Origin: Escherichia phage vB_EcoP_EP32B
Strand: one strand, 5' to 3'
Length of the DNA stretch: 64,000 bases
Sequence record: OR544955
Shown: positions 1 to 64,000 of the stretch, in pieces
How positions within the stretch are numbered: the first letter of the stretch is position 1
Layout of the letters: every line of letters begins with the position of its first letter
Notes under the pieces: generated by a model
Database searches by the model: none
What the model was told of the DNA's origin: nothing
Seen by the model: the letters and a program-made list of their open reading frames with translations, nothing else
Program-made: the position numbers and the translations under genes

Positions 1-774
1 TTTACGACCGTAAAATAATTTATCGTACCCAAGAACATACGTGGTATAATCTGTCTGGTAATACACTGTTCTTGATACAGGGTACCCTACACGGTCATTA
101 AACAATTTAACCGATTTCCAGGTTTGTCCCTTATCATTAGAGACTTTAACCACAGGCTGATACCGTTCAAACAAATAAAGAATTCCTTCGGATTCCATCA
201 AATAAACACGGTTTATATCATGACACACCTGTTGAATCGAACCTTGAATTTCATGATACTCATTTTCGCCAATAATGAAATTTTTAATAGATGAAATATC
301 TGCATAAGCAGGGCTAAATTGGAACGATTCATTCATTAGAGCTGCCATTATAGTGTCGTTATTAAAATCGACATAAGCCATGTTGTTATTTGTAAATTTT
401 TCTCTAATAAAAGTGTTAGCCAATTGCATTTCAATCATATGTTGAAATGTATACGCGTTAGTCTGAAATGATTCAAATATTTCGGTATATACCCAATCAG
501 ATCTCTCGAAGCCTTCGGCGGCAGTTGATACACGAATAATATAAGAAGTTAATGGGTCTAAGCTATTTTCGAACCAGTTGCTATTAGGAGTATATCCTAA
601 ATTTATCCATCTGTAGCTGGCAGGGGGAATTATTCCACCGTCTGCCGTTTTAGTCTCAGCGATTTCTACGAAATAGTAGAAATTAGCACCAACGTCATCC
701 CAGCGTATTTGAACTTGGTTAGCGGACAACTTGGATATTCTGAGACTTGTGACTGCTGGCGCTTTTACTGTCAT
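1..774 (-). CDS. 7: baseplate wedge protein gp7, N-terminal part only (gene continues past the left edge)
   Basis: minus-strand ATG at 772-774 overlapping gp6 stop (ATGA); translation begins MTVKAPAVTSLRISKLSANQVQIRWDD; T4 order 7-6-5.4-5.1-5-53. Confidence 0.7.
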   Translation of the reverse strand, partial: MTVKAPAVTSLRISKLSANQVQIRWDDVGANFYYFVEIAETKTADGGIIPPASYRWINLGYTPNSNWFENSLDPLTSYIIRVSTAAEGFERSDWVYTEIFESFQTNAYTFQHMIEMQLANTFIREKFTNNNMAYVDFNNDTIMAALMNESFQFSPAYADISSIKNFIIGENEYHEIQGSIQQVCHDINRVYLMESEGILYLFERYQPVVKVSNDKGQTWKSVKLFNDRVGYPVSRTVYYQTDYTTYVLGYDKLFYGRK

Positions 775-2744
775 TGTGAAATAGGCTCCAAATCTATAGT
801 TAAGTACTGAGGACGTAAGTCATTTTCGAATACGATTAAAGAACCATCCTTTGTAAAAATAATATCATCTGCAGGGTCGGAATAAAGTTCAATTGTTTGA
901 ACTTCAAAACGGTCTGAAGTGAGGTCAATTTTAGCAATGTTCCAATAAATCGAATCGGCAGGATAATTCACTTCACCAATTGAATAGTATTTGTTTCGTC
1001 CGTCAGTAACAGTAAGTTTATTAAAATCATTACCTGTATAAGGTTGTATATTTTCGTTTTCAACAACATCACCGTCTGCAAATGGACCAATAATAACTTG
1101 ACCTATGCCACGGTCATTACGGTCAGAAGATACTATGCGAACACCGTATTTAATAGTTTCGTTTGCATTTTCTGGATTAGGTCTGTGCGAATCAAACGAG
1201 AATATATTAGATTCCATCGATCTATCTTTAATCTGATTATTGTATTTAATACCGGCCTCAGGCGTTTTATAGAAGTTTTGTACTTCGCGAACCATTTGAA
1301 TAGTAGCTGAAGAACCAATAATAGAAATATCTGCATCATCGACATAAGTTAGCATTTTAGATTTTGCAAACGATGAGTTAAAAATTTCTACATCTTCGAT
1401 ATAATATCGGTCTATTTTATTAATAATCTGCCCTTCAAGATATTGTTCTGATTCTTGGAGTTTATTCAACGCGTATGTAACTTTGATATTCATTTTGATA
1501 AACAAATAATCAGGCGAAATAACAACAGGTGTAATAGTCCCTAAGTTATAATCATTTAAATAGTTTTTGATATCATCGCGTTGGACAGAAGTCAAATACA
1601 ATCCAGATTTAGGCTTAGCAGCAATATATGCGTACCCTGGTTTAGATGAATCTGTGAATGTTTGAACCGCTTGAATAATAGAACCAAACCGCTCAGAGAC
1701 GAATGTGTCATAGTCGGAAGCGGTTACACAACGTTGTTGAGTTTCGCGTTTAATTGTGCCTAATTCGCGGATACGTTCAATATCTTCAGGGTCACCGCCA
1801 CCGTCGGCCCCGACAAAGTCTGGGTTATTGCTAGGGTTCTCGTTAATATCGATTACCGTGATATTAGCTAATGTATCAGCATAAGAAAATCCTACAGCAC
1901 CGTTGGCATCTGCGCCATTAGTAGAAATATACTCAATTACGATTTTAGAACCCTGAACAGGTTTAAGGCCACCAATATAGTTAGATGTTAACGCACCTTC
2001 TGATGTGTTAATAGAGATTTCGCCTTCACCAAAATAAAATTCTGTGTTCCCATCAACTGTTTCACGCATATAATAGATTGTTGACGTAGAACCAGCGTGA
2101 ACCATCGACTTACGAGTCCAGTTAATCCATTCTGCTCCGTCAACATACAACTTAACCAAATTACGGTCAATATTCTTATCACGAATAATGATAGGTTTTA
2201 ATCTATCAAATGTTAATTCAGTGCGAACAATACGTCCTTGAGCTAATCGAAGACGTGGAAAATATTGGTTATTTTTGTCTTTAACTACAATGACATCTTC
2301 GGTAGAAACAAAGTTATATGGGTTAACAGAAGTATCTTTAGCGTATGCTAAGAAACGAGTGCCACGTGGAATGGTGATATAGTTTCTATTTAATGCATCC
2401 GTACATGTGAGCATAATTTCTGTTTGTGCTGCTGATTTAGATGAAGGCAGATATCCGTTATCTTGAGCCGCTTGTACAACAGAACTACGCAAGTTTGCAG
2501 TACGCATAAAACTTTCATACACCGCACTATTACTGAACTGTTGGATGTAAAGAGTGTTATATGCTAAAAGGTCGCACAATACGTTTAAGCGTGAACCTTC
2601 AAAATCATAATCAAGAAATTCATTCTGCCCATTAAGCCATTCGATAATGTTCTGTTTGATTTCGGCAAATGTGCCCCCGATAAAAATCTCGGGAATAGCA
2701 TTCGCTGTTCTGGTTAATTGATAATTTACAGGAGTGTTTGCCAT
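771..2744 (-). CDS. 6: baseplate wedge protein gp6
   Basis: ORF 771..2801; start placed at internal Met MANTPVNYQLTRTANAIPEIF (T4 gp6-like N-terminus) with AGGA upstream; 657 aa. Confidence 0.85.
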   Translation of the reverse strand: MANTPVNYQLTRTANAIPEIFIGGTFAEIKQNIIEWLNGQNEFLDYDFEGSRLNVLCDLLAYNTLYIQQFSNSAVYESFMRTANLRSSVVQAAQDNGYLPSSKSAAQTEIMLTCTDALNRNYITIPRGTRFLAYAKDTSVNPYNFVSTEDVIVVKDKNNQYFPRLRLAQGRIVRTELTFDRLKPIIIRDKNIDRNLVKLYVDGAEWINWTRKSMVHAGSTSTIYYMRETVDGNTEFYFGEGEISINTSEGALTSNYIGGLKPVQGSKIVIEYISTNGADANGAVGFSYADTLANITVIDINENPSNNPDFVGADGGGDPEDIERIRELGTIKRETQQRCVTASDYDTFVSERFGSIIQAVQTFTDSSKPGYAYIAAKPKSGLYLTSVQRDDIKNYLNDYNLGTITPVVISPDYLFIKMNIKVTYALNKLQESEQYLEGQIINKIDRYYIEDVEIFNSSFAKSKMLTYVDDADISIIGSSATIQMVREVQNFYKTPEAGIKYNNQIKDRSMESNIFSFDSHRPNPENANETIKYGVRIVSSDRNDRGIGQVIIGPFADGDVVENENIQPYTGNDFNKLTVTDGRNKYYSIGEVNYPADSIYWNIAKIDLTSDRFEVQTIELYSDPADDIIFTKDGSLIVFENDLRPQYLTIDLEPISQ

Positions 2745-2752
2745 TTTAATTC

Positions 2753-3046
2753 CTATTTTATAAAGACTTTTGACGAGGCCTGAGAAACAGTATCCCCGCA
2801 TGAAATTGGGTCGGCCATTTGAACGGCCTTTTTACCGGTGACGTATACTTTAGATGTACGAGGTTCAGTAACACCTCCATGAGTCTCGTATGGTTTTTTA
2901 ATTTCTGTATGAGGTGTTATTTGGTCTCCTGCCACTAGAACAGGAATACCGCCTGTGAACACTTTAGATTGGGAAGCATTTATTACAGTAGGAGGCCATG
3001 CTTCATGACCTGCTGTAACGCACTTGTCGTAACTTAAGCCAGACAT
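2753..3046 (-). CDS. 5.4: PAAR-repeat baseplate spike tip protein gp5.4
   Basis: 97 aa from Met [21 protein letters not shown]; matches recalled T4 gp5.4 almost along its length; position between 5.1 and 6. Confidence 0.85.
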
Positions 3047-3048
3047 TT

Positions 3049-3564
3049 TCACGGCCTCACATAAACATAGTTTCGTAATTGATGAGCCCATTTGCTCCAA
3101 TTTCCTACTATAGTTTTTGTATAAACCTTAGTAAGAGTTTTTTGTACTGGAGCCGGTGGAGGTTCTGTACCAGAGTCACTTCTAGAACCGCCTGATGAAC
3201 TTTCTTCTTGGTAGTTATAAATCATTTCAACCGTATAACTAAACACTTTACGAAGATTCTGAGGAGCTCTCCACAAATATAACTGTGTGGACTCATCTTT
3301 TGGTAAATCATCCCATGAAGATGCGGTTTCAAAATCATCATTTAATCGATATTTCAATGCGTCCGAAGAAAAGCTAAACACACTTTCATATGTTCCATAT
3401 AAACGATTACCGTCTACCGTAATGCCTTGTGTCGGTTCATAATCTGTTATATTTATTGACACTAAAGTTTCGGTTGTTTCTAACTGTGGAGTAAAAAGGA
3501 CGTCAATAGACGCCCCTTCCATGTCTTCTCCTAAGTCGGTATTTAAAGGAAGTATTTGTGCCAT
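3049..3564 (-). CDS. 5.1: hypothetical protein at gp5.1 position
   Basis: 171 aa ORF immediately downstream of gp5 on minus strand; assigned by synteny only. Confidence 0.55.
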
Positions 3565-3567
3565 ATA

Positions 3568-5301
3568 TTACCCAATATCAATACGAGATCCGTCAACAGT
3601 GTATTGTCCTGAAGCTACTGAGCTCATTGTAGACATTGTTTCGGCCCAATCCCCGGCAACAGTCATATCAACATTACCATTAACAGTCCATTTAACGTTT
3701 CCGTTGACGGTGTAATCATGATTCCCTTCGACCTGAGTTTTAGCATCACCTTTAACAAGAATATCTGCATTTCCGTCAACAACTATTTTGATATTACCCT
3801 TAACGTAAAGAGTTCCATCGCCTTCAACAGTTTTAGATTGGTTACCACGAATAAAGATTGTGTCATTGCCGTCTATTTGATGGAGGCGGTCTGCCATGTT
3901 ATAATATATTTCATTAGCACCAACGTTAACAAGCTTATCGCCAGAAATCAAGAAGTTCCCATCACCATTAGTGATGTCAAAAAGGTCTTCTACAGTTTTA
4001 CGAGTACGACGCCCAGATGGAGAAACTTCCTCATATGACCCTGTTGGATGAACTAAACGATAACGTTCATTACCTGGAGTGTCATCAAATTCTTGGATAT
4101 GACCGCTTTCTGTTTCCATAGCATGAACGTATGGATACTCACCACGATAACTTGATTCCGGTTCTTTAAAAAGGATGCGTGAATCTAATGGAACAGGAGG
4201 ACCAGCCGGGTCTTCTGAATCGGTATTTCTAGTAACTAAATCGGCACCAACTCCTGGTGAAGGCGGTGTTTTAACAGGAACACCGTATGATTCCATGTTA
4301 CCGGTTAAAATAATTGTTGTTACACGTGAAGCGCGTCCTTTAGTCTGTTGGAACCATAATGAATCGCGCCCAGATTTGTATGCAGTTTTCCAATCACCTT
4401 CGGCCATTGCTTTAAGCATAGTATTGAATTTTGCTACACCACCAACGCCCATTTGGAAGCACATGTTTTCTAATGCCATTTGGCGAGATCTGTTCATTTT
4501 AGCATAAACAGGACCTACTTTAGAATTAGAACGAATGTCTTTCTGCATCTTAGCAAGGTCCTTCTCAAATAACGCTGTTGCTTCTTCTAATGTAATAGTT
4601 CCCGGATTTCCTGTTACTTCACGCCCTACTTGATCAGATAACAATTTATTAATTCGAGACATATCTCGGGTCTTTTCCATTACGATAAGGTGTCCAATAC
4701 CTACGGTAGGATATCCGAGATGGTCCCAATACACTTTATCACGAAGACCTTCGTCACGACGTAACATTTCTGTTATTGTAAAATTAGGGTCGTCATCTTC
4801 TGGAATATTTGCTAAATCTGTATCGTCTGGGTTTATACCATAATCTAAGTTGTTATCTTGAATTACGTTAGAGTTCGAATAATAACCAGCTTCACCACCT
4901 TGGTTTAATACGTTCGTATCATTACCTAAACGTCGCGGATACTGACCTGTCGGGTCTGAAAAACCTTCAAGTCTATTAGGCTTTTCACGTACAATTCCGC
5001 CATACGTACCAAGTACAATCCCGTTTGTTTTCCATTTGTCTAAGAAATGACCATATACTCGAGTTCCTTCAACAGGACCTGTAACAGAACCACCAATACC
5101 TGACATTGATGCAGACGTAATAGGTTGAATAACAGTCATCCATGGAAGTTTTTCTGTAGGAATACCTTGTACATCACCTTGTGCTCTCTGTGCCGGATGA
5201 AGTCCAACTACTCGCACTCGAACTCGCCCTTGTTTTAATGGGTCCATTCTGTCCTCGACAACACCCACGAACCAATTAAGGCTACTACTAATCATTTCCA
5301 T
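3568..5301 (-). CDS. 5: baseplate hub subunit and tail lysozyme gp5
   Basis: 577 aa; N-terminus [33 protein letters not shown], central lysozyme-like region, C-terminal VxGxxxxx beta-helix repeats. Confidence 0.95.
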   Translation of the reverse strand: MEMISSSLNWFVGVVEDRMDPLKQGRVRVRVVGLHPAQRAQGDVQGIPTEKLPWMTVIQPITSASMSGIGGSVTGPVEGTRVYGHFLDKWKTNGIVLGTYGGIVREKPNRLEGFSDPTGQYPRRLGNDTNVLNQGGEAGYYSNSNVIQDNNLDYGINPDDTDLANIPEDDDPNFTITEMLRRDEGLRDKVYWDHLGYPTVGIGHLIVMEKTRDMSRINKLLSDQVGREVTGNPGTITLEEATALFEKDLAKMQKDIRSNSKVGPVYAKMNRSRQMALENMCFQMGVGGVAKFNTMLKAMAEGDWKTAYKSGRDSLWFQQTKGRASRVTTIILTGNMESYGVPVKTPPSPGVGADLVTRNTDSEDPAGPPVPLDSRILFKEPESSYRGEYPYVHAMETESGHIQEFDDTPGNERYRLVHPTGSYEEVSPSGRRTRKTVEDLFDITNGDGNFLISGDKLVNVGANEIYYNMADRLHQIDGNDTIFIRGNQSKTVEGDGTLYVKGNIKIVVDGNADILVKGDAKTQVEGNHDYTVNGNVKWTVNGNVDMTVAGDWAETMSTMSSVASGQYTVDGSRIDIG

Positions 5302-5876
5302 TATGCAATCTCCATCTCACGAATCAAATCAGTAATAAACGAGTTTATATCTTCTTTTGCAACAATTTTTATTTTACGAAGTTTTTCATTATCTAATACT
5401 GCCGCTTCGTAAGTATCTACTGCAGCTAAAGGTCCTTTATATTGCGGATACTTACGAGCTTCATCACCTTTATCGTACCACACTAAAGGCTCGTCCGGAT
5501 ATGAAACTAAATTGTAAAATTTCTCACGATTTTCATTGATATGATAAAGAACTTGGTCTCCACCGGCATTAGCATATTTCTGAATAGAAGCTTGATACGC
5601 TGCTTCCTGAGATGTAATCCAACCATAATACGGGTCGTAGTTATCGTTACACATCAAAAGAACCCAGTATAATTGAGGGTTGCCATAAATTATGTTTGCT
5701 AGTTCTTCAGGACGCGGAGAGCCTTTAATATAATAAGAACGTAATCTATAATTGGCAGCAACACGCTTAAAGTACTCTTTATAGTTACGAAATATGTCTG
5801 TCATAGGAATAGTAGGTGCATTCTTATTAACTGTTTTAGCACTATATCCTATTGGGTCGAAGAATGTAAATAACAA
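5301..5876 (-). CDS. 53: baseplate wedge protein gp53
   Basis: 191 aa, [33 protein letters not shown], matches recalled T4 gp53; upstream of gene 5. Confidence 0.9.
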
Positions 5877-5903
5877 GATAGTCTCCTTCCAATATGAAAT
5901 TGG

Positions 5904-5911
5904 TATAAATA
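5904..5911 (+). promoter_or_regulatory. T4-type late promoter TATAAATA upstream of gene 4/2 ORF
   Basis: exact TATAAATA about 27 bp before ATG 5938, followed by AGGAGG. Confidence 0.5.
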
Positions 5912-5918
5912 ATAATAC

Positions 5919-5926
5919 TATTTATA
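5919..5926 (-). promoter_or_regulatory. T4-type late promoter TATAAATA (minus strand) upstream of gene 53
   Basis: plus-strand TATTTATA reads TATAAATA on minus strand, about 43 bp upstream of gp53 start; divergent arrangement with the gene 4 promoter. Confidence 0.45.
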
Positions 5927-5937
5927 AGGAGGACAAC

Positions 5938-7134
5938 ATGGCCTACTCTGGTAAATGGGTCCCAAAAAATTTAAAAAAATACCGTGGAGACCATACCAAA
6001 ATAACGTATCGTTCAAACTGGGAAAAATTCTTTTTCGAATGGTTAGATAAAAATCCAGAAATTATTGCATGGGGTAGTGAAACAGCAGTAATTCCATATT
6101 TTTGTAATGCTGAAGGTAAAAAACGTCGATACTATATGGACATATGGATGAAAGATGCATCAGGTCAAGAGTTCTTTGTAGAAATAAAACCAAAGAAAGA
6201 AACTCAACCACCTATTAAGCCTGCAAATCTTACTACCGCAGCAAAGAAACGTTATATGAATGAAATATATACCTGGTCTGTGAACTGTGACAAATGGAAA
6301 GCTGCCTCAGCTATGAGCATATTCCAAATTATATCTGAAGGCGTACAAGCCCCTAAGATTGCTCAGTCTATGAATGAAAGAAAATGGATTGAGATAGGAT
6401 TAGAATACAAGAAAGCTAAAGAGAAAGGAATCACTGCAAAAGCATTTGCAGAATCAAAAGGAATAAAATACTCGTCGTTTACATCTGCAATGTCTAGATA
6501 TGCATCATCTATTAAGACCGCACAGAAAATTGAAACGCTTGAATCTAAACCTAAAAATAAACTCAATAAGCAAGAACGTCAACTTCTGATGATAAACTCG
6601 TTTCGCAGTTCAATACGAGAAAAGATTAGAAATGAAGGCGCAGCAGTAAACAACAAATCATCTAAGTGGTTTGTTGAAACAATTAAGAAAAGTGTAAAAG
6701 GTCATAAAGTAGTCAAGCCTACGCCAGGCAAAATTTATACTTACGTGTATGATGCTAAACATAAAGATACTCTGCCGTATTGGGACAGATATCCTTTGAT
6801 TATTTATTTAGGATTAGGTAAACATAATTTGATGTATGGATTAAACTTGCACTATATCCCACCTAAAGCACGACAACAGTTTCTTGAAGAATTGCTGAAG
6901 CAATATGCTAGCACAACTACTATTACTAATAACACAAAGTTGAAGATAGACTGGAGCAAGGTGAAAGGATTTCAAGGTGCTGACAAAATGATTAAAGCAT
7001 ACCTGCCTGGCCACATTAGAGGAACAATAACAGAAATAGCTCCTAAAGACTGGGCTAACATAATCATGTTACCTACTCAGCAGTTTATGTCAAAAGGAAA
7101 ACGTTTCTCTGCGAATACTGTTTGGAAATCTTAA
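5938..7134 (+). CDS. single 398-codon ORF combining a head completion (gp4-like) N-terminal region and a DNA end protector (gp2-like) C-terminal region
   Basis: ATG 5938 preceded by AGGAGG; [19 protein letters not shown]...; no in-frame stop until 7134; total length close to T4 gp4 (150 aa) plus gp2 (274 aa); internal Met at codon 126 (MSIFQII) leaves 273 codons. Confidence 0.55.
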
Positions 7135-7236
7135 TTCTATTCTCTTCCGTTCGTCTGATATTCTGTTGAACCGGATTAATGGAAGAGACCTAAAACCATT
7201 ATACTGTATTTTTATTAAAGCGTTTTTGAGGTGCTT

Positions 7237-7821
7237 ATGACTCGTCCAGCGAGACAGATTTTTAACCAAACAAATATAACAAACTTTGTTGTGGATATCC
7301 CAGATAGTACACGAACTTCGGGTTTTGTGCTCAATGCCCAAACGGCTCCATTGCCAGGTGTGAGAATTCCTGTTGTTGAAACCGTGACAGGCACAATGGG
7401 GTTAGGACGTGCAATGCGTGCAGGCACCACATTTGAATATGACCCTTTTATTGTACGATTTATAGTTGATGAAGACATGACGTCCTGGATGAACATGTAT
7501 AAATGGATGCTCAGCACTAATAACTATATAACCGGACATAATACGGCACACTCTGATGGTCCTGAGTTTGTTACTTTGCACATTTTAAACAACAATAAGA
7601 CCGAAGTAGTTTTGACGGCAAATTTCTATAAACCGTGGATTTCCGATCTGAGCGAAATTGAATTTAGTTACACTGAAGACTCTGACCCTGCCGTTACGTG
7701 CGTAGCAACTATTCACTACGCGTATATGACGATAGAAAAAGATGGCGAAGTCATTGTATCTCAACAACCACGTCAATCGGTCGAATCTAAATCCATTTCT
7801 AGACACCCTTCCTTGCGTTAA
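7237..7821 (+). CDS. 3: tail completion / sheath stabilizer protein gp3 (by synteny)
   Basis: 194 aa from MTRPARQIF; sits between 2 and 1 as in T4. Confidence 0.55.
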   Translation: MTRPARQIFNQTNITNFVVDIPDSTRTSGFVLNAQTAPLPGVRIPVVETVTGTMGLGRAMRAGTTFEYDPFIVRFIVDEDMTSWMNMYKWMLSTNNYITGHNTAHSDGPEFVTLHILNNNKTEVVLTANFYKPWISDLSEIEFSYTEDSDPAVTCVATIHYAYMTIEKDGEVIVSQQPRQSVESKSISRHPSLR

Positions 7822-7875
7822 TCGCTTCTAGCTCCGTATGTTATAATCACTCATAAATTATATGAGGAAAAACCT

Positions 7876-8610
7876 ATGGAGCTAATCTTTTTAAGTGGCA
7901 TCAAACGTAGCGGTAAAGACACTACTGCTGATTACATCAATTCAAACTTTAAATCCGTAAAATACCAATTGGCATATCCGATTAAAGACGCTCTAGCAAT
8001 AGCCTGGGGACGTAAACATGCTGAAAATCCTAATGTATTCACAGAGTTGAAATACGAATACTTTGAAGGCATTGGATACGACCGTGAAACACCATTAAAT
8101 CTCAATAAGTTGGATGTTATTGAATTATTGGAAGAAGCGCTAATTTATTTGCAAAGCCAATATTTACCAATTAATAATGTTAAAGTATTATCATCGTTAG
8201 AAGGTGGATATTCATATCTAGATATTAAACCGTATGAAGCCCTGCGTGAAGCTATAAATAATATCAACGACACATGGTCAATCCGCCGTCTTATGCAAGC
8301 CCTCGGTACGGATGTTGTCGTTAATTTATTTGACCGTATGTATTGGGTTAAACTTTTTGCATTAAACTATATGGATTATATTGGAAGTGATTTCGATTAC
8401 TATGTCGTAACCGATACACGCCAAGTCCATGAAATGGAAACCGCTAGAGCGATGGGTGCTACAGTTATTCATGTGGTTCGCTCTGGTACGGAATCCACCG
8501 ATAAACATATTACAGAAGCTGGGTTGCCTATTGAAGAAGGCGATTTAGTTATTACAAACGACGGCTCTTTAGAAGAGCTTTATTCTAAAATTGAAACAAT
8601 CTTAAGGTAA
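7876..8610 (+). CDS. 1: deoxynucleoside monophosphate kinase gp1
   Basis: 244 aa; MELIFLSGIKRSGKDTTADYI P-loop; C-terminal region matches recalled T4 gp1 closely. Confidence 0.9.
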   Translation: MELIFLSGIKRSGKDTTADYINSNFKSVKYQLAYPIKDALAIAWGRKHAENPNVFTELKYEYFEGIGYDRETPLNLNKLDVIELLEEALIYLQSQYLPINNVKVLSSLEGGYSYLDIKPYEALREAINNINDTWSIRRLMQALGTDVVVNLFDRMYWVKLFALNYMDYIGSDFDYYVVTDTRQVHEMETARAMGATVIHVVRSGTESTDKHITEAGLPIEEGDLVITNDGSLEELYSKIETILR

Positions 8611-8614
8611 TAAA

Positions 8615-9300
<686 letters not shown>

Positions 9301-9301
9301 T

Positions 9302-9360
9302 TTTCACAAAACAGTTTACATAAGGATGATGGTGTGATACTATCATCCTATCAAATAAAC
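9302..9360 (+). promoter_or_regulatory. early promoter in inverted repeat (PeSL-like)
   Basis: TTTTCACAAAACAGTTTAC upstream element and -35 GTTTAC at 9314-9319; inverted repeat GGATGATGG...CTATCATCC spanning a -10-like GATACT. Confidence 0.45.
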
Positions 9361-9440
9361 AACCTCAAGGAAATAAAATGAAAACATATCAAGAATTTAT
9401 ATATGTTATAGTAGTCCTATCAAAACAAGAGGATAATAAA

Positions 9441-9626
9441 ATGAAACGCGCTGAACTGATTCGTAATGTTGCTGTAGTAATTGCTTCAATGGCTTTTAGT
9501 TTTTCGATGTTTGTAGGATTCATTTGTGGACTACTGACAACAACTGAAAACTCTATCTCATTGGTAGTAGCATTTCTAATCGGCTTAATCGCTATCGTTA
9601 TGGATAAAATTGCAAAAGGTGAGTAA
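9441..9626 (+). CDS. small hydrophobic membrane protein (61 aa)
   Basis: track ORF 9378..9626 begins MKTYQEFI (internal-protein targeting-sequence-like) but a PeSL-like fragment lies inside; likely start MKRAELIR after GAGGA. Confidence 0.4.
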   Translation: MKRAELIRNVAVVIASMAFSFSMFVGFICGLLTTTENSISLVVAFLIGLIAIVMDKIAKGE

Positions 9627-9989
9627 ATGAAATATCATGTATATGCAGATTTTGAAGCAAATCCTTCTAAAGACCATGATTGTCGTTTGATACGCAGACC
9701 ATTTGATTCAGCAGCTCAAGCCTGGGCTTGGATTAAATCTAAATCGCCTGGTTATATGTTCTTTGAAGTAGTCGATGACAATGGTACACTGCATCCGGCC
9801 CCTACAGAAACTATTAATTTCCTTCTGTTTGCTGGTTATGACTGTTATCCTCTTGGTGGTATTGACGACCTTGTTGCTACAGGAAAAACTGTTGAGGCTC
9901 TTCGCGAAATTTATAAAAACGCAGAAGAAAATTTTGACTGGTATCATATTGTTGATGCTCATACCTTTGAAATAGTGGAACATTCATGA
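9627..9989 (+). CDS. hypothetical protein (120 aa)
   Basis: ORF abutting upstream gene, compact T4-style packing. Confidence 0.6.
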   Translation: MKYHVYADFEANPSKDHDCRLIRRPFDSAAQAWAWIKSKSPGYMFFEVVDDNGTLHPAPTETINFLLFAGYDCYPLGGIDDLVATGKTVEALREIYKNAEENFDWYHIVDAHTFEIVEHS

Positions 9990-10276
9990 TTCTTTATGCT
10001 AAGGTAAAATCCGTTGAGAATGGATATGAAAGCGACCGGGGTGCAGCTAAAGCACTAGTCGATGACTACGGTATTCTGACTAACTTTGAGGTTGAAAAGG
10101 TTTATATCGACCGTTCATCTTCACAGGTTAAATTACTCTGTGAAGACAATAAATTTAACACAGTTAATTTTGATTTCTTTATTGAAACTGAATCAGGTCC
10201 TCTTGAATATGATATTTTCAAGAATCCTTTGAAATTACGTTGCATTGAATATAATTACATTAATATGGTACGGTGA
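9986..10276 (+). CDS. hypothetical protein (96 aa)
   Basis: ATGA overlap with upstream ORF. Confidence 0.55.
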   Translation: MILYAKVKSVENGYESDRGAAKALVDDYGILTNFEVEKVYIDRSSSQVKLLCEDNKFNTVNFDFFIETESGPLEYDIFKNPLKLRCIEYNYINMVR

Positions 10277-10280
10277 GTAA

Positions 10281-10772
10281 ATGAATATTTGTTTAGGCAG
10301 TACAATTCCTAAGGGTTACGTAATTGATGTCACTACTTGGGAAAATGACGGTGACAACTATAAAACCAAAACATTATTTGGTGTAGAAGAGCATGAGCTC
10401 CAACAGTTTAAATATCTCTTGAAGAAATTTAAGAGTCGTCATTCTAGTACTAAAGCTGAACGTTACTGTGGTAATACACTATTCAGTGATTGCTCGCTTT
10501 TAATCTATGAATACTTGGTTGAAGGACTGTTCTCAGACCAGCTTTATCCAGAATTCATTAAAAAGGTCTTTGATATTGAAGTCGACCTTGGTAATAAATC
10601 TGAAGAAGACGAATCACGTGTATTTGACCTGTTCCAAGGTCTCATTGATATTCTTGGCCATGCTTCTGAATATTATGACTATGATTTCTTGCGTGTAGTT
10701 GAACGTGTTGAATTCGCTTATATTGAAGAAGAAATTGTTTTGCCGACTGTTAAAATGATTGATTTGCTTTAA
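10281..10772 (+). CDS. hypothetical protein (163 aa)
   Basis: ORF with upstream GTGAGTAA-ATG context. Confidence 0.6.
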   Translation: MNICLGSTIPKGYVIDVTTWENDGDNYKTKTLFGVEEHELQQFKYLLKKFKSRHSSTKAERYCGNTLFSDCSLLIYEYLVEGLFSDQLYPEFIKKVFDIEVDLGNKSEEDESRVFDLFQGLIDILGHASEYYDYDFLRVVERVEFAYIEEEIVLPTVKMIDLL

Positions 10773-11029
10773 GAATTATGTGTTATTATTAATTCATACC
10801 CTCTATTACCAAAGGTGCTCTAAAGTGCCTTTCATAATAGAAAGTTATTTAGGCCCTGTAGCTCAATGGTGCAGTAGCTGCTCTGGAAAACCTGTTCCAA
10901 ATTGCAACAGAAGAACGCGAAGAAGTTACATTATGGATTGAAGATAACGCAGGTCTGAATCTCCAGGACGCGATCTCATTATCCCACAATAGTATCACTG
11001 TTCAAGGCTGGGTATCATCTAGTTATTCT

Positions 11030-11080
11030 TGCTAAAACAGTTTACAACAAGATAGGGCTATGTTATAGTAGTCCTATCAA
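11030..11080 (+). promoter_or_regulatory. early promoter in inverted repeat (PeSL-like)
   Basis: AAAACAGTTTAC -35, inverted repeat GATAGG...CCTATC around TGTTATAGT, then AAATGGAG Shine-Dalgarno. Confidence 0.45.
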
Positions 11081-11097
11081 AACAAATGGAGTCCACA

Positions 11098-11337
11098 ATG
11101 ATTTATTACGAAAGTATCGGAACCAAAGTGGTTGGTAAAACCATTACTCGTGAAAAGTTTGCAAAGATATTCGATATGCGTTATAAAAAATCTGAACACA
11201 AAGGCATCCGATTCGAAGATGCGCACTGTACAATTTGCCCTTATAATGAAGACATAAACGGTACAATCGTTCCATTGGTAGAGGCTTCACATGATGACCT
11301 CTGGGATGAATATAATATCGCATGTCGTGAAATTTAA
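11098..11337 (+). CDS. hypothetical protein (79 aa)
   Basis: ORF 11086..11337, start taken at MIYYES after GGAG. Confidence 0.5.
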   Translation: MIYYESIGTKVVGKTITREKFAKIFDMRYKKSEHKGIRFEDAHCTICPYNEDINGTIVPLVEASHDDLWDEYNIACREI

Positions 11338-11365
11338 GTTAATGAATTAATCCGAGGAAAATATT

Positions 11366-12322
11366 ATGATGTTAGTTATTGGTTCTCGTGCACTTCACTA
11401 TCACGGTCTTATTGATTCTAGCGCTATTAAAAATAGTGATTGGGACTTTATTGCGGACCAAGGTTCTTGGAATGCATTCAAAAATCAAATGATGGGTGTA
11501 TATGTTCACCAAGATAACCCTGATGTCCAAGTTTTCAAATGCTTCCATAATGGACGCGAAACTCATTTTGAAGCATATATTGTTCCGGCAATCACTAGTG
11601 TCCGTGAATTAGTCGGTGAACTCACTCCTGAAGATTTCACGTCTTCTTATGACCTTTTAAAATACGCCAAGAAAAATTTGACTAAAGACCGTTTGAACGG
11701 GTTTTACTGGGCAACTCCTGAGATATGTCTTGCAATTAAGATGTCTCATCGTTTCAAGAAAAATAATCCATTCTTTTTAAAGACTATGAACCATATTCAG
11801 TATCTTCGTGGTAAAGGTGTTAAACTGAACGATGAACTTACTGAAATTATGCTGAAACGCCAGAAAGAAACCTTGAACTATGCTCACCCTGTTCTTGACA
11901 CTTCTAAAAGTGCGTTCTTTAAAGATGACATCTATACATATGACCATGATACTATTCACGAAGCTATTGCACTAACAGACCGTCCGGCTTATACATTTTA
12001 CATGAAAGATGGTTCTGAAGTCATGACCTCACGCGAGAAGTTTGAATCACTTCCGGAAATGGTCAAATTGGCCGGTGTATATGAAGAAACATGTGTACTA
12101 GCGTTAGAACGTTCTCAGATTCCTAATGGCTTTGAAATCCATCCTCGTGATAGTTTTATGATGGCATTAGAAAAGGTCTGTACTTCAATCACATCAGGCT
12201 GGTTCCGTGAGTTCGCTTGGGAAAATTATAGCAAAGTAGTAAGTATGTACCAAAGCTTAGGACACGACGATTACGTCAAGCGTTTCAAACAAAACTTTCA
12301 TATGGTAAAACCTTTCAAATAA
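11366..12322 (+). CDS. hypothetical protein with possible Pol-beta-type nucleotidyltransferase N-terminal motif
   Basis: 318 aa; LVIGSRALHYHGLIDSSAIKNSDWDFIAD resembles the GS...DxD nucleotidyltransferase signature. Confidence 0.6.
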   Translation: MMLVIGSRALHYHGLIDSSAIKNSDWDFIADQGSWNAFKNQMMGVYVHQDNPDVQVFKCFHNGRETHFEAYIVPAITSVRELVGELTPEDFTSSYDLLKYAKKNLTKDRLNGFYWATPEICLAIKMSHRFKKNNPFFLKTMNHIQYLRGKGVKLNDELTEIMLKRQKETLNYAHPVLDTSKSAFFKDDIYTYDHDTIHEAIALTDRPAYTFYMKDGSEVMTSREKFESLPEMVKLAGVYEETCVLALERSQIPNGFEIHPRDSFMMALEKVCTSITSGWFREFAWENYSKVVSMYQSLGHDDYVKRFKQNFHMVKPFK

Positions 12323-12372
12323 TTTCACAAAACAGTTTACAAGGTCTGTAGTTGTTGATACTATAGACCTAT
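12323..12372 (+). promoter_or_regulatory. early promoter in inverted repeat (PeSL-like)
   Basis: TTTCACAAAACAGTTTAC, inverted repeat AGGTCTGTAG...CTATAGACCT spanning GATACTATAG. Confidence 0.45.
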
Positions 12373-12402
12373 CAAAACAAATGAGTGAATGGAGATATCA
12401 AA

Positions 12403-12603
12403 ATGACTACTTTGAATAAACGTTTCGGTAAAGCTAAACCTGGTTGTGCAGCAGAACGTCGTTATGTTTTCGCTCAGTTAGAAGATGTAGAGTATCAGAT
12501 TAATCAAGTTCACATTACTGGTATCGAGCCTATGTGTGGCCTTGAAGCTCTTCGTGAAGTTCGTGATGGGTATCGTCGTGACATCGAAGAAATGTCAAAA
12601 TAA
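12403..12603 (+). CDS. hypothetical protein (66 aa)
   Basis: ORF 12385..12603, start at MTTLNKRFG. Confidence 0.5.
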   Translation: MTTLNKRFGKAKPGCAAERRYVFAQLEDVEYQINQVHITGIEPMCGLEALREVRDGYRRDIEEMSK

Positions 12604-12650
12604 GTGTACAAACTGATAGGACTATGTTATAGTAGTAGTCCTATTAAAAC
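12604..12650 (+). promoter_or_regulatory. early promoter in inverted repeat (PeSL-like)
   Basis: GTGTAC -35 variant, inverted repeat ATAGGACTATGTTATAGTAGTAGTCCTAT, then GAGGAG. Confidence 0.4.
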
Positions 12651-12664
12651 ATGAGGAGAATATT

Positions 12665-12970
12665 ATGAAATTAACAGAAACCAATCGAATTGGTCTTTTA
12701 ACAATACTTGCATCACCTTTTTACGCAACTCTTTCTGTTGCAGTATTACAAAAGGCTTACGATATGGATGGTGTTCCTGGTTTTGTATTCTTATCGCCGT
12801 TTTTGCTATTCGTTGGAGCATTGTTATTATATGCCACGACTGGTTTCGACCATAATGTCTGGGTCAATTATAAACGTAAATTGTCCGAAGAAGAACACGC
12901 AGAAGCTCGTAAAAAAGCTATTGAATCTACCAATCTAGAAAATTTCATTAAAGAATGTCGAGGAAAATAA
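12665..12970 (+). CDS. membrane protein (101 aa, two hydrophobic segments)
   Basis: hydrophobic stretches ILASPFYATLSVAVL and FVFLSPFLLFVGALLLY. Confidence 0.6.
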   Translation: MKLTETNRIGLLTILASPFYATLSVAVLQKAYDMDGVPGFVFLSPFLLFVGALLLYATTGFDHNVWVNYKRKLSEEEHAEARKKAIESTNLENFIKECRGK

Positions 12971-12971
12971 T

Positions 12972-13566
12972 ATGAATAGTTCTAAAGTGTTTAATAGTCA
13001 AGCTCGTGCAGTAGGTGGTTTTGCTCATGCGATTAAAAATGACCAGATTAAAAACGAGCCTATGTTCTTTTGTATTTGATTCACGAGTCCACATGCTGAT
13101 GCCTGGTTGGTATCCTGCTATCCCAGGTTATCACCATGATGACGTACCACGCCCGGATATTCCGGTTGGTCAACATTTTATTACTGCAGGACAACCTGAC
13201 TATGACAATCCTCGCTATTTGTCTGAACATATTCTTGGTCTTGTTAACGCTGATGTGTGTCCTACTCATTTTGCAACAGGAACTGCGGAGTTCAGTCAGA
13301 TTCCTGATGGCGAACTTATCTATCGCCAGTGGCACAAAGAAGTCCTCGAAAAAATCGAAAAAGGCGAACTAGAGAAATGGGAAGCTCCAGACCGTACTCT
13401 TCTTCAGTTTGATTGGCAAACATGGCACACTGGTTCTCGTGCAATTAGTAATGGATGGCGTTGGTTCGGACGTGTATCTCGTAATACAGACCGAGTTAAA
13501 AAGATTACCAATGAAATTCGCGTCAATGCCCAAGTTTATCTGGAATTCCCTATGGAAGGCTGGTAA
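12972..13566 (+). pseudogene. hypothetical gene apparently split by a frameshift
   Basis: ATG 12972 with GAGGAAAA Shine-Dalgarno opens a 34-codon ORF that stops about 13076; the 183-codon ORF 13015..13566 continues in the +1 frame across A5 runs. Confidence 0.4.
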
Positions 13567-13925
13567 TGATTAACAAAACATATTGGTCTAATATTGACGA
13601 CGGCAATGAAGGTATTTCGTACTATTCAGTGGATTGGACAGGATGTCCATCCTACTTAGTGAAACGTATTTGCCAAGAATTTAAAATCGACAAACCAGCA
13701 GGTATTATCGTGAACAGATACATTAATGGATATCAACCTATCGATGAAGTAATACGAACAACTCAAGCTGATCTTGAAAAGTTTTTCAATAAGTGCCAAT
13801 GGATAACAGGATGGATTATATTTGTACCGTCGGTATGGTTTTTTAGTACTAAGGTGAGTTCTTTCGGTTTTGTTGATATTATTGCTATCTTATTAGCATC
13901 TGCTATCATAAGTCATCATTATTAA
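13566..13925 (+). CDS. hypothetical protein with C-terminal transmembrane segment (119 aa)
   Basis: ATGA overlap with upstream ORF; hydrophobic C-terminus. Confidence 0.55.
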   Translation: MINKTYWSNIDDGNEGISYYSVDWTGCPSYLVKRICQEFKIDKPAGIIVNRYINGYQPIDEVIRTTQADLEKFFNKCQWITGWIIFVPSVWFFSTKVSSFGFVDIIAILLASAIISHHY

Positions 13926-14018
13926 TCTTGTTAAAAGTAGTTTACAGGAACGTAAAGACAAGATAAAGGCCAAGAATAACGAAGTTGAACGTTTTATTAC
14001 TGAATGCAGGAATTTGAG

Positions 14019-14255
14019 ATGAGTATAGCAATTTACATTAAATCAGAATCATGTGATAGTTATCTGTACACATACGATAAAGATGTGTCAGAAGAAAAAA
14101 TCAAAGACGACCTTAATACGGATCTTGATATGTTCTGTCCTATTGCAGATTACAAACTTGCGGTCTCTAATAGTGAAAGTCCATCTAAAGAAACGCGCAT
14201 TGAAGAATTTATGTCCGAATTAATGGCCAAATCATGGGACCGAGATGATGAGTAA
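14019..14255 (+). CDS. hypothetical acidic protein (78 aa)
   Basis: ORF 14004..14255; start MSIAIY preceded by AGGAA. Confidence 0.5.
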   Translation: MSIAIYIKSESCDSYLYTYDKDVSEEKIKDDLNTDLDMFCPIADYKLAVSNSESPSKETRIEEFMSELMAKSWDRDDE

Positions 14256-14703
14256 GAAAAATAAAGTGAAAGAACTATCAGCCGGTATTATTTTCCTTAC
14301 CGAAGATAAAGAATTATTCATGGGGCGTGTAACTGGTTCTCGTCCTAAAGGTTCTTTAGCTCATCGCTGGGATATTCCTAAAGGACGTGTCGAGCCCGGT
14401 GAATCTCCTATTGAAGCCGCTATTCGCGAATGCGAAGAAGAAACTGGGTTTACACAATATGACCCTGCCTTCCTGAAAGACCTAGGTGAACATCATTACT
14501 CAGACAATAAGAATATTCATCTGTTCCTATATACCATCCCTGTAGAGCACGAGCAATTCAGAAACAGTGCTTGTAATTCCTATCATACATTCCCAGACGG
14601 ACGACAGATTCCTGAATTTGATGCGTTCGCTTTAATTAAACCTTCTCAATGGGAATATGTGATGGGCAAATCATTATATAAGGTGCTCACTACTATCCTA
14701 TAA
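14245..14703 (+). CDS. nudE: Nudix hydrolase (NudE / e.1-like)
   Basis: Nudix box GRVEPGESPIEAAIRECEEETG; located just upstream of gene e as in T4. Confidence 0.85.
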   Translation: MMSKKNKVKELSAGIIFLTEDKELFMGRVTGSRPKGSLAHRWDIPKGRVEPGESPIEAAIRECEEETGFTQYDPAFLKDLGEHHYSDNKNIHLFLYTIPVEHEQFRNSACNSYHTFPDGRQIPEFDAFALIKPSQWEYVMGKSLYKVLTTIL

Positions 14704-14737
14704 GTAATAAATATCTCCTATAAACGTGGGAGGTATT

Positions 14738-15226
14738 ATGAATATATTTGAAATGCTTCGTAATGACGAAGGTCTTAGACTGACTTTATACAAAGACACT
14801 GAAGGCTTTTGGACGATTGGCATAGGCCACTTGGTAACAAAGAACCCGTCTTTAGCCGTAGCTAAAGCTGAACTTGACAGAATGATCGGTCGTAAATGCA
14901 ACGGTACAATTACCCTTGATGAGGCTGAAAAGCTATTTAATGAAGACGTCGATAAAGCCGTTCGCGGAATCTTGGGTAATGCTAAACTTAAACCGGTATA
15001 TGATTCTTTAGATGCAGTTCGTCGATGTGCATTGGTCAATATGGTCTTCCAAATGGGTGTAGCAGGCGTTGCTGGTTTTACTAATTCTCTTCGTATGCTT
15101 CAACAGAAGCGTTGGGATGAAGCGGCAGTAAATCTAGCCCAATCTAAATGGTACCGTCAGACACCTAATCGAGCGAAACGCGTAATCTCAACATTTAAAA
15201 CAGGAACTTGGAAAGCGTATATATGA
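14738..15226 (+). CDS. e: lysozyme (endolysin), gene e
   Basis: 162 aa [32 protein letters not shown]; about 80% identical to T4 lysozyme as recalled. Confidence 0.95.
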
Positions 15227-15504
15227 AAACATATAGTGAATTTTTATCAGAATCTATTCTTAACGAAGCTACTGACACATTTGCAACTAAGCTAGGTGCA
15301 GCTTTGGTTGAAGCTGAAAGTCTATTAGCACGTATTTCTGAACTTGCCAGTAAGATAGATACTCGCAAATTTGAGCGCACCAGTGATATCGTTAAGCTTG
15401 AAGCCTTGTTACGTATGTGCGATAAACCGGAAGAAATCGCTAAGAACGGCTCGCTGATGAAACAACGTCTTGAAAAATATATTTCAGGCGCTTCAGAAAA
15501 ATAG
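15223..15504 (+). CDS. internal protein (IP-like) with capsid targeting sequence
   Basis: begins [10 protein letters not shown], resembling the T4 IP targeting sequence MKTYQEFIAE with an LxE protease site; located between e and denV. Confidence 0.6.
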
Positions 15505-15505
15505 T

Positions 15506-15558
15506 GTTTACTTCCTCCAAGGACTTTGATACTATACATTCATCAACTACTTGGAGGA
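15506..15558 (+). promoter_or_regulatory. early promoter in inverted repeat (PeSL-like) upstream of denV
   Basis: GTTTAC -35, inverted repeat TCCTCCAAG...CTTGGAGGA whose 3-prime arm contains the Shine-Dalgarno sequence. Confidence 0.5.
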
Positions 15559-15562
15559 AATT

Positions 15563-15976
15563 ATGACTCGTATCAATTTAACACTTGTTTCTGAACTGAC
15601 TGACCAACATCTTATGGCTGAGTATCGTGAATTACCACGCGTATTTGGTGCAGTCCGTAAACATGTTCAAAACGGTAAACGTGTAAAGGATTTTAAAATC
15701 TCTCCAACATTTATCTTAGGCACAGGTCACGTAACATTCTTTTACGACAAACTTGAATTTTTACGTTTACGACAAATCGAGCTAATCGCCGAATGCTTGA
15801 AACGTGGTTTCAAAATCAAGGACACGACTGTCCAGGATATTTCCGACATCCCTGCAGAATTTCGTAATAATTATGTCCCATCCGAAGCGTCCATTGCGAT
15901 AAGTCAAGCACGCTTAGATGAAAAAATTGCTCAACGTCCGACTTGGTACAAATACTATGGTAAATCAATTTACTAA
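15563..15976 (+). CDS. denV: endonuclease V (pyrimidine dimer DNA glycosylase), denV
   Basis: [35 protein letters not shown], near identical to T4 endo V as recalled. Confidence 0.95.
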
Positions 15977-16068
15977 GGAACAAAATGAAAACTCCAACCT
16001 GTAATAATGTCGAGCCCAAGTGCGGTAATGGGTTGCCACGGAATGGCCCAACATAAAAGAGAAACTAA

Positions 16069-16590
16069 ATGAGAACATTTTTAACTGGACCTTATCTATC
16101 CCTGATGAATGCTTTTACACACCATTCTGATGCTAGAGTAGAAGAAATTTGTAAGAACGGTTATGTCCCACCATTTGAAGACGTACTCAAGCAGTACTGT
16201 ACACTTCGTTTAGACGGTGGCAGACAATCCGGTAAATCAATTGCTGTGACTAACTTTGCTGCTAATTGGCTGTATGATGGCGGAACAGTTATTGTTCTTT
16301 CTAATACTTCAGCTTATGCTAAAATTTCTGCTGGTAACATTGAAAAAGAATTTTCTCGATATTCTAGCGATGATATTCGATTCCGTTTATTTACTGATTC
16401 TGTTCGTAGTTTTATTGGCAATGAAGGTTCTAAATTCCGTGGATTAACGCTTTCTCGTATTCTGTATATAATTGACGAGCCTATTAAAGCTCCTGATATG
16501 GATAAGATTTACAATGTCCATATTAAAACAGTTACTGTTGCAAAAGCAAATATTGCATCGGCGGTAATGCTCGTCCTCAATTTTTTGTGA
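16069..16590 (+). CDS. small P-loop NTPase-like protein (173 aa)
   Basis: Walker A GGRQSGKS and Walker B-like LYIIDEP. Confidence 0.6.
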   Translation: MRTFLTGPYLSLMNAFTHHSDARVEEICKNGYVPPFEDVLKQYCTLRLDGGRQSGKSIAVTNFAANWLYDGGTVIVLSNTSAYAKISAGNIEKEFSRYSSDDIRFRLFTDSVRSFIGNEGSKFRGLTLSRILYIIDEPIKAPDMDKIYNVHIKTVTVAKANIASAVMLVLNFL

Positions 16591-16600
16591 TTGGAATGCA

Positions 16601-16909
16601 ATGATGACCACTATTGAAGTTTTTGAATATTGTTATAACAGTCCAGTATGCAATAAAAGGGCCCTTGTAGAAAATTACGAGATTTACCATTTTAAACCTA
16701 AACGATATCGTTTGACTAAAGGTCCGTTCGCAGGGCAGCAGGTTCTTTGTACTGCTCCTAATGCACGACTGATGACTAGTATTCCACATTTCAAAATGGA
16801 ATTTATTGATGGGCCATTTAAGGGATTAACCACTCAAAGTTTAATGGCGTTTAGTTCTGACCCATTTTTGATTAAAGAAAAAACTTGGATAAATTTATTT
16901 TCTAATTGA
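16601..16909 (+). CDS. hypothetical protein (102 aa)
   Basis: ORF following upstream gene. Confidence 0.5.
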   Translation: MMTTIEVFEYCYNSPVCNKRALVENYEIYHFKPKRYRLTKGPFAGQQVLCTAPNARLMTSIPHFKMEFIDGPFKGLTTQSLMAFSSDPFLIKEKTWINLFSN

Positions 16910-16915
16910 GGTTAT

Positions 16916-17278
16916 ATGAAAGCATATCAAATTCTTGAAGGTGCACATAAAGGCACTATTTATTTTGAAGACGGTACTCAAGCCCGGATTATTGTCTCTA
17001 AGACTTTTAAAGAAGACGCTATTGTAGACCCGGAAATTTTCTACGGTTTGAATGCCCGTGAAATTGAAATTGAACATCAACCTAAAGTTAAAATTGAAGG
17101 TGGTCAACACCTGAACGTTAACGTTCTGCGTCGCGAAACTCTGGAAGATGCAGTTAAGCATCCAGAAAAATATCCGCAGCTGACCATCCGTGTATCCGGT
17201 TATGCAGTTCGCTTTAACTCTCTAACTCCGGAACAGCAGCGCGACGTTATCGCTCGTACCTTTACTGAGAGTCTATAA
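16916..17278 (+). CDS. autonomous glycyl radical cofactor (GrcA/YfiD-like, T4 Y06I-like)
   Basis: C-terminal 60 residues [61 protein letters not shown] contain the RVSGY glycyl radical motif and match E. coli GrcA as recalled; local GC visibly higher. Confidence 0.85.
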
Positions 17279-17502
17279 TGGCTAAATTGATTATAGAAGG
17301 GTCTGAAGATGTTTTAAAATGTTTTGCCGCCTGGTTTAGTTGCTCAGGCGAGCAATCATTCATTGAAGCATTTAGAATGGGTGATATTACTGGAAACTAT
17401 CCGACAACTGATATCACTGTACGTGGATATGGTATTAATGAGCCTATCCAATTGGTCGAATATGACCTTGCCACCGATGAGGAAATTCCTTATGTCGATT
17501 GA
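17278..17502 (+). CDS. hypothetical protein (74 aa)
   Basis: ATAATG overlap with GrcA stop. Confidence 0.5.
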
Positions 17503-17890
17503 AGACATCAAAGGCTATAAGCCGCATACCGACGATAAAATCGGTAAAGTGAACGCTATTAAAGATGCAGAAGTTCGAGGAAAAATACTAATGGCTCAAA
17601 TCCTATCAGGCTTTGGAACTCATTATGAAGCATCTAGACGCATAACTGAAAGCAATCCTTTTGGCCTTGTTCCGAAGCACAAGAAAATTCAAAGCCTTGA
17701 TGACTTTGAGAACCGCCTATGGGCCCTCTTTAATGAGTACAAGGCATATCTGAAAGAAGACGCTGACGATTGTCTTGAAGAAGATGAGATTGCGTATTAC
17801 GAACAACGCCTTGAACAGCTCAAGAACTTCCATCAGGTTCGTGACGAAGTATCTAAAGCAGTTAAAAAGTTAATTCCTTTCAAAGAGTAG
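17492..17890 (+). CDS. hypothetical protein (132 aa)
   Basis: start at [12 protein letters not shown] overlapping upstream stop (ATGTCGATTGA); frame of track ORF 17324..17890. Confidence 0.5.
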
Positions 17891-17939
17891 TTTACTTCTC
17901 CTCTAGTTGTGTTACTATAGACATGTCAACTAGAGGAGA
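17890..17939 (+). promoter_or_regulatory. early promoter in inverted repeat (PeSL-like) upstream of regB
   Basis: GTTTAC, arms TCTCCTCTAGTTG / CAACTAGAGGAGA flanking GTTACTATAG. Confidence 0.5.
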
Positions 17940-17946
17940 AATCAAA

Positions 17947-18405
17947 ATGACTATCAATTCAGACGTTTTTATCCGCCGTAATAAACTCCGTCGAATCTTT
18001 GAAACGGAGTTCCGCAAAATAAATGCCGGTATAAAAGATGCTGCAAAGTCTCTTGGACTACCAGGCTTTCATATCAAGTATTCTCAACATCTCTTAGATC
18101 GTGCCATCCAGAGAGAAATAGATGAGAATTACGTTTTTGAATTATTTCATAAAGTAAAAAATCATGTTAAAGAAGTTGCAGAATTTTTATCAATGCCGGC
18201 ACGTCCAGATGTTGATGAAGATTTTGTCGAAGGTGTCGAGTATCGTCCAGGCCGTTTAGAAATAACTGATGGAAATCTTTGGTTAGGACTTACAGTCTGT
18301 CGCGAAAATCCAGCATTCAAAATGAAGACTCTTCAATGCAGAATGGCTATTATTAACAGTAAACGACTACCAGGAAAAGCTTCTAAAGCAGTGATTAAAA
18401 TCTAG
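17947..18405 (+). CDS. regB: endoribonuclease RegB
   Basis: MTINSDVFIRRNKLRRIFETEF...NSKRLPGKASKAVIKI, matches recalled T4 RegB. Confidence 0.9.
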   Translation: MTINSDVFIRRNKLRRIFETEFRKINAGIKDAAKSLGLPGFHIKYSQHLLDRAIQREIDENYVFELFHKVKNHVKEVAEFLSMPARPDVDEDFVEGVEYRPGRLEITDGNLWLGLTVCRENPAFKMKTLQCRMAIINSKRLPGKASKAVIKI

Positions 18406-18413
18406 AGGTAAAC

Positions 18414-18956
18414 ATGAGAAAAGCACTACTCGCTGGTCTATTTGCTCTTTCATTATCAGCACATAGCTCCGAGCATACTTTTAGTAATGTCCAACTCGAT
18501 AACTTGAATTATGCTTATCAGTTTGGGGAACAGTTTTCTAAGGACGGAAAATTTAAAACGCATGAAAATATGCATAAGAAAGGACTTGGATACATAATGG
18601 CCGCAATACTATGGCAGGAATCATCTGCCGGTATTAATCTTAAAGATAAGAAAGGTCACCATGCGTATGGAATGTTCCAAAATTATCTACCAACAATGAG
18701 GGTAAGAATTAACCAGCTTGGTTATAATATGACTGATGCCCAAATTAAGAAAATGCTATCTAAGCGGTCTAATTCAGCCAGATGGGCTTATATCGAATTT
18801 TCTTATTGGTTAAATATACATAACGGGGATATAAGAAAAGCTATATCCTCATATAATGCGGGATGGAAGACAAGTGCTGGAAGTAAATATGCTTCTGAAG
18901 TCCTAGAAAAGGCTAATTACCTTAAATCAAATAAACTACTGGAAATAAAAGAATGA
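18414..18956 (+). CDS. secreted lytic transglycosylase-like protein
   Basis: signal peptide MRKALLAGLFALSLSAHS; SLT-like motifs WQESSAG, GMFQ, SYNAGW. Confidence 0.6.
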   Translation: MRKALLAGLFALSLSAHSSEHTFSNVQLDNLNYAYQFGEQFSKDGKFKTHENMHKKGLGYIMAAILWQESSAGINLKDKKGHHAYGMFQNYLPTMRVRINQLGYNMTDAQIKKMLSKRSNSARWAYIEFSYWLNIHNGDIRKAISSYNAGWKTSAGSKYASEVLEKANYLKSNKLLEIKE

Positions 18957-19300
18957 CCAAAATGTTGGCTTTAATAGTTGGCTTGGTTTCATTTAGCGCT
19001 CTTGCTAATACTACATATACTGATGTAACGGAGTATACAAACAGAACGGCGTCTGATTATTGTGGTAAAAGTCAAGAGTGTAAAGTAGATTTTTCACAAA
19101 AATTGTTATATGCGTATAAAGACGGAGAAAAAGATGGGGCGTCTAGTAGGTTCAAGGCGTCTACCTTAATTAAAAGATACTATAAAAAATGGCAAATATT
19201 AGAATGCTCGGTGGCGGAACCTAAAGATAAGGCAGCATGCAATTCTATGGTGGACCGTCTAGTTGACTCTTATAATAGAGGACTTGCAGCAAGTGATTAA
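18953..19300 (+). CDS. secreted Cys-containing protein (115 aa)
   Basis: signal peptide MTKMLALIVGLVSFSALA. Confidence 0.55.
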   Translation: MTKMLALIVGLVSFSALANTTYTDVTEYTNRTASDYCGKSQECKVDFSQKLLYAYKDGEKDGASSRFKASTLIKRYYKKWQILECSVAEPKDKAACNSMVDRLVDSYNRGLAASD

Positions 19301-19760
19301 AAACTATATCAAGGGCGATATTGTCGCCCTGTTTTCTAAAGGTAATAATATTGCTCATGGGTGTAATTGTTTTCATACAATGGGCGCTGGTGTGGCAGGA
19401 CAATTAGCAAAGGCTTATCCAAAAATTTTAGAAGCCGATAAACTTCAAACCGAATTCGGAGACGAGTCTAAACTCGGGACTTATTCGGTTTATGAAAAAT
19501 ATTTTAAGACCCATAAAGCTTATTGCTTTAATCTTTATACACAGTTTGAGCCTGGACCTAATTTTGAGTACTATGCTTTAATGAATTGTATAATAGAATT
19601 AAATGAATTCGGAAAGAATAAGATAACAAAGCCTGTAATTTATATGCCAAGAATTGGTGCAGGTATCGGTGGCGGAAACTGGGATGTCATCGAAGAGATT
19701 TTAGACACATATTCCACTAAACTAGAAATTGTGATTGTTGATTGGGAACCATTATTATGA
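19293..19760 (+). CDS. macro domain protein (ADP-ribose binding/processing)
   Basis: NCFHTMGAGVAGQLAKAY and PRIGAGIGGGNWD resemble the two glycine-rich macro-domain motifs; start uncertain (GTG 19293 or TTG 19263). Confidence 0.6.
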   Translation: MIKNYIKGDIVALFSKGNNIAHGCNCFHTMGAGVAGQLAKAYPKILEADKLQTEFGDESKLGTYSVYEKYFKTHKAYCFNLYTQFEPGPNFEYYALMNCIIELNEFGKNKITKPVIYMPRIGAGIGGGNWDVIEEILDTYSTKLEIVIVDWEPLL

Positions 19761-19969
19761 ATATACATTATCCACATCCATATGACCCAAAGAATAAGGC
19801 AGTAATTATTCGTCAATGGGAACGCATTTGCCGTACTAAATGCCCAATTAATAGTCCACATGATGTAGATAAAGACTATATTGGAACATTCGTTGAATAT
19901 ACCTTTATTGATAAGAAAGGTCGTAAACAACATGTAGAAGAATATTGCTTAAAGGTTACATGGTTATGA
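19757..19969 (+). CDS. hypothetical protein (70 aa)
   Basis: ORF 19742..19969, start at MNIHYPHPYD. Confidence 0.45.
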   Translation: MNIHYPHPYDPKNKAVIIRQWERICRTKCPINSPHDVDKDYIGTFVEYTFIDKKGRKQHVEEYCLKVTWL

Positions 19970-20496
19970 GTCTTACTGCCGCCCATAACTATAAAGAACG
20001 TGGCATGGGTGTATTAGTTCTTAAACCGGCTATTGATACTCGCGATTCAAAAGGTGAAATAGTCTCTCGTATTGGTATTCGTCAGGACGCCAATATAATT
20101 ACAAAAGACATGGATATCTTTGAATTCTATAAATGGGCTGCAGCACAAAAGGATATTCATTGTGTATTTGTTGACGAAGCTCAGTTCTTAACTACTGAAA
20201 AGGTGTATCAACTTAGTCGTATTGTTGACGTATACAATGTGCCGGTAATGGCATATGGACTACGAACAGATTTTAAAGGTAATCTATTTGAAGGTTCTCA
20301 AGCATTAATGGCTATTGCCGATAAGCTTGTTGAACTTAAAGGTGTCTGTCATTGCGGTAAAAAGGCCACAATGGTAGCTAGAGTCACGGAAGACGGACTT
20401 CCAATTACAGATGGCAGTCAAATTGAAATTGGTGATACTGATAGATATGTGTCATTATGCCGGAAGCATTGGAATGATTTGACAGGGTTGTTATAA
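19960..20496 (+). CDS. tk: thymidine kinase homolog lacking the N-terminal P-loop (probable remnant)
   Basis: MVMSLTAAHNYKERGMGVLVLKPAIDTRD... aligns with TK1-family Tk from just after the GKS Walker A; in-frame stop 19924-19926 upstream. Confidence 0.7.
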   Translation: MVMSLTAAHNYKERGMGVLVLKPAIDTRDSKGEIVSRIGIRQDANIITKDMDIFEFYKWAAAQKDIHCVFVDEAQFLTTEKVYQLSRIVDVYNVPVMAYGLRTDFKGNLFEGSQALMAIADKLVELKGVCHCGKKATMVARVTEDGLPITDGSQIEIGDTDRYVSLCRKHWNDLTGLL

Positions 20497-20523
20497 ATAC
20501 TAATATCTAACCAAGAGGTATAT

Positions 20524-20736
20524 ATGCAGCAATTAAACGAAAGACAACTTCGTAATCTTACTGTAACCCAATTGGATGAAATCCGAAGAGAATTAGGACA
20601 TTCTATTTCTCATTTAAACGAGGATATCCGTCAAACTGGTTCTAAAGCTGATTATACACGCAAGCGCAAGCTGGAAAAATACCTCACAGATGTTAAGGCC
20701 GTCCAAAGGCGAAAAATAAATACTGGCCAAAATTAA
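20524..20736 (+). CDS. hypothetical basic protein (70 aa)
   Basis: ORF with Shine-Dalgarno GAGG. Confidence 0.5.
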
Positions 20737-20748
20737 CAGGAGGCCTAT

Positions 20749-21051
20749 ATGGCCTTAAGAGCGATAGCTGTCATGGCGATGCTGGGGTTTTTTGCAGCAA
20801 CAACTCCTATCGTTGGTACTGCATATACCGACCCATATTTTGACAACTTTATGGAATCAGGGATTAAAAACGTATATACTTTGTTTGAAATTCAAAATGT
20901 CGAGAATTCTGAAAAATTCTATAAGTATATGGCAAAGCATTACAAAAATAGCCCCTGTGATGATGCATTTGAATGTCATGAACAAGGCATAAAAACTGCC
21001 AGACAATTTGCCGAGTTCATGAAAATAAAATTAGAGCCTACATCTATCTAA
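20749..21051 (+). CDS. rI: lysis inhibition regulator rI
   Basis: MALRAIAVMAMLGFFAATTPIVGTAYTDPYFDNFMESGI...KIKLE matches recalled T4 RI; N-terminal signal-anchor. Confidence 0.85.
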   Translation: MALRAIAVMAMLGFFAATTPIVGTAYTDPYFDNFMESGIKNVYTLFEIQNVENSEKFYKYMAKHYKNSPCDDAFECHEQGIKTARQFAEFMKIKLEPTSI

Positions 21052-21058
21052 TTTACTA

Positions 21059-21085
21059 GCCCCTTCCTTACGGTTGGGGCTTTTT
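21059..21085 (+). terminator. rho-independent terminator after rI
   Basis: GCCCC-TTCCTTACGGTT-GGGGC stem-loop followed by TTTTT. Confidence 0.6.
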
Positions 21086-21096
21086 GGCATCTATCA

Positions 21097-21146
21097 GTTT
21101 ACTTCTCCTCAGGTTGTGTTATAGTAGACCTTACTTACTAGAGGAG
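21097..21146 (+). promoter_or_regulatory. early promoter in inverted repeat (PeSL-like)
   Basis: GTTTAC, arms CTCCTC / GAGGAG around GTTATAGTAG. Confidence 0.45.
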
Positions 21147-21152
21147 AACGTT

Positions 21153-21332
21153 ATGTCACGTAAAGAAAAAATTTCTAAGTTGATGTTTTTGATTGAAGAG
21201 TATGCTAATGCGGTGTCTGATTGGGAAAATGCTCATGGGTGCGAAGATGGAGACATCGACATTAACAGAGCTATGAAAAAGATGGCTGATACTCACACCG
21301 AATTGCAAATGTATGTTAACGAGATTATGTGA
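21153..21332 (+). CDS. hypothetical protein (59 aa)
   Basis: ORF 21084..21332, start MSRKEKISKL after the promoter hairpin. Confidence 0.5.
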   Translation: MSRKEKISKLMFLIEEYANAVSDWENAHGCEDGDIDINRAMKKMADTHTELQMYVNEIM

Positions 21333-21339
21333 GGACATT

Positions 21340-21546
21340 ATGCTTTACGATTATACTGGAAAATCTGAAGACGGTGTACTTGAACTTTTACCTGAAAGCG
21401 CTGAAGACGATGATATGGTGGTGATGTTTTGTAAAAATGGCCCTGGGGATAAGGGATGGATTTATCTTCGCCAAGAAAATGACTTAATTGTTTTGGACCC
21501 TAAACAAGTTGAAGAACTTTATCAACATTTAAAACACAATCGGTAG
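21340..21546 (+). CDS. hypothetical acidic protein (68 aa)
   Basis: ATG preceded by GAGGAC. Confidence 0.5.
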   Translation: MLYDYTGKSEDGVLELLPESAEDDDMVVMFCKNGPGDKGWIYLRQENDLIVLDPKQVEELYQHLKHNR

Positions 21547-21590
21547 TTTACGTCTTGGTAGGACTATGATATAGTAATCCTACCAAAACA
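21546..21590 (+). promoter_or_regulatory. early promoter in inverted repeat (PeSL-like)
   Basis: GTTTAC, inverted repeat TTGGTAGGA...TCCTACCAA around TGATATAGT, then AAATGGAG. Confidence 0.45.
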
Positions 21591-21603
21591 AATGGAGAAC
21601 AAA

Positions 21604-21714
21604 ATGAAACTTTTGCTTATCGCTTATGTTGTAGTACAATACAATTATCCGATGTTTACTTATAACATGGTAAACGGCATAGTGAATCTTATTGAAACGA
21701 GTATGGTAAAATGA
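21604..21714 (+). CDS. small hydrophobic peptide (36 aa)
   Basis: ATG right after the PeSL with GGAGA Shine-Dalgarno; below track length cutoff. Confidence 0.35.
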   Translation: MKLLLIAYVVVQYNYPMFTYNMVNGIVNLIETSMVK

Positions 21715-21891
21715 CCCGTGAACAAGCTAATAAATTGATGGACCTTATCCGTGACTTACGTGAAGCCGATTCAGATTTGAGTGATGTAGCTTATCATGCG
21801 GTAAATGATAACGGAGACTTTTATGAAAATCAGGTTGATGCTTGCCAGAATGCTTTGGTGAATTTTGTTGAAACTTTAATTGGTGAATAAT
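21712..21891 (+). CDS. hypothetical protein (59 aa)
   Basis: MTREQANKLMDLIRDLREADSDL...; ATGA overlap with previous small ORF. Confidence 0.4.
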
Positions 21892-22422
21892 ATGAAAACT
21901 GTAATTGAAACAACCGAGTTGTTTGGTGATTTATGTATCGAAAAACGTGGTTATGTGTATGTTCTGACACAAGAAGATGATGCTGCTACTATTCTTCCTA
22001 TGGAACTGGACAAGATTTTGAAACTCAATCCGCCAGGCCATGCATCTGTAATTAACATCGATGAAGACCTTCAAGTTCGTTTTTATCACGGTCTTTATAG
22101 TGGGGTTAATATCGAAACTGAAGACGAATGTTTTTCTATCAATAATTGGAAAACATTCGTCACTAAGGTGAAAGAATTAATGGAATCTGAAACAGCCAAA
22201 AAGGCCAAACTTCAATGGGCTAAATGCCGTAATGCTTTTATTACAAATCAGGACCGCCCTGACTATACAACGGTCCTAGGCGTTAATCCTTCTTATGAAG
22301 ATGGTGATGTCGTAGTTATTCGTCAAATTGATGACCTTCGTCAACATATCGTTACATTAGACAAAGATGAAGCAGTTGCTCTTAAAGCTTATCTTGATTC
22401 TATTATACCGACTTTGAAATAA
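21892..22422 (+). CDS. hypothetical protein (176 aa)
   Basis: ORF 21880..22422, start MKTVIETTELFG. Confidence 0.6.
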   Translation: MKTVIETTELFGDLCIEKRGYVYVLTQEDDAATILPMELDKILKLNPPGHASVINIDEDLQVRFYHGLYSGVNIETEDECFSINNWKTFVTKVKELMESETAKKAKLQWAKCRNAFITNQDRPDYTTVLGVNPSYEDGDVVVIRQIDDLRQHIVTLDKDEAVALKAYLDSIIPTLK

Positions 22423-22431
22423 GGAATTATT

Positions 22432-22905
22432 ATGATTATCAATGAAAACTCTTGGCACTTTAAAATTTATGCCGCGTTTAATAGTACATGGAATCGCCCG
22501 AAAACGTTGTGTGCTTATTTTTGGAAAACGTTAATCCCGGTATTGGCTGTTTCAATTATTGGATTTGCGATTTTAGCAGCAGTCGTAATCATTGGCCAGG
22601 AAATTTTAACTAAATTCTTTGTTTTTAGTAGTCTATGGACATTAGTTCCGGCCTCAATTGGCGTAGGCATTTTAATGGTAGCAGTCATGGCTTTTATTGC
22701 TACCGGGTTGGTAATTGGTCCGTCTTGGTTGTTAGACAAATATAACGACAGAAAATATTATAAAGAAATCGAGCTCATTGCACAAAACCAAGAACGAATT
22801 AAAAATGGACTTGAACCTATTGAACGTAAGAAATCATTAATAGGTGAATACCTTAAAGCTCGTAAAGAAAAAATCTGTCCTACTCTTGAATATAAGGCTA
22901 AATGA
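22432..22905 (+). CDS. membrane protein (157 aa)
   Basis: three hydrophobic segments followed by a basic C-terminal tail. Confidence 0.6.
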   Translation: MIINENSWHFKIYAAFNSTWNRPKTLCAYFWKTLIPVLAVSIIGFAILAAVVIIGQEILTKFFVFSSLWTLVPASIGVGILMVAVMAFIATGLVIGPSWLLDKYNDRKYYKEIELIAQNQERIKNGLEPIERKKSLIGEYLKARKEKICPTLEYKAK

Positions 22906-23891
22906 TGAAAACAATTATGAAAGGCTACTTTGGTAGCCACCTTTATGGAACGTCTACTCCTGAATCTGACGTCGATTTTAAAGAAATTTATGTCCCTCAT
23001 GCTCGTGATATCTTGACCGGTAACGTTAAAGAACACATGAGCAAGAACACGAATAACACATCTTCTAAGAACACAAAAGACGACGTGGACCATGAGTTGT
23101 ATAGTCTCAAATATTTCTTTAAACTAGCTGCGGATGGTGAAACCGTCGCATTAGATATGCTTCACACTCCACCAAGTTTAGTAGTTAAATCTGATTTGCC
23201 TGATGTATGGAAGTATATTCAAGATAACAGGTCTCGTTTCTATACCACTAACATGAAATCTTATTTAGGGTATGTCCGTAAGCAAGCTTCTAAATATGGT
23301 GTCAAGGGTTCTCGACTGGCTGTTCTTCGTCAAGCCCTTAAACGTTCTAATGAATGGGGACAATACTTTGATAATGGTGCAGTAATTCGTTTATCACATA
23401 TGAAGAATGTTCTGCCTGTAGGTGAATTTGCTTCGTGGGTTGAAACTGAAAACGAGAAAACAGGTAAGCAAACATTCTATAATCTGTTAGACCGTAAATT
23501 CCAAGACACATTAACTAATAAAGAGTTCAATGCCATCCTGGTTAAACTGGAAGAGAACTATGGTGAACGTGCTCGTAAGGCAGAAGCTAACGAAGGTATT
23601 GACTGGAAAGCATTGAGTCATGCATGTCGTGGTGGACTTCAATTATTAGAAATTTACAAAACAGGCGATCTGGTTTACCCACTTCAGGATGCTCCATTTA
23701 TTCTCGATGTTAAGCTTGGTAAACATACGTTTAAAACTGTACAAGAATTCCTAGAAGATATCGTTGACCAAGTTGAACATGCGTCAGAACAAGCTGCCAA
23801 GAACGGTATGCAACAAAAAGTAGATATGAGTTTCTGGGATGACTTCCTTGAACAAGTCTATCTCGAAAATCATAATTCTTACTATAAATAA
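22902..23891 (+). CDS. putative Pol-beta-type nucleotidyltransferase-fold protein
   Basis: N-terminus MKGYFGSHLYGTSTPESDVDFKEIYV fits the GS-x(n)-DxD minimal nucleotidyltransferase signature; 329 aa. Confidence 0.6.
   Translation: MMKTIMKGYFGSHLYGTSTPESDVDFKEIYVPHARDILTGNVKEHMSKNTNNTSSKNTKDDVDHELYSLKYFFKLAADGETVALDMLHTPPSLVVKSDLPDVWKYIQDNRSRFYTTNMKSYLGYVRKQASKYGVKGSRLAVLRQALKRSNEWGQYFDNGAVIRLSHMKNVLPVGEFASWVETENEKTGKQTFYNLLDRKFQDTLTNKEFNAILVKLEENYGERARKAEANEGIDWKALSHACRGGLQLLEIYKTGDLVYPLQDAPFILDVKLGKHTFKTVQEFLEDIVDQVEHASEQAAKNGMQQKVDMSFWDDFLEQVYLENHNSYYK
23884..23891 (+). promoter_or_regulatory. late promoter TATAAATA
   Basis: exact TATAAATA about 32 bp before ATG 23923. Confidence 0.4.
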
Positions 23892-23922
23892 GTAGATAAA
23901 TAACCATTAACTTGAGGTAAAT

Positions 23923-24204
23923 ATGAAAAAATTAGTAATTGGTTTATTCGCAGTAATGATGGCATTCTCTGTTGGTGCTACCACGGGTGCTGCTGGCGGT
24001 AGTGCAGGAGCTGGTGGTAACCAGTCTTCTGGGCCTTCTAATGGTTCGGTAAATGCATCACATTCTCAGGGTATTGAGAACATTAGATCAAGCTATATTA
24101 ATAGCACGGCCGGACAAGCAACTGAAGCATGGTCAAAGGGCCGAGTAGTTACTCGCTCCGTATTCTGTGATATGCCTAATTATGTTGCTAAGTGCGATAA
24201 GTAA
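23923..24204 (+). CDS. secreted Gly/Ser-rich protein (93 aa)
   Basis: signal peptide MKKLVIGLFAVMMAFSVGA, low-complexity Gly-rich region, two Cys near C-terminus. Confidence 0.6.
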   Translation: MKKLVIGLFAVMMAFSVGATTGAAGGSAGAGGNQSSGPSNGSVNASHSQGIENIRSSYINSTAGQATEAWSKGRVVTRSVFCDMPNYVAKCDK

Positions 24205-24207
24205 ATG

Positions 24208-24232
24208 TGGGGACCTTCGGGTCCCTTTAGGG
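24208..24232 (+). terminator. UUCG-tetraloop hairpin terminator
   Basis: GGGGACC-TTCG-GGTCCC followed by TTT. Confidence 0.55.
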
Positions 24233-24256
24233 GGTCAAAATATTTTTAAAAAGTAG

Positions 24257-24296
24257 TGTACATGCTTTTAGGATATGTTATTATAGACCTATCGAA
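24257..24296 (+). promoter_or_regulatory. early promoter (PeSL-like)
   Basis: GTGTAC -35 variant, -10-like TTATTATAGACCTATC. Confidence 0.4.
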
Positions 24297-24322
24297 ACGA
24301 AATGAGTAAATTGGAGAATAAA

Positions 24323-25303
24323 ATGTTCAACGTTCAAATCAAAAAAGGTATCTATCGTAATAACGAAATCTCTGGTTCTTATGTTGCCACAAAGACCTGG
24401 TTCCCGGCAAAGCTTAATCCTGAATGTTCCCACTTAGGTGATGGTAAAATTTTCGTTATGATTGATGGTTCTGAACGTGGAGTATGGGTCTTCAAATCAG
24501 ACATCGTAATGGAAGGAGTTGAGACATCACCGGTTGCAGTTGTTGAAAGCACTGAAGATATGAAAACTCGTATCAACAAACGCTTTAAAGTAATGAACAT
24601 GATGACGAATGGCATTATCGATGGTAAAATTCGTTCACTCATTATTTCAGGTGCAGCTGGTATTGGTAAGACGTATTCTCTGGATAAAGCACTTAATAAC
24701 GCTAATGATAATGGTTTCATCAAATACAAAAGCATTAATGGTAAAATCTCCGGTATTGGCCTTTACGAACAACTTTGGCTCAACCGTGATGCAGACAGCG
24801 TTCTCTTAATCGACGACGTTTACGTATTCTCGGATATGGACATCTTGAACCTTCTTAAAGCAGCATTAGATACTGGAGATAAACGCAAAGTTTGCTGGAG
24901 CACGGCGTCATCTTATCTCGATGATAAGGGTATTGATAAAGAATTTGAGTTTGAAGGTACTATCGTTTTCATTACAAACGTTGATATCGATAAAGAGTTA
25001 GAACGCGGTTCGAAACTTGCTCCGCACCTTCAAGCTTTAGTATCTCGTTCAGTGTATCTCGACCTTGGAGTACACTCTAATGAAGAGATTATGGTTCGAG
25101 TTGAAGATGTAATATTATCTACTGACATGATGCAGAAACGTGGTCTGACGGATGCAGAAACGTATAAAGCATTGTCCTGGATGAAGGCTAACGTATCTCG
25201 TCTTCGCAATGTATCATTACGTACGGCTCTTTATGTAGCAGATTTTATTTCAACTGATAAAGATGGTTGGGAGGAAATCTCCGAAGTAACTTTACTGAAA
25301 TAA
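24323..25303 (+). CDS. P-loop ATPase with N-terminal extra domain
   Basis: Walker A GAAGIGKT, Walker B VLLIDDV; ORF 24302..25303 with start MFNVQ after GGAGAATAAA. Confidence 0.65.
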   Translation: MFNVQIKKGIYRNNEISGSYVATKTWFPAKLNPECSHLGDGKIFVMIDGSERGVWVFKSDIVMEGVETSPVAVVESTEDMKTRINKRFKVMNMMTNGIIDGKIRSLIISGAAGIGKTYSLDKALNNANDNGFIKYKSINGKISGIGLYEQLWLNRDADSVLLIDDVYVFSDMDILNLLKAALDTGDKRKVCWSTASSYLDDKGIDKEFEFEGTIVFITNVDIDKELERGSKLAPHLQALVSRSVYLDLGVHSNEEIMVRVEDVILSTDMMQKRGLTDAETYKALSWMKANVSRLRNVSLRTALYVADFISTDKDGWEEISEVTLLK

Positions 25304-25441
25304 GCTTATAGGAAGTTCTGAGGTAACAAAAGCCATAAAGATGAATAATCATATGGCTTACCTCAAAGAAGGACACCAGGAACCTACTGAGGGCATAGAA
25401 ATATTTAAAAATAATGTTGTACAAATCAAAGAGGCTATGTT

Positions 25442-25729
25442 ATGGATTTTATGCAAAAAATTAAAGCCGCAGTCGAACTGTATGCTCATCGTATGGTTAG
25501 TTCTACAATGCAATATAGCGAGGAGGTTCGCCAGGACTCTTCCTTGAAAGGAAAAACTAAAGCCTTAATTACCTTAGACCGTTTGCAAAAGAATGTCATA
25601 GAGATGCTCCAGTACGACAAGGGTGTATATAAGAAAGAACAGGAAGAGAAACTTAAATCTGAAAAATTACAAAAAATCCCGAAGTCGGTTTGGTTCAGTG
25701 GAAAAAATACCGAAAAAAGTTTCTTTTAG
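25442..25729 (+). CDS. hypothetical protein (95 aa)
   Basis: ATG preceded by AAAGAGG; overlapping ORF 25341..25547 judged less likely. Confidence 0.45.
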   Translation: MDFMQKIKAAVELYAHRMVSSTMQYSEEVRQDSSLKGKTKALITLDRLQKNVIEMLQYDKGVYKKEQEEKLKSEKLQKIPKSVWFSGKNTEKSFF

Positions 25730-25731
25730 TT

Positions 25732-25780
25732 GTTTACAAGGTCTATGTTTATGTTATTATAGACCTATCAACTACTGGAG
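25732..25780 (+). promoter_or_regulatory. early promoter in inverted repeat (PeSL-like)
   Basis: GTTTAC, inverted repeat AGGTCTAT...ATAGACCT around GTTATTATAG, then ACTGGAGG. Confidence 0.45.
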
Positions 25781-25787
25781 GTAAAAC

Positions 25788-26315
25788 ATGAACGCTAAAG
25801 ATATTTTCAACCTGGTAAATTATAACGACGGTAAATTTAAATCCGAAGCACAAAGCAAGTTCTTTAATGACGTTGCTTATGGTAACGAGATTACTGTGGA
25901 CGGAGGTCAGATTTTCAAATCTCGCTGGAATTGGATTGTTATCATCGATTCAGTTGGAATTGTGGAAGTCTACAAAAACACTAACAAAAAACGTACATTA
26001 TTCTGGTCTCGTGAAACTAACGAGCAGTACAAAAAGGATAAAGCATCTCGTTTATCCAAAGTAACCCAGGAAGATATCGAGTTTATCAAGAAAGATATCG
26101 AGATGTACGAAAATTTAATCGCTGAAGACCAGGCAGTACTCGATAAGTTTGATGAAATTAAAGCTTCTCGTGAAATCCCTGACTTCATGAAAGAAACAGT
26201 AAACGAACGATACGCTCTCACTTCAGAACGTATTGCAAACTATACAAAACAGAAATCAGAACGTATTAGTACTCTTCGGAAATTTGAAGAACGTTTAAAG
26301 ACGGTTCACGCATAA
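25788..26315 (+). CDS. hypothetical protein (175 aa)
   Basis: ORF after promoter hairpin. Confidence 0.6.
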   Translation: MNAKDIFNLVNYNDGKFKSEAQSKFFNDVAYGNEITVDGGQIFKSRWNWIVIIDSVGIVEVYKNTNKKRTLFWSRETNEQYKKDKASRLSKVTQEDIEFIKKDIEMYENLIAEDQAVLDKFDEIKASREIPDFMKETVNERYALTSERIANYTKQKSERISTLRKFEERLKTVHA

Positions 26316-26377
26316 ACGCTTTACCCAAGGACGGGTTATAATGGTTTTGAGTTCCAATTCAATCTGAGGAAATAGTT

Positions 26378-27373
26378 ATGAGCATTACATCTGATGCTGT
26401 AAAACATGAAATTAACGGTTTATGTGCTTCACAGATTAAAGTGTGGTTTAAAGACCATAACGATCGCAGAGCACTTAATTATGAGCAAATTGCTATCCAA
26501 GTTCATCAATTACTGACTAGTAAATTTGATTTTCATATGCCGTCTGAAATCTATACTAATCTACCGCGAGCGCTTATTAAAGCGTGTAAAGGTTACGGAA
26601 AATCAATGGCTGATGGAATCTTCAGCGCGCTGAATAAACTTAACGTTCTGTCGATGATTAACTCTAACAACATCCTGCGTAATCTAGGACGTACTGATTT
26701 GTTCGGTCGTGAACAGTGTAAAATGCCTTTGAAATGGATTGTTGCTCATCTTAACGAGAACCAAACACGTTTTATGGCCGTATCAGCACGCTTACAAATG
26801 GGCCTAGATCGTCAGATGAACTTTAAAACTCATCCACGTTATTCAGGTTCAACAGACTTTTATAAATGTGAGCTTCAAAAGGTCGGTGGCAAAACCGTCT
26901 TAGTAGTTCGTGTAACGTTTGAAGGACGACGTCAAGGATATTTTGACCTAATCGGCTCTGGTCTTAAACATTGTGGATTTATTGACGAAGTTGATATCAA
27001 GCGAGACGGCATTGGATACCGTATTGGATATGTTTGTACTCTTAAAGAAGAGATTTCAGGACCAGCACCAGGACTAAAAGACGTTAGATATAAAGACGAG
27101 CTCATTGAAGAAATAAAAGAAGTTGAATATGATATCAACCAAGAAGATGCTCTTAAAGACCTTATTGATGAACTAAACCAAGACGTTATTCCGGTTCAGA
27201 AATTTGAATCAAAACACGCTGAGCAAATCAAATACTTTGAAGCTTTGATTAACGAACTTAATGTAACTATTCAACAAACTGATGATGAAATCTCACGATT
27301 AGCAGGCTTAAACGGTAAAAATAAAACAGAACGAGCTAATCTTATTCAGGTAGTAAAACTTCTTAAGGAATGA
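26378..27373 (+). CDS. hypothetical protein with C-terminal coiled coil (331 aa)
   Basis: preceded by GCTTTAC / GTTATAATG promoter-like pair and GAGG. Confidence 0.6.
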   Translation: MSITSDAVKHEINGLCASQIKVWFKDHNDRRALNYEQIAIQVHQLLTSKFDFHMPSEIYTNLPRALIKACKGYGKSMADGIFSALNKLNVLSMINSNNILRNLGRTDLFGREQCKMPLKWIVAHLNENQTRFMAVSARLQMGLDRQMNFKTHPRYSGSTDFYKCELQKVGGKTVLVVRVTFEGRRQGYFDLIGSGLKHCGFIDEVDIKRDGIGYRIGYVCTLKEEISGPAPGLKDVRYKDELIEEIKEVEYDINQEDALKDLIDELNQDVIPVQKFESKHAEQIKYFEALINELNVTIQQTDDEISRLAGLNGKNKTERANLIQVVKLLKE

Positions 27374-27402
27374 TGTACAACCAAGGATGGTTGGAGTATA
27401 AT
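27371..27402 (+). promoter_or_regulatory. early promoter; first copy of a 27-bp direct repeat
   Basis: TACAACCAAGGATGGTTGGAGTATAAT at 27376-27402, -10 TATAAT. Confidence 0.45.
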
Positions 27403-27428
27403 AAATTTTTCAACATGAGGAATATAAA

Positions 27429-28250
27429 ATGGCTTTTATTACACGTAGAGAACTTATCAAAGAATTTACCTCGAACGCATATACTCCAGGACCTAATCCT
27501 ATCCGTATGCCTGTAAAGACTCCTGAAGAGATTGAGGAAATCTGTTCATATTATGGGATTACTTCTCGTAAGTTTACTCAATTTGAATGCGTTACTAACA
27601 CACCCGTTAAAGAGTTCATTAAAAATGGTGAGTTCAGCCGTTTATTAGCCAAACAGAAACTTCGTAATTTTTGTATTGGCGGTGAAGGACAATATTTCGC
27701 TAAGCAGTTTCGGAATAACCTTAACAATCTGATGGCCATTGCTTCTCGTATTCGTCCTCAAGCAATTAATATGAAACATTTGAAATATACTTACGATAAG
27801 TTGGAAATCATGGTTATCAGTGAGAATGAGTTCACTCTCACGTATAAACCTAAGAATGATAACGTTGCTCGTGTATTCCACCAAGCGTTGGAAGTGTTAG
27901 GTGATAATATTCACCAGATTAAAGCAATTTATTCTCGTGAGCTTAATATTATCAACCCTATCAAGAATAAGGGCCATATCGCTATCCAGGCTCGTGTATC
28001 TATTGGTAAAAAGGTTCCTGCGCCATGGTGGCACAAAGACTCCGAATATTATCAAAATCTTAAAAAGGAAAATGCACTAATGACCTTCTTCCGGCCGAAG
28101 ATTACCATTACAATCAAATCAAGGCCACTATGGACCAACTGTCTGTTGAACTTGACAAAGCACAAGCTAAGCTTCGTGATGCTCAAAGTGTTGTAACGAA
28201 TCTCCAGTTGCAGTACTCTAAACTTTTTAACGCAATGAATGCATTAAAAT
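27429..28250 (+). CDS. hypothetical protein, apparently frameshifted near its 3-prime end
   Basis: 255-codon ORF 27429..28196 ends in an implausible hydrophobic tail while the +2 frame encodes a coiled-coil C-terminus MDQLSVELDKAQAKLRDAQSVV...NALKS ending about 28250. Confidence 0.5.
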
Positions 28251-28257
28251 CATAAAT

Positions 28258-28289
28258 CAGTTTACAACCAAGGATGGTTGGAGTATAAT
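28258..28289 (+). promoter_or_regulatory. early promoter; second copy of the 27-bp direct repeat
   Basis: GTTTAC plus identical TACAACCAAGGATGGTTGGAGTATAAT at 28263-28289. Confidence 0.45.
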
Positions 28290-28318
28290 GAAATCTATCT
28301 TAACGAGAGGAAAATATT

Positions 28319-29263
28319 ATGACACGTTCACATTACGTTGATTATTTTGCAGGTCTTATCGCTAACGTTCATGCCCAACGTGCTTCTGGTGCACTAGGAT
28401 TTGATGTTCCACACCGAGATGTAGTAAGTGGCATTCTTCGAGATTTTGGTACATACACAGGTCAAGAAAATCATATCTGTAAAGATACTCAGAATGCGTA
28501 TTCTCATTCATTAGGGACGCTGCTTCAATGGTTTAAACGTTCTCGTTTATTATCTTCTACTGTGGCTCGTGATAACATTAAAAACTTTATGAAGCCGAGC
28601 TTTATTAAATCTGTGACATCTAAAACCGATTTGGTTGAATTCACTATTGTTAATGATGTTAAAAAGGCTCATTTGGCTGATTGGTTCTCTACCATTCCTG
28701 AAACTAAATTTGCTGATAAATTTGCTTGTGAATTCAATAACCAAGTGAATATGCTTTTTAAACATTCACGTAAATTATTCACTGGCGGCGATGGCCGTAC
28801 AAATAAAGTTCATGTTAAAGATTGGGTTACTGCAGTATTCAAACCAACTGGTAATGGTAACGCATCGTTATCAATTGATATCCAGGTTCCTTATTATTAC
28901 TCACGTAATCTCGGTACCATGAAAGCCGAAGAAATTAATAAGCGCAACAAAACCATTCGTTCTCTGTCTTATAAACTTCGCATGATGTTACAGACTATGG
29001 ATGTTGTTGAAATGTTCGACGAAACCGAAGATAACGGTTCAATGTTATTCAGTTCTCGAATTAAAATTAAACTGAAGAACCCTAATGTGTTTAAGCCTAT
29101 TAAAGAACCTAAAGCAGAAAAGGTCGATATCATGGCCGAAGAACGCGAATATCTCAAATCTCGTCTGAAAGAAGTCGAAGCCCAGATTGCAGAACAAACT
29201 AAATCGTTAAAAGCTCTGAATGCGAAAGCGGACGGTTTACGAAATGCCATTGAGGTGTTATAA
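28319..29263 (+). CDS. hypothetical protein with C-terminal coiled coil (314 aa)
   Basis: ORF with GAGAGG Shine-Dalgarno. Confidence 0.6.
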   Translation: MTRSHYVDYFAGLIANVHAQRASGALGFDVPHRDVVSGILRDFGTYTGQENHICKDTQNAYSHSLGTLLQWFKRSRLLSSTVARDNIKNFMKPSFIKSVTSKTDLVEFTIVNDVKKAHLADWFSTIPETKFADKFACEFNNQVNMLFKHSRKLFTGGDGRTNKVHVKDWVTAVFKPTGNGNASLSIDIQVPYYYSRNLGTMKAEEINKRNKTIRSLSYKLRMMLQTMDVVEMFDETEDNGSMLFSSRIKIKLKNPNVFKPIKEPKAEKVDIMAEEREYLKSRLKEVEAQIAEQTKSLKALNAKADGLRNAIEVL

Positions 29264-29568
29264 TGAACCTACGTCTTCTAGAGGATATTGATATGAGCAC
29301 TAATCATGGCTTGGTTAAGTTTATTGACGATAGTTCAAAGATTGAATTTGTTCAGCGAGATAAAATCCACGGTGAAGAAGAGTTCGTTCCTCCGGCATGG
29401 AACGAAATAATGAAAATGGTTGAACGACGTGAAAATGCTGCCAAATCGGCAGCAAAACATCCATGTCCGGAATGTGGAACTATCCAAGTCCAACTGGTTA
29501 ACTGGACCACTGATAACTTGAAATTGAAATGCCGTAAATGCTTCCACAAATTTGAGAGAACATTATAA
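29263..29568 (+). CDS. zinc-ribbon protein (101 aa)
   Basis: CPECG...CRKC four-cysteine motif. Confidence 0.55.
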   Translation: MNLRLLEDIDMSTNHGLVKFIDDSSKIEFVQRDKIHGEEEFVPPAWNEIMKMVERRENAAKSAAKHPCPECGTIQVQLVNWTTDNLKLKCRKCFHKFERTL

Positions 29569-29981
29569 TGAGATATAGCCTTCGTTGTTTTATCGCAGCT
29601 TTAGTTTTTGCCATCATTCCATTCATTTGGAACAGCCAGAATACTTACATGGAAACTAAAGTAATTCCTGTGGAGGTAGTGGAATTAATTTCAGGTCAAT
29701 CTACAGGAAAATATTCTAAATTGGAATTTATTGCAGTTTATAAAGATGAACAAGGTCGAGTTTTTGACAGGCATGTATCACCATCGTTTTATACGCTTCT
29801 TAATAAAGGTGATACGATAGCTATAGAAATTCGTGAGATGGATATCAAACAAACTACTAAAGATAACCTGATTTGGTTCTTTGGTACAGTGTTGATGTTC
29901 TCTATCGGTATCACAGGTTTTATTACATGCATTGTATTTGGTGTTGCATATTTAATCGATGAAAGGAAAAATAATGTTTAA
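29568..29981 (+). CDS. membrane protein (137 aa)
   Basis: N- and C-terminal hydrophobic segments. Confidence 0.55.
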   Translation: MRYSLRCFIAALVFAIIPFIWNSQNTYMETKVIPVEVVELISGQSTGKYSKLEFIAVYKDEQGRVFDRHVSPSFYTLLNKGDTIAIEIREMDIKQTTKDNLIWFFGTVLMFSIGITGFITCIVFGVAYLIDERKNNV

Positions 29982-30237
29982 AGTGTACGGGTATGACTCT
30001 ACTATTCATAAATGCATTTATTGCGATAATGCGAAACGATTGCTGACTGTTAAGAAACAGCCATTCGAATTCATTAATGTTATGCCAGAAAAAGGTGTGT
30101 TCGATGATGAGAAAATTGCTGAGCTTCTGGTTAAGCTTGGCCGTGAATCACAAGTCGGATTGACTATGCCTCAAGTGTTTGCTCCTGATGGAACTTCGAT
30201 CGGTGGCTTTGACCAACTACGAGAATATTTTAAATGA
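29974..30237 (+). CDS. nrdC: thioredoxin/glutaredoxin NrdC
   Basis: MFKVYGYDSTIHKCIYCDNAKRLL...GGFDQLREYFK, CxxC motif, matches recalled T4 NrdC. Confidence 0.9.
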   Translation: MFKVYGYDSTIHKCIYCDNAKRLLTVKKQPFEFINVMPEKGVFDDEKIAELLVKLGRESQVGLTMPQVFAPDGTSIGGFDQLREYFK

Positions 30238-30377
30238 CAATGGTTACCATTACCGTTGAAGAATATAATCGCCTGCAAGCCATTGAAGAGCTTCTTTGGG
30301 AAATTGAATCTGATTTGCCATCTGGGCTAGAATCCTGGGTTGATTATGAAGAGATCAATAAGCTCCGCGGTTAAACC
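30237..30377 (+). CDS. small acidic protein (46 aa)
   Basis: ATGA overlap with nrdC stop; below track cutoff. Confidence 0.35.
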
Positions 30378-30502
30378 GTGGTATTCGGCTCGATGGGAGA
30401 CAGTCGAGCCAGACGTCGAAACGGTTTACAACTACGAAGAACCATGTTATGATGAACCTTCAATAAATGAATTAATTGATATGGAAATGGGAAGAGATTA
30501 TT

Positions 30503-30673
30503 ATGCAAGTTAAATTATTATACCGTTTATTAAAAAATGGCAAGCATGATTGGTATTTGCTTATTAAAACCGATCCGAATTTTTTCTCTGGACAACCATT
30601 TACAGTTCGTCCTACTAAACGTCAGCTTCGCAAAGCTAAACGTTCTCATCGTAACTTTTATAGAGAATATTGA
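30503..30673 (+). CDS. small basic protein (56 aa)
   Basis: frame of track ORF 30476..30673, start MQVKLLYRLL. Confidence 0.35.
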   Translation: MQVKLLYRLLKNGKHDWYLLIKTDPNFFSGQPFTVRPTKRQLRKAKRSHRNFYREY

Positions 30674-30674
30674 T

Positions 30675-31088
30675 ATGAATATTTCTGAAACTCGCGGTAA
30701 ATGGTTCAAGATTGTTAAAGAAGACGAAGAACTCCAAGATAAGTTTCCTGAATTAAAGAAAGATACGATCATCAAGGTAATTGGTACTACTACCGAAGAT
30801 GGTTATGGCGACCATGGCATTATCGAAGTGATGTTGAACACAGGTGAGAAACTTTGCATCTATGACCGTGATACTTCTCTTTGGTGCTTCTGGGAATCCC
30901 ATTCAATAGATGAACTCGAAGAAATTGACCAAGTAGTTTGTGATGGTGGTCTTGGCGAATTCGAAGGTGAACGTATTTCTTATGCTTTAGCTAAATTAGC
31001 CGGTCAAGAAAATAACGACGGTTATGAAGGTAATCTGATGCAAGCAGCCGCAGAATACATTGAATATTTAGAAAGACGTTTAAGTTAA
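30675..31088 (+). CDS. hypothetical acidic protein (137 aa)
   Basis: start MNISETRGKWF overlapping upstream stop (TGATATG). Confidence 0.55.
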   Translation: MNISETRGKWFKIVKEDEELQDKFPELKKDTIIKVIGTTTEDGYGDHGIIEVMLNTGEKLCIYDRDTSLWCFWESHSIDELEEIDQVVCDGGLGEFEGERISYALAKLAGQENNDGYEGNLMQAAAEYIEYLERRLS

Positions 31089-31127
31089 GTAATAAATACC
31101 CTTATCTATTTAAGGTAAGGGTTTATC

Positions 31128-31601
31128 ATGTTATTATCAGGCGCAAAATATAAAGAAGAAAAACAAAAATTTTATGATGCACAGAATGGTAAGTGTCCTA
31201 TTTGCCACCGTGAATTAGACCCTGATGTTCAAGGTAACCATCTTGACCACGACCATGAATTAAACGGGCCAAAAGCCGGTAGAGTTCGTGGGTTACTATG
31301 TAACCTGTGCAATGCAGCAGAAGGTCAAATGAAGCATAAGTTCAACCGTTCTGGTCTTAAAGGTCAAAACGTTGACTACCTCGAATGGCTTGAAGCTCTT
31401 CTTGCTTATTTGAAACAAGATTATTCTGATAATAATATCCATCCTAATTTTGTTCCAGACAAAACTAAAGAGTTCTCAAGACTAGGTAAAGAGGAAATGA
31501 TGGCCGAGATGCTTCAAAGAGGATTTGAATATAATGAATCTGATACTAAAACACAATTAATAGCTTCATTCAAAAAGCAGCTTAGAAAGAGTTTAAAATG
31601 A
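31128..31601 (+). CDS. 49: endonuclease VII (Holliday junction resolvase) gp49
   Basis: MLLSGAKYKEEKQKFYDAQNGKCPICHRELDPDVQGNHLDHDHELNGP..., matches recalled T4 endo VII. Confidence 0.95.
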   Translation: MLLSGAKYKEEKQKFYDAQNGKCPICHRELDPDVQGNHLDHDHELNGPKAGRVRGLLCNLCNAAEGQMKHKFNRSGLKGQNVDYLEWLEALLAYLKQDYSDNNIHPNFVPDKTKEFSRLGKEEMMAEMLQRGFEYNESDTKTQLIASFKKQLRKSLK

Positions 31602-33415
31602 AAATTGAAAAAGAAATTGAAGGATTAATTCGTAAAACTAATAAAGATCTTTTAAACGAGAATGCTAATAAAGATTCTCGTGTTTTTCCAACTCAACGGG
31701 ACCTTATGGCTGGTATTGTGTCTAAGCACATTGCCAAAAATATGGTCCCGTCTTTTATTATGAAAGCGCATGAAAGTGGAATTATCCACATGCATGATAT
31801 TGATTATTCTCCTGCTCTTCCGTTTACTAATTGTTGTTTAGTCGATTTAAAGGGGATGCTTGAGAACGGATTTAAATTAGGCAATGCTCAAATTGAAACG
31901 CCTAAATCGATTGGTGTTGCTACTGCAATTATGGCACAAATTACTGCACAAGTTGCTTCACATCAGTATGGCGGAACTACATTTGCAAATGTCGATAAAG
32001 TTCTTTCTCCTTATGTTAAACGCACATACGCTAAACATGTTGAAGATGCGGAAAAATGGCAAATCGCTGATGCGTTGAATTATGCTCAATCCAAAACAGA
32101 AAAAGATGTCTATGACGCGTTCCAAGCTTATGAATATGAAGTAAATACTCTCTTTAGTTCAAATGGGCAAACGCCTTTTGTAACAATTACATTTGGTACG
32201 GGAACCGACTGGACTGAACGAATGATTCAGAAGGCAATTCTTAAAAACCGCATTAAAGGTCTTGGTCGTGATGGAATAACTCCTATTTTCCCTAAGCTTG
32301 TTATGTTTGTTGAAGAAGGTGTTAATCTTTATAAAGATGATCCGAACTATGATATTAAGCAGCTTGCTCTAGAGTGTGCAAGTAAAAGGATGTATCCTGA
32401 CATTATTTCGGTTAAGAATAATAAAGCTATTACCGGTTCTTCAATTCCAGTTTCTCCAATGGGTTGCCGTAGTTTCTTGGGCGTATGGAAAGATTCGACT
32501 GGTAATGAAATTCTTGATGGACGTAATAATCTCGGTGTTGTAACGCTGAATCTTCCTCGAATTGCGTTAGATTCTTATATTGGAACACAATTTAACGAAC
32601 AGAAATTTGTTGAATTATTCAATGAACGAATGGATTTGTGTTTTGAAGCATTGATGTGTAGAATTAGTTCCTTAAAAGGAGTTAAAGCGACTGTTGCTCC
32701 TATTCTTTACCAAGAAGGTGCATTCGGGGTTCGTCTTAAACCCGATGACGATATAATTGAGTTATTTAAAAACGGTAGAAGTTCAGTGTCCTTAGGATAC
32801 ATTGGTATTCACGAATTGAATATTCTTGTTGGTCGTGATATTGGACAAGAAATTTTAACTAAAATGAATGCTCTTCTTAAACAATGGACTGAAAGAACTG
32901 GGTTTGCTTTTAGCTTGTATTCTACACCTGCTGAAAACCTTTGTTATCGTTTCTGTAAACTAGACACAGAAAAATATGGAAGTGTAAAGGATGTTACTGA
33001 TAAAGGATGGTATACTAACAGTTTCCACGTTTCAGTAGAAGAAAATATTACTCCGTTTGAAAAGATTTCTCGTGAAGCACCATATCATTTCATTGCGACA
33101 GGTGGTCACATTTCTTATGTTGAACTTCCTGATATGAAAAACAACCTAAAAGGACTTGAGGCTGTATGGGATTATGCTGCACAGCATTTAGATTATTTTG
33201 GTGTTAATATGCCAGTAGATAAATGTTTTACATGTGGAAGTACCCATGAAATGACTCCGACTGAAAATGGATTTGTTTGTTCTATTTGTGGAGAAACTGA
33301 TCCTAAAAAGATGAACACAATAAGAAGAACATGCGGCTATTTGGGGAATCCGAACGAACGAGGATTTAATCTCGGCAAAAATAAAGAAATCATGCATAGG
33401 GTTAAACACCAATGA
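31598..33415 (+). CDS. nrdD: anaerobic ribonucleoside-triphosphate reductase NrdD
   Basis: 605 aa contiguous ORF; C-terminal Cys cluster CFTCGSTHE...CSICG and glycine-radical region. Confidence 0.95.
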   Translation: MKIEKEIEGLIRKTNKDLLNENANKDSRVFPTQRDLMAGIVSKHIAKNMVPSFIMKAHESGIIHMHDIDYSPALPFTNCCLVDLKGMLENGFKLGNAQIETPKSIGVATAIMAQITAQVASHQYGGTTFANVDKVLSPYVKRTYAKHVEDAEKWQIADALNYAQSKTEKDVYDAFQAYEYEVNTLFSSNGQTPFVTITFGTGTDWTERMIQKAILKNRIKGLGRDGITPIFPKLVMFVEEGVNLYKDDPNYDIKQLALECASKRMYPDIISVKNNKAITGSSIPVSPMGCRSFLGVWKDSTGNEILDGRNNLGVVTLNLPRIALDSYIGTQFNEQKFVELFNERMDLCFEALMCRISSLKGVKATVAPILYQEGAFGVRLKPDDDIIELFKNGRSSVSLGYIGIHELNILVGRDIGQEILTKMNALLKQWTERTGFAFSLYSTPAENLCYRFCKLDTEKYGSVKDVTDKGWYTNSFHVSVEENITPFEKISREAPYHFIATGGHISYVELPDMKNNLKGLEAVWDYAAQHLDYFGVNMPVDKCFTCGSTHEMTPTENGFVCSICGETDPKKMNTIRRTCGYLGNPNERGFNLGKNKEIMHRVKHQ

Positions 33416-33882
33416 ATTATGATAGATTTTATCCTTGCGATTTTGTGAATGGCCCTGGTTGCAGGGTCGTTCTTTTCGTTACGGGTTGTTTGCATAAATG
33501 CGAAGGGTGTTATAATAAATCAACATGGAATGCTAGAAATGGTACTCCATTCACTGGAGAGACACTAGAACAATTAATTGAATGTTTGAATAATGATTAT
33601 ATAGAAGGATTGACTATAACCGGAGGAGACCCTCTCTATCCTGATAACCGAGATGTTATTCATCGCATTGCTCAAACAGTAAAAAATCTTTATCCTAATA
33701 AAAGCATTTGGTTGTGGACAGGATACAAGTTTGAAGATATTAAACAACTAGAAATGCTTAAATATGTTGATGTTATTATTGATGGGAAGTATGAGAAAAA
33801 TCTTCCGACTAAAAAGCTGTGGCGAGGATCAGATAATCAGCGACTTTGGTCAAATACCGATGGGGTGTGGAAACATGATTAA
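33412..33882 (+). CDS. nrdG: anaerobic RNR activating enzyme NrdG (radical SAM)
   Basis: CLHKCEGCYN radical-SAM cysteine motif. Confidence 0.9.
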   Translation: MNYDRFYPCDFVNGPGCRVVLFVTGCLHKCEGCYNKSTWNARNGTPFTGETLEQLIECLNNDYIEGLTITGGDPLYPDNRDVIHRIAQTVKNLYPNKSIWLWTGYKFEDIKQLEMLKYVDVIIDGKYEKNLPTKKLWRGSDNQRLWSNTDGVWKHD

Positions 33883-33992
33883 ATTGAATTACATTATGGA
33901 TACTATAAATGATATGATTTTTCGTTTTGGTCCAGAATTTTATTCGCAATATAGTTTAATGATTATCAATGCTTAGTTAATTAAGGGTAAAT

Positions 33993-34208
33993 ATGTACAA
34001 ATTTCGTAAAGGTTTAGCTGATTTTCTTACAACTGTAACGTTCTTTTTGTTTATGGCAGTTGGAGCTATTTTTCTTATTCCTTTTACTGCTGTATTTTTC
34101 GTGATTAGTTTAATTTCTCCGGAAAAGGGTTTATCCTCCAGCGAATTCAATGAACGTTTGGACAAAATTACTAATAAACTGAATTCTGTTCTTGATAAAA
34201 AGGCTTAA
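33993..34208 (+). CDS. membrane protein (71 aa)
   Basis: two hydrophobic helices. Confidence 0.5.
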   Translation: MYKFRKGLADFLTTVTFFLFMAVGAIFLIPFTAVFFVISLISPEKGLSSSEFNERLDKITNKLNSVLDKKA

Positions 34209-34210
34209 TT

Positions 34211-34519
34211 ATGATTAGTTTTGAGATTGAAATTTATGGCATCCCTGAAGAAGTAGGACGTTGTCCAGGATGTTATACTGTTACAAAACTTTTAAAGGAA
34301 CTCAATGCTCCTTATACATTTTATAAAGTCCTCACTAATAATGGTAAGATTGAATATGACCGTCCTTTAATCGTATCTCTTGCTAAACGTGCAGGATTCA
34401 CTTCACTTAATATTCGTTATCCTGTCATATTTTTAAATGGTAAGAAACAAAAGAATATTGCAGAGTTTAAAAAGTCCTTGATTTCATTAGGATACGACTC
34501 TGATATCATAGAAGATTGA
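34211..34519 (+). CDS. glutaredoxin-like protein (NrdH-like?)
   Basis: CPGC redox motif near N-terminus, about 100 aa, adjacent to nrdG. Confidence 0.5.
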   Translation: MISFEIEIYGIPEEVGRCPGCYTVTKLLKELNAPYTFYKVLTNNGKIEYDRPLIVSLAKRAGFTSLNIRYPVIFLNGKKQKNIAEFKKSLISLGYDSDIIED

Positions 34520-34545
34520 CCAGGTGCTGCCTGGTCTTCTTTATC
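34519..34545 (+). terminator. possible terminator hairpin
   Basis: ACCAGG-TGCTG-CCTGGT followed by a T-rich tract. Confidence 0.4.
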
Positions 34546-34685
34546 CCATTTCTAATATAATCCATTGGAATCTTCACTTCACTATCTCCTTGTGCCCCTC
34601 TCAAATCAAAAATATTTTCATAAAACAGTTTACATCCTCAATAGATATGTTAAGATTAACACCATCTACCACAGAGGAAAATAAA

Positions 34686-34868
34686 ATGACAATTGAAGAT
34701 AAAGAAATTAAGGCTGACCAGTACTATTCTGTCAACGGTAATGCAGTACAGATAACCAGAGTTTCAAGCCTGGATGTTTGGTACCGTTCAATCAAATATC
34801 CAGAAATTGGTGAAATGCTTTGTGACCGTGGTATCTTCTGTTCAATTGCGAAGGAAATTAAGCCATGA
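34686..34868 (+). CDS. hypothetical protein (60 aa)
   Basis: start MTIEDKEIK after GAGGAAAATAAA; upstream CAGTTTAC promoter. Confidence 0.5.
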   Translation: MTIEDKEIKADQYYSVNGNAVQITRVSSLDVWYRSIKYPEIGEMLCDRGIFCSIAKEIKP

Positions 34869-35092
34869 TTAGTTTAGATTCAAAGAAAGTTGTTCTAACC
34901 CTTAAAGTTAATGCGATTTGCATGTTGAAATTGCTAATGGCGTTCGTACTTATCAAGCAAATAAAACTCATTGGGATTATATCCCGATGTTGACGCTTAC
35001 TCAGCGTTTAGAATCAATCGGTCTTAAAGACCTTTCAGTAAGTGAAGTGAATTTTATCAAACGCGTTGTATCAATCAACCTCTGAGGTACTT

Positions 35093-35254
35093 ATGGGTAA
35101 AACGTATCGTCGTAAAGATTTGAAAGTTCGCGATTATGACTATTTTGGTAAACGTAAAGCTCCTGACGGTGTTAGCCACAAAGACATGGTTGAAAACATA
35201 TTCCGCTCTGATAAATGGAAGCGTATGAAAGGCGTTGATTCTGAAGTCAAATGA
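35093..35254 (+). CDS. hypothetical basic protein (53 aa)
   Basis: start MGKTYRRKDL after GAGGTA. Confidence 0.45.
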   Translation: MGKTYRRKDLKVRDYDYFGKRKAPDGVSHKDMVENIFRSDKWKRMKGVDSEVK

Positions 35255-35255
35255 A

Positions 35256-35384
35256 ATGAATCGACAACTCCGCAAAGAAGTTCGTAAGTTGAAAAAAGAT
35301 GTTTACAGTAAAGAAGAGTATGATTATAATACTTCTCATACTGAAGCCAAACGTAAAGCTAACGAATGTTATCGTTACAGTTGA
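35256..35384 (+). CDS. small basic protein (42 aa)
   Basis: MNRQLRKEVRKLKKD...; below track cutoff. Confidence 0.3.
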   Translation: MNRQLRKEVRKLKKDVYSKEEYDYNTSHTEAKRKANECYRYS

Positions 35385-35391
35385 GGAAATT

Positions 35392-35526
35392 ATGAATATC
35401 AAACGAATGCTTTTTAAGCAGGGATTATATACTTTAAATGTTAATCCAAAGGGTGATACAACTAAATGGTCTGTAAATGACTGGATTAAGTTCATCGATG
35501 AAAATGGGGCGTGGAACACAAAATGA
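35392..35526 (+). CDS. small protein (44 aa)
   Basis: MNIKRMLFKQG after GAGGAAATT. Confidence 0.35.
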   Translation: MNIKRMLFKQGLYTLNVNPKGDTTKWSVNDWIKFIDENGAWNTK

Positions 35527-35723
35527 ATCCTGAAAATATTGTGTCATGGCAACTTCGTGAAGAACGTGCCGAATTCTTTGCCAATATGAAACTCAACGGT
35601 GTTGAGGATGAAGACTTTTTACGTTGGTTCTGGATTTACAAATACAAAGAATGCCAACATGCTGTGCTATTGACTTGCGCAGTTATGTACGAAGGCTGGA
35701 AAGGCGCTAAAAAGTTCGGTTAA
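35523..35723 (+). CDS. hypothetical protein (66 aa)
   Basis: ATGA overlap; MNPENIVSWQL. Confidence 0.45.
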   Translation: MNPENIVSWQLREERAEFFANMKLNGVEDEDFLRWFWIYKYKECQHAVLLTCAVMYEGWKGAKKFG

Positions 35724-35786
35724 TAATATACAACGATAGGAAGATAATAACATGACTTCCTATCGTCTTAAAATGAGGAAAATATC

Positions 35787-36026
35787 ATGGCCCAAGAATT
35801 AGATTTTATCAAATTCAAAAAACACCTCGACGTTAAAATTGGGGATTCAATTGTTAGGATTGAGTATGACATTTTAACAGATGCTATTACTGTTAGTTGT
35901 GATGGAAATAGTTTCAGCTTCGATACAACCGAAAACAAATACCCAATATATAAAGGTATCTTTGATATGGGTGTCGATATCAGCCCACGCGATACAAATT
36001 ACTTGCTTTTCATGCTTAAAAAATAG
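35787..36026 (+). CDS. hypothetical protein (79 aa)
   Basis: ORF with GAGGAAAAT Shine-Dalgarno. Confidence 0.5.
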   Translation: MAQELDFIKFKKHLDVKIGDSIVRIEYDILTDAITVSCDGNSFSFDTTENKYPIYKGIFDMGVDISPRDTNYLLFMLKK

Positions 36027-36055
36027 TGTACAGACTCTTGAGAGCAGAGTATAAT
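36027..36055 (+). promoter_or_regulatory. early promoter
   Basis: GTGTAC -35 variant and GAGTATAATG -10. Confidence 0.4.
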
Positions 36056-36092
36056 GCCCTCGTTGGATAATAAAATAACCGAGGAAAATAAT

Positions 36093-36425
36093 ATGTCTAC
36101 TAAAATCAAAAACGTAGTTAATTCTTTCGCTTTCGATAAAGTTGTTGCTCTTCTGGAATCCGGCAATATTGTTACTCCTCAAGTTCTTGACGCGTGGGAA
36201 TTCCGTCTTTATGAAATCATGCAAAAACACGACCAGAAAATTGGACGTAATTCTATTCGTGAAATTCTAGTACAATATATTCTTTCTGAATTTGACGTTG
36301 CTGCATTTGGTGTTGAATCTAAAGCTTATCAGAAACATGAAATCTCTGAAAAGACTATCCGTCGTATGAAAAATCAACGTAAGAAAAAATTCGCTGACTT
36401 GAAAATTGTTAAGGCGGTAAAATGA
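36093..36425 (+). CDS. hypothetical protein (110 aa)
   Basis: start MSTKIKNVV after GAGGAAAATAAT. Confidence 0.55.
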   Translation: MSTKIKNVVNSFAFDKVVALLESGNIVTPQVLDAWEFRLYEIMQKHDQKIGRNSIREILVQYILSEFDVAAFGVESKAYQKHEISEKTIRRMKNQRKKKFADLKIVKAVK

Positions 36426-36649
36426 GCGTATTAACAGAAACTTTGATTAATGACCTGCGTCTAGCTGGTTACGAAGTTGGTACAAATAGCCTAGGTCTTC
36501 CTCAGATTGAAGGTCCTGGATTTATTTTGGAATATGAATTCAAACAATGGTGGTTATATGCTACGGTTGACGATGCGTTGAATATTGATTTCGTTGACCA
36601 ATTTGATTCGCTGGATGCTGCTCTTGAAGCAGCAAAGGAACTAGAATGA
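36422..36649 (+). CDS. hypothetical acidic protein (75 aa)
   Basis: ATGA overlap. Confidence 0.5.
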   Translation: MSVLTETLINDLRLAGYEVGTNSLGLPQIEGPGFILEYEFKQWWLYATVDDALNIDFVDQFDSLDAALEAAKELE

Positions 36650-36915
36650 AATTAACTCGAATCAGTATAACTGAAGAAAAGCTGGGCGAATTTTATGTTG
36701 ACGAATACATGAAAGTTACGTATTTTCCATTCGTTAAAGGTGTTGGTTTTTGGGAAACTCATGTATCTCAATTAAACGAAGGCGACTATAACGAAACACA
36801 TGAGAACTTTTTAGATTTTCTTTATAATGCCGGTCTTACTGAGCTTTATATCGATATCCATGAGTTCAAACGTTTAATGGAAAAAGTGTTTCAGGCTTAT
36901 TGTTTGCTCCGATAG
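36646..36915 (+). CDS. hypothetical protein (89 aa)
   Basis: ATGA overlap. Confidence 0.5.
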   Translation: MKLTRISITEEKLGEFYVDEYMKVTYFPFVKGVGFWETHVSQLNEGDYNETHENFLDFLYNAGLTELYIDIHEFKRLMEKVFQAYCLLR

Positions 36916-36922
36916 TATCTCG

Positions 36923-36958
36923 TGCTTTAAGATAGGTCTCTAAATATTATGATATAAT
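36923..36958 (+). promoter_or_regulatory. possible MotA-dependent middle promoter for gene 55
   Basis: TGCTTTA MotA-box-like element about 20 bp upstream of GATATAAT; inverted repeat AGGTCT...AGACCT. Confidence 0.4.
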
Positions 36959-36987
36959 AGACCTATGAATTGAGCCAAGAGGTACTT

Positions 36988-37545
36988 ATGACTGAACAAA
37001 AACCTAAAAATAACTATGTGAATAATAAAGAGCTTCTCGCCGCTATAATCGAGTGGAAAAAGGAGCTCTTAAATAATAAAGACCCAAACAAAATTATTCG
37101 TCAGAATGATACCATCGGTTTAGCAATTATGCTTATCGCCGAAGGCCTGTCCAAACGTTTCAACTTTTCAGGATATACCCAGTCTTGGAAGCAGGAGATG
37201 ATTGCAGATGGGATTGAAGCCTCTATTAAGGGACTTCATAATTTCGACGAAACTAAGTACAATAACCCACATGCATACATAACTCGAGCTTGTTTTAATG
37301 CTTTTGTCCAACGTATCAAAAAAGAACGTAAGGAAGTTGCAAAGAAATATAGTTACTTCGTTCATAATGTCTACGACAGTCATGACGATGATATGGTAGC
37401 GTTGGTAGATGAAACGTTTATTCAAGACATCTACGATAAAATGACGCATTATGAAGAATCCGCTTATAAAGCTCCTGGGGCTGAAAAGAAGGAAGTTGTT
37501 AGCGATTCGCCTAGTTTGGATTTTTTATATGAGGATGACAATTGA
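36988..37545 (+). CDS. 55: late transcription sigma factor gp55
   Basis: [63 protein letters not shown]..., matches recalled T4 gp55. Confidence 0.9.
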
Positions 37546-37744
37546 CATCTCTAACTACTTAGAAGAACCTTTTGACGAAGCAATCCCTTATTTGGTAAAA
37601 CTGTTGGGTCGTGAATTTAAAATTAATTTTGACATCGACCCTTTGAACCCACACGACGTGTCATTTTCGATAAATGGGACTCCAGTTGAGTACGAGTTCT
37701 GTATTGAAGAGGATGGACGTTTTTATTTTAATTTAATGAGATAA
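37529..37744 (+). CDS. hypothetical protein (71 aa)
   Basis: frame of ORF 37451..37744; start [10 protein letters not shown] overlapping gp55 end. Confidence 0.4.
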
Positions 37745-37745
37745 T

Positions 37746-38069
37746 ATGACTACCGAGATTATTGAAAATAAAGAAGCAGAAGATGCAGTAGCTAAAATGC
37801 TACAAGAAATCCAAAAGAAAAATGAAGCTGAAGCACGTAAAAAATCCGAAAAGATTCTTAAAAAGAATCGTTTTGAACTAAACCGTCTTTATGCTCACGC
37901 TCAAGAAGCAGCAATTCAAAACAACTTCGAAGCTTACGAATATGCTATTAAGAAATCTCGGGATATTCTACGACAACCATATAATGACAAGTTAATTAAA
38001 ATCCAGTGGGTTACTACTCGTCAGGCTATTGAGGACATTATTAATGGCGCTAGTTCAAACAAAGTTTAA
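37746..38069 (+). CDS. hypothetical protein (107 aa)
   Basis: charged helical ORF. Confidence 0.5.
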   Translation: MTTEIIENKEAEDAVAKMLQEIQKKNEAEARKKSEKILKKNRFELNRLYAHAQEAAIQNNFEAYEYAIKKSRDILRQPYNDKLIKIQWVTTRQAIEDIINGASSNKV

Positions 38070-38250
38070 ACGTCTGAAACTGAACGCAGGGTTCACCCTT
38101 AAATTGGGAGGTCCTCTTTGTGTTAAAATTTCTGAAAAGGAATATCACGACGGTTCTATTACAGAAATTTGTCCGCCTATTGTAAAGGCAGACCCAAAAC
38201 AACTCGTATGGGTCGATTCATTTCAAGTTAAGAAATGGTGGAAACGATGA
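38044..38250 (+). CDS. hypothetical protein (68 aa)
   Basis: frame of ORF 38029..38250, start MALVQTKFKRL. Confidence 0.4.
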   Translation: MALVQTKFKRLKLNAGFTLKLGGPLCVKISEKEYHDGSITEICPPIVKADPKQLVWVDSFQVKKWWKR

Positions 38251-38289
38251 GAGAAATTGATTTAGGCATTTTCTGAGAGGTGCTTATGC

Positions 38290-38463
38290 ATGACGAACAT
38301 CCCGACTTCTGAAAATTTCGATAAAATCCGTAAAGGCAAAGCAGAAAGAATGAGACGTTTTAAAGAGTCTTATGATAAAGCTAAAGCCGAAGGAACTATT
38401 ACATACAAGCCCATTCGATTTAAAAGTTCAAATGAGCCTCTGTACGGCGTACTATGTGGATAG
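38290..38463 (+). CDS. small basic protein (57 aa)
   Basis: MTNIPTSENFDKIRKGKAE...; GAGGTG upstream; ends at terminator. Confidence 0.35.
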   Translation: MTNIPTSENFDKIRKGKAERMRRFKESYDKAKAEGTITYKPIRFKSSNEPLYGVLCG

Positions 38464-38487
38464 GAACTCTTCGGAGTTCCTTTTTTT
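38463..38487 (+). terminator. UUCG-tetraloop hairpin terminator
   Basis: GGAACTC-TTCG-GAGTTCC followed by TTTTTTT. Confidence 0.6.
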
Positions 38488-38533
38488 GCTTTATAAACGG
38501 ATGATAGAATGAATTAATTAATGAGGAAATAAT

Positions 38534-39553
38534 ATGAAAATTTTGCACTTAGGCGACTTCCATATCGGAGTCAAACAAGACGACCCATGGGTTCAAGATA
38601 TTCAACGTGATGGTATTCGTCAAGCAATTGAATACTCTAAGAAACACGGGATTAAAACTTGGATTCAGTACGGTGATTGGTTTGACGTCCGTAAAGCAAT
38701 AACGCATCGTACAATGGAATTCAATCGTGAAATCGTTGATATGATTTCTAAAGCAGGCATTCACGTTCATGTCACGATAGGAAACCATGACATGGCGTTT
38801 AAGAATACAATAACACCTAACACTGTTTCTGAATTGTTAACTCAATTTGAAAACTTTACTATTTACGAACATCCAACTACTGTAGATTTTGACGGATGTC
38901 TGATTGATATCGTTCCATGGATGTGTGAAGAAAATACAGGTGAAATCTTAGAGCACATCAAGACTTCTTCTGCGGCGTATTGTGTTGGTCACTGGGAACT
39001 GAACGGCTTCTATTTCTATAAAGGAATGAAGTCTCATGGGCTTGAACCTGATTTCTTAAAGACCTATAAACAAGTTTGGTCCGGCCACTTCCACACAATC
39101 TCTGAAGCTGCTAACGTCAAATATATTGGAACACCGTGGACCCTTACTGCAGGCGATGAGAACGATCCTCGCGGATTCTGGGTATTTGACACTGATGTTG
39201 AACGTATGGAATTTATTCCTAATGAAACAACATGGCATCGACGAATCACTTATCCATTTAAAGGCAAAATCAATTATTCTGATTATACTAATCTAGCCGT
39301 ACGTGTTATAGTATCAGAAATTGATTCAGAGTTGACTAAGTTTGAATCTGAACTTGAAAAAGTAGTTCACTCTCTTCGTATGGTTTCTAAAGTTGATAAC
39401 AGTGTTGAATCTGATGACGACCAGGAAATCGAGATTAAATCACTTCAAGATATCATTAAAGAATATATTGACGCGATTCCGGATATCTCAGACGAAGACA
39501 GAGAAGCGCTGGTCAAATATTCAAACGAACTTTATATTGAGGCAACACAATGA
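38534..39553 (+). CDS. 47: recombination nuclease subunit gp47 (Mre11/SbcD-like)
   Basis: 339 aa; phosphoesterase motifs LGDFHIG, GDWFD, GNHDM. Confidence 0.9.
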   Translation: MKILHLGDFHIGVKQDDPWVQDIQRDGIRQAIEYSKKHGIKTWIQYGDWFDVRKAITHRTMEFNREIVDMISKAGIHVHVTIGNHDMAFKNTITPNTVSELLTQFENFTIYEHPTTVDFDGCLIDIVPWMCEENTGEILEHIKTSSAAYCVGHWELNGFYFYKGMKSHGLEPDFLKTYKQVWSGHFHTISEAANVKYIGTPWTLTAGDENDPRGFWVFDTDVERMEFIPNETTWHRRITYPFKGKINYSDYTNLAVRVIVSEIDSELTKFESELEKVVHSLRMVSKVDNSVESDDDQEIEIKSLQDIIKEYIDAIPDISDEDREALVKYSNELYIEATQ

Positions 39554-39807
39554 CTTTAGATGAATTTAACAATGCCGGGCTTGGGCTTGAAGTTGAAATA
39601 GACGTTAAAGATGATGATGGATTCGAGAACACTATTAAGTATTGGATTGAGCCATTACGCGTTGAAGGCAATGAAGTTAAAGCCGTTCATGTCTGTACCG
39701 ACTGGGCTATTGAATTTAGCTTTAATATAATGGACACTGATACTCCTGGCTCTATTCTTAAAATGGCTGAAGCGTGTATTGAGGATGCGTATAATGACGA
39801 AGACTGA
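39550..39807 (+). CDS. hypothetical acidic protein (85 aa)
   Basis: ATGA overlap with gp47. Confidence 0.5.
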   Translation: MTLDEFNNAGLGLEVEIDVKDDDGFENTIKYWIEPLRVEGNEVKAVHVCTDWAIEFSFNIMDTDTPGSILKMAEACIEDAYNDED

Positions 39808-40015
39808 TTATGAAATCCATCGTCATGAATTTAGTATTGGTGACGGTTATATTGGTATAGTTTTATGAGGAGACAACTCCTCGTTTCTTTGGAACCATGT
39901 ATGTTACTTGTGAGTACGCACCAGGTGTTGTTATGTATGCAGAACTAGATGAATATTTTGCTGATAGAGATGACATGTTAAAATATGTAGAGGACTTCAT
40001 TCGAAGAGAATACAT

Positions 40016-41578
40016 ATGAAATCATTTAAATTAAATCGTGTTCGTTATCAAAACATCATGTCAGTAGGTGGGAATCCTATTGATATCCAATTAGATAAAG
40101 TCCAAAAGACATTAATCACTGGTAAAAATGGCGGTGGTAAATCTACGATGTTAGAAGCCATTACTTTCGGACTTTTCGGTAAACCATTTCGTGATGTTAA
40201 GAAAGGACAAATCATTAATAGCATGAACAAGAAAGAGCTCTTAGTTGAGCTTTGGATGGAATTCGATGATAAAAAATACTTCATTAAACGTGGCCAAAAG
40301 CCCAATATTTTCGAAATCTCCGTTGACGGTGTTCGTCTCGATGAATCTGCCAGCAGTCGTGACTTCCAAGAAGAATTTGAACGTAGCATCGGAATGTCAT
40401 ACGCGTCTTTTAAACAAATCGTTGTGCTTGGGACGGCAGGGTATACCCCTTTCATGGCTCTTAGCACCCCTGCTCGTAGAAAGCTTGTTGAAGACTTATT
40501 AGAAGTTGGCACACTCGCTGAAATGGATAAAATCAATAAGTCTCAAGTTCGCGAACTTAATTCTCAGGGACAAGTTCTTGATGCCAAGAAAGATGGTATT
40601 ATCCAACAAATTAAGATTTATAACGAGAATATCGAACGTCAAAAGAAATTATCTGGTGATAATGTAGCGCGTCTACAGAATATGTATGACGACCTAGCCA
40701 AAGAAGCTCGGTCATTAAAAGCAGAAATCGAAGAAGCTAATGAGCGACTACTTAATATCGTTCTTGATGAAGACCCTACTGAGGCATTCAACAAGATAGG
40801 ACAAGAAGCATTCTTGATTAAATCTAAAATTGACTCATATAACAAAGTTATTAAGATGTATCATGATGGCGGTACATGTCCTACTTGTGCATCACAGTTG
40901 CACCAGGGTGACCCTATTGTCTCTAAGATTACCGATAAGCTTCATGAATGTAATCACTCATTCGAGCAACTTACATGTCACAGAGATAATCTGAGTGTCC
41001 TAGTGGACGAATATAGAGCTAATGTCAAGACTAAACAGGACCTTGCATCTGATATTCGTACCAAGAAACAAGCAATGATTGCCACTATTGATAAAGCTAA
41101 GAAAGTTAAAGCTGCAATAGAACAAGCCTCAGCAGAATTTATCGACCATGCCGATGAGATAGCTTTGCTTCAAAAAGAACTTGATAAAATCATTAAAACA
41201 AAATCGGATATCGTTCTTGAAAAATACCATCGTGGTATTATCACAGATATGTTAAAAGATTCTGGTATTAAAGGTGCTATCATTAAAAAATATGTGCCTC
41301 TGTTCAACAAGCAGATTAACCATTATCTTAAAATCATGGAAGCTGATTACGTGTTTTCTATTGACGAAGAATTCAATGAATCTATAAAATCACGTGGCCG
41401 TGAAGAGTTCAGTTATGCTTCATTTAGTCAAGGCGAAAAAGCGCGTATCGATATCGCATTGTTGTTTACATGGCGAGATATTGCTGAAAAGGTCTCTGGT
41501 GTTAAAATCAACACAACGTGTTCATTATTTCTCACAGAGACCATGACCCACAAGCTTATGGACAACATCTTCAAATGA
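40016..41578 (+). CDS. 46: recombination ATPase subunit gp46 (Rad50/SbcC-like)
   Basis: 520 aa; Walker A GKNGGGKST, long coiled-coil, CPTC zinc hook. Confidence 0.9.
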   Translation: MKSFKLNRVRYQNIMSVGGNPIDIQLDKVQKTLITGKNGGGKSTMLEAITFGLFGKPFRDVKKGQIINSMNKKELLVELWMEFDDKKYFIKRGQKPNIFEISVDGVRLDESASSRDFQEEFERSIGMSYASFKQIVVLGTAGYTPFMALSTPARRKLVEDLLEVGTLAEMDKINKSQVRELNSQGQVLDAKKDGIIQQIKIYNENIERQKKLSGDNVARLQNMYDDLAKEARSLKAEIEEANERLLNIVLDEDPTEAFNKIGQEAFLIKSKIDSYNKVIKMYHDGGTCPTCASQLHQGDPIVSKITDKLHECNHSFEQLTCHRDNLSVLVDEYRANVKTKQDLASDIRTKKQAMIATIDKAKKVKAAIEQASAEFIDHADEIALLQKELDKIIKTKSDIVLEKYHRGIITDMLKDSGIKGAIIKKYVPLFNKQINHYLKIMEADYVFSIDEEFNESIKSRGREEFSYASFSQGEKARIDIALLFTWRDIAEKVSGVKINTTCSLFLTETMTHKLMDNIFK

Positions 41579-41617
41579 GCAAAGTTGGACGATTTACGGT
41601 AATGACTGTTTCATAAA

Positions 41618-41651
41618 CGCTTTAACACGATGTGGTTATAATGACCACATC
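41618..41651 (+). promoter_or_regulatory. promoter in inverted repeat
   Basis: GCTTTAAC, inverted repeat GATGTGG-TTATAAT-GACCACATC with TATAAT in the loop. Confidence 0.4.
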
Positions 41652-41670
41652 AAATTAAATGGAGAACAAC

Positions 41671-41859
41671 ATGGAGTATTCAACCGGTCAACATCTTCTT
41701 GTTGTCCCTGAAATTAAAAAATATGTTTTGACCAATACGTTTTCAGGTGAAGAACATATTGTTACTGAACAAATGCTCAAATCTGCTTTTAAAGATGAGT
41801 ATAATAAAATAATGTCTAATCGCAATTCCGCATGGACAGTTACCGACTTCTACGAATAA
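41671..41859 (+). CDS. hypothetical protein (62 aa)
   Basis: start MEYSTGQHL after GGAGAACAAC. Confidence 0.45.
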   Translation: MEYSTGQHLLVVPEIKKYVLTNTFSGEEHIVTEQMLKSAFKDEYNKIMSNRNSAWTVTDFYE

Positions 41860-41871
41860 GAGAGAAATAAT

Positions 41872-42288
41872 ATGTTTACTACTGCTAAAGGTTTTACCGC
41901 TGCTGATCTGAAAGTTACTTCTATCCGTACTGACGCTAACCCGCATAACCATAATCGTGTTCGTAAAGCATGGGTCCTGCATTGTGATGACGCAAGTGCT
42001 AAAAAGCTTCAATCTTTGCCACAAGAAACTCGTTTTATGATTTATGGTTTTATTGATAACGATGTATCTGATATGTGGATTCATTTGATGCGTAAGCACT
42101 ATAAAGATTCTATCGAAGCAGGTGCTAAAATCGTTCTTGATAAAGATGGTTCTGAGCGTCTGGAAGATTTCTACTGTGTTGATGCCGATGAACAATTAAT
42201 TGCAGCTGGCGAAATTGTTGCTTCTAAAATTCCAGAATATATTGAATCACTGCCTGAAGCTATTAAAAAGCAGATGGTTGCTGCATAA
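41872..42288 (+). CDS. rpbA: RNA polymerase binding protein RpbA (by synteny)
   Basis: 138 aa between gene 46 and gene 45 as in T4. Confidence 0.6.
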   Translation: MFTTAKGFTAADLKVTSIRTDANPHNHNRVRKAWVLHCDDASAKKLQSLPQETRFMIYGFIDNDVSDMWIHLMRKHYKDSIEAGAKIVLDKDGSERLEDFYCVDADEQLIAAGEIVASKIPEYIESLPEAIKKQMVAA

Positions 42289-42330
42289 TAAATTTGTTAT
42301 AAACTTTGAATTGTCTTGAAAGGAAATAAA

Positions 42331-43017
42331 ATGAAACTGTCTAAAGATACTATCGCTATTCTGAAAAACTTTGCCTCTATTAACTCAGGCATTCTGCTGA
42401 GTCAAGGTAAATTTATTATGACTCGTGCAGTTAATGGCACCACTTATGCGGAAGCAAATATCTCTGATGAAATTGATTTTGACGTAGCACTTTATGATTT
42501 GAATAGCTTCTTAAGCATTTTGAGTCTAGTGTCTGATGATGCTGAAATTTCAATGCACACCGATGGCAATATTAAAATTGCAGACACACGTTCCACAGTT
42601 TATTGGCCTGCCGCTGACAAGAGCACCATTGTTTTTCCTAATAAGCCAATTCAATTCCCAGTGGCTTCTGTGATTACTGAAATTAAAGCTGAAGACCTTC
42701 AACAATTGCTTCGAGTTTCACGTGGTCTTCAGATTGATACAATTGCTATTACAAATAAAGATGGTAAAATTGTTATCAACGGCTATAATAAAGTTGAAGA
42801 TTCCGGACTAACTCGTCCTAAGTATTCTTTGACTCTTACCGATTATGATGGCTCTAATAACTTTAACTTTGTAATCAATATGGCTAATATGAAAATCCAG
42901 CCAGGTAACTATAAAGTAATGTTGTGGGGAGCTGGTGATAAAGTTGCAGCTAAGTTTGAAAGCTCTCAAGTAAGTTATGTTATTGCAATGGAAGCCGATT
43001 CTACTCACGACTTCTAA
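42331..43017 (+). CDS. 45: sliding clamp gp45
   Basis: 228 aa from MKLSKDTIAILKNFASINSGILL. Confidence 0.9.
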   Translation: MKLSKDTIAILKNFASINSGILLSQGKFIMTRAVNGTTYAEANISDEIDFDVALYDLNSFLSILSLVSDDAEISMHTDGNIKIADTRSTVYWPAADKSTIVFPNKPIQFPVASVITEIKAEDLQQLLRVSRGLQIDTIAITNKDGKIVINGYNKVEDSGLTRPKYSLTLTDYDGSNNFNFVINMANMKIQPGNYKVMLWGAGDKVAAKFESSQVSYVIAMEADSTHDF

Positions 43018-43092
43018 GACAAAGATTTACGTTTAATGTGATACGATTATGGAGGAGAAATCCTCCAGTTTAATGATAATGAGGAAAATTAC

Positions 43093-44055
43093 ATGATTAC
43101 TATCAATTCCAAAGAACACATTCTAGAACAGAAATATCGTCCTTCTTCCATTGACGAATGTATTCTGCCTGCGTATGACCATGAAACATTCAAGTCTTTA
43201 GTATCTAAAGGAAAACTTCCTCATATTATTTTACACTCTCCATCTCCTGGTACCGGTAAAACCACCGTGGCAAAAGCATTATGTAATGATATCAACGCTG
43301 AAATGATGTTTGTCAACGGTTCTGATTGTAAAATTGATTTTGTACGCGGTCCGTTAACTGCATTTGCTCGTTCAGTCTCAATGGAAGGCAAGCCTAAAGT
43401 TATTGTTATTGATGAATTTGACCGTAGTGGCCTCGCCGAATCACAACGTCACCTTCGTACGTTTATGGAAGAATTCTCTAGTAACTGCTCTATTGTTATT
43501 ACTGCTAACAACATTGATGGAATTATTGAACCATTACGTAGCCGTTGTCGAGTTATAGAATTCGGTCGTCCGACTGAAGAAGATAAAATCTCGATGATGA
43601 AGAAAATGATTCATCGTATGGTTGAAATCTGTAAGAATGAAAATATCGAAATCGCTGATATGAAAGTTGTTGCAGCTCTGGTTAAAAAGAACTTCCCGGA
43701 CTTTCGTCGTACAATTGGTCAATTAGACCAGTACTCGTCTAAAGGTGTTCTTGATGCAGGTATTTTGTCTATCGTAACTAATGACCGTGGCACAGTCTCT
43801 GATGTTATCGAAGCAATGAAGAACAAAGATATCAAACAACTTCGTGCATTAGCTCCAAAATATGCTGCAGATTATTCATGGTTCATCGATAAATTAGTTT
43901 CAGAATGTTATGACCAAGTTGCACCTGGTAAAAGTATTATTTCGCTTTATGAAATTGCAGGCGAAAATAATAAGTTTCATGGATTAGCAAGTAATATTGA
44001 ATTACATGTTATGTATATGCTTCTTCAACTGACCTGCGAACTGACTTGGAAATAA
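43093..44055 (+). CDS. 44: clamp loader large subunit gp44
   Basis: [22 protein letters not shown], Walker [11 protein letters not shown], motif VIVIDEFDR. Confidence 0.95.
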
Positions 44056-44056
44056 T

Positions 44057-44620
44057 ATGAACTTATTTGATGATGACGTCCGGCTTAACGAGCACCAAAT
44101 TGCATGGAAGTCTAATGACGCTGATGCGATTCAAAAATGTGCTGACATGTTTAAAGAAAAACCTGAGAATGAATTCTTTAAAATCATTAATGCTATTAAT
44201 GAAAAGAAATCTATGTCAATTGCTCAGGTCGACTACTCAAAATTTATGGTTGAGAACTCATTATCACAGTTCCCGGAATGTATGCCAGCTGTTTACATGA
44301 TGAACTTAGTCGGTTCTGAATTAAGTGATGAAGCGCACTTCAACTATATGATGGCGGCAATTCCGCATGGTCGTCGATTCTCTAAATGGGCTAAACTAGT
44401 CGAAGACACTTCAGAGTTACTAGTTATCAAACTGTTGATGAAACGTTACACAATCAACATGAATGATGCTACCGAGTATAAGCGGCTCCTTGAAAAAAAT
44501 AACAAGCTGCCAATAGTCCTTAAAGAACTGAAGGCCATGGTCACTGATGAGTTTCTCAAAGAAGTTACAAAAAATGTGAAAGAACAAAAACAATTTAAAA
44601 AATTAGCATTGGAATGGTAA
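44057..44620 (+). CDS. 62: clamp loader small subunit gp62
   Basis: 187 aa directly downstream of gene 44. Confidence 0.85.
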
Positions 44621-44622
44621 AA

Positions 44623-44991
44623 ATGATCGAAATTAAATTGAAGAACCCCGAAGATTTTCTTAAAGTCAAAGAGACTCTGACCCGTATGGGCATCGCTAAT
44701 AACAAGGATAAAGTTCTTTATCAGTCCTGTCATATCCTCCAAAAGCAAGGTAAATATTACATCGTCCACTTTAAAGAAATGTTGCGTATGGACGGGCGTC
44801 AAGTTGATATTGATGGTGAAGACTACCAACGACGTGATTCGATTGCCCAGTTGCTTGAAGACTGGGGATTGATTGCTATTGAAGACTCTGCTCGTGAAGA
44901 TCTGTTTGGCCTAACTAATAACTTCCGTGTTATCTCTTTTAAACAGAAAGATGACTGGACTTTGAAAGCAAAATATACAATTGGTAATTAA
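44623..44991 (+). CDS. regA: translational repressor RegA
   Basis: MIEIKLKNPEDFLKVKETLTRMGIANNKDKVLYQSCHILQKQGKYYIVHFKEM, matches recalled T4 RegA. Confidence 0.9.
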   Translation: MIEIKLKNPEDFLKVKETLTRMGIANNKDKVLYQSCHILQKQGKYYIVHFKEMLRMDGRQVDIDGEDYQRRDSIAQLLEDWGLIAIEDSAREDLFGLTNNFRVISFKQKDDWTLKAKYTIGN

Positions 44992-44997
44992 AGCAAT

Positions 44998-45011
44998 GGG
45001 ACTTCGGTCCC
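44998..45011 (+). other. UUCG-tetraloop RNA hairpin between regA and gene 43
   Basis: GGGAC-TTCG-GTCCC with no following T-run; possible gene 43 operator or RNA stability element. Confidence 0.4.
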
Positions 45012-45072
45012 ATTTGGAGTATAATAAGTTCATCAACAAACAAAAGACAATAACTCGTCTAAAGGAAATTAA

Positions 45073-47757
45073 ATGAAAGAATTTTACTTAACGGTTGAAC
45101 AGATTGGTGATTCAATTTTTGAACGTTACATCGATTCTAATGGCCGTGAACGTACTCGTGAAGTAGAATATAAACCATCACTGTTTGCTCATTGTCCAGA
45201 AAGTCAGGCTACGAAATATTTCGATATCTACGGTAAGCCGTGTACTCGTAAGTTGTTCGCTAATATGCGTGATGCCTCCCAATGGATTAAACGTATGGAA
45301 GATATCGGACTTGAAGCACTTGGCATGGACGATTTCAAATTGGCGTATTTGTCTGACACTTATAACTATGAAATCAAATACGACCATACAAAAATTCGTG
45401 TGGCTAACTTCGACATCGAAGTAACATCTCCGGACGGGTTCCCTGAGCCGTCACAAGCAAAACATCCGATTGATGCTATCACCCATTATGACTCAATTGA
45501 CGACAGGTTCTACGTATTTGATCTATTGAATTCTCCATATGGTAATGTAGAAGAATGGTCTATCGAAATTGCAGCTAAGCTTCAAGAACAAGGTGGTGAT
45601 GAAGTTCCATCCGAAATTATCGATAAAATCATTTATATGCCGTTCGATAACGAAAAAGAATTGTTGATGGAATATCTCAACTTCTGGCAACAGAAAACTC
45701 CTGTCATTTTGACTGGATGGAACGTTGAGTCATTTGATATTCCATATGTGTATAACCGAATCAAGAATATTTTTGGCGAATCTACTGCGAAACGTTTATC
45801 ACCACATCGTAAAACTCGTGTTAAAGTTATCGAAAACATGTATGGTTCTCGTGAAATCATTACATTGTTCGGTATCTCTGTTCTTGATTATATTGACCTT
45901 TACAAAAAATTCTCTTTTACCAATCAACCGTCGTATTCTCTGGATTACATTTCAGAATTTGAATTGAACGTTGGTAAACTGAAATACGACGGTCCTATTT
46001 CTAAACTTCGTTATAACATCATCGACGTATATCGTGTATTGCAAATTGATGCTAAACGCCAGTTCATTAACTTGAGTTTGGACATGGGTTATTATGCTAA
46101 GATACAGATTCAATCTGTGTTTAGCCCAATTAAAACATGGGATGCTATTATTTTTAATAGCCTTAAAGAACAAAACAAGGTGATTCCACAAGGTCGTTCG
46201 CATCCAGTTCAACCTTACCCGGGTGCTTTTGTTAAGGAACCTATTCCAAATCGATACAAATATGTAATGAGTTTCGACCTTACATCTCTGTATCCAAGTA
46301 TTATTCGCCAAGTGAATATTAGCCCGGAAACAATAGCAGGAACGTTTAAAGTAGCTCCACTGCATGATTATATTAACGCAATCGCTGAACGTCCTTCAGA
46401 TGTGTACAGTTGCTCTCCTAACGGCATGATGTATTATAAAGACCGTGACGGTGTTGTTCCAACTGAAATCACTAAGGTCTTTAATCAACGTAAAGAACAT
46501 AAAGGTTATATGCTTGCAGCTCAACGTAATGGTGAAATAATTAAAGAGGCATTGCATAATCCTAATCTTTCTGTTGACGAACCATTAGATGTTGATTATC
46601 GTTTCGACTTCAGCGATGAGATTAAAGAAAAGATTAAAAAGTTGTCTGCTAAATCTCTTAATGAAATGTTGTTTAGAGCTCAACGTACTGAAGTTGCAGG
46701 TATGACTGCACAGATTAACCGTAAATTGCTTATCAACTCACTTTATGGTGCACTTGGAAACGTTTGGTTCCGTTATTATGATTTGCGTAATGCTACTGCA
46801 ATCACAACATTCGGACAAATGGCTTTACAGTGGATTGAACGTAAAGTTAATGAATATCTGAATGAAGTTTGCGGTACAGAAGGTGAAGCTTTCGTTCTTT
46901 ATGGTGATACAGACTCTATTTACGTATCTGCTGATAAAATTATCGATAAGGTTGGTGAATCTAAATTCCGTGATACCAACCATTGGGTAGACTTCTTAGA
47001 TAAGTTCGCTCGTGAACGTATGGAACCTGCTATTGATAGAGGTTTCCGTGAAATGTGCGAATACATGAATAATAAGCAACATTTGATGTTCATGGACCGA
47101 GAAGCTATCGCTGGTCCTCCGCTCGGTTCTAAAGGTATTGGTGGATTTTGGACTGGTAAGAAACGTTATGCATTAAACGTGTGGGATATGGAAGGTACTC
47201 GTTACGCTGAGCCTAAACTCAAAATCATGGGTCTAGAGACTCAGAAATCTTCGACACCTAAAGCAGTACAGAAAGCTCTTAAAGAATGTATTCGTCGTAT
47301 GCTTCAAGAAGGTGAAGAATCATTACAAGAATATTTTAAAGAGTTTGAAAAAGAATTCCGTCAATTGAATTATATTAGCATCGCGTCGGTATCTTCTGCG
47401 AATAACATTGCTAAATATGATGTCGGTGGATTCCCTGGCCCCAAATGTCCGTTCCATATTCGTGGAATTCTGACATATAACCGAGCTATCAAAGGTAATA
47501 TCGATGCACCGCAAGTTGTAGAAGGTGAAAAAGTATATGTTCTGCCTTTACGTGAAGGAAACCCATTCGGTGATAAATGTATCGCATGGCCTTCTGGTAC
47601 GGAAATCACTGATTTAATCAAAGATGATGTACTTCATTGGATGGACTACACGGTTCTCCTTGAGAAGACATTTATTAAACCACTTGAAGGATTCACATCA
47701 GCAGCTAAACTCGATTACGAGAAGAAAGCATCTCTGTTCGATATGTTTGATTTTTGA
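45073..47757 (+). CDS. 43: DNA polymerase gp43 (family B)
   Basis: 894 aa; exonuclease motif FDIEV, polymerase motifs DxxSLYPS and YGDTDS. Confidence 0.95.
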   Translation: MKEFYLTVEQIGDSIFERYIDSNGRERTREVEYKPSLFAHCPESQATKYFDIYGKPCTRKLFANMRDASQWIKRMEDIGLEALGMDDFKLAYLSDTYNYEIKYDHTKIRVANFDIEVTSPDGFPEPSQAKHPIDAITHYDSIDDRFYVFDLLNSPYGNVEEWSIEIAAKLQEQGGDEVPSEIIDKIIYMPFDNEKELLMEYLNFWQQKTPVILTGWNVESFDIPYVYNRIKNIFGESTAKRLSPHRKTRVKVIENMYGSREIITLFGISVLDYIDLYKKFSFTNQPSYSLDYISEFELNVGKLKYDGPISKLRYNIIDVYRVLQIDAKRQFINLSLDMGYYAKIQIQSVFSPIKTWDAIIFNSLKEQNKVIPQGRSHPVQPYPGAFVKEPIPNRYKYVMSFDLTSLYPSIIRQVNISPETIAGTFKVAPLHDYINAIAERPSDVYSCSPNGMMYYKDRDGVVPTEITKVFNQRKEHKGYMLAAQRNGEIIKEALHNPNLSVDEPLDVDYRFDFSDEIKEKIKKLSAKSLNEMLFRAQRTEVAGMTAQINRKLLINSLYGALGNVWFRYYDLRNATAITTFGQMALQWIERKVNEYLNEVCGTEGEAFVLYGDTDSIYVSADKIIDKVGESKFRDTNHWVDFLDKFARERMEPAIDRGFREMCEYMNNKQHLMFMDREAIAGPPLGSKGIGGFWTGKKRYALNVWDMEGTRYAEPKLKIMGLETQKSSTPKAVQKALKECIRRMLQEGEESLQEYFKEFEKEFRQLNYISIASVSSANNIAKYDVGGFPGPKCPFHIRGILTYNRAIKGNIDAPQVVEGEKVYVLPLREGNPFGDKCIAWPSGTEITDLIKDDVLHWMDYTVLLEKTFIKPLEGFTSAAKLDYEKKASLFDMFDF

Positions 47758-47797
47758 TATAATGCCAAGGACGGCCAACTAATTAAATGAGAGAAAT

Positions 47798-48273
47798 ATG
47801 AAAACTACTCCTATTACTATCGCTATTGACGCAATCATAAAACAAGCTTCTTCTTTGGCCGCTATGGCCAAAGTAATTAGTCAAAACCCTGCTCGTTATA
47901 ATGCTATTCTAGAAACTCTTCGACGCCCTGGACTGAGTAATTATGAAAGTCGTGTAATTATTACAGGTGTTGGTAAGAACGCTAATATCGCAACTAAAGC
48001 TTCCGAGACATTTGCTTCACTCGGTATCCCGAGTATGTACTTGAACACTGGGCATTATTCTCACGGTGATGCAGGATTCATTGCGCCTAATGAGGCATCG
48101 CGGTAGAGGTTGATGAGAATTCTCTGGCTCCGACAATGTCTACTACATTGTTGTTAGCGCTTATCGATACGTTCGCTATCAACCTTTCGTCTGAACGTGG
48201 ATTTACCTCTAATGATTTCCTTAAGTTCCATCCAGGCGGTGCACTAGGTGCCATGTTACGAGGCGAACAATGA
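47798..48273 (+). pseudogene. SIS-domain sugar-phosphate isomerase (arabinose-5-phosphate isomerase KdsD/GutQ-like), disrupted
   Basis: N-terminal fragment RVIITGVGKNANIATKASETFASLGIPSMYLNTGHYSHGDAGFI stops at 48106; a different frame encodes the SIS C-terminus LAPTMSTTLLLALIDTFAINL...FHPGGALGAMLRG; central segment missing. Confidence 0.6.
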
Positions 48274-48413
48274 AAGCAATAACAATAGGACTTTTACTAT
48301 TGATGCTTGTCATGACTATCTACTGGAGCTTAACGGCTCCGGTAATGATTCCAACACTTGTAATTGGATGGATTATGATTGGACTACAAGCAAAGTATGA
48401 ATGCTTTAACTAG
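48270..48413 (+). CDS. small hydrophobic membrane peptide (47 aa)
   Basis: MKAITIGLLLLMLVMTIYWSLTAPVMIPTLVIGWIMIGL; ATGA overlap; below track cutoff. Confidence 0.35.
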   Translation: MKAITIGLLLLMLVMTIYWSLTAPVMIPTLVIGWIMIGLQAKYECFN

Positions 48414-48454
48414 AATAGTGTACAATACACCTACTTACCAATGAGGACTTCAAC

Positions 48455-50140
48455 ATGAAAAAAGCTGTTATTCTTGGTGCTGGACTGGCAACTCGTTTGT
48501 ATCCAATAACGCATCATATTCCAAAAGTTCTTGTGAACTATAAACAAGACACTATTCTGAGCAATTTGTATACAATTTATTCTGACCTTGGCGCAGATGA
48601 AATTATTGTAGTAGTTCATTCAAAATTTGCTGAAACTGTTCGAGCTTATTGTGAGCAAGAAGGGTTCAATGTGACTATTCGTACAGTTGATGAAGCGTAT
48701 GGTTCTGCTTATGCTCTTGCTAAATTACACAAAGATTTAGATGGCCATAACGTAATTGTTAACTGGTGTGATATTATTCCTGATTTTGGTTCATGGTCTT
48801 GGAATGTTAATGCAATCTATGTTAAGGGTGACGAATGTCGATATAATTTTGACGGTGAAAATATCACTAACGTAGGTTCAACAGGTGGTAATGTTGTAGG
48901 AATTTATCAGTTCAAAGACTGGGAATTCTACATGGGTTCTACTGATGAGGAAATTCACGAATACTGCAAAGGTCGTGATTTCGTAGAATTCCTTTACGGC
49001 AGCGCATTCAATAAATCAGAGCTTATGAATCTAATTGATTTAGGTGATATGCCTAAACTTGAAAAAGCTCATGAAGTTCGTGAACTTAATCGTAGTTTTA
49101 ATGCAGTTGAAATTGGTGAAGAAACTGTAACTAAATTCGCATTAACCGAACAAGGTCGAGCTCTTCAAAAAGATGAGATTTCATGGTATTTGAAAGTGAA
49201 ATCAGATTCAGTTCCTCAGTTAGTTTCGGTAAATGAAAATAATTTTGAAATGGAACGCATTAAAGGTAAGCCGGCATTTGAATATATTAAATCCAAATCA
49301 AGTCTTGCTCGTCCACAAATTGTTGATGCAATTTTAGATGCACTGAAATTCAGCACAGACACTTATTTTGTAAGTCCTGAAACTGTTCGTCGTGATTTCA
49401 CTAAAGAATTCTATACGAAAGTTATTGATCGTTGTGAAAGCATTCAGCCATTGATTGATTCATTTGGTAAAATCACACACGTGAACTACACTAAGATTGG
49501 ACGTCTGAAGCCAATGCTGAAGCAAGCTTTAGAACATCTTATTCGTTATCATACCCGTTCTCAGGGACAGTACTCTGTTATTCATGGTGACCCGAACTTC
49601 AGTAATACTATGATTACTGATAATGGCGAAGTCAAGTTTATCGACCCTCGTGGATATTTTGGCGAAACCAAGATTTACGGGCCAAAATTGTACGATGAAG
49701 CTAAAGTGCTTTATGCTGTTTCAGGTTATGATGAATTCAACGCTAATCCGACCTGGGGACAGTTTACTATTGACGAAACAACTTGTAATGTGACTATTAA
49801 CATCAATCCATTAGTTTACAAATATGGAAAGATGAGTTCGTTTAACGAGTATCATCATTTGGCTGTAGCAATTATCTGGATTGCATTAGGTGGTTATTTC
49901 AAGAATAATCCACTTAAAGCGGTAGCCGCATATTATAAAGGTATGGAACTTCTGACTAAGCAATTACGTAACATGGGCCGTGTACTTCAAGACGGCTCTA
50001 TTAGTTATGACGTAGCAGAACCTGTAACGGCTACTCTGATTACAAAAAATCCTGGTAAATGGGTACTAACTGATAAAGAAACTGGTGTTTCTTATCGTCC
50101 AATCGGTGGCGATATCACTCATCAATGGGAACGAATCTAA
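48455..50140 (+). CDS. bifunctional sugar-phosphate nucleotidyltransferase / sugar kinase
   Basis: N-terminus VILGAGLATRLYP (NTP-transferase G-x-G-x-R signature); C-terminal kinase motifs HGDPNFSNTMI and FIDPRGYFG (aminoglycoside/choline kinase-like fold); 561 aa. Confidence 0.75.
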   Translation: MKKAVILGAGLATRLYPITHHIPKVLVNYKQDTILSNLYTIYSDLGADEIIVVVHSKFAETVRAYCEQEGFNVTIRTVDEAYGSAYALAKLHKDLDGHNVIVNWCDIIPDFGSWSWNVNAIYVKGDECRYNFDGENITNVGSTGGNVVGIYQFKDWEFYMGSTDEEIHEYCKGRDFVEFLYGSAFNKSELMNLIDLGDMPKLEKAHEVRELNRSFNAVEIGEETVTKFALTEQGRALQKDEISWYLKVKSDSVPQLVSVNENNFEMERIKGKPAFEYIKSKSSLARPQIVDAILDALKFSTDTYFVSPETVRRDFTKEFYTKVIDRCESIQPLIDSFGKITHVNYTKIGRLKPMLKQALEHLIRYHTRSQGQYSVIHGDPNFSNTMITDNGEVKFIDPRGYFGETKIYGPKLYDEAKVLYAVSGYDEFNANPTWGQFTIDETTCNVTININPLVYKYGKMSSFNEYHHLAVAIIWIALGGYFKNNPLKAVAAYYKGMELLTKQLRNMGRVLQDGSISYDVAEPVTATLITKNPGKWVLTDKETGVSYRPIGGDITHQWERI

Positions 50141-50526
50141 TGCACCGTGTAGAAAACATGCTTAATCTTTGTTTTGATGTCGATGATTGTATAACAGAGT
50201 GGAATAACAATCGTGATTACGTGAACTTCAAACCAGACGTCGAAATGGTGACTGCTATTAATGCCCTGTATGATGCAGGGCATACCATAACGCTTTACAC
50301 TGCTCGTGGTATGAAGTCAGTAGGTCCTGGTCGTATAGCAATTGACATTCTCCCAAGTCTGATTCAGAACTTGGAAAACATTGGTTTGAAGTACCATAAT
50401 TTGCTAACACATAAACCAGTATATGATTGGATTATCGACGACAAAGCTATGCGTCCCGACGAATTCAAAGCTCTTATGAATAAAGGCGAATTCGAAACAT
50501 TTAAATCATATAAACCGAATCTATAA
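50140..50526 (+). CDS. HAD-superfamily phosphatase
   Basis: motif I FDVDDCIT, later DWIIDDK; start MHRVEN overlapping upstream stop. Confidence 0.6.
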   Translation: MHRVENMLNLCFDVDDCITEWNNNRDYVNFKPDVEMVTAINALYDAGHTITLYTARGMKSVGPGRIAIDILPSLIQNLENIGLKYHNLLTHKPVYDWIIDDKAMRPDEFKALMNKGEFETFKSYKPNL

Positions 50527-50582
50527 TAATTTAAGTAAGACCTGCAAAAACCATCGCATAAATTAACGTGAGATGCAAAAAA

Positions 50583-51743
50583 ATGAATACTTTTAAAATT
50601 GGAACGAATTTTGATTTAGCTCTTCTTGATAAAATCGTAGAGCTCAATAAAACTTATCCTAATAGCTTGATAAACGAAGTATACGGCTCTACAAGAGAAA
50701 TGGCTTTTGTAGCAGCCAGACCTGATTTTAGGCTTCCTGACGTTGACAAAAAGATGTTAGAAGATTACGTTAAACGTTGTAACGAATTAGGTATTTGCTT
50801 TAACTATACACTCAACACGATAAATCCTGGTTCAAAAAGAGAACTAGTCGAGTGGAAGAAGAAAGCTATTCAGGATTATGTTCAGTATCTTTGGTCAATA
50901 GGCGTATGGCGTATTACTATCGCTAACCCTGTTGTTATGGAAATTGTTCGTGAAGTCAATAAAGACATTGAGATTGAAGTTTCAACAATTCTACATGTCG
51001 ATGCTGTAACTCAAATAAAATACTTGCATGACCAATATAATATCAAAAAGGTCTGCTGTGGAATTCATAAGAACCGTTCAGTTTCTTTCCTGAAGCGTGC
51101 AGCAGAGTTTTGCAATAAGAACAATATAATATTTGAAGTTCTTGTAAATGAGTTCTGTTCTAATGCTGGTAAAGGGTATACAACACATTGTAGCTATCGT
51201 GACTCTTGCTATATTTTCCATAGTACTGATGTTACAGCCGATGATGCTAAATCCTTAAACGGGTATCCTATGCAGCACTGTATTAAAGCTCGTGATACAG
51301 ACCCATTTAACTGGTTGAGAACTCGTTTTGTTCGTCCTCAAGATTTGAAACTTTATAATGATATTGGTATCACTCAATTCAAAGTTTCAGGACGTACAGG
51401 TAGCACAGACTACATTTTGAAAGTTCTTGAAGCATACGCTTCTGAAAAGTTTGAAGGTAATTTGTTAGAACTGTGGAAGCCTTTAGAGACTATTTTCACT
51501 CTTGAAAATGAAACTGAGTTTTCACATACAGTAAATATTGAAACCTCTTTGTTAGATGGCTTTTTAGAAAAAAGGTGGTTCAGACATCCAGATTTTGATT
51601 GTGCTAATGAAATCTGTGGATCAACGTGTACATATTGTGAAAGATATTATAAACGTCAATTATCTAAAAACGGGTTAGCAGAAAACTCTATATCTATTAT
51701 TGATATAACTAACTCTGATGACGCTTTGAGGTACCCGGAATGA
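50583..51743 (+). CDS. Cys-rich enzyme-like protein of unknown function (386 aa)
   Basis: large ORF inside the modification cluster; cysteine clusters CCGIHKN, EFCSNAGKGYTTHCSYRDSC and CANEICGSTCTYCE. Confidence 0.6.
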   Translation: MNTFKIGTNFDLALLDKIVELNKTYPNSLINEVYGSTREMAFVAARPDFRLPDVDKKMLEDYVKRCNELGICFNYTLNTINPGSKRELVEWKKKAIQDYVQYLWSIGVWRITIANPVVMEIVREVNKDIEIEVSTILHVDAVTQIKYLHDQYNIKKVCCGIHKNRSVSFLKRAAEFCNKNNIIFEVLVNEFCSNAGKGYTTHCSYRDSCYIFHSTDVTADDAKSLNGYPMQHCIKARDTDPFNWLRTRFVRPQDLKLYNDIGITQFKVSGRTGSTDYILKVLEAYASEKFEGNLLELWKPLETIFTLENETEFSHTVNIETSLLDGFLEKRWFRHPDFDCANEICGSTCTYCERYYKRQLSKNGLAENSISIIDITNSDDALRYPE

Positions 51744-51979
51744 TTTCTAGAAAAACTTTTAATCACCAACTTAATGAAGAGATTTTGACTATTAAAATTA
51801 ACACTAACGAACAAATTCTTAAAAAGGCCCTTATGGGCCTGTTTGAAACTAAAGCGGCTAAAGTGATTAAAGAACCTGTTCAATTGGAATACTACGCTGA
51901 TGCATTTCTTCATAGTGTTCTTGGAAGTATCGATGCTGAAGCTTTACGTTATATCAACATTGTCAAGAAATTCAAATAA
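51740..51979 (+). CDS. hypothetical protein (79 aa)
   Basis: ATGA overlap. Confidence 0.5.
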   Translation: MISRKTFNHQLNEEILTIKINTNEQILKKALMGLFETKAAKVIKEPVQLEYYADAFLHSVLGSIDAEALRYINIVKKFK

Positions 51980-52003
51980 GCTTTACGAATTGAGTATATA
52001 ATA
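51980..52003 (+). promoter_or_regulatory. promoter upstream of the hydroxymethylase-like gene
   Basis: GCTTTAC then GTATATAAT at about 17 bp spacing. Confidence 0.4.
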
Positions 52004-52021
52004 AATTGTATTGAGGTAAAC

Positions 52022-52738
52022 ATGGGAAAACATAACACAATGAAATATATCAAAGCCGCAGATTTTCAAACCGCATTTAAAGCAGTCAATCGTGAAATTT
52101 TAGAAAACCCGGAATTCGTAACTGATTCTCGTATTGGACGTTGTAATGAAATTGGGTCTATGACAGTAGTTGTTGACACTCCATCATCATTCAAAATGAC
52201 CGACCCGCGTATTAACCGCATCTCTTATGAATATGCCGAAGACTTCTGGAAGTTTATGATTTCTGGTGGTACTGACGCAGAAGAAGCGTTTAAGGCATAT
52301 CCTAATGTCGCTAAATTTATTTCTAAACCAAAATCAGATGCTTTGCCTGCAAACTTCAACACTTTCTATGGTCCTCGCATTGCGGCCCAATTACCAGCTC
52401 TTCTAAAAGAACTTAAAGAGAAGCCTAACTCCAGAAGAGTTGTGTTCCAAATTCTAGAAAGTTCTGATCAGGCTTTGCTTGATTCGGACGAAACGCTTGA
52501 ATATCCATGTACTGACTCAGTGACTTATTATATTCGTGACGGTAAGCTTTATACCCACTGTCATATGCGTTCCCAGAACTGTGCTGTTGTTATGCAGTTG
52601 GATTTTTATCTCCAAGGAAAATTACTTCATTATATCGCTAACGAATGCGGTGTAGAAGTTGGTGATTATACTCATACCATGGTAAGTGCCCATGTGTTTG
52701 AACGTGATTTTGATTATGTTAAAGGATTCCTTGACTAA
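52022..52738 (+). CDS. thymidylate synthase-fold enzyme, divergent deoxypyrimidine nucleotide hydroxymethylase (gene 42 position)
   Basis: YPCTDSVTYYIRDGKLYTHCHMRSQNCAVVMQLDFYLQ aligns with the catalytic Cys and MRSxD region of TS / dCMP hydroxymethylase; rest of protein unlike T4 gp42 as recalled. Confidence 0.7.
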   Translation: MGKHNTMKYIKAADFQTAFKAVNREILENPEFVTDSRIGRCNEIGSMTVVVDTPSSFKMTDPRINRISYEYAEDFWKFMISGGTDAEEAFKAYPNVAKFISKPKSDALPANFNTFYGPRIAAQLPALLKELKEKPNSRRVVFQILESSDQALLDSDETLEYPCTDSVTYYIRDGKLYTHCHMRSQNCAVVMQLDFYLQGKLLHYIANECGVEVGDYTHTMVSAHVFERDFDYVKGFLD

Positions 52739-53637
52739 TGGCTATTTTCCGCGTACCAATCTTGAGTATGCGGTCTTATGAAACTGGTCAGTATGCTATC
52801 CTTAAGGATGGCAACTTCCAACTTCATTTGCACCGTGCTAATCCGGGTGATGTGATTACATATCCACGTAATGCATCTGATATTAAAGAATGCGAACGTC
52901 TTTTTCCGGAATTTAAGTTTGTTCCATTATGGTATAAAGATAACGCGTATAACACTCGTAAATATTTCTGGTCTGAAAATGAATTTGTGGTTGATTCATT
53001 AATTGCTTATTATGATTGTGATTTTCTAATCACAGATATCACTGGTTATGATGGCGCTTTTGACGTAGAATTCAATTTCAATATCACTGCAGACCCTAAT
53101 AAACCACGTTTTTATATTGATGAATTCTTAAAAACTGATATGTTGTCGGTTAATCGTTCACTTCAAACTACTGTGTTGAATGAACGTCAAAAAGAAGTGC
53201 TGGTTAACGCAGGTGCAGATGGTAATAAGATTATCGTAACGCAGAAAGTTATACGTCCTTCCGTCATGCAGCGTCTTGTAGGTGATTTGGCTCCTATTCA
53301 TCTAGATGGTATTTTTCATCCATTTCGAATTAGTGACCCATGCTATCGTTTTGAACAAGTGGTTGAATGCGCAATTCAATTAGGTCAACCGCTTTATATA
53401 ACTGATCCAAATAATAGTTTCGACAGAAATAAGTATCCTGAAGAAGCGCTGATTCGAATTTTTAATCCAACTAAAACTGAGTACTATCAAATTCTTAAAG
53501 GACGTCCGAAGATTCAATATTTCGAAAATCCTGAAGAAGTATTCCATCCAGGTCTTGGTGAGTTCATCTACTTTAATGCTTTAATTTCTTCACCGTATAA
53601 TATACCTAAATACGAAGATGTCGTAATCGAGGAATAA
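52738..53637 (+). CDS. hypothetical protein (299 aa), candidate DNA sugar transferase by position
   Basis: occupies the slot after the hydroxymethylase where T4 carries beta-glucosyltransferase; no recognised motif. Confidence 0.5.
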   Translation: MAIFRVPILSMRSYETGQYAILKDGNFQLHLHRANPGDVITYPRNASDIKECERLFPEFKFVPLWYKDNAYNTRKYFWSENEFVVDSLIAYYDCDFLITDITGYDGAFDVEFNFNITADPNKPRFYIDEFLKTDMLSVNRSLQTTVLNERQKEVLVNAGADGNKIIVTQKVIRPSVMQRLVGDLAPIHLDGIFHPFRISDPCYRFEQVVECAIQLGQPLYITDPNNSFDRNKYPEEALIRIFNPTKTEYYQILKGRPKIQYFENPEEVFHPGLGEFIYFNALISSPYNIPKYEDVVIEE

Positions 53638-53638
53638 A

Positions 53639-54187
53639 ATGGCTAAAATTATTTTAGTAGACGGGCCGGATAATGCTGGTAAAACAACTTTCATTAATGA
53701 CATAATGGAAATTAGTGAAAGATATGTAAAGATTGATTTCCCTAAACGAACAGTTGATGGGCGTTTCGATGTTAAGTCTCGAAATGAAGTCGGCTGTTTC
53801 GAAACGATGTTGAATTATTTGGACCCTACTAAGATTTATCTGTTAGACCGTGGATATATTAGTAACTGGGTTTATGGACGTATTCGACAAGATGTGGACT
53901 CGGTTCTTGACGTTTATGAACAGGATTATGTTCGTCTTTGCCAAAACCATGATGTGTTCACAATTATTTTAACACGTAACGAAATGACTGAAAGTTTTGA
54001 AGACGACCTTATTACTTTGTCTTCATTCGGTTTTAATACAGTCATTTCATATTTTGAAGAGTTTGCAATTCATAACAAAATCCAAACGTATCAATTACTT
54101 AATCATGATGGTGCTAATAAAGTTATAGGATTTAACGCAAGCGAACGTAATAATTTGATTACAGAAATCATCAAATGGGCTCGTTAA
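53639..54187 (+). CDS. P-loop nucleoside/nucleotide kinase-like protein
   Basis: Walker A GPDNAGKTT at N-terminus, LLDRGY region; 182 aa. Confidence 0.65.
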   Translation: MAKIILVDGPDNAGKTTFINDIMEISERYVKIDFPKRTVDGRFDVKSRNEVGCFETMLNYLDPTKIYLLDRGYISNWVYGRIRQDVDSVLDVYEQDYVRLCQNHDVFTIILTRNEMTESFEDDLITLSSFGFNTVISYFEEFAIHNKIQTYQLLNHDGANKVIGFNASERNNLITEIIKWAR

Positions 54188-54204
54188 GAGCCATTTAAAG
54201 TTTT

Positions 54205-54232
54205 AAATGCTGTATAACCCTTAGTATATAAT
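54205..54232 (+). promoter_or_regulatory. possible MotA-dependent middle promoter for uvsX
   Basis: AAATGCTGTA element about 20 bp upstream of GTATATAAT. Confidence 0.3.
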
Positions 54233-54285
54233 CATCTTATCTTTTAAACATGAGTAAAATATAATGATGCCTATGGAAAAATACA

Positions 54286-55458
54286 ATGTCTGATTTAAAA
54301 TCTCGTCTGATTAAAGCTTCTACTTCTAAAATGACTGCAGACTTGACTAAGTCTAAGCTGTTTAATAATCGTGATGAAGTCCCTACTCGTATTCCGATGT
54401 TGAATATTGCATTAGGTGGTGCACTGAATGCCGGGTTGCAATCAGGCTTAACTATTTTTGCTGCTCCTTCTAAACACTTTAAAACGTTGTTTGGACTAAC
54501 TATGGTTGCAGCGTATATGAAGAAATATAAAGATGCAATCTGTTTGTTTTATGACTCAGAATTCGGTGCTTCGGAATCTTATTTTCGTTCAATGGGTGTT
54601 GATTTAGACCGTGTAGTTCATACTCCGATTCAATCTGTCGAACAACTTAAGGTTGATATGACTAATCAGCTTGACGCGATTGAACGCGGTGATAAAGTTA
54701 TTATCTTTATCGATTCAATCGGTAATACTGCATCTAAGAAAGAAACCGAAGATGCGTTGAACGAGAAAGTTGTAGGTGATATGTCTCGTGCTAAGGCACT
54801 TAAATCTCTGTTCCGCATTGTGACTCCTTATCTGACTATTAAAGATATTCCGTGTGTTGCAATTAACCATACTGCAATGGAAATTGGCGGACTATATCCT
54901 AAAGAGATTATGGGCGGTGGTACAGGTATTCTTTATTCTGCCAACACGGTATTTTTTATCTCTAAACGTCAGGTTAAAGAAGGTACAGAATTGACCGGTT
55001 ATGACTTTACGTTGAAAGCGGAAAAATCTCGTACAGTTAAAGAGAAATCTACTTTCCCGATCACGGTTAATTTTGATGGCGGTATTGACCCATTCAGTGG
55101 CTTGTTAGAAATGGCAACTGAAATTGGATTTGTTGTTAAGCCTAAAGCCGGGTGGTATGCTCGTGAATTCCTTGACGAAGAAACAGGTGAAATGATTCGT
55201 GAAGAAAAATCATGGCGTGCTAAAGCTACTGATTGTGTAGAATTCTGGGGACCTTTGTTTAAACACAAACCTTTCCGAGATGCAATTGAAACTAAATATA
55301 AACTAGGTGCTATCTCTTCTATTAAAGAAGTTGATGACGCTGTTAACGACCTTATTAATTGCAAAGCAACAACTAAAGTTCCGGTTAAAACTTCTGATGC
55401 TCCGTCTGCAGCAGATATAGAAAACGACCTTGACGAAATGGAAGATTTCGATGAATAA
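54286..55458 (+). CDS. uvsX: RecA-like recombinase UvsX
   Basis: 390 aa; MSDLKSRLIKASTSKMTADLTKSKLF, RecA-fold ATPase with acidic C-terminus. Confidence 0.95.
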   Translation: MSDLKSRLIKASTSKMTADLTKSKLFNNRDEVPTRIPMLNIALGGALNAGLQSGLTIFAAPSKHFKTLFGLTMVAAYMKKYKDAICLFYDSEFGASESYFRSMGVDLDRVVHTPIQSVEQLKVDMTNQLDAIERGDKVIIFIDSIGNTASKKETEDALNEKVVGDMSRAKALKSLFRIVTPYLTIKDIPCVAINHTAMEIGGLYPKEIMGGGTGILYSANTVFFISKRQVKEGTELTGYDFTLKAEKSRTVKEKSTFPITVNFDGGIDPFSGLLEMATEIGFVVKPKAGWYAREFLDEETGEMIREEKSWRAKATDCVEFWGPLFKHKPFRDAIETKYKLGAISSIKEVDDAVNDLINCKATTKVPVKTSDAPSAADIENDLDEMEDFDE

Positions 55459-55792
55459 TCTCGATGATTTAAATCTAGAAATCGTTGATGAATCCCCTTC
55501 TTTGGAAGGGGAGGACATTCGCAAAGAACGAGTGTTTAATGAATCTCTTAAAATTGTCCGTTCAGCAATGGAAAATGTCATTCAAGAGATTCTGATTACA
55601 CTTGAAGACGGTTCCCATCATATAGTCTATATTACAAAACTAGACTGGGTTGATGGTAAAATCGTAATGGACTTTGCAGTTCTTGACCAGGACAGAAAAG
55701 CAGAACTTGCGCCACATGTTGAAAAATGTGTTACAATGCAAGTACAACAAGCTTTTAATGAACGGACCAAGAAAAAATTTAAATTCTTTTAA
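55451..55792 (+). CDS. 40: gp40-like protein (by synteny between uvsX and 41)
   Basis: start MNNLDDLN overlapping uvsX stop. Confidence 0.55.
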   Translation: MNNLDDLNLEIVDESPSLEGEDIRKERVFNESLKIVRSAMENVIQEILITLEDGSHHIVYITKLDWVDGKIVMDFAVLDQDRKAELAPHVEKCVTMQVQQAFNERTKKKFKFF

Positions 55793-55801
55793 GGAGTTAT
55801 C

Positions 55802-57244
55802 GTGGTAGAAATTATTTTGTCTCATCTCGTATATGACCAGGCTTATTTTTCTAAGGTCTGGCCTTATATGGATTCTGAGTATTTTGAGCGTGGACCGGCA
55901 AAAAACGTCTTTAAAATTATAAAGAGCCACGTTAACGAATATAATGCAATGCCATCTATCAATGCATTAAAGGTGGCTTTAGATAACAGTTCTTTAACTG
56001 AAGCCGAATATAAAGGAACTTCAGACCTAATTGAAAAATTGGCTGATACTCCTGAAGACCATGAATGGTTGGTTAAAGAAACTGAGAAATATGTCCAGCA
56101 AAAAGCGATGTATAATGCTACATCCAAAATTATTGAGATTCAGTCTAATGCTGAACTACCTCCAGAACAACGTAACAAGAAAATGCCTGATGTAGGAGCT
56201 ATTCCTGATATTATGCGTCAAGCACTTTCAATTTCGTTCGATAGTTATGTTGGGCATGACTGGATGGAAGACTATGAAGCACGTTGGCTTTCTTATCTAA
56301 ATAAAGCACGTAAGGTCCCGTTCAAATTAAACATTTTGAATAAAATCACCAAAGGCGGCGCAGAAACAGGTACACTAAACGTTTTAATGGCTGGTGTTAA
56401 CGTCGGTAAATCTTTAGGCCTTTGTTCACTTGCTGCAGATTATCTTCAAACAGGTCATAATGTTCTTTATATTTCCATGGAAATGGCTGAAGAAGTTTGT
56501 GCTAAGCGTATAGATGCAAACATGCTTGACGTATCACTTGATGATATTGATGATGGTAACGTATCTTATGCTGAATATAAAGCCAAGATGGAAAAATGGC
56601 GTTCAAAAACAACATTAGGACGTTTAGTAGTTAAACAGTATCCTACTGGTGGAGCTAATGCTAATACATTTCGTGCATTGCTTAATGAGTTAAAACTTAA
56701 GAAGAACTTTGTGCCATCTGTAATCATGGTTGATTACTTAGGTATTTGTGGGTCTTGTCGTATCAGAGTTTACACTGAAAATAGCTACACATTAGTTAAA
56801 GCTATCGCAGAAGAACTTCGTGCATTAGCAGTAGAATCTGAAACAGTTCTATGGACTGCAGCTCAAGTAGGACGTGCAGCATGGGATGCTTCGGATATGA
56901 ACATGAGCGATATTGCAGAATCAGCAGGTTTACCAGCAACGGCAGATTTCATGTTGGCCGTAATTGAAACCGAAGAACTTGCACAAGCTGAACAACAACT
57001 TATCAAACAAATCAAATCACGATACGGTGATAAGAATAAGTGGAACAAGTTCTTGATGGGTGTACGTAAAGGCAACCAGAAATGGATTGAGATTGAGCAA
57101 GAAGGCATGAACACACCTAACACAGTAAATGAAAACGCAGGTGCTCAGATGCGTCAGGCAGAGGTGAATCGTACGGAACGCGTAGGTAAAGCCAAAGCAA
57201 CACGTGCTGACCTAGATAGCTTAGCCAATGAGTTAAAATTTTAA
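55802..57244 (+). CDS. 41: replicative DNA helicase gp41
   Basis: 480 aa; GTG start; MVEIILSHLVYDQAYFSKVWPYMDSEYFE, Walker A MAGVNVGKSLG. Confidence 0.95.
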   Translation: MVEIILSHLVYDQAYFSKVWPYMDSEYFERGPAKNVFKIIKSHVNEYNAMPSINALKVALDNSSLTEAEYKGTSDLIEKLADTPEDHEWLVKETEKYVQQKAMYNATSKIIEIQSNAELPPEQRNKKMPDVGAIPDIMRQALSISFDSYVGHDWMEDYEARWLSYLNKARKVPFKLNILNKITKGGAETGTLNVLMAGVNVGKSLGLCSLAADYLQTGHNVLYISMEMAEEVCAKRIDANMLDVSLDDIDDGNVSYAEYKAKMEKWRSKTTLGRLVVKQYPTGGANANTFRALLNELKLKKNFVPSVIMVDYLGICGSCRIRVYTENSYTLVKAIAEELRALAVESETVLWTAAQVGRAAWDASDMNMSDIAESAGLPATADFMLAVIETEELAQAEQQLIKQIKSRYGDKNKWNKFLMGVRKGNQKWIEIEQEGMNTPNTVNENAGAQMRQAEVNRTERVGKAKATRADLDSLANELKF

Positions 57245-57250
57245 TAAAAA

Positions 57251-57270
57251 GGAGACTTCGGTCTCCTTTC
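57251..57270 (+). terminator. UUCG-tetraloop hairpin terminator after gene 41
   Basis: GGAGAC-TTCG-GTCTCC followed by TTTC. Confidence 0.5.
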
Positions 57271-57273
57271 GGG

Positions 57274-57305
57274 GTTTACATCTTCCTCTAGGCATGATAT
57301 GATGT
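57274..57305 (+). promoter_or_regulatory. early promoter
   Basis: GTTTAC then GATATGATG -10-like. Confidence 0.4.
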
Positions 57306-57332
57306 ACTTACACAAACCAAGAGGAAAACATT

Positions 57333-57707
57333 ATGAATATGTCTCAAGCAATTTTTACTGCAATCACCGAAAACACAACTGTTGAAGTAGTTTCTCCGCT
57401 GGCAACCTACGTTATTCTTGCTCCTAAAACTATTGTATCTCGTATGGAAAACATGGGCAAACGTATCGTACAAATAGTTGGAGCTGGAAATCAAAAACTT
57501 GATTATCTACGAACCATCAAAGCTTATGAACATTTCCAACTCGAAAAAGGTTCTCCTATCCAGGTAGAACTCGTAAATGGTGATATCGTTCGAGCAATGT
57601 TCCATCATTTCTATGCATTGAATGACCCATCTAAAGCGGTTCGTTTAATTGCATACGACGCAAACCAAAACGAAATCAACGCAGACATATCTAAATTACG
57701 TTTTTAA
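57333..57707 (+). CDS. hypothetical protein (124 aa)
   Basis: ORF with GAGGAAAAC Shine-Dalgarno. Confidence 0.6.
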   Translation: MNMSQAIFTAITENTTVEVVSPLATYVILAPKTIVSRMENMGKRIVQIVGAGNQKLDYLRTIKAYEHFQLEKGSPIQVELVNGDIVRAMFHHFYALNDPSKAVRLIAYDANQNEINADISKLRF

Positions 57708-57756
57708 GTTTACTTCTCCAGTAGTTGTGTTATTATAGACCTATCAACTACTGGAG
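57708..57756 (+). promoter_or_regulatory. early promoter in inverted repeat (PeSL-like)
   Basis: GTTTAC, arms CTCCAGTAGTTG / CAACTACTGGAG around GTTATTATAGACC. Confidence 0.5.
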
Positions 57757-57762
57757 AACAAA

Positions 57763-58080
57763 ATGAAAACCATCGATTGTAAAGCAGAATTTAAGATTTT
57801 TTATCACGGTTCAAGTAGTTCAGCTAACATCGAAAACATGCTTTGTCCTCCTGAGGAAACAGGAGTTCTGTCTGAAACTGGACGTAAGAAAAACTTGGAT
57901 CGTGTATTCTTTACTGAAGATATCGGTTTAGCAAAGATTTATGCAGGACGAGCAGCACGCTCTTATGGAGGTGAACCACGTCTCTATCGAGTAATTTCTC
58001 CGGTAGATGTAGTTCAAATGAATGATACTAAAGGTGCTACAGTTTATCACGCTGAATGGGCATTTTGCGAGGAAATATGA
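57763..58080 (+). CDS. hypothetical protein (105 aa)
   Basis: ORF after PeSL. Confidence 0.55.
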   Translation: MKTIDCKAEFKIFYHGSSSSANIENMLCPPEETGVLSETGRKKNLDRVFFTEDIGLAKIYAGRAARSYGGEPRLYRVISPVDVVQMNDTKGATVYHAEWAFCEEI

Positions 58081-58331
58081 GCAAATTAACTAAGGTTACT
58101 TTTATCGGTTGGTTTAAAAGCGGTGAGATGTTCACTAAAGATATCATGTTATCAGGTGATCGCGAAGAAATCGAGTGGGTTACGGTACAACTTGCTGAAG
58201 TGAACAAAGCATTAGTTAAAGCGTTTGTTAATGACGAGAAAGTTTTTGAAGCTGATTTCAAGTTTAAAATAGCTGTTTACAAGCCCCACATATTGTGTTA
58301 CTATCTTTCTATCAACTACAGAGGAAATTGA
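58077..58331 (+). CDS. hypothetical protein (84 aa)
   Basis: start MSKLTKVTFIGW after GAGGAAAT; ATGA overlap. Confidence 0.45.
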   Translation: MSKLTKVTFIGWFKSGEMFTKDIMLSGDREEIEWVTVQLAEVNKALVKAFVNDEKVFEADFKFKIAVYKPHILCYYLSINYRGN

Positions 58332-58332
58332 A

Positions 58333-58701
58333 ATGAAAAAATTAATCGCTTTAGCAATGGTATTTGGATTAACCGGATGTGGTGCCCATGGCTTTATCCC
58401 TAATAACGTTGGCCAATTGATTTACAATCCGAATGTTAAACAGTATGACCAACCTAAAGTTGAAGTGGAAGACCCGGTTACTGTAGGTAATCGAATGATT
58501 CAAGCTGATGCCCATGCTCAACGTTATCGTGACTCTGATACTGTAGCATTGTCAAAAGAACAACGCGTTAAAGAACATTGTCTACAGGCTACTGAAATCG
58601 CATTCATTCGCTATGTTGAAACAACTGGTAAAGAGCCTACCCAGAAACAAATAGCGAATAACTACGTCCAGTGTATTGAACGTTTAAACAAATTTAATTA
58701 A
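58333..58701 (+). CDS. lipoprotein (122 aa)
   Basis: signal peptide with lipobox LTGC. Confidence 0.6.
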   Translation: MKKLIALAMVFGLTGCGAHGFIPNNVGQLIYNPNVKQYDQPKVEVEDPVTVGNRMIQADAHAQRYRDSDTVALSKEQRVKEHCLQATEIAFIRYVETTGKEPTQKQIANNYVQCIERLNKFN

Positions 58702-58762
58702 TTGGTTTACACCAAAGTTAAAACAAGATACTATAAACATAACAAATCAAGAGGAAATTAAC

Positions 58763-59011
58763 ATGGAATTATTCGTGGCTAGTTCAGTAGCAGTTTTAAT
58801 CGCAGGTATTGGTTCAATCATCATTTACATGTTGCCTTGGGTAATCGCACTTATTCGTGGCACAAAAAGCACAACAGCAATCTTCTTTGTATCTTTACTC
58901 TTTAACTGGACGATGGTTGGTTGGATTGGAACTTTAATTTGGTCTATCGTTGCCGAAAAGAAATCTGCTCAGCAGCCTCAACAAGTAATTATTATTCGCG
59001 AAAAAGAATAA
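58763..59011 (+). CDS. membrane protein (82 aa)
   Basis: two hydrophobic helices. Confidence 0.55.
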   Translation: MELFVASSVAVLIAGIGSIIIYMLPWVIALIRGTKSTTAIFFVSLLFNWTMVGWIGTLIWSIVAEKKSAQQPQQVIIIREKE

Positions 59012-59015
59012 ACTT

Positions 59016-59055
59016 GTTTACATTATAGATGGACTATAGTATAGTAGTCCTATCA
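59016..59055 (+). promoter_or_regulatory. early promoter in inverted repeat (PeSL-like)
   Basis: GTTTAC, inverted repeat GGACTATAGTATAGTAGTCC, then AAGGAG. Confidence 0.45.
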
Positions 59056-59074
59056 AATCAACTAAGGAGTTAAA

Positions 59075-59368
59075 ATGAAAAAGTTATCATTGGCAGCAAT
59101 CTTACTTGCAGTATCATGTGCACCGGCTCCAGTTACGGCAGGTTATGATAAAGACCTCTGTGAGTGGTCAATGACTGCAAATCAAGAAGATGTTGAACAA
59201 CAAATCTTCTCTGATATCATGAACATCACTAAACGAGACCGTCCTAATATGGTTAATAAAGTTGTTGAACAACTTAAGTCTGGCGGTATCATGCAGTACA
59301 ACTATGTTTTGTATTGTGACCCTAATTTCGATAACAAAGATATCGTAACCGAAATCACAGGTGAATAA
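59075..59368 (+). CDS. sp: Spackle (sp) periplasmic protein
   Basis: signal peptide then AGYDKDLCEWSMTANQ...LKSGGIMQYNYVLYCDPNF, matches recalled T4 Sp. Confidence 0.8.
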   Translation: MKKLSLAAILLAVSCAPAPVTAGYDKDLCEWSMTANQEDVEQQIFSDIMNITKRDRPNMVNKVVEQLKSGGIMQYNYVLYCDPNFDNKDIVTEITGE

Positions 59369-59369
59369 T

Positions 59370-59786
59370 ATGATTTATTATATGCACAAAAATGCGCCAT
59401 TTAAATATGGTAAATTTCCTAATGCACAATGTTATAATATAACGCCTAATGAAAATAATAACGGATACCATCTCGGTGTAATTTTTGTAATTGTTAAAGA
59501 TAACGAAATCGTTGCCTGGGCAGATTTTAAAGGTACAACATATGATGTTAATCCTGTGCCTTTCACATATTATAATTTAATGGATTTGGCATATGATTAT
59601 AATTGGTTTAATCATGAAGGATTTGACATCTCTTATTCTAGCTATTCATTATGTCCTATGAGCCGAGCTCACGGTAAAGATGTATCATATCTTTCAATTC
59701 GGAAACGTGTAAACTTCAAACGTAGTACAGAGTATGTTGGTGGACTCTTTGTTAAAGATAATAAAATAACATTAGTTATCCTCTAA
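59370..59786 (+). CDS. hypothetical protein (138 aa)
   Basis: ORF 59361..59786, start MIYYMHKN. Confidence 0.5.
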   Translation: MIYYMHKNAPFKYGKFPNAQCYNITPNENNNGYHLGVIFVIVKDNEIVAWADFKGTTYDVNPVPFTYYNLMDLAYDYNWFNHEGFDISYSSYSLCPMSRAHGKDVSYLSIRKRVNFKRSTEYVGGLFVKDNKITLVIL

Positions 59787-59993
59787 GTGTAGGCCAAAAA
59801 GATGTTGATGTTGATTTGGACTTAACTGAAAATAACATTAATCGTATTGCTTCTGTATATTTTGATATCGATGAAAAAATTGTAGTGTGTGGATACGAAT
59901 TACCACCTGAAGAAAAGGCCGAAACAATTGAAGTCGAATTAGAAATTTCTGTTGATGACCAAATATTTAATGCATTTATGAATCGAGGTTAAA

Positions 59994-60179
59994 ATGACTA
60001 CTGCAATTTGCACTGGTTCTAAAATTAGTGTTTTTACAAGTTTTGAAGATTATGAAGTTGTTTCAAAACACCAATGCCATATTAGCGTAAAAGCTAATGA
60101 CGGTGTAATTTGGAATATTCCACAGTATGAAGGCACTACATATGAAGTCACAGATAAAGCAATCTTTGTAATTGATTAA
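59994..60179 (+). CDS. hypothetical protein (61 aa)
   Basis: short ORF. Confidence 0.45.
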   Translation: MTTAICTGSKISVFTSFEDYEVVSKHQCHISVKANDGVIWNIPQYEGTTYEVTDKAIFVID

Positions 60180-60198
60180 ATATACTCAGGAGGTACCT

Positions 60199-60666
60199 AT
60201 GGGTATTATTAACACTGCAATAGATTCTGTTTACGCATATAAGTTTATTCGACTAATGCAAAAACCTTTTACCGAATGGAAAGCGTACGAAGCCAAAATA
60301 ATCGATGAACGTGGAAGTGTTCTTAAACGTCCTTCTACTCCTGAAGAGAAAGCGGCTTATACACCTTTTCATGCTTCAGTTCGTTCAATGAAGCGAATGA
60401 TGAGTACTGTTCCAGGTCTTAATGGAATGGCCTCAATGATGTCTGCCTGGAGTGCTGTAGCTTCACGCTATAACATTACTGAAGAACAACAGAAAGAAAT
60501 ATTTAAAGAACTCCCTTTATTTGAGGATATGGTTGCTGGTGATTCAGGCGGCAGTCCTCAAGCTATTGCATCAGGAACAACTACAGGTGCAGTCGTAAAT
60601 AAAGGTCCAGAACAAATTCCTTCCAAGAAAAGAAAGCGAATTAAAGTAAATATTAATAAGTTGTGA
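60199..60666 (+). CDS. hypothetical protein (155 aa)
   Basis: start MGIINTAIDS after AGGAGGTACCT. Confidence 0.55.
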   Translation: MGIINTAIDSVYAYKFIRLMQKPFTEWKAYEAKIIDERGSVLKRPSTPEEKAAYTPFHASVRSMKRMMSTVPGLNGMASMMSAWSAVASRYNITEEQQKEIFKELPLFEDMVAGDSGGSPQAIASGTTTGAVVNKGPEQIPSKKRKRIKVNINKL

Positions 60667-60705
60667 TAAGATGGCCTTATTAATTTAAGGCCTCTGGAGA
60701 ATACT

Positions 60706-61728
60706 ATGGCTGAATGGATAGATAATGAATTTGCTTATCGTGCGTTTTCTCACCTACCTCGTTTTAGACAAATCAATAATTCAAGTACATTTAAATTAAC
60801 ATTTCGATGTCCAGTTTGTGGCGACTCCCAGACAGATGCAATGAAAGCTCGCGGATGGTATTATGGCGGTACTCCTGGTAATGTACATTGCTATAACTGT
60901 CAATACCACAATACAATTTCAGGATACTTAAAAGAGTATGATGAAGAGCTTTATCGCGAATATCTAATGGAAGTTCGTAAAGAAAAAGCTAGAATGGAAC
61001 CAAAGATTGAAAAGGTTCCTGAACATAAACCAGAACCGGAGAAAAAGACTATAAATTCTTTGCCGTCTTGTTCTCGTCTAGACAAGTTGCCTGAAGAGCA
61101 TCCTATTGTGAAATATGTTAAGTCTCGGTGTATTCCTAAAGAATCGTGGAATAGATTATGGTTCACATTAGAATGGCCTAAATTGGTCAACAAGATTCAA
61201 CCTGGTACGTATAAGAAAGAGATTCCCGAGCCACGTTTAGTGATTCCTATTTTTAATAAAGACGGGAAGGCCGAGTCATTCCAAGGACGTGCACTTCGTA
61301 AAGATGCTCCTCAGAAATATATCACTATTAAAGCGTTTGAGTCTGCAACAAAAATTTATGGCGTTGAACGTGTTAAGGAAGGAGACGTCTGGGTAATGGA
61401 AGGCCCTATTGATAGTTTATTCATACCCAATGCAATCGCTATTACAGGCGGCTCGATAGATTTAGATGTGGTACCATTTAAAGAACGACGGGTATGGGTA
61501 ATGGATAATGAACCTAGGCATCCGGATACTATAGCTCGCATGAAGCGATTAGTTGATGCAGGCGAACGTGTCATGTTCTGGGATAGAGCTCCATGGAGTT
61601 CAAAGGATGTGAATGATATGGTAATGAAAGAAAATGCAACACCACAAGAAATTTTAGAATATATGAAACAGAATATTTCAAGTGGGTTGCATGCTAAAAT
61701 GAGATTATCTCGTTATTCGAAGATTTAA
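60706..61728 (+). CDS. 61: DNA primase gp61
   Basis: zinc ribbon CPVCGDS...CYNCQ and TOPRIM region VWVMEGPIDS / VMDNEPRH. Confidence 0.9.
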   Translation: MAEWIDNEFAYRAFSHLPRFRQINNSSTFKLTFRCPVCGDSQTDAMKARGWYYGGTPGNVHCYNCQYHNTISGYLKEYDEELYREYLMEVRKEKARMEPKIEKVPEHKPEPEKKTINSLPSCSRLDKLPEEHPIVKYVKSRCIPKESWNRLWFTLEWPKLVNKIQPGTYKKEIPEPRLVIPIFNKDGKAESFQGRALRKDAPQKYITIKAFESATKIYGVERVKEGDVWVMEGPIDSLFIPNAIAITGGSIDLDVVPFKERRVWVMDNEPRHPDTIARMKRLVDAGERVMFWDRAPWSSKDVNDMVMKENATPQEILEYMKQNISSGLHAKMRLSRYSKI

Positions 61729-61922
61729 ACAAGCCCTATAATAGCAAAGGCCAAATCAACTACAGTATCCAATGGAACAGAAGGAACTATAATACCATGG
61801 GCAACTAACAATGGTGCAATCCCGAAGTTCCATGAAATAATGCCACCTACAACTATTGCAGCGATAGCATTTTTCTTTTTATTGCCTTTAATAGCGTTGA
61901 TTAACGATGGAAGTTTAAACAT
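61725..61922 (-). CDS. small membrane protein (65 aa)
   Basis: only ORF in the 61729-61996 gap; minus-strand AAGGAG Shine-Dalgarno about 6 nt before ATG; two hydrophobic segments. Confidence 0.5.
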   Translation of the reverse strand: MFKLPSLINAIKGNKKKNAIAAIVVGGIISWNFGIAPLLVAHGIIVPSVPLDTVVDLAFAIIGLV

Positions 61923-62011
61923 AATATCTCCTTAGTTACCTATTATTTATTACGCTTTATAAAATTAATGTTAGAATTAACTCACTTATTACTGAATTGA
62001 AAGGAAAAATA

Positions 62012-62326
62012 ATGGCGCACTTTAATGAATGTTCACAACTTATTTCTGGTGTTGATAAAGCAGAAGAAGCTTATTTTAATGCTCTGATTCACGAAGATAA
62101 AGACCCACTTCAGGTAATGCTTGATATGCAGAAATCTTTACAGGTTCGTCTGGCAAATGACAAGCCTGAACATAACAAACATCCTGATGAATTGGCTACT
62201 GCCGGTGATGTTGTTGATTGGCTGCGTAATCAGAAAGATTATATTGATGATGAATTCCGTGAACTGTTGACTTCACTTGGTGGTATGATTATAAATACAC
62301 CTGTAATTAAACAACAAAGGAGTTAA
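62012..62326 (+). CDS. 56: dCTP pyrophosphatase gp56-like (MazG-type), short form
   Basis: MAHFNECSQLISGVDKAEEAYF...ATAGDVVDWLRNQKDYIDDEFRELLTSLG; 104 aa, shorter than T4 gp56 as recalled. Confidence 0.65.
   Translation: MAHFNECSQLISGVDKAEEAYFNALIHEDKDPLQVMLDMQKSLQVRLANDKPEHNKHPDELATAGDVVDWLRNQKDYIDDEFRELLTSLGGMIINTPVIKQQRS
62290..62297 (+). promoter_or_regulatory. late promoter TATAAATA upstream of soc
   Basis: exact TATAAATA about 32 bp before soc ATG, within the 3-prime end of gene 56. Confidence 0.5.
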
Positions 62327-62328
62327 TT

Positions 62329-62472
62329 ATGGGTGGTTATGTAAACATCAAAACCTTTACGCATCCTGCTGGTGAAGGCAAAGAAGTTAAAGGTATGGAA
62401 GTTTCTGTACCGTTTGAGATTTATTCAAACGAACATCGGATTGCTGATTCTCATTACCAAGTAAGTGGTTAA
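62329..62472 (+). CDS. soc: Soc-like small outer capsid protein, shortened (47 aa)
   Basis: GYVNIKTF...HYQVSG resembles Soc N-terminus and extreme C-terminus; AAGGAG Shine-Dalgarno; terminator immediately downstream. Confidence 0.55.
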   Translation: MGGYVNIKTFTHPAGEGKEVKGMEVSVPFEIYSNEHRIADSHYQVSG

Positions 62473-62481
62473 ATAATTTAA

Positions 62482-62506
62482 GGAATCCTTCGGGATTCCT
62501 TTTTTT
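62482..62506 (+). terminator. UUCG-tetraloop hairpin terminator after soc
   Basis: GGAATCC-TTCG-GGATTCC followed by TTTTTTT. Confidence 0.65.
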
Positions 62507-62573
62507 GTTTCTACAGTTTACAACCACTAAAAACTGTGTTAAGATATTTTTACTTACTCAAGAGGAGAACAAT

Positions 62574-62801
62574 ATGTTAAATCGTTGGATTAAACCTAAT
62601 AACACATTAGGTGCTTTGATTGCTCAAGAAGTTTCATTAAAGTACGGTCTTGGATATTACGATGATGTAGTCGTACACTCATTCATGATGGATGGTGAAG
62701 ACGTCAAATTTAATGCCGAAATCCGCTGGGATGACGGTGGTGTTCGTTTTGTTCGAGGAACAATTAATGCTTACGATACTGAAGAAGTTGTTTGCTGTTA
62801 A
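62574..62801 (+). CDS. hypothetical protein (75 aa)
   Basis: start MLNRWIKPNN after GAGGAGAAC; upstream CAGTTTAC promoter. Confidence 0.5.
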   Translation: MLNRWIKPNNTLGALIAQEVSLKYGLGYYDDVVVHSFMMDGEDVKFNAEIRWDDGGVRFVRGTINAYDTEEVVCC

Positions 62802-62814
62802 ACCAGGCGAAGGT

Positions 62815-63015
62815 ATGATGCCTATTCCTGATACACACGAAAAAAGTTGGGAATATATCGGTGACGGCATGATGGAAGAAGTTGTTCGTCCAAAAACAAA
62901 ACAGGTTAATGCTTCAAGCTCTTCAAGTTATAATCATTCATACGTATCGTCTTGGCCTGGTGATTCTGGGTCAAGTTATTCTGATTGTGGTTCAAACTCA
63001 GGGAGCTGCGAATGA
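62815..63015 (+). CDS. Ser-rich hypothetical protein (66 aa)
   Basis: frame of ORF 62692..63015, start MMPIPDTHEK. Confidence 0.4.
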   Translation: MMPIPDTHEKSWEYIGDGMMEEVVRPKTKQVNASSSSSYNHSYVSSWPGDSGSSYSDCGSNSGSCE

Positions 63016-63191
63016 ACAAGATAGTTAAATGGTTTAAAAGCTGGGACGATGGTGTCGGTCCAGAAGATTGGCTGGATGTTCTTGAAGAGAATATGGCTAA
63101 AGAATTCCAAAAACATGAAGAGAAGCTCGTCGAAGATGAAGGCGAACGTATTGTAAAACTTTATATGGGTGAACCATCGAGGAAATTATAA
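63012..63191 (+). CDS. hypothetical protein (59 aa)
   Basis: ATGA overlap; MNKIVKWFKSW. Confidence 0.45.
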   Translation: MNKIVKWFKSWDDGVGPEDWLDVLEENMAKEFQKHEEKLVEDEGERIVKLYMGEPSRKL

Positions 63192-63655
63192 TGGATGCTA
63201 TGTTATTTAAAATGTATTTGCTTGAAGCCAAGTCGTTTAAACATATACCAGTAGAAGATAAGACTCCACTAGAAATAGCTATTCTCATTAACAAAAGTCT
63301 AAATAATCCGCAATATATCGTAGAAGAATTCTGCAAATTGCAGATTCCTAAAGGTTACAAAATTCGTGTAGAGCGAGTTGGAGCTATTACTCGTTCTAAA
63401 AATTCTCCGTTTAGTCTTGAAGAAGGCATAAAGGACTTAGGTTATGAATCTACGGAAAATGCCGTTTATGCGAATCCTGAAAAGCGTTTAGACTTGTTTG
63501 AAAAGCGAGACCACAAATATTTTGCCAAAAAATACTTTATTACATCATTAGCAGATTTAATCCATTTGCAACGAGCTATTTGGAAATTTTTTAAGACAAA
63601 AGGTGTAGCGCTAGAAACATTTTCTGAACCGGCTAGTTTTTATCTCGGTGAATAA
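63191..63655 (+). CDS. hypothetical protein (154 aa)
   Basis: ATAATG overlap with upstream stop. Confidence 0.55.
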   Translation: MDAMLFKMYLLEAKSFKHIPVEDKTPLEIAILINKSLNNPQYIVEEFCKLQIPKGYKIRVERVGAITRSKNSPFSLEEGIKDLGYESTENAVYANPEKRLDLFEKRDHKYFAKKYFITSLADLIHLQRAIWKFFKTKGVALETFSEPASFYLGE

Positions 63656-63656
63656 T

Positions 63657-63836
63657 ATGGACTTGATGAGTATGTTTGATGAGCCTGAAGTTGAGGCTCC
63701 TAAAGTTCATCGTAGTGAACTTGTCGATGAACTAGATAGTATTATACAACGTCACGGCTTTAGTTTACCATTAGAAGTCCTGAAAGACCTTGCCTCTTAT
63801 TATGATGACCCTCCACCATGGAGTCCTTGGAAATGA
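63657..63836 (+). CDS. hypothetical acidic protein (59 aa)
   Basis: frame of ORF 63648..63836, start MDLMSMF. Confidence 0.45.
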   Translation: MDLMSMFDEPEVEAPKVHRSELVDELDSIIQRHGFSLPLEVLKDLASYYDDPPPWSPWK

Positions 63837-63997
63837 AAGAGAAATTGAAAGAGAAATTCTTACTAGAAATCAAGGAAAAAGACTTTGAGACATGGTATCG
63901 AATGGTGAAAGGGTTGACATTGCTTTTTAAAGCATCGTTATTCATGTTAGAACAACCTGGTCCTGATGGTCCTTTAGTAGGAAAGCTTAAAAAGTAG
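63833..63997 (+). CDS. hypothetical protein (54 aa)
   Basis: ATGA overlap; MKEKLKEKFLLEIKEKDFETWY; below track cutoff. Confidence 0.3.
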   Translation: MKEKLKEKFLLEIKEKDFETWYRMVKGLTLLFKASLFMLEQPGPDGPLVGKLKK

Positions 63998-64000
63998 TTT

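Follow-up and report, generated by a model that had tools for sequence, protein, structure and literature searches.

We analysed a 64,000-nt stretch of Escherichia phage vB_EcoP_EP32B (record OR544955, one strand; hereafter the window), in which a small open reading frame (ORF) lies between the lysozyme gene e and the pyrimidine-dimer glycosylase gene denV (Table 1). The ORF list and the sequence agree on an ATG at 15223-15225 and a TAG stop at 15502-15504, giving a protein of 93 aa; the start codon overlaps the TGA of e (ATGA, 15223-15226), an arrangement shared with RB69, Escherichia coli O157 typing phage 3 (O157tp3) and VR20, and the upstream neighbour of e is a Nudix gene (nudE). The e-ORF-denV segment is 98% identical to O157tp3 and many other Mosigvirus genomes, and we assign the window phage on sequence to Mosigvirus (RB69-like T-even phages). 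Internal protein (ip) loci were defined as either 57B-trna.4 or the e-denV-vs.8 region. Since the e-denV interval of T4 carries ipIII and ipII, the ORF sits in an ip locus, in the very place that the original prediction gave it; the coordinates, the Pfam matches of both flanking genes and the T4 locus all agree. An antisense ORF (15195-15539, 114 aa) was considered as coding and rejected: the substitution pattern fits the + frame, which is also the frame found in all annotations.

Table 1. Features at and around the ip5-like gene (window coordinates).
Feature	Position	Strand	Remarks
Late-promoter box matches	14699..14713	+	Just upstream of e; two overlapping 7/8 matches (TATAAGTA, AATAAATA) to the T4 late-promoter box TATAAATA; scan with at most 1 mismatch
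Lysozyme gene e	14738..15226	+	Upstream flank; Pfam PF00959 (Phage_lysozyme), E=7.5e-14
ip5-like internal head protein gene	15223..15504	+	93 codons + TAG; orthologue of RB69ORF127c; ORF list, sequence, PHROG 3499
Capsid-targeting sequence (CTS), codons 1-10	15223..15252	+	Ends in the first L/I-x-E prohead-protease site, LSE|S
Linker SILNE, codons 11-15	15253..15267	+	Second protease site LNE|A; predicted disordered
Predicted mature protein, A16-K93	15268..15501	+	78 aa, 8.6 kDa, pI about 8.1, net charge +1; predicted three-helix domain
3' boundary hairpin	15503..15568	+	Perfect 10-bp arms 15512-15521 / 15549-15558; inverted-repeat search and RNA fold
denV (pyrimidine-dimer glycosylase)	15563..15976	+	Downstream flank of the ip locus; Pfam PF03013 (Pyr_excise), E=3.3e-14

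The ATGA overlap implies that e and the ip5-like gene are co-transcribed and translationally coupled. The paired late-box matches are a possible, if weak, candidate for a late transcription start serving both genes, and a pattern scan found no exact T4 late promoter (TATAAATA) near the ip5-like gene. An early-type promoter, GTTTAC-N17-TACTAT, lies within the hairpin at the 3' boundary (arms TTCCTCCAAG and CTTGGAGGAA; RNA fold -18.5 kcal/mol, z=-2.6). Read-through transcripts would have the denV Shine-Dalgarno paired in this hairpin, whereas transcripts initiated inside it would leave the site free. The hairpin resembles the promoter/stem-loop (PeSL) cassettes found at module boundaries of T4-like genomes. 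The remnant of an ip gene at the ipI locus (described below) also has a similar promoter within a hairpin upstream of it, at about 9316-9360.

The Ip5 internal head protein family was reportedly named by Repoila et al. in 1994. The ip5-like protein matches PHROG 3499 ('internal head protein') with E=1.2e-46 over the full protein and 1.2e-37 over residues 16-93, that is, with the propeptide removed, and T2 Ip5 matches the same PHROG (E=1.8e-47). Similarity to named Ip5 proteins thus extends over the full length and is independent of the CTS: identity to the annotated Ip5 of T2, RB51 and RB70 is 47-52% over 90% of the length, a profile search recovers the Ip5 of T2 and RB70, and an exhaustive HMMER search recovers T2 Ip5 at 2.9e-11. 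There is also a weak match to PHROG 2667 (E=0.011), and Pfam and NCBIfam returned no match. The RB51 record carries the remark 'similar to Ip5 from T6, T2, RB15 and RB70 and RB69ORF127c', and the identical amino-acid sequence is present on 541 public contigs and named 'internal head protein' in RefSeq and UniRef. By sequence, we identify the ORF as an Ip5-family internal head protein and the orthologue of RB69ORF127c. It had been put forward as a candidate T4-type internal protein, a call that is borne out by its CTS, its ip locus and its homology to the Ip5 of T2, T6, RB51 and RB70, and under which it is already annotated.

A tblastn search located the protein in 496 of 50,697 phage records (509 places; 13 records hold two copies), and these fall into two main groups. 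The first, at 95% identity or more, comprises at least 232 Mosigvirus records, in which the gene always adjoins e. T2, RB51 and JK08, where it bears the annotation 'Ip5 internal head protein', are among about 258 others, at 46-51% identity, in which it occupies the ipI locus adjoining 57B. The Gaprivervirus VR20 has a copy 89% identical at the e-denV locus, annotated ip5, and two divergent metagenomic members lie just downstream of 57A and 57B/Acb1, one of these contigs having an intervening 69-aa ORF. The family therefore occupies two ip loci according to genus, the 57B-adjoining one in Tequatrovirus and in some T4-like phages from metagenomes, and the e-denV one in Mosigvirus and Gaprivervirus; this distribution, together with the double copies, is consistent with movement of cassettes between loci that share CTS codons. 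In sequence searches the family is confined to T-even-type phages: 5.8 billion proteins yield only 13 clusters of it (90% identity), and since the exhaustive HMMER search over 1.84 billion representatives (50% identity) gave only four related clusters, there is no wider family to lend it a function.

Internal proteins are packed by virtue of a CTS, cut by the gp21 protease and injected with the phage DNA. The first ten residues of the ip5-like protein are identical to the T4 IPII/IPIII sequence MKTYQEFIAE at 6/10 positions and similar at 9/10, with aromatics at positions 4 and 7 (Y4, F7). Amber-suppressor work on T4 IPIII assigned targeting mainly to residues 4 and 7 and processing to residues 8 and 10, and the protease gp21 cleaves after L/I-x-E (PMC9026906); Y4, F7, L8 and E10 of the ip5-like protein satisfy all four of these determinant positions. 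A scan of all six frames (2621 Met codons) for the pattern MKT[YF]x[ED]F[LI]xE gave one occurrence in the window, at the ip5-like ORF, against a chance expectation of 2.8e-5 and no occurrence in 200 shuffles. The match to the T4 targeting-sequence consensus noted at the outset therefore stands, with the four determinant positions present and a chance expectation this low.

The propeptide contains two protease sites, LSE|S (residues 8-10) and LNE|A (residues 13-15), either of which would close a propeptide of 10-19 residues, and both fall in the stretch that joins a short CTS helix to the body of the protein in the structural model, the only one with pLDDT <50 (residues 12-16). No family member lacks an L/I-x-E site within residues 8-15. 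In the homologues of RB69, VR20, T2, RB51, ADUt and TH22, an I/L-x-E stands at the position of the second site, directly before the conserved mature N-terminus; TH22 lacks residues 8-12, and its ITE abuts the conserved SSHGMEV. Position 10 is V in VR20 and K in T2, which leaves both with the site at 13-15 alone, and the divergent members P0010, P0011 and P0014 keep only a site at 8-11. Because E15 is the only site in the RB69-, VR20- and T2-type homologues, the mature protein more probably starts at A16 (78 aa) than at S11. The original prediction had named one L-x-E site and a mature form of 83 aa; its arithmetic is right for a cut after E10, which would give a product of 83 aa and 9.2 kDa from S11, but it overlooked the second site, LNE|A, after E15. 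The revised N-terminus is relevant to anyone who wishes to express the active form. A gp21-type protease and a gp22/67/68 core could be assessed by proxy, via the closest genome: O157tp3 (98% identical at the locus) encodes a Peptidase_S77 prohead protease (E=2.9e-107) amid scaffold genes, and we infer the protease of the window phage from its relatives because its gene falls outside the window.

The RB69 orthologue, RB69ORF127c (NP_861817, 'internal head protein'), has the same locus and the same overlap with e and is 100% identical from residue 13 on; over residues 5-12 it reads MNFYQNLS where the window protein reads SEFLSESI. Alignment of RB69 NC_004928 3169-3204 (minus strand) with window positions 15223-15262 revealed two compensating frameshifts (-1/+1), one nucleotide being deleted and one inserted at a distance of 25 nt, through which the RB69 allele loses the E10 site; Y4, F7 and LNE|A survive. 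Either the propeptide tolerates this change or the 2003 reference sequence is in error here.

Internal proteins had been described in the original prediction as hypervariable, and this does not hold for the ip5-like gene, which is carried by so many genomes at high identity (see above) and has a low dN/dS within its lineage. The ratio is 0.05-0.13 against close relatives, 0.00-0.05 against other Mosigviruses and 0.12 against VR20 (dN 0.068, dS 0.56); across the Tequatrovirus split it rises to about 0.3, where dS is saturated. The variable part is which ip genes occupy the ip loci, not the Ip5-like gene within the lineage. Such strong purifying selection, combined with near-universal presence in the lineage, is not what would be expected of a fast arms race.

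The Ip5 proteins of T2, T6, RB51, RB70 and RB15 (80-95 aa) resemble the window protein over the whole length, match the same PHROG and carry the same type of CTS; the T2-type proteins also share its mature boundary (I/L-x-E, then A/S) and the blocks KLGxALxEAE and EIAKNG. The differences are of place and composition: the Tequatrovirus copies lie at the ipI locus beside 57B, whereas the window copy lies between e and denV; the Mosigvirus type has a C-terminus eight residues longer and a two-residue insertion; and T2 Ip5 is basic (pI 9.2), whereas the Mosigvirus type is near neutral.

The relation to the internal proteins of T4 is of another kind. By BLASTP and hhalign, only residues 2-11 (the CTS) of the ip5-like protein align with T4 IPI, IPII or IPIII, just as the mature part had been said not to resemble them, and these three belong to PHROGs 4363, 7857 and 5341, respectively, all other than 3499. 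Distant homology to, or membership in, any of the three T4 families was thus rejected. T4 IPI* (Ip1), the functional paradigm of the class, is CTS-carried, injected and of similar size (76 aa mature), and its 19-residue propeptide, cut at ITE|A, is arranged like that of the ip5-like protein; however, it has a mixed alpha/beta fold, whereas the ip5-like protein is predicted to be all-helical, and there is no similarity beyond the CTS. T4 IPII and IPIII share the e-denV position and have a CTS cut after residue 10, but their mature parts are unrelated; both are much more basic (+5 for IPII* and +10 for IPIII* vs. a net charge of 0 to +1 and pI 6.3-8.1 for the mature ip5-like protein), and IPIII is twice as long.

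An AlphaFold model built on a 12-sequence alignment (mean pLDDT 74, pTM 0.55) contains helices at residues 20-44, 54-65 and 69-92 and predicts a small three-helix domain. Two conserved blocks map onto it, K23-L-G-x-A-L-x-E-A-E32 in helix 1 and E71-I-A-K-N-G76 at the opening of helix 3. Foldseek searches with the model returned only a family member in BFVD (the putative internal head protein of VR26) and nothing below E=3 in the PDB, and a PDB sequence-profile search gave weak matches only, to designed helical bundles; the predicted fold offers no functional lead.

Remnants of other ip genes are present on both sides of the locus. At 9378-9401 (context 9300-9626), right after 57B/Acb1 (the ipI locus), stand eight CTS codons (MKTYQEFI) that have their own ribosome-binding site but no protease site; their frame continues into the leader of a small membrane gene resembling trna.4, and the true start of that gene is probably at 9442. 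Compared with O157tp3, the window has a 613-bp deletion here, which takes out IPI (a GmrSD inhibitor) together with a second ip gene and has its breakpoint within the CTS codons. Another ip gene has left a stub, ATGAAAAC, at 15986-15993; the stub follows denV immediately and gives way to unrelated sequence (context to 16034). O157tp3 has, from the same base, a 109-aa CTS-bearing ORF (MKTYQEFITEVTLS...), of which region 390 bp, and another 28 bp, are missing from the window; in LF82-1 and RB69 the post-denV site holds two or three ORFs, which in LF82-1 include a T4 IPII homologue. Because these other ip genes survive only as CTS stubs, no ip gene but the Ip5-like one is intact in the ip loci of the window; and because two such stubs occur in the window, a CTS-like start alone is no proof of an ip gene.

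The reality of the gene, the purifying selection on it, its family membership, its motif content and its locus are established in the present analysis, and on this basis we propose how the protein may work. The ip5-like gene would be transcribed and translated with lysozyme e late in infection; its CTS, to judge from T4 IPIII genetics, would bind the scaffolding core and bring the protein into the prohead. There, a gp21-type prohead protease would remove the propeptide at LSE|S and/or LNE|A, as conservation in the family suggests, leaving a 78-aa helical protein of about 8.6 kDa from A16 that would reside among the packaged DNA and be injected with it. In the host, it would most likely block a first-response defence, by analogy with the action of T4 Ip1, Ip2 and Ip3 on GmrSD-type enzymes. 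We consider this proposal as a whole, that of an Ip5-family internal head protein orthologous to RB69ORF127c and acting through this sequence of steps, to be probable. That the protein is packaged and processed is, from its sequence features, very probable; that its role is to inhibit a type IV restriction enzyme is plausible by analogy, and we hold this part tentatively, at slightly less than an even call.

Packaging has one competing account, in which the MKTY... start is a recombination linker derived from neighbouring ip cassettes and the protein stays, unpackaged, in the cytoplasm where it is made. CTS-coding stubs devoid of ip genes do occur twice in the window (9378-9401 and 15986-15993), but they contain no L/I-x-E site at all and lead into unrelated sequence; the ip5-like protein has a full CTS with both protease sites intact, at least one site is kept in every homologue, and even the RB69 allele, frameshifted over residues 5-12, still keeps Y4, F7 and LNE|A. 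We regard an unpackaged protein as very improbable. A packaged protein might instead have a mainly structural or physical role inside the head, for example in DNA condensation, packaging or ejection, and not act as an anti-defence effector. The conservation of the gene under purifying selection is like that of structural genes, and lysines of T4 internal proteins touch DNA phosphates in the head (PMC3012670); however, the mature ip5-like protein, being near neutral (0 to +1, pI 6.3-8.1, vs. +5 and +10 for T4 IPII* and IPIII*), is a poor fit for charge neutralisation, internal-protein genes are described as non-essential (PMC12373910), and the family is absent from many T-even phages and present in only 496 of the 50,697 phage records. 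A mainly structural role thus appears improbable.

The identity of the target is less easily settled. T4 Ip1 inhibits the GmrSD type IV restriction enzyme of strain CT596, and Silas et al. 2025 found a separate GmrSD target for each of T4 Ip1, Ip2 and Ip3, and the proteins did not cross-protect; IPII and IPIII (Ip2, Ip3) act on the GmrSD of ECOR21 and ECOR17 (PMC12373910). IPIII is needed on ECOR17 and acts from the cytoplasm even when its CTS is removed (PMC9391042). When ip4-10 were assayed against eight active GmrSD variants, no reproducible inhibition was seen (Silas et al., PMC12373910), and T2 and T6 carry Ip5 yet are restricted by the GmrSD of ECOR21, ECOR17 and CT596 (PMC12373910); RB69, a bearer of the orthologue, is still restricted by the GmrSD of UTI89. 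Mosigviruses such as RB69 have arabinosyl-hmC instead of glucosyl-hmC, and the enzyme relevant to Mosigvirus Ip5 may therefore differ. Our literature searches found nothing on Ip5 function and retrieved nothing on virion proteomics or N-terminal sequences of the Mosigvirus homologues.

We reasoned that the protein could also be packaged and injected but directed at something other than a GmrSD-type enzyme, either another early defence or a conserved host factor. The published screens, which gave no GmrSD target for ip4-10, and the continued restriction of Ip5-bearing phages by four characterised GmrSD variants both point this way, as do the dN/dS of 0.05-0.13, the 232 or more genomes at 95% identity or above, and the retention of this one intact gene in ip loci from which IPI and others were lost; such a target would explain the strong conservation in Mosigvirus and Gaprivervirus. 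On the other hand, every T4 internal protein whose function is known, three in all, inhibits a GmrSD-family enzyme, few variants of this highly diverse family have been assayed, and the Mosigvirus-type allele (about 48% identical to T2 Ip5) is absent from the published tests that we found. We judge a non-GmrSD target to be unlikely on balance, if well short of negligible. The preferred reading thus remains that of an injected protein that blocks a first-response defence, and its high conservation and near-neutral charge may leave room for a target outside GmrSD.

A more specific version, which we consider possible but rather doubtful, is that Mosigvirus-type Ip5 is the conserved injected inhibitor by which this lineage counters another defence, acting through a three-helix fold that has no known structural relative; candidate targets could be a type IV enzyme by which arabinosyl-hmC DNA is recognised, or a first-response system other than GmrSD. 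If true, it would explain why one ip gene was kept while IPI and other ip cassettes were deleted. The 2025 demonstration paired T4 Ip1-3 with GmrSD variants, and Ip5 is a T-even internal protein outside that set. Because the allele is unusually conserved in the arabinosyl-hmC Mosigviruses and has no other intact ip gene beside it in the ip loci of the window, it offers a clean single-gene handle on a new pair of defence and inhibitor.

Window positions 5000-25000, around the locus, are 97.8% identical to about 26.8 kb of O157tp3, in 11 pieces, and because 20 kb maps in this way onto the longer stretch, several deletions must have affected the accessory region of the window phage. O157tp3 and RB69 have tRNA-Met and tRNA-Arg genes between the ipI and e regions, and no tRNA gene was found in the whole window; the accessory region of this phage seems to have been pared down.

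Follow-up and report, generated by a model that had tools for sequence, protein, structure and literature searches.

The 64,000-nt stretch of DNA from Escherichia phage vB_EcoP_EP32B analyzed here (record OR544955; in the following, the window) contains a short open reading frame that the initial annotation described as a host-like GrcA/YfiD glycyl-radical spare-part gene, recently captured from an enterobacterium. This raises the question of whether the gene as a whole came from a host or only part of it, from which host, and how recently. The results make it highly probable that the EP32B gene is the orthologue of T4 vs.6 coding for a PFL spare part, and a chimera in which positions 17094 to 17268 were overwritten by Escherichia grcA DNA via recombination with the host.

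Identity and genomic context of vs.6

The open reading frame is the Mosigvirus orthologue of T4 vs.6 (Y06I) and codes for a 14-kDa GrcA-type protein; the coordinates of all features are given in Table 1. Vs.6 matched the Pfam family Gly_radical (PF01228) with residues 60 to 101 (E=2e-18), PHROG 1209 over its full length (9e-63, positions 1 to 120 of 121), the NMR structure of E. coli YfiD (PDB 6OWR, 2e-42) and, with its C-terminal domain, residues 696 to 759 of the PflB structure 1H16 (3e-26). The score against NCBIfam TIGR04365 was 159.1 bits (E=5.8e-47, profile positions 23 to 126 of 126), which is 11 bits lower than the curated equivalog cut-off of 170 bits because the N-terminus has diverged. 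As a standalone protein of 120 residues and about 14 kDa, Vs.6 has the size of GrcA/YfiD proteins (about 120 to 127 residues; TIGR04365, IPR011140), and it possesses the C-terminal glycyl-radical domain with the RVSGY motif, homologous to PflB residues 696 to 759 (approximately). The orthologues in T4 and Mosigvirus phages carry the names grcA or autonomous glycyl radical cofactor in GenBank and RefSeq. The open reading frame and the matches to Gly_radical, TIGR04365, PHROG 1209, and 6OWR confirm that a gene of the GrcA/YfiD spare-part type is located here. Both vs.6 and its spare-part function are already known, and the gene itself adds nothing new. The TAA stop codon of vs.6 overlaps with the ATG of vs.5 at 17278. 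A promoter scan around vs.6 gave nothing above the expectation from shuffled sequences, and a terminator scan of the same region gave no convincing gene-specific signal. Presumably, vs.6 is under phage control, whereas E. coli grcA is under host control of the FNR/ArcA type.

Table 1. Positions of vs.6, its parts, and other genes considered in this study (window coordinates unless stated otherwise)
Feature	Position	Strand	Basis or remark
vs.6 / Y06I orthologue, phage GrcA-like autonomous glycyl-radical cofactor, 120 aa	16916-17278	+	ORF, ATG start
GAGG Shine-Dalgarno sequence, 4 nt 5' of the vs.6 ATG	16908-16911	+	read from sequence
Phage-native N-terminal half, codons 1-59 and first base of codon 60	16916-17093	+	GC, GC3, drop in identity
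Escherichia grcA-derived patch encoding the glycyl-radical domain (highly probable)	17094-17268	+	2 mismatches/175 nt
RVSGY motif (R92-V-S-G95-Y96)	17189-17203	+	sequence; alignment to 6OWR and to PflB 1H16 residues 696-759
Gly95 codon GGT, predicted radical site	17198-17200	+	corresponds to G102 of E. coli GrcA and G734 of PflB
Phage-native gene tail (GAGAGTCTATAA region)	17269-17278	+	3 of the 5 mismatches to E. coli
pinA	30537-31088		upstream of nrdD
Endonuclease VII	31128-31601		upstream of nrdD
nrdD, anaerobic ribonucleotide reductase, glycyl-radical enzyme	31598-33415	+	Pfam NRDD 1.9e-170 and Gly_radical
nrdG, NrdD activase	33412-33882	+	Pfam Fer4_12/Radical_SAM
Klebsiella-patched vs.6 of phage KP17	223-585 (retrieved segment)
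Klebsiella-patched vs.6 of phage JD18	1501-1863 (retrieved segment)
Klebsiella-patched vs.6 of a third phage	gene end 1862 (retrieved segment)

The window represents a Mosigvirus-type T-even phage; a 2.5-kb stretch of it is 98.5% identical to E. coli O157 typing phage 3. In its denV-regB early region vs.6 is located between vs.7 and vs.5, as in T4 and Mosigvirus mar005P1, and this conserved slot together with the full-length PHROG 1209 match places it in the orthologue group of T4 vs.6. The order vs.8-vs.7-vs.6-vs.5 is common to T4, Mosigvirus, Jiaodavirus, and Slopekvirus. The N-terminus MKAYQILEG... recurs along with the slot in Jiaodavirus, Slopekvirus, and Pseudotevenvirus, where the DNA of the C-terminal half is not E. 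coli-like, and homologues are also present in Krischvirus and T5-like phages. An earlier comparison found vs.6 in six of six T4-like genomes (PMC1524935, 2006).

The likeness to T4 Y06I claimed initially turned out to be orthology, supported by synteny and sequence. T4 Vs.6 (NP_049730), which is encoded in the same slot (denV ... vs.8-vs.7-vs.6-vs.5 ... regB), likewise has 120 residues and the RVSGY motif and shows 93% amino acid and 92.8% nucleotide identity to the EP32B protein and gene, with the E. coli-like DNA beginning at the same 5' breakpoint. The two genes differ at 26 nucleotides, 19 of which lie in the N-terminal half, and T4 Vs.6 has His73, where the EP32B phage and E. coli have arginine. 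The neighboring genes diverge far more, with a dS of 0.59 to saturation for the flanking genes. Strong local mosaicism relative to T4 was observed at the protein level: vs.7 (16601-16909) shows 62% amino acid identity with a dS of about 1.0, compared to 92% for vs.8 and 93% for vs.6, and EP32B vs.5 aligns to T4 vs.5 over 18 residues only.

A separate change was found further downstream in the same region. The vs.4/vs.3 open reading frame (17492-17890, + strand) contains a 167-nt deletion compared to Mosigvirus mar005P1, with the junction at 17576/17577; the deleted stretch corresponds to positions 4548 to 4714 of the retrieved mar005P1 segment. The resulting frameshift joins the first 29 residues of Vs.4 to the complete Vs.3. 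Among the matches listed for a 100-nt probe across the junction the deletion was absent, all of them aligning in two pieces spanning 246 nt. Vs.4 gave a weak match to the Pfam family Acb2_Tad1_hairpin, and T4 Vs.4 is an Acb2-type anti-CBASS nucleotide sponge. The EP32B phage may have lost its CBASS inhibitor.

Nucleotide identity between the 3' part of vs.6 and Escherichia grcA

E. coli GrcA/YfiD (WP_000627807; 6OWR) is, like Vs.6, a small standalone protein, 7 residues longer than the phage protein. Residues 61 to 120 of Vs.6 (EGGQHL...TFTESL) are 100% identical to GrcA residues 68 to 127, as proposed in the initial annotation, and this part is encoded by near-identical DNA. The N-terminal homology is recognizable from residue 21 on: in the AT-rich N-terminal half of the phage gene, residues 21 to 60 are about 35 to 37% identical to YfiD residues 27 to 67 (HMMER). 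Identity of the C-terminal residues alone is no proof of recency, because the same 58 to 60 residues are invariant from Escherichia to Pectobacterium. No variation in them was seen between the grcA genes of Escherichia, Citrobacter, Serratia, Erwinia, Pectobacterium, and Edwardsiella, and very little in Pasteurellaceae.

In a blastn search with the open reading frame, grcA was matched in all 5,426 complete E. coli genomes with 90.5% identity over bases 133 to 363 of the ORF. This figure is an average over two very different regions. From 17094 to 17268, corresponding to E. coli grcA nt 200 to 374, 173 of 175 nucleotides are identical (98.9%), whereas just 5' of this patch, from 17039 to 17093, identity drops to about 50% (27/55), which defines a sharp breakpoint. 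Over the last 183 nt, identity is 97.3% (178/183). The mismatches between 17094 and the stop codon are located at positions 17164, 17224, 17269, 17272, and 17275, and all are synonymous. The two within the core patch, 17164 and 17224, are both G in E. coli and A in the phage. Hosts lack the bases 17269G and 17272T, which occur in nearly all phages, and Tequatrovirus and Mosigvirus show a fixed difference at 17275, so that the final ~10 nt behave as phage backbone. Some of the E. coli matches were located on plasmid records (six places in one search, five in another). Five records of the E. coli set matched the full ORF at 95 to 99% and could be T-even phage genomes deposited within assemblies.

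The relationship is closer to one host than to the others. Identity in the last 183 nt is 97.3% between the phage and E. coli, compared to 92.3% between E. coli and Citrobacter and 83.6% between E. coli and Salmonella. The corresponding dS, calculated for the C-terminal 186 nt, was 0.117 between phage and E. coli, and for the same codons 0.068 between E. coli and Escherichia sp., 0.42 for Citrobacter, and 1.06 for Salmonella. The donor is predicted from these distances to lie inside Escherichia, after its split from Citrobacter and Salmonella.

Could such a similarity arise with no transfer of DNA, by purifying selection on the protein and convergence on the codons preferred by E. coli? The invariance of the C-terminal residues across Enterobacterales would favor this explanation, as would the fact that grcA is highly expressed and codon-biased. 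Yet in hosts with the identical protein segment, the last 183 nt show only 77 to 92% identity to E. coli, and the E. coli-infecting Krischvirus phages JSE, JEP8, and Sf20 and the T5-like phage DT571/2 reach only 70 to 75% over the same stretch. In Enterobacter phage EC-F2 (Pseudotevenvirus) the peptide segment is 100% identical, and its DNA is only 84% identical to E. coli. About 70 further phage homologues from IMG/VR showed 72 to 86% identity to whichever of 84 host grcA genes was closest; the baseline of homologues with no close host match (≤86%) was formed by Slopekvirus Matisse, EC-F2, and Krischvirus, T5-like, jumbo, and Pasteurellaceae-like homologues. With respect to codons, 55 of 60 are the same as in E. 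coli. Phage codon usage predicts 24.6 (maximum of 39 in 100,000 simulations), and codons drawn from other enterobacterial grcA genes predict 36.2. Together with the change in identity from 99% to 50% across a few bases, these data effectively refute an origin without transfer, to which we assign next to no probability. Nucleotide identity to host grcA thus lies far above what protein conservation predicts, and the suggested check of codon usage points the same way.

Composition of the patch and direction of transfer

The GC content of 17094 to 17278 is 47.6%, compared to 35.4% in the N-terminal half, 34.3% in vs.7, 39.1% in vs.5, and 37.0% in the window, and the GC content of the patch is reached by only 0.21% of the 185-nt windows in the 64 kb. 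The local GC excess over the flanking phage DNA noted initially is therefore real, and it agrees with the donor. GC3 is 0.39 in the C-terminal half and 0.23 in the N-terminal half. As the sole proof, GC content would be weak, since nearby 200-nt windows reach 43 to 46%; it is convincing because it is combined with the percentile in the whole window and with the alignment.

High identity alone gives no direction, and it would be equally explained if E. coli had taken the 3' half of its grcA from a T-even phage. Three observations speak against such a reverse transfer. Patch GC and GC3 are host-like, with a GC that ranks among the highest 0.2% in the window. In E. coli grcA the 5' part shows a dS of 0.07, 0.50, and 0.91 versus Escherichia sp., Citrobacter, and Salmonella, respectively, and the 3' part one of 0.07, 0.42, and 1.06; this equal divergence of both parts indicates that E. 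coli grcA was inherited vertically. Finally, the gene is located next to ung in 5,426 of 5,426 E. coli genomes. The probability of reverse transfer is consequently negligible. As the two core differences of T4 from E. coli are also toward A/T, the GC-rich patch, the vertical inheritance of E. coli grcA, and the G/C-to-A/T changes in the phages together indicate that the direction was from host to phage.

The sequence features are consistent with the following course of events. An AT-rich phage homologue of grcA would have had positions 17094 to 17268 overwritten by Escherichia grcA DNA when, in the course of an infection, it underwent homologous (homeologous) recombination with the host chromosome. 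Only within this tract do the phage and host genes resemble each other closely enough for recombination, which would set its limits. The phage-native tail fits a crossover that was forced to resolve inside the homologous stretch, by which the junction to vs.5 was kept.

Age and spread of the Escherichia patch

The assumption of a recent host capture held in part. Host-derived DNA is present in the 3' 175 nt, but the gene as a whole is old in T4-like phages, and a recent capture by the EP32B phage itself is contradicted by the fact that the patch is common to about 590 Tequatrovirus and Mosigvirus records. When phage records were compared with E. coli grcA nt 200 to 384, 497 of them matched at 95 to 99% and 96 at 90 to 95%. 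The matches of these about 590 records, all from the two genera (90 to 98.4%), invariably begin at E. coli nt 200, and across all 185 nt the identity to E. coli grcA stays below 99% in every phage. The carriers include isolates from Shigella, Yersinia, Salmonella, and Hafnia. Measured against the enterobacterial radiation the patch is recent, but only on that time scale. A different picture was obtained for Cronobacter phage Pet-CM3-4, in which the C-terminal half is AT-rich with a GC3 of 0.28 and is at most 80 to 83% identical to any host; we take this to be the look of an unpatched or long-ameliorated gene. In the simplest history, the phages had long possessed a grcA homologue, and host DNA took the place of its conserved 3' island at a later time.

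With regard to the number of such events, one conversion before Tequatrovirus and Mosigvirus diverged, with vertical descent only from then on and no repeated or ongoing exchange, would account for the 5' boundary shared by all records and for the lack of any phage ≥99% identical to E. coli over the 185 nt. The distances between E. coli and T4 (4), E. coli and EP32B (5), and T4 and EP32B (7), which fit a star tree rooted near the E. coli allele, also agree with it. We nevertheless regard this as unlikely, as the patch coalesces later than the N-terminal half of its own gene; a single event would be conceivable if synonymous change in the patch were unusually slow. In a set of 10 sequences (four Mosigvirus-type and six Tequatrovirus-type), 13 of 178 nt in the N-terminal half are fixed differences between the genera, compared to 0 of 175 nt in the patch (Fisher p=2e-4). 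Between EP32B and T4, dS is 0.40 for the N-terminal half of vs.6 and 0.146 for the C-terminal half, both below the flanking genes. In the core, 3 of about 43 synonymous sites differ between the two phages, whereas about 13 differences are expected at the rate of the N-terminal half (p=1.5e-4) and far more at the rates of the flanking genes. The statistical support for recombination consists of the Fisher contrast of fixed differences and a binomial test, with 10 phage sequences.

Across about 650 records, the identity of the N-terminal half to EP32B is bimodal, being either ≥95% or about 88 to 90%. This distribution, together with the 13 versus 0 fixed differences, indicates that the patch is younger than the divergence of its gene's N-terminal half. 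If the patch had been exchanged between phages, the crossover would have to fall within about 9 nt of the host-homology boundary, which makes separate or repeated conversions more economical. The sequence comparisons therefore suggest repeated host-to-phage conversion from Escherichia grcA. A C/T/G polymorphism at 17134 was considered as a mark of different donor alleles and dropped, as recurrent mutation explains it equally well: the position varies among Tequatrovirus as well as among Mosigvirus sequences, and the Escherichia sp. variants linked to it, at 17119 and 17197, are absent.

Patches from other host genera

The Jiaodavirus Klebsiella phages JD18 and KP17 possess the same gene in the same slot, with a patch that has the same boundaries, namely the EGG codons at the 5' end and a position 10 nt before the stop codon at the 3' end. 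The source differs in that the patch is 95 to 96.5% identical to a K. variicola-type grcA allele and 85 to 87% identical to E. coli. In KP17, JD18, and one further Klebsiella phage, GC3 is 0.59 to 0.62 in the C-terminal half and 0.25 to 0.27 in the N-terminal half. The 175-nt core of the Jiaodavirus genes contains 7 to 9 mismatches to the K. variicola-type grcA compared to 19 to 23 to E. coli, and the encoded proteins show the Klebsiella host-type residues LLDAVEH and, in JD18, also TSEQQ. The K. variicola-type allele was obtained by a protein search and contig look-up; grcA from a Klebsiella MAG was rejected as the donor type, being only 85 to 87% identical to the phages. Against phage records, the K. 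variicola-type gene gave 60 matches at 95 to 99% and 82 at 90 to 95%, and among the matches listed it aligns over nt 199/202 to 374, almost exclusively to Klebsiella phages. On this sequence evidence there appear to be at least two independent donor-recipient pairs with identical tract boundaries.

Host patches are not universal, since Salmonella grcA has no close counterpart: compared with all phages, it gave no match of ≥95%, and its best band, 90 to 95%, consisted of two records. A third host patch is possible in a 19-kb IMG/VR contig, in which the vs.6-like C-half core (1615-1797) is 91.2% identical to grcA of Yersinia artesiana, the one Yersinia grcA used for comparison, and shares its DVITRTF variant. 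Two unusual grcA records were encountered among bacteria. A 253-kb contig labeled Vagococcus sp. WN89Y (NZ_JBQPOM010000029.1) carries an enterobacterial grcA with 91% amino acid identity to E. coli; as Vagococcus is Gram-positive, the assembly is probably mislabeled or contaminated. A further grcA copy is present on 'plasmid unnamed4' (275 kb) of Klebsiella sp. WOUb02.

Taking the phage groups together, we lean slightly toward the view that the glycyl-radical half of vs.6 has been overwritten repeatedly by grcA of the genus currently infected. Escherichia grcA probably entered Tequatrovirus and Mosigvirus separately. If this view is correct, the conserved 175-nt island would be a standing landing pad for host-phage recombination, and the phage copy would evolve in concert with the host gene and tag the historical host genus of its lineage.

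Predicted function of Vs.6 and possible clients

According to a more recent article, two proteins have been validated as spare parts, YfiD and T4 Y06I, each of which is activated by PFL-AE and restores O2-cleaved PFL in vitro (PMC8683613, citing Wagner et al. 2001, PMID 11444864). From the 93% identity to the T4 protein and the identical C-terminal domain, activation by PflA and rescue of PflB can be predicted for EP32B Vs.6. The protein would be made during infection, and the radical-SAM enzyme PflA of the host would take a hydrogen from Gly95 in the RVSGY loop. The radical-bearing C-terminal domain would then dock on host PflB that had been cleaved by O2 at Gly734, and the docked Vs.6 would restore the production of acetyl-CoA and formate. 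The phage might benefit in two ways. Fermentative energy metabolism (acetyl-CoA/ATP) could be sustained in microaerobic hosts under gut-like fluctuating oxygen, and the supply of formate could be kept up for the phage-encoded class III ribonucleotide reductase, an enzyme class that uses formate as its reductant. In the searchable literature, we found no demonstration of an in vivo benefit of vs.6 to any T-even phage.

The nrdD and nrdG genes, located 14 kb 3' of vs.6, constitute a second glycyl-radical system on the phage genome, and their presence raises the question of whether Vs.6 serves a client other than PflB, such as the phage NrdD, host TdcE, or another glycyl-radical enzyme of the host. 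A role in nucleotide metabolism has been speculated on (PMC1524935), and spare parts for other glycyl-radical enzymes have been considered conceivable (PMC8683613). Vs.6 shows, however, no significant similarity to the phage NrdD (BLASTP E=11), and a function as spare part for NrdD was rejected on this ground. The C-terminal domain of Vs.6 is that of the PflB-matched host GrcA and aligns to the corresponding part of PflB, and T4 Y06I reconstitutes PFL, as stated in PMC8683613. A client other than PflB is therefore improbable, although TdcE, a close paralogue of PflB, is conceivable as an additional one. PflB thus remains the predicted client.

Significance and comparison with known systems

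At the nucleotide level, the result is modestly useful: vs.6 shows cleanly, and in model phages, how part of a host gene can be inserted into a homologue that the phage already possessed. By implication, T-even phages, although they degrade host DNA, recombine with the host chromosome often enough to leave fixed traces. The result also suggests that an exact match to the host partners PflA and PflB is selected for or at least tolerated. For T4-like contigs from metagenomes, the patch may serve as a small marker of the host genus; Tequatroviruses isolated from Yersinia, Salmonella, or Hafnia, for example, retain the Escherichia patch. No description of the vs.6/grcA patch was found in the searchable literature, to which the main T4 genome review does not belong, so that an earlier mention is possible.

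Host-phage intragenic recombination in cyanophage psbA (Sullivan et al. 2006, PMC1484495) appears to be the nearest described phenomenon. In psbA and psbD, as in vs.6, a host-type metabolic gene swaps sub-genic segments, which results in mosaic genes containing patches with host-like composition. The vs.6 system differs in that it concerns enterobacteria and anaerobic pyruvate metabolism and in that one fixed tract with the same boundaries recurs across phage genera. A further apparent difference is that the vs.6 tract is set by one island of extreme conservation.

Follow-up and report, generated by a model that had tools for sequence, protein, structure and literature searches.

Two conserved genes between regB and tk.4

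The window analysed here, i.e. the whole stretch of 64,000 nucleotides from Escherichia phage vB_EcoP_EP32B (sequence record OR544955; EP32B hereafter), belongs to a Mosigvirus, an RB69/JS09/APCEc01-like T-even phage, and its positions 17900–20500 are 98.5–98.8% identical at the DNA level to many Mosigvirus genomes. Two plus-strand ORFs occupy positions 18414–19300, and the boundaries given for them in a preliminary description of this DNA hold, at 18414..18956 (180 aa) and 18953..19300 (115 aa). Both are retrieved by tblastn as conserved genes. The minus-strand ORFs found across the same interval encode 31–52 aa, and none of them is supported.

The product of the first gene matches phrog_600 (E 1.2e-66, residues 1–178) and is 82.6% identical to T4 Vs.1 across 178 aa. 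The product of the second one matches phrog_1256 (E 1.1e-35) and shares 68% identity with T4 Vs, and P0121, a protein 97% identical to it, is annotated with PF26829 ('ValRS_modifier'). With high confidence, the two ORFs are orthologues of the already named T4 genes vs.1 and vs. The second protein, which had been described as unknown, thus bears a name, that of the modifier of valyl-tRNA synthetase (ValRS). Both are routine, conserved and previously annotated accessory genes of T-even phages, and the novelty of the locus does not lie in the identity of its genes. NCBIfam gave no match for either protein.

The gene order regB – vs.1 – vs – tk.4 – small ORFs – tk – rI.1 – rI is common to SA79RD and T4. 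The endoribonuclease gene regB lies directly upstream of vs.1 (17947..18405, plus strand; Pfam REGB_T4, E 7.2e-69), with a start placed by homology with SA79RD; the longest ORF begins at 17923. The vs start codon and the vs.1 stop codon overlap within an ATGA read directly from the sequence (18953..18956, plus strand), an arrangement that predicts translational coupling. At its other end, vs shares 8 nt with the start of the macro-domain gene tk.4 (19293..19760, plus strand; Pfam Macro, E 3.4e-6), which was positioned by homology with SA79RD and T4; the T4 tk.4 product is AdfM, an anti-DarTG2 protein (HIDEN-SEQ preprint, 10.1101/2025.11.20.689424). The T4 vs gene overlaps vs.1 and tk.4 in the same way as its EP32B counterpart. 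As in T4, the pair lies between regB and tk, a location that suggests early expression. An Rfam search of positions 16500–21500 gave no match, and a promoter scan was uninformative, with a promoter-like count under the shuffle expectation. The repeats around the locus look chance-like, except for a hairpin ahead of regB.

The transglycosylase-like domain of Vs.1

The ES, GMFQ and YNAG motifs of SLT-type enzymes, to which the preliminary description had drawn attention in the first protein, are real and nearly invariant in 40 homologues. Little or no variation is seen across these 40 sequences in the segments WQE69SS, YG86MFQ89N and SY147N148AG150, and E69, S71, G86, Q89, N90, Y147, N148 and G150 are retained down to 39% identity. 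E-S, G-L-M-Q-like and A-Y-N-A-G-like motifs define the family 1 lytic transglycosylases, and Vs.1 shares with them the catalytic Glu followed by Ser, the G-(L/M)-(M/F)-Q and the (A/S)-Y-N-A-G elements. The Glu69 codon (18618..18620, plus strand) would encode the catalytic acid of the WQES motif, a putative role drawn from what is known of the SLT family, and this residue falls within the part of Vs.1 (residues 61–154) that aligns with positions 16–101 of the Pfam SLT profile. This profile (PF01464) scores the EP32B copy at 17.8 bits, below its 21.3 cut-off. It matches 38 of the 40 family members at E<0.01, with a best E of 1.3e-7, and several homologues carry a precomputed PF01464 assignment.

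An SLT fold, on which the earlier proposal hinged, is also predicted for Vs.1. The AF2 model has a pLDDT of 89.9 and a pTM of 0.83, and its top PDB matches in Foldseek are lysozyme-superfamily structures only, such as the GH23 chitinase 3w6e, MltD 8rhi, Slt 6fcq/5ohu, Slt70 1sly and the phi6 lysin 4dq5 (probability 0.7–1.0, E 0.013–0.5, TM about 0.5). The probability is about 1 for 3w6e, 8rhi, 6fcq and the phi6 lysin. Sequence searches of the PDB and family-profile searches gave no meaningful match with Vs.1, so that its relation to known structures is remote. Metacaspase and antibody light-chain structures, which came up among the PDB matches of the Vs.1 and Vs searches, were dismissed as noise. 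The SLT similarity itself is not new. It has been in print since 2006, when Nolan et al. (PMC1524935) described it for vs.1 in six of six genomes and cited earlier PSI-BLAST matches. No experimental characterisation of Vs.1, either from T4 or from EP32B, was found in the literature.

T4 Vs.1 (NP_049725; phrog_600) has the same length, the same position between regB and vs and the same SLT motifs as the EP32B protein. The two also share the signal peptide (MRKALLAGL...AHS↓SEHTFSN, where the arrow marks the predicted cleavage site, as it does below) and differ by ordinary sequence divergence only. The lysozyme-like alpha fold predicted for Vs.1 is that of Slt70, MltD and MltE from E. coli and of Slt and MltD from P. 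aeruginosa, and the family 1 enzymes are periplasmic, as Vs.1 is predicted to be. Its sequence similarity to them is marginal and, unlike the cellular enzymes, it consists of a minimal single domain of about 160 residues, devoid of superhelical, LysM and lipid-anchor modules. Vs.1 is phage-encoded and apparently not associated with the virion, in contrast to the phi6 P5, T7 gp16 and PRD1 P7 transglycosylases, which are virion-associated.

We hold with high confidence that Vs.1 is an exported enzyme of the GH23/SLT type with an intact catalytic motif. The family 1 enzymes of this group cleave the MurNAc-GlcNAc bond non-hydrolytically, which yields 1,6-anhydroMurNAc. Vs.1 would be released into the periplasm through its Sec signal peptide as a protein of about 18.7–19 kDa and fold there as a GH23/SLT lysozyme-like domain, in which the catalytic Glu E69, GMFQ and SYNAG are retained. 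It would then most likely cut the MurNAc-GlcNAc bonds of the host peptidoglycan as a lytic transglycosylase.

Predicted export signals and the four-cysteine domain of Vs

Cleavable-looking signal peptides had been reported at both N-termini, and comparison between homologues bears this out. The calls were made with a crude heuristic of our own (basic n-region, hydrophobic core, small residues at −3/−1), which passes 9 of the 110 greedy ORFs of the window, the positive controls Spackle and rI being among these. The predicted Sec signal peptide of Vs.1 covers residues 1–18 (18414..18467, plus strand; MRKALLAGLFALSLSAHS↓SEH), with an alternative cut after residue 16, and that of Vs also covers residues 1–18 (18953..19006, plus strand; MTKMLALIVGLVSFSALA↓NTT). 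The N-termini can be divided into MRK-ALLAGLFALSLSAHS↓SEH for Vs.1 and MTK-MLALIVGLVSFSALA↓NTT for Vs, the mean Kyte-Doolittle values of the cores over 9 residues being 2.6 and 3.1, respectively. Small −3/−1 residues are provided by AHS↓SEH or LSA↓HSS in Vs.1 and by ALA↓NTT in Vs. The layout is that of SPase I signal peptides, with a hydrophobic stretch of 10–15 residues and an N-terminal segment lying outside the fold.

The same heuristic passes 156 of the 166 distinct Vs.1-like sequences and all 81 distinct Vs-like ones, and the ten Vs.1-like sequences that fail seem to be truncated or to have a miscalled start codon. Comparison between homologues carries more weight here than the heuristic by itself. 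In both alignments, conservation is lowest in the signal regions, the only invariant columns of Vs before residue 28 being M1 and L7, and the AF2 confidence is low there (pLDDT 64–68 over the first 20 residues of Vs.1, below 50 over residues 1–15 of Vs). The predicted cleavage site of the Vs.1 homologues is always found directly ahead of a conserved FSxxQ motif. In Vs, indel polymorphism keeps the A-x-A site (FSALA↓N, FSVLA↓D, FSASASA↓D), and the signal ends with ALA↓NTT in EP32B and SASASA↓DTS in T4, both of which look functional. The export signals appear therefore to be conserved in function and not in sequence. Of the 81 Vs-like signals, 77 are of the SPase I type and four, from CC31/PG7-type Karamvirus, carry the lipobox LSGC; the Karamvirus Vs proteins (CC31, PG7 and 31 further records) have the lipoprotein signal MKKLFVLLVVFALSGC↓K.

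The second protein had been noted to contain cysteines, and there are indeed four of them, all invariant in the Vs-family alignments (C37, C43, C85 and C96, with codons spanning 19061..19240 on the plus strand). Exactly four Cys are present in the mature part of 79 of the 81 distinct family members. The AF2 model of Vs (pLDDT 84.9) contains four helices, at residues 16–37, 41–64, 69–85 and 90–114, and its Cys would pair so as to close two loops, at the turns between helices 1 and 2 and between helices 3 and 4. Their spacing is not constant between subfamilies (CX5-12C and CX8-10C). Such variation is more compatible with disulfides than with metal bound at a fixed site and, together with the export signal, makes Zn(Cys)4 coordination the less likely option. 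Vs would accordingly consist of a cleavable Sec signal, replaced by a lipoprotein signal in Karamvirus, and of a domain of 11 kDa made of four helices, the loops of which are probably stapled by two disulfides. That Vs is exported and disulfide-bonded is held with fairly high confidence.

T4 Vs (NP_049724; PF26829; phrog_1256) is likewise 115 residues long, and the four Cys of EP32B Vs and, at the C-terminus, its SMVDRLVDSYNRGL motif are both invariant. Many of the proteins encoded next to vs.1 in other phages seem at first to have little in common with T4 Vs, yet they are its homologues. The mature domains of T4-type and Acinetobacter/Krischvirus/Jiaodavirus-type Vs could be matched by hhalign with a probability of 98.4% (E 9.5e-15), their four Cys being aligned, and the T4-type and Acinetobacter/Krischvirus-type proteins are already united within Pfam PF26829. 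An exhaustive HMMER search with Vs against 1.84 billion representatives returned only 7 clusters, all of them from phages or fragments, with no bacterial relatives, and the profile search gave PF26829 members only. PDB sequence and profile searches gave no meaningful match, and no sequence or fold similarity was found with Spackle, Ivy, MliC/PliC, PliG or LprI/DUF1311.

The mismatch between the name of Vs and its architecture is the main remaining point of the vs.1–vs locus. The classical genetic vs locus of T4 presumably corresponds to the orthologue of the ORF at 18953..19300. Binding of the vs product to cytoplasmic ValRS was described by Müller and Marchin (1975, 1977), as cited in PMC8076793, and it has been reported for the T4 protein only. 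Together with the annotation and with the Pfam name, this biochemistry speaks for Vs being a cytoplasmic ValRS-binding factor, as textbooks have it. Its N-terminus would then be unused for export, or would export part of the pool only, its synteny with vs.1 would be functionally meaningless, and Vs.1 would be an independent periplasmic transglycosylase. We consider this reading less likely than not, but a competitor to be taken seriously. The predicted export signal would argue against access of Vs to ValRS, and its retention in every family member, despite free divergence of the sequence, is not what is expected of a cytoplasmic protein. The lipobox of the four Karamvirus sequences makes sense only outside the cytoplasm and is, for a cytoplasmic protein, hard to explain. 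The four invariant Cys with their variable spacing point in the same direction, as does the lack of an internal Met able to yield a signal-less isoform. The mature domain has a mass of about 11.0 kDa and the precursor of 12.9–13.1 kDa, the former being closer to the size of about 10 kDa that the purified ValRS-modifying tau factor presumably had. Moreover, T4 Vs produced in the cytoplasm at full length and with a His tag did not stay soluble and ended up in inclusion bodies (PMC8076793).

The vs.1–vs pair and its possible function

The profile scan of IMG/VR with Vs.1 returned 70 loci. In 56 of them, from Escherichia to Acinetobacter phages, a vs-like gene starts at −8 to +7 nt from vs.1. The adjacent products are 99–122 aa long, and each has a signal peptide, a set of four Cys and, at the C-terminus, a motif of the form (Y/F)xxG(L/I); two of these 56 copies are damaged, L025 by an internal deletion (85 aa) and L041 by a frameshift. 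In the RB43/RB16-type loci (n=3), the vs-like gene lies one gene beyond vs.1, and none was found within the examined flank of vs.1 in the Aeromonas, Slopekvirus and jumbo-phage loci. The pair is conserved across much of the Straboviridae; in phages that keep their gene order, adjacency is only a weak argument for an interaction. Among phage records, tblastn detects Vs.1 in 2052, spanning Straboviridae, Ackermannviridae and Felixounavirus, and Vs in 795. In Aeromonas phages, as in Slopekvirus, Felixounavirus and Ackermannviridae, Vs.1 is found with no Vs. It follows from this wide occurrence that Vs.1 does not need Vs, which is also what the cytoplasmic reading of Vs would lead one to expect.

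Recent T4 transposon data bear on both genes. In the HIDEN-SEQ study (10.1101/2025.11.20.689424), vs and vs.1 are both non-essential. Their mean insertion counts in the LB competition control are 26.6 and 22.6, respectively, to be compared with 128–767 for ten non-essential neighbours (regB, vs.3, vs.4, tk.4, tk.3, tk.2, tk.1, tk, rI.1 and rI), i.e. an about 5–30-fold under-representation. This like depletion of vs and vs.1 fits a shared function, and the phenotype of the vs.1 insertions may be due to polarity on vs. In M9Glc, the same preprint gives a log2FC of −2.19 for vs (adjusted p 0) and of −0.87 for vs.1 (p 0.0055, adjusted p 0.155), the flanking genes being not significant (−0.21 to +0.28; regB +1.17, adjusted p 0.80). 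It also reports a plaque defect of the vs deletion in M9Glc, places vs first among the T4 genes that become important in minimal medium, and calls the biological role of ValRS modification unknown (10.1101/2025.11.20.689424). The stronger M9Glc defect of vs suggests a role of Vs that is independent of Vs.1 and plausibly linked to amino-acid supply. This difference between vs, the most depleted T4 gene in this medium, and the far less affected vs.1 also fits a factor acting on translation or amino-acid supply, as the ValRS-binding reading has it.

Taken with the signals, the Cys, the adjacency and the further secreted proteins and rI encoded directly after the pair in Acinetobacter and Klebsiella phages, these data make us lean towards a periplasmic two-gene module, in which Vs.1 is the lytic transglycosylase and Vs its partner. 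Vs would most likely be needed in the periplasm for the same envelope-directed function as Vs.1. A further step, about which we are clearly more hesitant, is that Vs is physiologically periplasmic (and lipid-anchored in Karamvirus), disulfide-bonded and works with Vs.1 on the envelope, its association with ValRS being secondary. Such a secondary association might arise once cells are broken, might involve precursor that was not exported, or might reflect a historical mis-assignment of the vs locus to this ORF. The in vivo behaviour of vs mutants on valS(ts) hosts is reportedly altered, an effect that a purely periplasmic protein could not produce; a dual localisation, with an unexported pool of precursor, is a possible reconciliation with ValRS binding. 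If Vs is truly exported and a partner of Vs.1, the minimal-medium (M9Glc) phenotype needs a different explanation, and hundreds of annotations as "valyl-tRNA synthetase modifier" are misleading. T4-like phages would then own a conserved early module for envelope remodelling that is unstudied.

Vs might also act as a periplasmic inhibitor or immunity protein directed against Vs.1, gp5 or the host lytic transglycosylases, in the manner of Spackle on gp5 or of Ivy/MliC, the enzyme being held until needed. Its predicted features are suitable, as it is small, helical and disulfide-bonded, and its gene comes right after, and is coupled to, that of a muralytic enzyme. T4 Spackle (sp), the inhibitor of the gp5 lysozyme, is similarly small, early, Sec-exported, helical and Cys-containing, and provides a precedent (PMC7677548). 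The corresponding gene is present in the EP32B genome, where the preliminary description had correctly recognised Spackle at 59075..59368 (phrog_1586, E 2.9e-42). Unlike vs, which lies beside vs.1, it is encoded away from the gene of its target enzyme, and Spackle is used here as an analogy only for a possible mode of action of Vs. The greater harm caused by the loss of vs than by that of vs.1 in M9Glc would also be in keeping with an inhibitor. Insertions in vs.1 should however be neutral or relieving in that case, yet they are as under-represented as those in vs in LB. A partner is for this reason preferred, and an inhibitory role seems improbable to us.

The pair had initially been proposed to contribute, with Spackle, to superinfection exclusion, by protecting or remodelling the peptidoglycan against a superinfecting phage. 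We give little credence to this proposal, T4 superinfection exclusion being classically credited to Imm and Sp. Moreover, the fitness cost is seen in single-phage competition assays and is not obviously predicted by a pure exclusion function. The predicted periplasmic location of Vs.1 and Vs is in its favour, as is a neighbourhood rich in genes related to the envelope or to lysis timing, such as rI.1 and rI. A third secreted protein is encoded after vs in Klebsiella phage PKO111, Acinetobacter phage DLP2 and Proteus-type contigs, and the run from vs.1 to rI is contiguous in DLP2, in the order vs.1 – vs – secreted protein – membrane protein – rI. In EP32B, rI.1 and rI are also found within the window.

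Variation and tolerance of vs

Vs does not keep the same export signal in all phages. The homologues from Karamvirus (L036:3049-3375, the locus of Enterobacter phage CC31, and likewise those of L037, L039 and L061) have a predicted lipoprotein signal, …FALSGC|K, in place of an SPase I site. This Karamvirus vs gene is common to 33 phage records at ≥90% DNA identity. Damaged copies are also found. In a locus resembling Escherichia phage vB_EcoM_005 (L025:3041-3298), an internal deletion removes the first Cys pair and leaves 85 aa, and in a PG7-like locus (L041:3049-3376) the gene is split by a frameshift. Some lineages can therefore do without vs. In T4, mean transposon counts are 26.6 for vs and 22.6 for vs.1 in the LB control (HIDEN-SEQ supplement 7, sheet K-12 LB vs M9Glc; 10.1101/2025.11.20.689424), and the counts of both genes lie 5-30-fold below those of all ten flanking non-essential genes, LB control included.

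Further proteins with export signals

Many phages that are not of the T4 type have, after vs, a gene for a third secreted protein, which is conserved and about 130-146 aa long, as in PKO111 (gp051, L006:2309-2701), DLP2 (DLP2_135, L004:2285-2710) and two further phage loci (L056:3376-3816 and L077:2312-2752). The mature N-terminus reads W-E/Y-x-x-P-G-Y in three of these four proteins, DLP2_135 being the exception, and the number of Cys residues ranges from 2 to 4. In Acinetobacter phage DLP2, vs.1, vs, the third secreted protein, a membrane protein and rI are contiguous. No such third protein is found in the window or in T4. Elsewhere in the window, two small plus-strand ORFs also have predicted export signals: they encode a Gly/Ser-rich protein of 93 aa (23923-24204; phrog_2243, unknown function) and, just upstream of Spackle, a lipoprotein-like protein of 122 aa with an LTGC lipobox (58333-58701; phrog_1754, unknown function).

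Sequences flanking the vs.1-vs pair

The region immediately 5' of the regB start is spanned by an inverted repeat (17891-17945, plus strand; 19 nt, 89% complementary, 17-nt loop), whose 3' arm includes a Shine-Dalgarno-like sequence with GGAG. In the relative SA79RD, the annotation places a terminator at the corresponding site. Directly 3' of vs lies the macro-domain gene tk.4 (19293-19760, plus strand; Pfam Macro, E 3.4e-6), the T4 orthologue of which has recently been named AdfM, an anti-DarTG2 factor (HIDEN-SEQ preprint, 10.1101/2025.11.20.689424).

Downstream of tk.4 (region 19966-20496, junction at about 19971/19972), comparison with the closest relatives, such as SA79RD (L001:3574-4018), reveals a clean deletion of 445 bp in the window, which takes out a Cys-rich ORF of 68 aa, tk.2 and the start of the thymidine kinase gene (its first ~19 codons). 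The deleted codons include the P-loop (AMNAGKS), and the leftover tk frame, which begins M-S-L-T-A-A-H-N-Y, probably encodes an inactive product. All of the 25 top database matches align in two pieces across this site, and the deletion is therefore absent from every one of them.

Follow-up and report, generated by a model that had tools for sequence, protein, structure and literature searches.

The 64,000-nt stretch of Escherichia phage vB_EcoP_EP32B DNA analyzed here (sequence record OR544955; hereafter the window) carries the Mosigvirus orthologue of T4 tk.4, or adfM, a gene that is already catalogued and a finding that is, to that extent, already known. Its product is a stand-alone macrodomain of 155 amino acids that belongs to the ALC1/TARG1/DarG-like class. 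We consider it likely that this protein is an early-made, orphan antitoxin-like ADP-ribosylglycohydrolase, which would strip the ADP-ribose that DarT2 attaches to thymidines of single-stranded phage DNA. The basis of this proposal in the present analysis is domain identity, fold, orthology, synteny, and the pattern of active-site residues. Little of this is new: the protein is in GenBank, the domain was recognized in 2006, and the anti-DarTG2 role in T4 was reported in 2025. What can be added is that an invariant glutamine occupies, throughout the T-even AdfM clade, the position where DarG and TARG1 carry their catalytic lysine, and the label "DarG-like" therefore describes the fold of these proteins and not their mechanism.

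Coding region, start codon, and neighboring genes

An open frame runs without interruption from 19263 to 19760 on the + strand and encodes 165 amino acids if it is read from the TTG at its 5' end. The preliminary description had taken this entire frame as the gene; the frame is real, but its first 10 codons (19263-19292) are probably untranslated. The codon TTG 19263 was dropped as a start in favor of GTG 19293, since the T4 and phi25-307 products begin there and tblastn matches T4-group orthologues only from residue 11 of the 165-aa reading onward. GTG 19293, which falls at the exact alignment position of the T4 tk.4 ATG, is thus the probable true start, giving a protein of 155 aa, and the record of Shigella phage phi25-307 carries the same 155-aa product as an annotated protein. 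A Shine-Dalgarno sequence upstream of this codon is also kept in T4 and in 308Ecol101PP. Residue numbers refer to the 155-aa protein throughout, except where the 165-aa reading is named. The features of the gene and its immediate flanks are as follows.

18953..19300, + strand: vs (valyl-tRNA synthetase modifier), upstream; PHROG 1256 at E 1.1e-35, and T4 synteny
19263..19292, + strand: in-frame 5' extension from TTG 19263, inside the 3' end of the vs gene
19278..19282, + strand: Shine-Dalgarno sequence GAGGA, 10 nt upstream of GTG 19293, read directly
19293..19760, + strand: coding sequence of the macrodomain protein (orthologue of T4 tk.4 = adfM); 155 aa, probable GTG start, TGA stop at 19758-19760
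19757..19969, + strand: tk.3 (70 aa), downstream; PHROG 2008 at E 1.2e-41, from residue 6 of a 75-aa open reading frame, and T4 layout

The stop of vs and the start of the macrodomain gene overlap by 8 nt, and the ATG of tk.3 overlaps the macrodomain stop codon (ATGA), as it does in T4. The surrounding genes all lie on one strand and have T4 regB, vs.1, vs, tk.3, and tk as their orthologues, and the order regB - vs.1 - vs - tk.4 - tk.3 is that of T4, with the overlapping stop and start codons included. Given these same-strand neighbors, the earlier placing of the gene among early genes was a fair one.

Signals for transcription were also considered. A sigma-70 promoter scan around the macrodomain gene found 13 candidates, compared with 13.3 expected in shuffled sequence, and no promoter was assigned. 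A pattern resembling the MotA-box middle promoter (TGCTTYA, a spacer of 11-13 nt, and TANNNT) occurs 12 times in the 64-kb window against 1.95 expected, a count that was matched by none of 100 shuffles; one such motif, at 19574-19599 on the + strand, lies within the macrodomain gene and could drive tk.3/tk. A terminator-like hairpin with an 8-bp stem, AGGGCGAT-ATT-GTCGCCCT followed by GTTTTCT, occupies 19312-19330 (+ strand) and spans codons 7-13 (KGDIVAL). The sequence is nearly identical in T4, and the hairpin may either follow from conservation of the KGD motif or form an RNA structure close to the start of translation.

Macrodomain identity

The preliminary description had proposed a macro-domain protein and had named the lack of a Pfam Macro hit, or a different predicted fold, as grounds for abandoning that reading. 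Both lines of evidence bear the proposal out. The Pfam Macro profile PF01661 matches over model positions 2-117 of 118 with an E value of 3.4e-6 and a score of 27.4 bits, above its gathering cut-off of 22 and well outside what chance would give, and the predicted structure has the fold of a macrodomain. PHROG 335, named "phosphatase", is matched at E 2.9e-66. Sequence searches of the PDB with phmmer retrieved six macrodomain proteins, among them BT1257, Poa1p, SCO6735, TARG1/OARD1, and the DarG macrodomains. When a profile of 66 family sequences was used, the same PDB macrodomains rose to E values between 9e-18 and 8.5e-12, whereas viral nsp3-type macrodomains stayed at 2e-4.

An AlphaFold2 model of very high confidence, built on the family alignment (mean pLDDT 95.2, pTM 0.91), shows the three-layer alpha/beta/alpha fold in which the central beta-sheet is mixed. 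The top Foldseek matches of this model were TARG1, Poa1p, DarG, BT1257, and SCO6735, and the closest solved folds were those of TARG1/OARD1 (E 7e-10) and Poa1p (E 3e-9). By sequence and fold alike, the nearest relatives are of the ALC1/TARG1/DarG-like class and not of the MacroD, macroH2A, PARG, or viral nsp3 types. Among the characterized members of this class, TARG1, Poa1p, and DarG are roughly equally distant from the window protein, and specificity for thymidine-linked ADP-ribose is therefore not readable from the sequence.

Loops and active-site residues

Two glycine-rich motifs had earlier been singled out as fitting the ADP-ribose pocket of macro domains. Both are present where they had been placed, and they correspond to the pocket loops Asn25...Gly31-Ala-Gly33 and Pro119-Arg-Ile-Gly-Ala-Gly124 of TARG1/DarG-class macrodomains. 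Their positions, together with that of the key glutamine codon, are given below.

19365..19406, + strand: loop 1, the substrate-binding loop, NCFHTMGAGVAGQL; residues 35-48 of the 165-aa reading, with Asn25 and Gly31/Gly33
19542..19544, + strand: codon of Gln84, at the position of TARG1 Lys84, DarG Lys80, and SCO6735 Gln85
19647..19685, + strand: loop 2, the phosphate-binding loop, PRIGAGIGGGNWD; residues 129-141 of the 165-aa reading, with Gly122, Gly124, and Gly126

Both loops are conserved and fall, in the alignments, on the loops by which TARG1 and BT1257 contact their ligands, and an ADP-ribose binding cleft is predicted. The sequences of BT1257, SCO6735, two DarG macrodomains, and TARG1 were taken from the PDB search outputs for residue mapping. 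In HMMER and MAFFT alignments, Gln84 takes the place of TARG1 Lys84, DarG Lys80, and SCO6735 Gln85, and of a glutamine in BT1257; the equivalence of Gln85, Lys80, and Lys84 in SCO6735, DarG, and TARG1 comes from a published structure-based alignment (PMC9411070). The six-sequence MAFFT alignment shifts the "NMIGQ" stretch of BT1257 and SCO6735 by several columns, and there the HMMER alignments and the published equivalence were used. Asn25 corresponds to SCO6735 Asn27 and DarG Asn22, Gly122 and Gly124 to SCO6735 Gly126 and Gly128, and Gly126 stands at the place of TARG1 Asp125. Gly23 is the counterpart of SCO6735 Val25, the residue associated there with a water held by the backbone.

Conservation of these residues is close to complete in a set made up of the window protein and 260 family members, which includes the 150 best representatives at 50% identity: Gln84 is present in 261 of 261 sequences, and Asn25 and Gly33 are each present in 260 of 261. 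The distance from Gln84 to a conserved tyrosine is 9 residues here and in TARG1, 11 in DarG, and 14 in SCO6735 and BT1257; the short loop after the glutamine is shared by 157 of the 261 family members. At position 127 (codon 19671-19673), the window protein and 246 of the 261 members have glycine, and lysine is found in only five. T4 Tk.4 has Lys127 in its phosphate-binding loop (IGAGIGKGNWD; T4 locus 3001-3468) and is in this respect slightly atypical of the family.

Orthologues and earlier work

The protein is 100% identical to AYD79314.1 of Shigella phage phi25-307, and T4 Tk.4 aligns with it over its full length without gaps, with 129 of 155 residues identical (83%). Homologues were found by tblastn in 2,792 of 50,697 phage records, spread over many unrelated phage groups. 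A search of 1.84 billion representatives of 50%-identity clusters gave 1,208 relatives when the cut-off was E<=1e-30 and 9,002 when it was E<=1e-10. Public names for these proteins differ, ranging over "hypothetical protein", "phosphatase", "macro domain protein", "ADP-ribose binding module", and "O-acetyl-ADP-ribose deacetylase". In 308Ecol101PP, the coding sequence is annotated from an internal ATG, giving a product of 126 aa from which Asn25 is lost (retrieved locus 2981-3361).

Our literature search for Tk.4 returned only two comparative papers, from 2006 and 2021, and the HIDEN-SEQ preprint. The match of tk.4 orthologues to the A1pp (macro) domain was recorded in 2006 (PMC1524935). In the HIDEN-SEQ preprint, tk.4 was the only transposon hit to reach significance on a host expressing DarTG2, and T4 with a clean tk.4 knockout became sensitive to DarTG2; the authors renamed the gene adfM, pointed out the structural likeness to the DarG macrodomain, and proposed that AdfM enzymatically removes ADP-ribose from DNA (bioRxiv 10.1101/2025.11.20.689424). 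The suggestion, made from the window DNA, that the phage protein could reverse DarT-type ADP-ribosylation of DNA is therefore both supported and already published, because the T4 knockout becomes DarTG2-sensitive.

Proposed function and alternative explanations

We propose the following sequence of events as a probable account of the protein's role. The macrodomain gene would be expressed before replication, together with regB, vs, and tk. When DarT2 of a host DarTG2 system puts ADP-ribose on thymidines in single-stranded phage DNA, the macrodomain protein would hydrolyze the thymidine-ADP-ribose link, replication could go on, and the protein would in effect act as an orphan antitoxin. Catalysis by the T-even Tk.4/AdfM clade is what we infer from two characterized proteins. 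SCO6735 removes DarT2-made ADP-ribose from DNA in vitro, outpacing both DarG and TARG1 on the thymidine-linked form, and a water-mediated mechanism was proposed for it; its Q85A substitution abolished activity and N27S nearly abolished it (PMC9411070). PhiKZ gp104, which is likewise named AdfM, stripped DarT2-made ADP-ribose from an oligonucleotide in vitro and rescued DarT2 toxicity (PMC13309987). Because the key position in the window protein is Gln84, and because Asn25 and both glycine loops are conserved, the chemistry is more likely to be of the SCO6735 style, with Gln and Asn positioning and a water-mediated step, than the lysine-based chemistry of DarG and TARG1. Counting against hydrolysis as proposed, the protein has neither the catalytic lysine of DarG nor the Lys/Asp dyad of TARG1, and it is without the mobile loop of SCO6735, which is five residues longer and has been linked to DNA processivity (PMC9411070).

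A broader version of the same function has an outside chance of being correct, namely that the protein also erases ADP-ribose placed on nucleic acids or proteins by other defense toxins. This is compatible with the preferred account, and it would suit a family that is very large in the cluster search and whose spread over many unrelated groups in the phage records is wider than one defense system might explain. SCO6735 acts on protein substrates too (PMC9411070), and macrodomains that reverse ADP-ribosylation of RNA are reported to exist (PMC11833690). The genetic tests, however, cover DarTG2 only (bioRxiv 10.1101/2025.11.20.689424).

Protection without hydrolysis is unlikely as the whole explanation. 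The macrodomain would then be a neutralizer that binds DarT2 or caps ADP-ribosylated DNA or ADP-ribose, which would suit a protein in which the catalytic lysine of DarG and TARG1 is absent, and the phage anti-DarT factors AdfA and AdfB do work by toxin binding. DarT is also inhibited in vitro by the catalytically dead variants SCO6735 Q85A, DarG K80A, and TARG1 K84A, with the strongest effect from SCO6735 (PMC9411070). Against this, the strict conservation of Gln84, Asn25, and both glycine loops across the 261 diverse members is what would be expected of an active site and not of a surface that coevolves with a single toxin; SCO6735, an enzyme of the Gln type, is highly active (PMC9411070); and the window protein has no counterpart of the C-terminal DarT-binding domain of DarG. 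Since SCO6735 Q85A still inhibited DarT by interaction (PMC9411070), protection need not be purely catalytic. Inhibition of DarT2 by binding is thus plausible as a contribution and disfavored as the main mode.

That the protein is instead a metabolite enzyme, an ADP-ribose-1''-phosphate phosphatase or an O-acetyl-ADP-ribose deacetylase that plays no direct part in countering ADP-ribosylation of DNA, seems to us very unlikely. The "phosphatase" labels that would suggest it come from the A1pp domain name and not from assays, and turnover of a metabolite does not account for the loss of fitness that T4 tk.4 mutants show specifically with DarTG2. T4 infection has no known source of Appr-1''-p (Tpt1-type tRNA splicing), which counts further against such a role.

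We give hardly any credence to the suggestion that the protein edits marks left on host protein or RNA by the phage's own ADP-ribosyltransferases (Alt, ModA, and ModB): T-even phages encode three such enzymes and the gene is co-expressed early, but their marks are arginine-linked ADP-ribose, which is handled by ARH/DraG-type enzymes and is not a known substrate class of TARG1/DarG-class macrodomains, whose substrates are Glu/Asp esters and thymidine, and nothing in the 64-kb window ties the gene to an ADP-ribosyltransferase. In addition, tk.4 is non-essential on plain K-12 and was scored only with DarTG2 (bioRxiv 10.1101/2025.11.20.689424).

Phage background and the adfA locus

The source is a Mosigvirus-type T-even phage: the 2.6 kb around the gene are 98.5-98.8% identical to phages of this type (HY126, phi25-307, JS09, APCEc01, and others, among the 25 records listed). 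Just 3' of the macrodomain gene, in 19966-20496, a 423-bp deletion with its junction at about 19971/19972 is seen in comparison with T4 and with the best 12 of the 647 phage records matched by the junction query. It takes out tk.2, tk.1, and tk codons 1-19, including the P-loop AAMNAGKS, and joins the tk.2 start (ATG AGT) in frame to tk codon 20. The resulting fusion product of 176 aa is 99% identical to the remainder of phi25-307 Tk. Because the tk start and the first 19 codons with the P-loop are lost and the tk.2 start is fused in their place, thymidine kinase is probably inactive and the phage probably thymidine-kinase deficient.

T-even phages have layered anti-DarT factors, namely AdfA, AdfN, and AdfM. 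The window also holds a homologue of T4 61.2/adfA (gp61.2; AdfA, anti-DarT1 factor) at 59361-59992, which is split into two open reading frames in different frames. One, of 141 aa, is 60% identical to T4 residues 1-142, and the other, of 58 aa, is 66% identical to residues 156-208; relatives have a region 28 bp longer. Its C-terminal piece has arginine (NINRIAS) in place of the T4 histidine (IINHIAS), and in this it resembles the non-neutralizing RB69 allele (PMC11825919). From these reading frames, adfA appears to be disrupted in the EP32B genome and adfM intact, a combination that bears on predictions of host range among strains that carry DarTG. Mosigvirus records match the tk.4 region at 98.8% identity, whereas the best matches of the 61.2 region reach only about 95% and come from another set of phages (mobillu, moha, JK45, and others). 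The genome thus looks mosaic when 59361-59992 is compared with 17900-20500.

Comparison with known systems

T4 Tk.4/AdfM is the closest characterized relative, and it is from T4 only that the anti-DarTG2 phenotype is known. The two genes share the position between vs and tk.3, the overlapping start and stop codons, Asn25, Gln84, and the glycine loops; they differ in the start codon, which is ATG in T4 and GTG here, and by 26 substitutions, among them Gly127 in place of the T4 lysine. The Mosigvirus copies (phi25-307, JS09, APCEc01, HY126, and others) have near-identical flanking DNA, but in these genomes tk.2 and tk.1 are present and tk is intact; the deletion in the window affects all three.

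Outside phages, SCO6735 of Streptomyces coelicolor and BT1257 of Bacteroides thetaiotaomicron resemble the window protein in having glutamine at the Lys80/84 position together with the conserved asparagine. They are, however, bacterial chromosomal genes whose products are only about 27-30% identical to it. These two proteins form the Gln-type subclass of ALC1-like macrodomains, of which a long "mobile loop" is characteristic, a loop tied in SCO6735 to DNA processivity (PMC9411070). That loop is five residues longer than in DarG and TARG1, whereas the loop of the window protein has the length found in TARG1. Human TARG1/OARD1 and yeast Poa1p share the loop architecture, and TARG1 also the length of the post-catalytic loop. 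Both proteins are eukaryotic, and Poa1p has been characterized as an Appr-1''-p phosphatase; in place of the Lys84/Asp125 dyad of TARG1, the window protein has Gln84 and Gly126.

DarG, the antitoxin of DarTG2 (T. aquaticus, M. tuberculosis), has Lys80 where the window protein has Gln84. It also carries a C-terminal DarT-binding domain, whereas the window protein ends after the macrodomain (155 aa compared with about 330-350 aa). The DarG equivalog model NCBIfam NF048014 gave 30.4 bits against a cut-off of 250 and aligned only over model positions 4-146 of 338. No darT lies next to the macrodomain gene, whose neighbors are vs and tk.3. Filing the protein as DarG was rejected on three defining features, which are the score, Lys80, and the C-terminal domain or adjacent darT.

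PhiKZ gp104, described as "AdfM" (Cell Rep 2026, PMC13309987), is, like the protein studied here, a stand-alone phage macrodomain that counters DarTG2 and in which the conserved asparagine is important. It is nevertheless only remotely homologous: 23 residues are aligned by BLASTP, and the identity of about 19% comes from an hhalign alignment with a one-residue offset and low confidence near the catalytic position, which was used for overall relatedness only. Unlike the T-even protein, gp104 is of the Lys type (FPTK motif, DarG-like) and is imported into the phage nucleus. Judged by sequence, the name "AdfM" spans two macrodomain lineages of one class, and since the PhiKZ protein is Lys-type, a simple derivation of the family from DarG does not hold. 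We would put forward, tentatively and with doubt outweighing conviction, that T-even AdfM proteins are not captured DarG2 macrodomains but part of a separate and very large clade of 1,200 or more clusters at 50% identity, in which the glutamine is always present, the loop is mostly short, and ADP-ribose would be hydrolyzed without the catalytic lysine and without the DNA-gripping loop of SCO6735. If so, "AdfM" would denote two convergent phage solutions, the Lys type of PhiKZ and the Gln type of T-even phages, and the substrate range of the Gln-type clade could exceed DarT2 marks and extend, for example, to other ADP-ribosylated bases or to RNA.

Follow-up and report, generated by a model that had tools for sequence, protein, structure and literature searches.

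The thymidine kinase gene (tk) in the window, that is, the whole 64,000-nt stretch of DNA analyzed here, begins past the Walker A P-loop. A single private deletion has very probably left a 5′-truncated, kinase-dead remnant of tk that reflects a defective genome or an artefact, rather than an enzyme that evolved to work without a P-loop. The window belongs to a T4-like phage of the genus Mosigvirus, and its best match was E. coli O157 typing phage 3 (NC_041863), with ~98% identity. Features of the locus are listed in Table 1.

Table 1. Features of the tk locus, and left endpoints of large deletions lying just past a start, in window coordinates.
Feature	Position	Strand	Description and basis
vs.1	18414–18956		Present, intact
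vs	18953–19300		Present, intact
tk.4 homologue (macro-domain / A1pp)	19293–19760	+	Intact; Pfam Macro PF01661
tk.3 homologue (70-aa ORF, DUF7202)	19757–19969	+	Intact; PF23832 full profile 1–70, E=2e-38; TGA overlaps next ATG
ATG AGT	19966–19971	+	Start and second codon of the deleted tk.2-position ORF; JQD51/F2 alignment, junction sequences
Truncated tk ORF	19966–20496	+	Begins past the Walker A P-loop
Deletion junction ATGAGT(C)/TTACTGCC	19971–19972	.	1 nt microhomology; alignment with relatives
tk codons 20–193 and stop	19972–20496	+	alpha/beta domain without beta1/P-loop, then lasso/zinc domain; PF00265 positions 19–176
Left endpoints just past a start	9402, 10870, 15992, 19972, 30238, 34224		Two internal-protein genes, tRNA-Met, tk.2-position ORF, two small ORFs

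Direct reading of the sequence showed a TAA stop in the tk frame at 19924–19926 on the plus strand, located within tk.3 but in a different frame. The ORF map and the sequence placed the first in-frame start codons after this stop at TTG 19945, ATG 19960, and ATG 19966, and the end of the frame at 20496. ATG 19966 likely now serves as the start of the truncated gene. A Shine-Dalgarno-like sequence (AAAGG) was found upstream of it at 19951–19955, the codon overlaps the tk.3 stop (ATGA) and is thereby coupled to it, and the matching ATG in relatives, likewise preceded by AAAGG, opens the next small CDS in their annotation. The predicted product consisted of 176 aa, comprising Met-Ser followed by Tk residues 20–193, and alignment with T4 Tk and relatives showed that Tk residues 3–19, including MNAGKS, were missing. 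This truncation is a deterministic feature of the sequence rather than a statistical one, and chance is not at issue.

Apart from this loss, the window protein is a homologue of the TK1 family. It matched Pfam TK (PF00265) with an E-value of 1.5e-48 (165 bits), starting at profile position 19 of 176, and TK1-type chains in the PDB with E-values of ~1e-11 to 1e-14, starting at chain residues 27–38. Alignment gave 79% identity to T4 Tk and 99% to relatives. The VDEAQF and GLRTDF motifs were kept, with all of the invariant columns (D70, E71, Q73, F74, R100, D102, and F103) present, as were the C-terminal zinc Cys/His pairs (CHCG ... LCRKH), where VCHCGKKAT and YVSLCRKHW were identical to those of T4 and the relatives. 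The beta1 strand and the Walker A motif (GxxxxGK[ST]; MNAGKS in T4-type enzymes) were absent. The intact Tk of a relative, by comparison, aligned from residue 9 and placed its AAMNAGKSSSLL opposite GPMYSGKTTELL, the P-loop segment of Thermotoga maritima TK (2ORW). A preliminary description of this DNA had reported the TAA stop and a first Met past the Walker A position, together with conservation of everything downstream of the P-loop, zinc-binding cysteines included; the sequence, the Pfam match, and the alignments with T4 Tk and relatives agreed with it on both points.

Typing phage 3 (NC_041863 tdk), JQD51 (PV204681), and F2 (NC_054913) carry tk at the same locus with the same neighbours as the window. 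Full-length tk is present there, with the part missing from the window contiguous with the remainder. Alignment showed a shortfall of 446 bp against typing phage 3 and of 423 bp against JQD51, with no bases added. The missing DNA comprised a pair of small ORFs, located where T4 has tk.2 and tk.1, and tk codons 1–19 (57 nt), which encode MASLIFTYAAMNAGKS[AS]SL in close relatives. Compared with close Mosigvirus relatives, the window is without tk codons 1–19 and both small ORFs located between tk.3 and tk; compared with T4, it is without tk.2, tk.1, and the N-terminal P-loop of Tk. The sequence spanning the junction was ATGAGTCTTACTGCC. Both ends of the deletion lay within coding sequence without repeats, the left end at the exact point where natural cassette variants diverge and the right end just 5′ of the invariant AAHNYKERGM patch. 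At the join, tk codon 20 came to follow the ATG-AGT of the first deleted ORF in the same reading frame, for which the chance was 1 in 3, and because of this in-frame fusion to a retained ATG-AGT, the 176-aa protein could be made.

The same comparison bears on the origin of the sequence now preceding tk. In the earlier proposal, tk had its 5′ end replaced by the macro-domain gene and the 70-aa ORF, and these two genes do directly abut the truncated gene. However, the gene order in T4 is regB, vs.1, vs, tk.4 (macro/A1pp), tk.3, tk.2, tk.1, tk, rI.1, and rI, and typing phage 3, JQD51, and F2 show a T4-like arrangement in which a pair of small, variable ORFs separates tk.3 from tk. The order vs.1, vs, tk.4, tk.3, ..., tk, rI.1, rI is also common to the window and T4, the Tk of which (NP_049719) is 79% identical over the retained part. 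The tk.4 gene is a 468-nt CDS in the same place in typing phage 3, JQD51, F2, and T4, and tk.3 is a 213-nt CDS in the same place in the relatives and T4. Since both genes normally precede an intact tk, as they do in T4 and all relatives examined, they replaced nothing, and the difference from the relatives is a pure loss of 423–446 bp with zero added bases. An insertion of the macro-domain gene and the 70-aa ORF in place of the tk 5′ end is therefore extremely improbable, and the proposal of a replacement was not borne out.

We also searched the window for a P-loop encoded elsewhere. No fragment of tk encoding the P-loop was found on either strand of the 64 kb. When the 30 N-terminal residues of Tk were used as a tblastn query, only residues 20–30 matched the window, at 19972–20004, and blastn with the deleted DNA from three relatives detected no copy of it in the window. 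A six-frame scan of the window for Walker A motifs yielded only unrelated ATPases (gp46, gp41, the thymidylate-kinase-like gene, and others). An in-frame upstream exon encoding the P-loop, which the preliminary description had named as the observation that would overturn its view, was thus sought and not found within the 64 kb, and on this sequence evidence the supply of a P-loop from elsewhere appears largely refuted within the window. A split or recoded gene, in which the P-loop would come from an upstream exon, a frameshift from tk.3, or a separate fragment, has next to no probability. A fusion by frameshifting would be geometrically possible, as tk.3 ends 4 nt into the truncated tk ORF (ATGA), but none of the six frames of the window holds a tk fragment with a P-loop, and the tk.3 product is a complete DUF7202 protein without Walker A. 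The ATGA overlap also occurs in relatives, where it normally couples tk.3 to the next small ORF, and the tk.3/tk overlap has no slippery site; the frameshift fusion of tk.3 to truncated tk was rejected on these two grounds.

Next, we examined the distribution of the truncated allele. A phage record carrying the tk deletion would rank first among the matches to the junction, and none of the best 40 of 646 matches in phage records aligned across it in one piece. The 18-mer spanning the junction had 0 matches in IMG/VR, and its 10 metagenome and 3 GTDB genome matches were all chance matches of 18–24 nt. Look-ups for identical proteins, made with the truncated Tk from each of three alternative starts, the truncated gp46, and the vs.1 product, returned no recorded entry. 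Conversely, MN[AST]GK[ST] was kept, after an ATG or GTG start, in all 43 of the 43 Tk homologues retrieved from IMG/VR.

During these comparisons, product names in public records were found to be shifted or duplicated. In JQD51 (PV204681; 2639–3460), the name "thymidine kinase" is given to the 213-nt rI.1 homologue and the 582-nt tk CDS is labelled "hypothetical protein", whereas the RefSeq record of F2 (NC_054913; 2351–2563) uses "thymidine kinase" for both tk and the rI.1 homologue. For the macro-domain gene tk.4, "phosphatase" is a widespread label.

The remainder of tk showed no secondary decay in the form of frameshifts, stops, or excess nonsynonymous change. Its 525 nt differed by 3–8 substitutions from each of six intact relatives; nonsynonymous changes numbered 0 against five of them and 1 against F2, and there were no stops. 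Residues 20–193 of the JQD51 and typing phage 3 proteins were identical to those of the window, with 3–8 synonymous nucleotide differences. This lack of decay indicates that the loss is either very recent or not biological, and the lack of nonsynonymous changes since the event leaves no lineage history visible.

The tk deletion was one of many in the window. Of its 64,000 bases, 63,999 aligned with typing phage 3, so that the window is without sequence that typing phage 3 lacks. We found at least 15 pure deletions of 77–4925 bp relative to typing phage 3 (8460 bp in total), with no bases inserted. They were located at window positions 6312, 9402, 10870, 13070, 15992, 17577, 19972, 28076, 30238, 31089, 34224, 41514, 48093, 62287, and 62460, and their sizes, in ascending order rather than in the order of position, were 77, 88, 92, 93, 133, 146, 160, 188, 216, 298, 390, 446, 594, 614, and 4925 bp. 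Eight further deletions of 12–35 nt (at 46011, 10636, 13914, 16035, 34914, 39863, 59618, and 60156) included several that shifted the frame, and the only insertion of at least 10 nt relative to typing phage 3 was one of 15 nt at 23991. Microhomology at the 15 large junctions was 0–2 nt (mean 0.87), about as expected for random cutting, and the lengths of four of the 15 were multiples of 3. Every junction tested against other relatives or the whole phage collection proved private to the window. By contrast, natural Mosigvirus pairs of similar divergence showed 1–5 breaks over 20 kb, mostly replacements with unmatched DNA on both sides.

Core genes were among those affected. In gene 46 (ORF 40016–41578), an 88-bp deletion at 41514 removed LILDEVFDG, the Walker B motif, together with the loop after it and shifted the frame, leaving gp46 (SbcC/Rad50-like) with 520 aa instead of the normal 562; none of the phage records shared this deletion. 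In genes 4 and 2 (5794–7134), a 77-bp deletion at 6312 took away 25 codons from the 3′ end of gene 4 along with the gene 2 ribosome-binding site, thereby fusing the head-completion gene 4 in frame to gene 2 as a single 446-aa ORF. The flanks of this junction were 100% identical to several phages, all of which have the extra 77 bp. Gene 46 and genes 4/2 are counted among the core genes of T4-like phages (PMC2993671). Private deletions that break core genes make it doubtful that the sequence is biologically real.

Several other genes were cut as well. In the gene for DNA polymerase (gene 43; 45073–47757), a 27-nt in-frame deletion at 46011 removed ESNHQRYIS just before YNIID, giving a product of 894 aa instead of the normal 903. 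A 160-bp deletion at 48093 removed the VLIHISRSGKTEE segment of a KpsF-like sugar-phosphate isomerase gene (47798–48106) and shifted its frame; the cluster of kpsF, a glmU-like gene, and a phosphoheptose isomerase gene is presumably tied to hydroxymethylcytosine arabinosylation in RB69-like phages. The 4925-bp deletion at 10870 started 18 nt into tRNA-Met and eliminated tRNA genes and approximately a dozen small ORFs, and an ARAGORN search for tRNA genes in the whole window returned none. The 298-bp deletion at 34224 took a small ORF along with codons 1–9 of a glutaredoxin-like gene, and the 594-bp deletion at 62287 cut a MazG-like NTP pyrophosphohydrolase after residue 92 and reached into the second gene downstream.

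The nature of these differences, which are losses only, lack homology at the joins, do not preserve frame, include lethal-looking hits in core genes, and have private junctions, points to a defective genome or a non-biological origin. From these sequence features, the window would most likely represent either a defective genome or an artefact of assembly or sequence handling. As a counterpoint to random loss, six of the 15 large deletions began 4–24 nt past an annotated gene or tRNA start, compared with ~6% expected for random positions; this clustering near gene starts might reflect module boundaries or the way in which the sequence was produced. We also considered a reference-guided consensus that dropped divergent replacement segments of a natural mosaic. 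Such dropped patches would fit the pattern, but divergence from typing phage 3 was not raised near the 15 junctions (1.4% vs 1.95%), which lends this candidate no support.

To evaluate the consequences of the tk truncation, we considered the fold of the enzyme and the other genes for thymidylate supply. The Walker A loop holds the phosphates of the ATP donor and is indispensable in P-loop kinases, and the beta1 strand lies in the interior of the P-loop (TK1/RecA-like) fold. We infer that the 176-aa protein, without beta1 and the GK[ST] loop, could neither bind and position the donor nor act as a kinase, and its folding is probably compromised. Because beta1 is interior to the fold, the stability of the truncated Tk is doubtful. 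The earlier suggestion that Tk is probably inactive is supported by the sequence, as beta1, the P-loop, and the start of helix 1 are gone with no upstream exon to supply them. The thymidylate synthase gene td (52022–52735) is intact, as are the adjoining thymidylate-kinase-like gene (MAKIILVDGPDNAGKTT; 53639–54184), which retains its P-loop, and the gene 1 dNMP kinase (7876–8607). With td and the thymidylate-kinase-like gene intact, the de novo route to dTMP and dTDP is unaffected by the truncation, and we infer that de novo synthesis of dTMP would cover the loss of tk.

One alternative is a genuine loss of thymidine salvage that was tolerated or even selected in a viable lineage, for example as the loss of a dispensable auxiliary gene or as an escape from toxic nucleoside analogues. 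Among T4-like phages, tk belongs to a group of auxiliary-metabolism genes, only some combination of which is needed (PMC2993671), and a gene that is dispensable in principle could be lost tolerably by a real phage. The intact de novo route (td and gene 1) in the window and the natural variability of the tk.3–tk region, where JQD51, F2/TP3, and p000v have different small ORFs, are likewise compatible with this alternative. However, a viable lineage should carry neither the private loss of Walker B in gene 46 nor the gene 4/2 fusion found in the same sequence. The tk junction was not seen in phage records (best 40 of 646 matches), IMG/VR, or metagenome and GTDB contigs, all of the retrieved Tk homologues were intact, and zero nonsynonymous changes relative to five of six relatives left no trace of a lineage. 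The deletion also ends in coding sequence without repeats, unlike the intergenic, motif-mediated exchange of cassettes (PMC2839356). A tolerated or selected loss is accordingly unlikely, although it is less so than the other alternatives.

A second possibility is that the protein without a P-loop gained a new role, either as a regulator or as a thymidine- or dTTP-binding subunit that poisons the tetrameric Tdk of the host. The truncated ORF is in frame and has taken over a start codon, the Shine-Dalgarno-like AAAGG, and translational coupling from the deleted ORF, so that production of the protein is conceivable given this functional-looking start, and the nucleoside-binding lasso/zinc part is complete. 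Nevertheless, this allele stands alone, with no evolutionary history behind it, established knowledge of the P-loop fold makes the stability of a protein lacking the interior strand doubtful, and the truncation is one in a series of indiscriminate deletions, which together render a new role highly improbable. It is similarly far-fetched that the P-loop-less Tk is expressed, binds thymidine or dTTP, and might co-assemble with host Tdk with dominant-negative or regulatory effect, or, more broadly, that the window might derive from a helper-dependent, deletion-riddled, defective T4-like genome persisting by co-infection. If true, the P-loop-less Tk would be a dominant-negative or regulatory subunit of the TK1-type Tdk tetramer of the host.

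Under the preferred reading of a recent private deletion, a single event would have taken out the two ORFs at the tk.2/tk.1 positions together with tk codons 1–19, and the ATG-AGT of the first deleted ORF would by chance have ended up in frame with tk codon 20. Provided that the DNA is real, the 176-aa protein may be translated from the start signals of the deleted ORF. As expected from the TK1 and P-loop fold, such a protein without beta1 and Walker A would be unable to phosphorylate thymidine and would probably fold poorly. The supply of dTMP would then depend on host Tdk and on the genes for thymidylate synthase and dNMP kinase, which are intact. The loss of tk would be very recent, with no apparent sign of selection, and would represent one of at least 23 private, homology-free deletions in the window, of which two put core genes out of action.

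The truncation itself carries little biological weight, as a dispensable salvage gene was cut by a recent private deletion. Its significance lies rather in the window, which is set apart from ~150 close relatives by a long run of clean deletions, core genes being among those hit. Any report of a "missing motif" or "truncated gene" in this window has to be read with caution, since it may be an artefact or stem from a defective genome.

Compared with known enzymes, the window Tk is homologous to those of T. maritima (2ORW) and Clostridium acetobutylicum (1XX6) from helix 1 on, including the C-terminal lasso/zinc part (E ~1e-14), whereas the first ~20–26 residues of enzymes of this type (beta1 and GxxxxGK[ST]) have a counterpart in the intact relative and none in the window. 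Natural exchange of cassettes among T4-like phages occurs between intergenic promoter/stem-loop motifs (PeSL) and spares adjacent genes (PMC2839356). Unlike this PeSL-mediated shuffling, the tk event ends within coding sequence, involves 1 nt of homology, and cuts a conserved gene. Like events in the hyperplastic regions of T4-like phages, such as PeSL shuffling and the deletion mutants of T4, it falls within a cluster of ORFs that are small, variable, and non-essential. The truncated tk is ordinary, with nothing to suggest a new enzyme variant.
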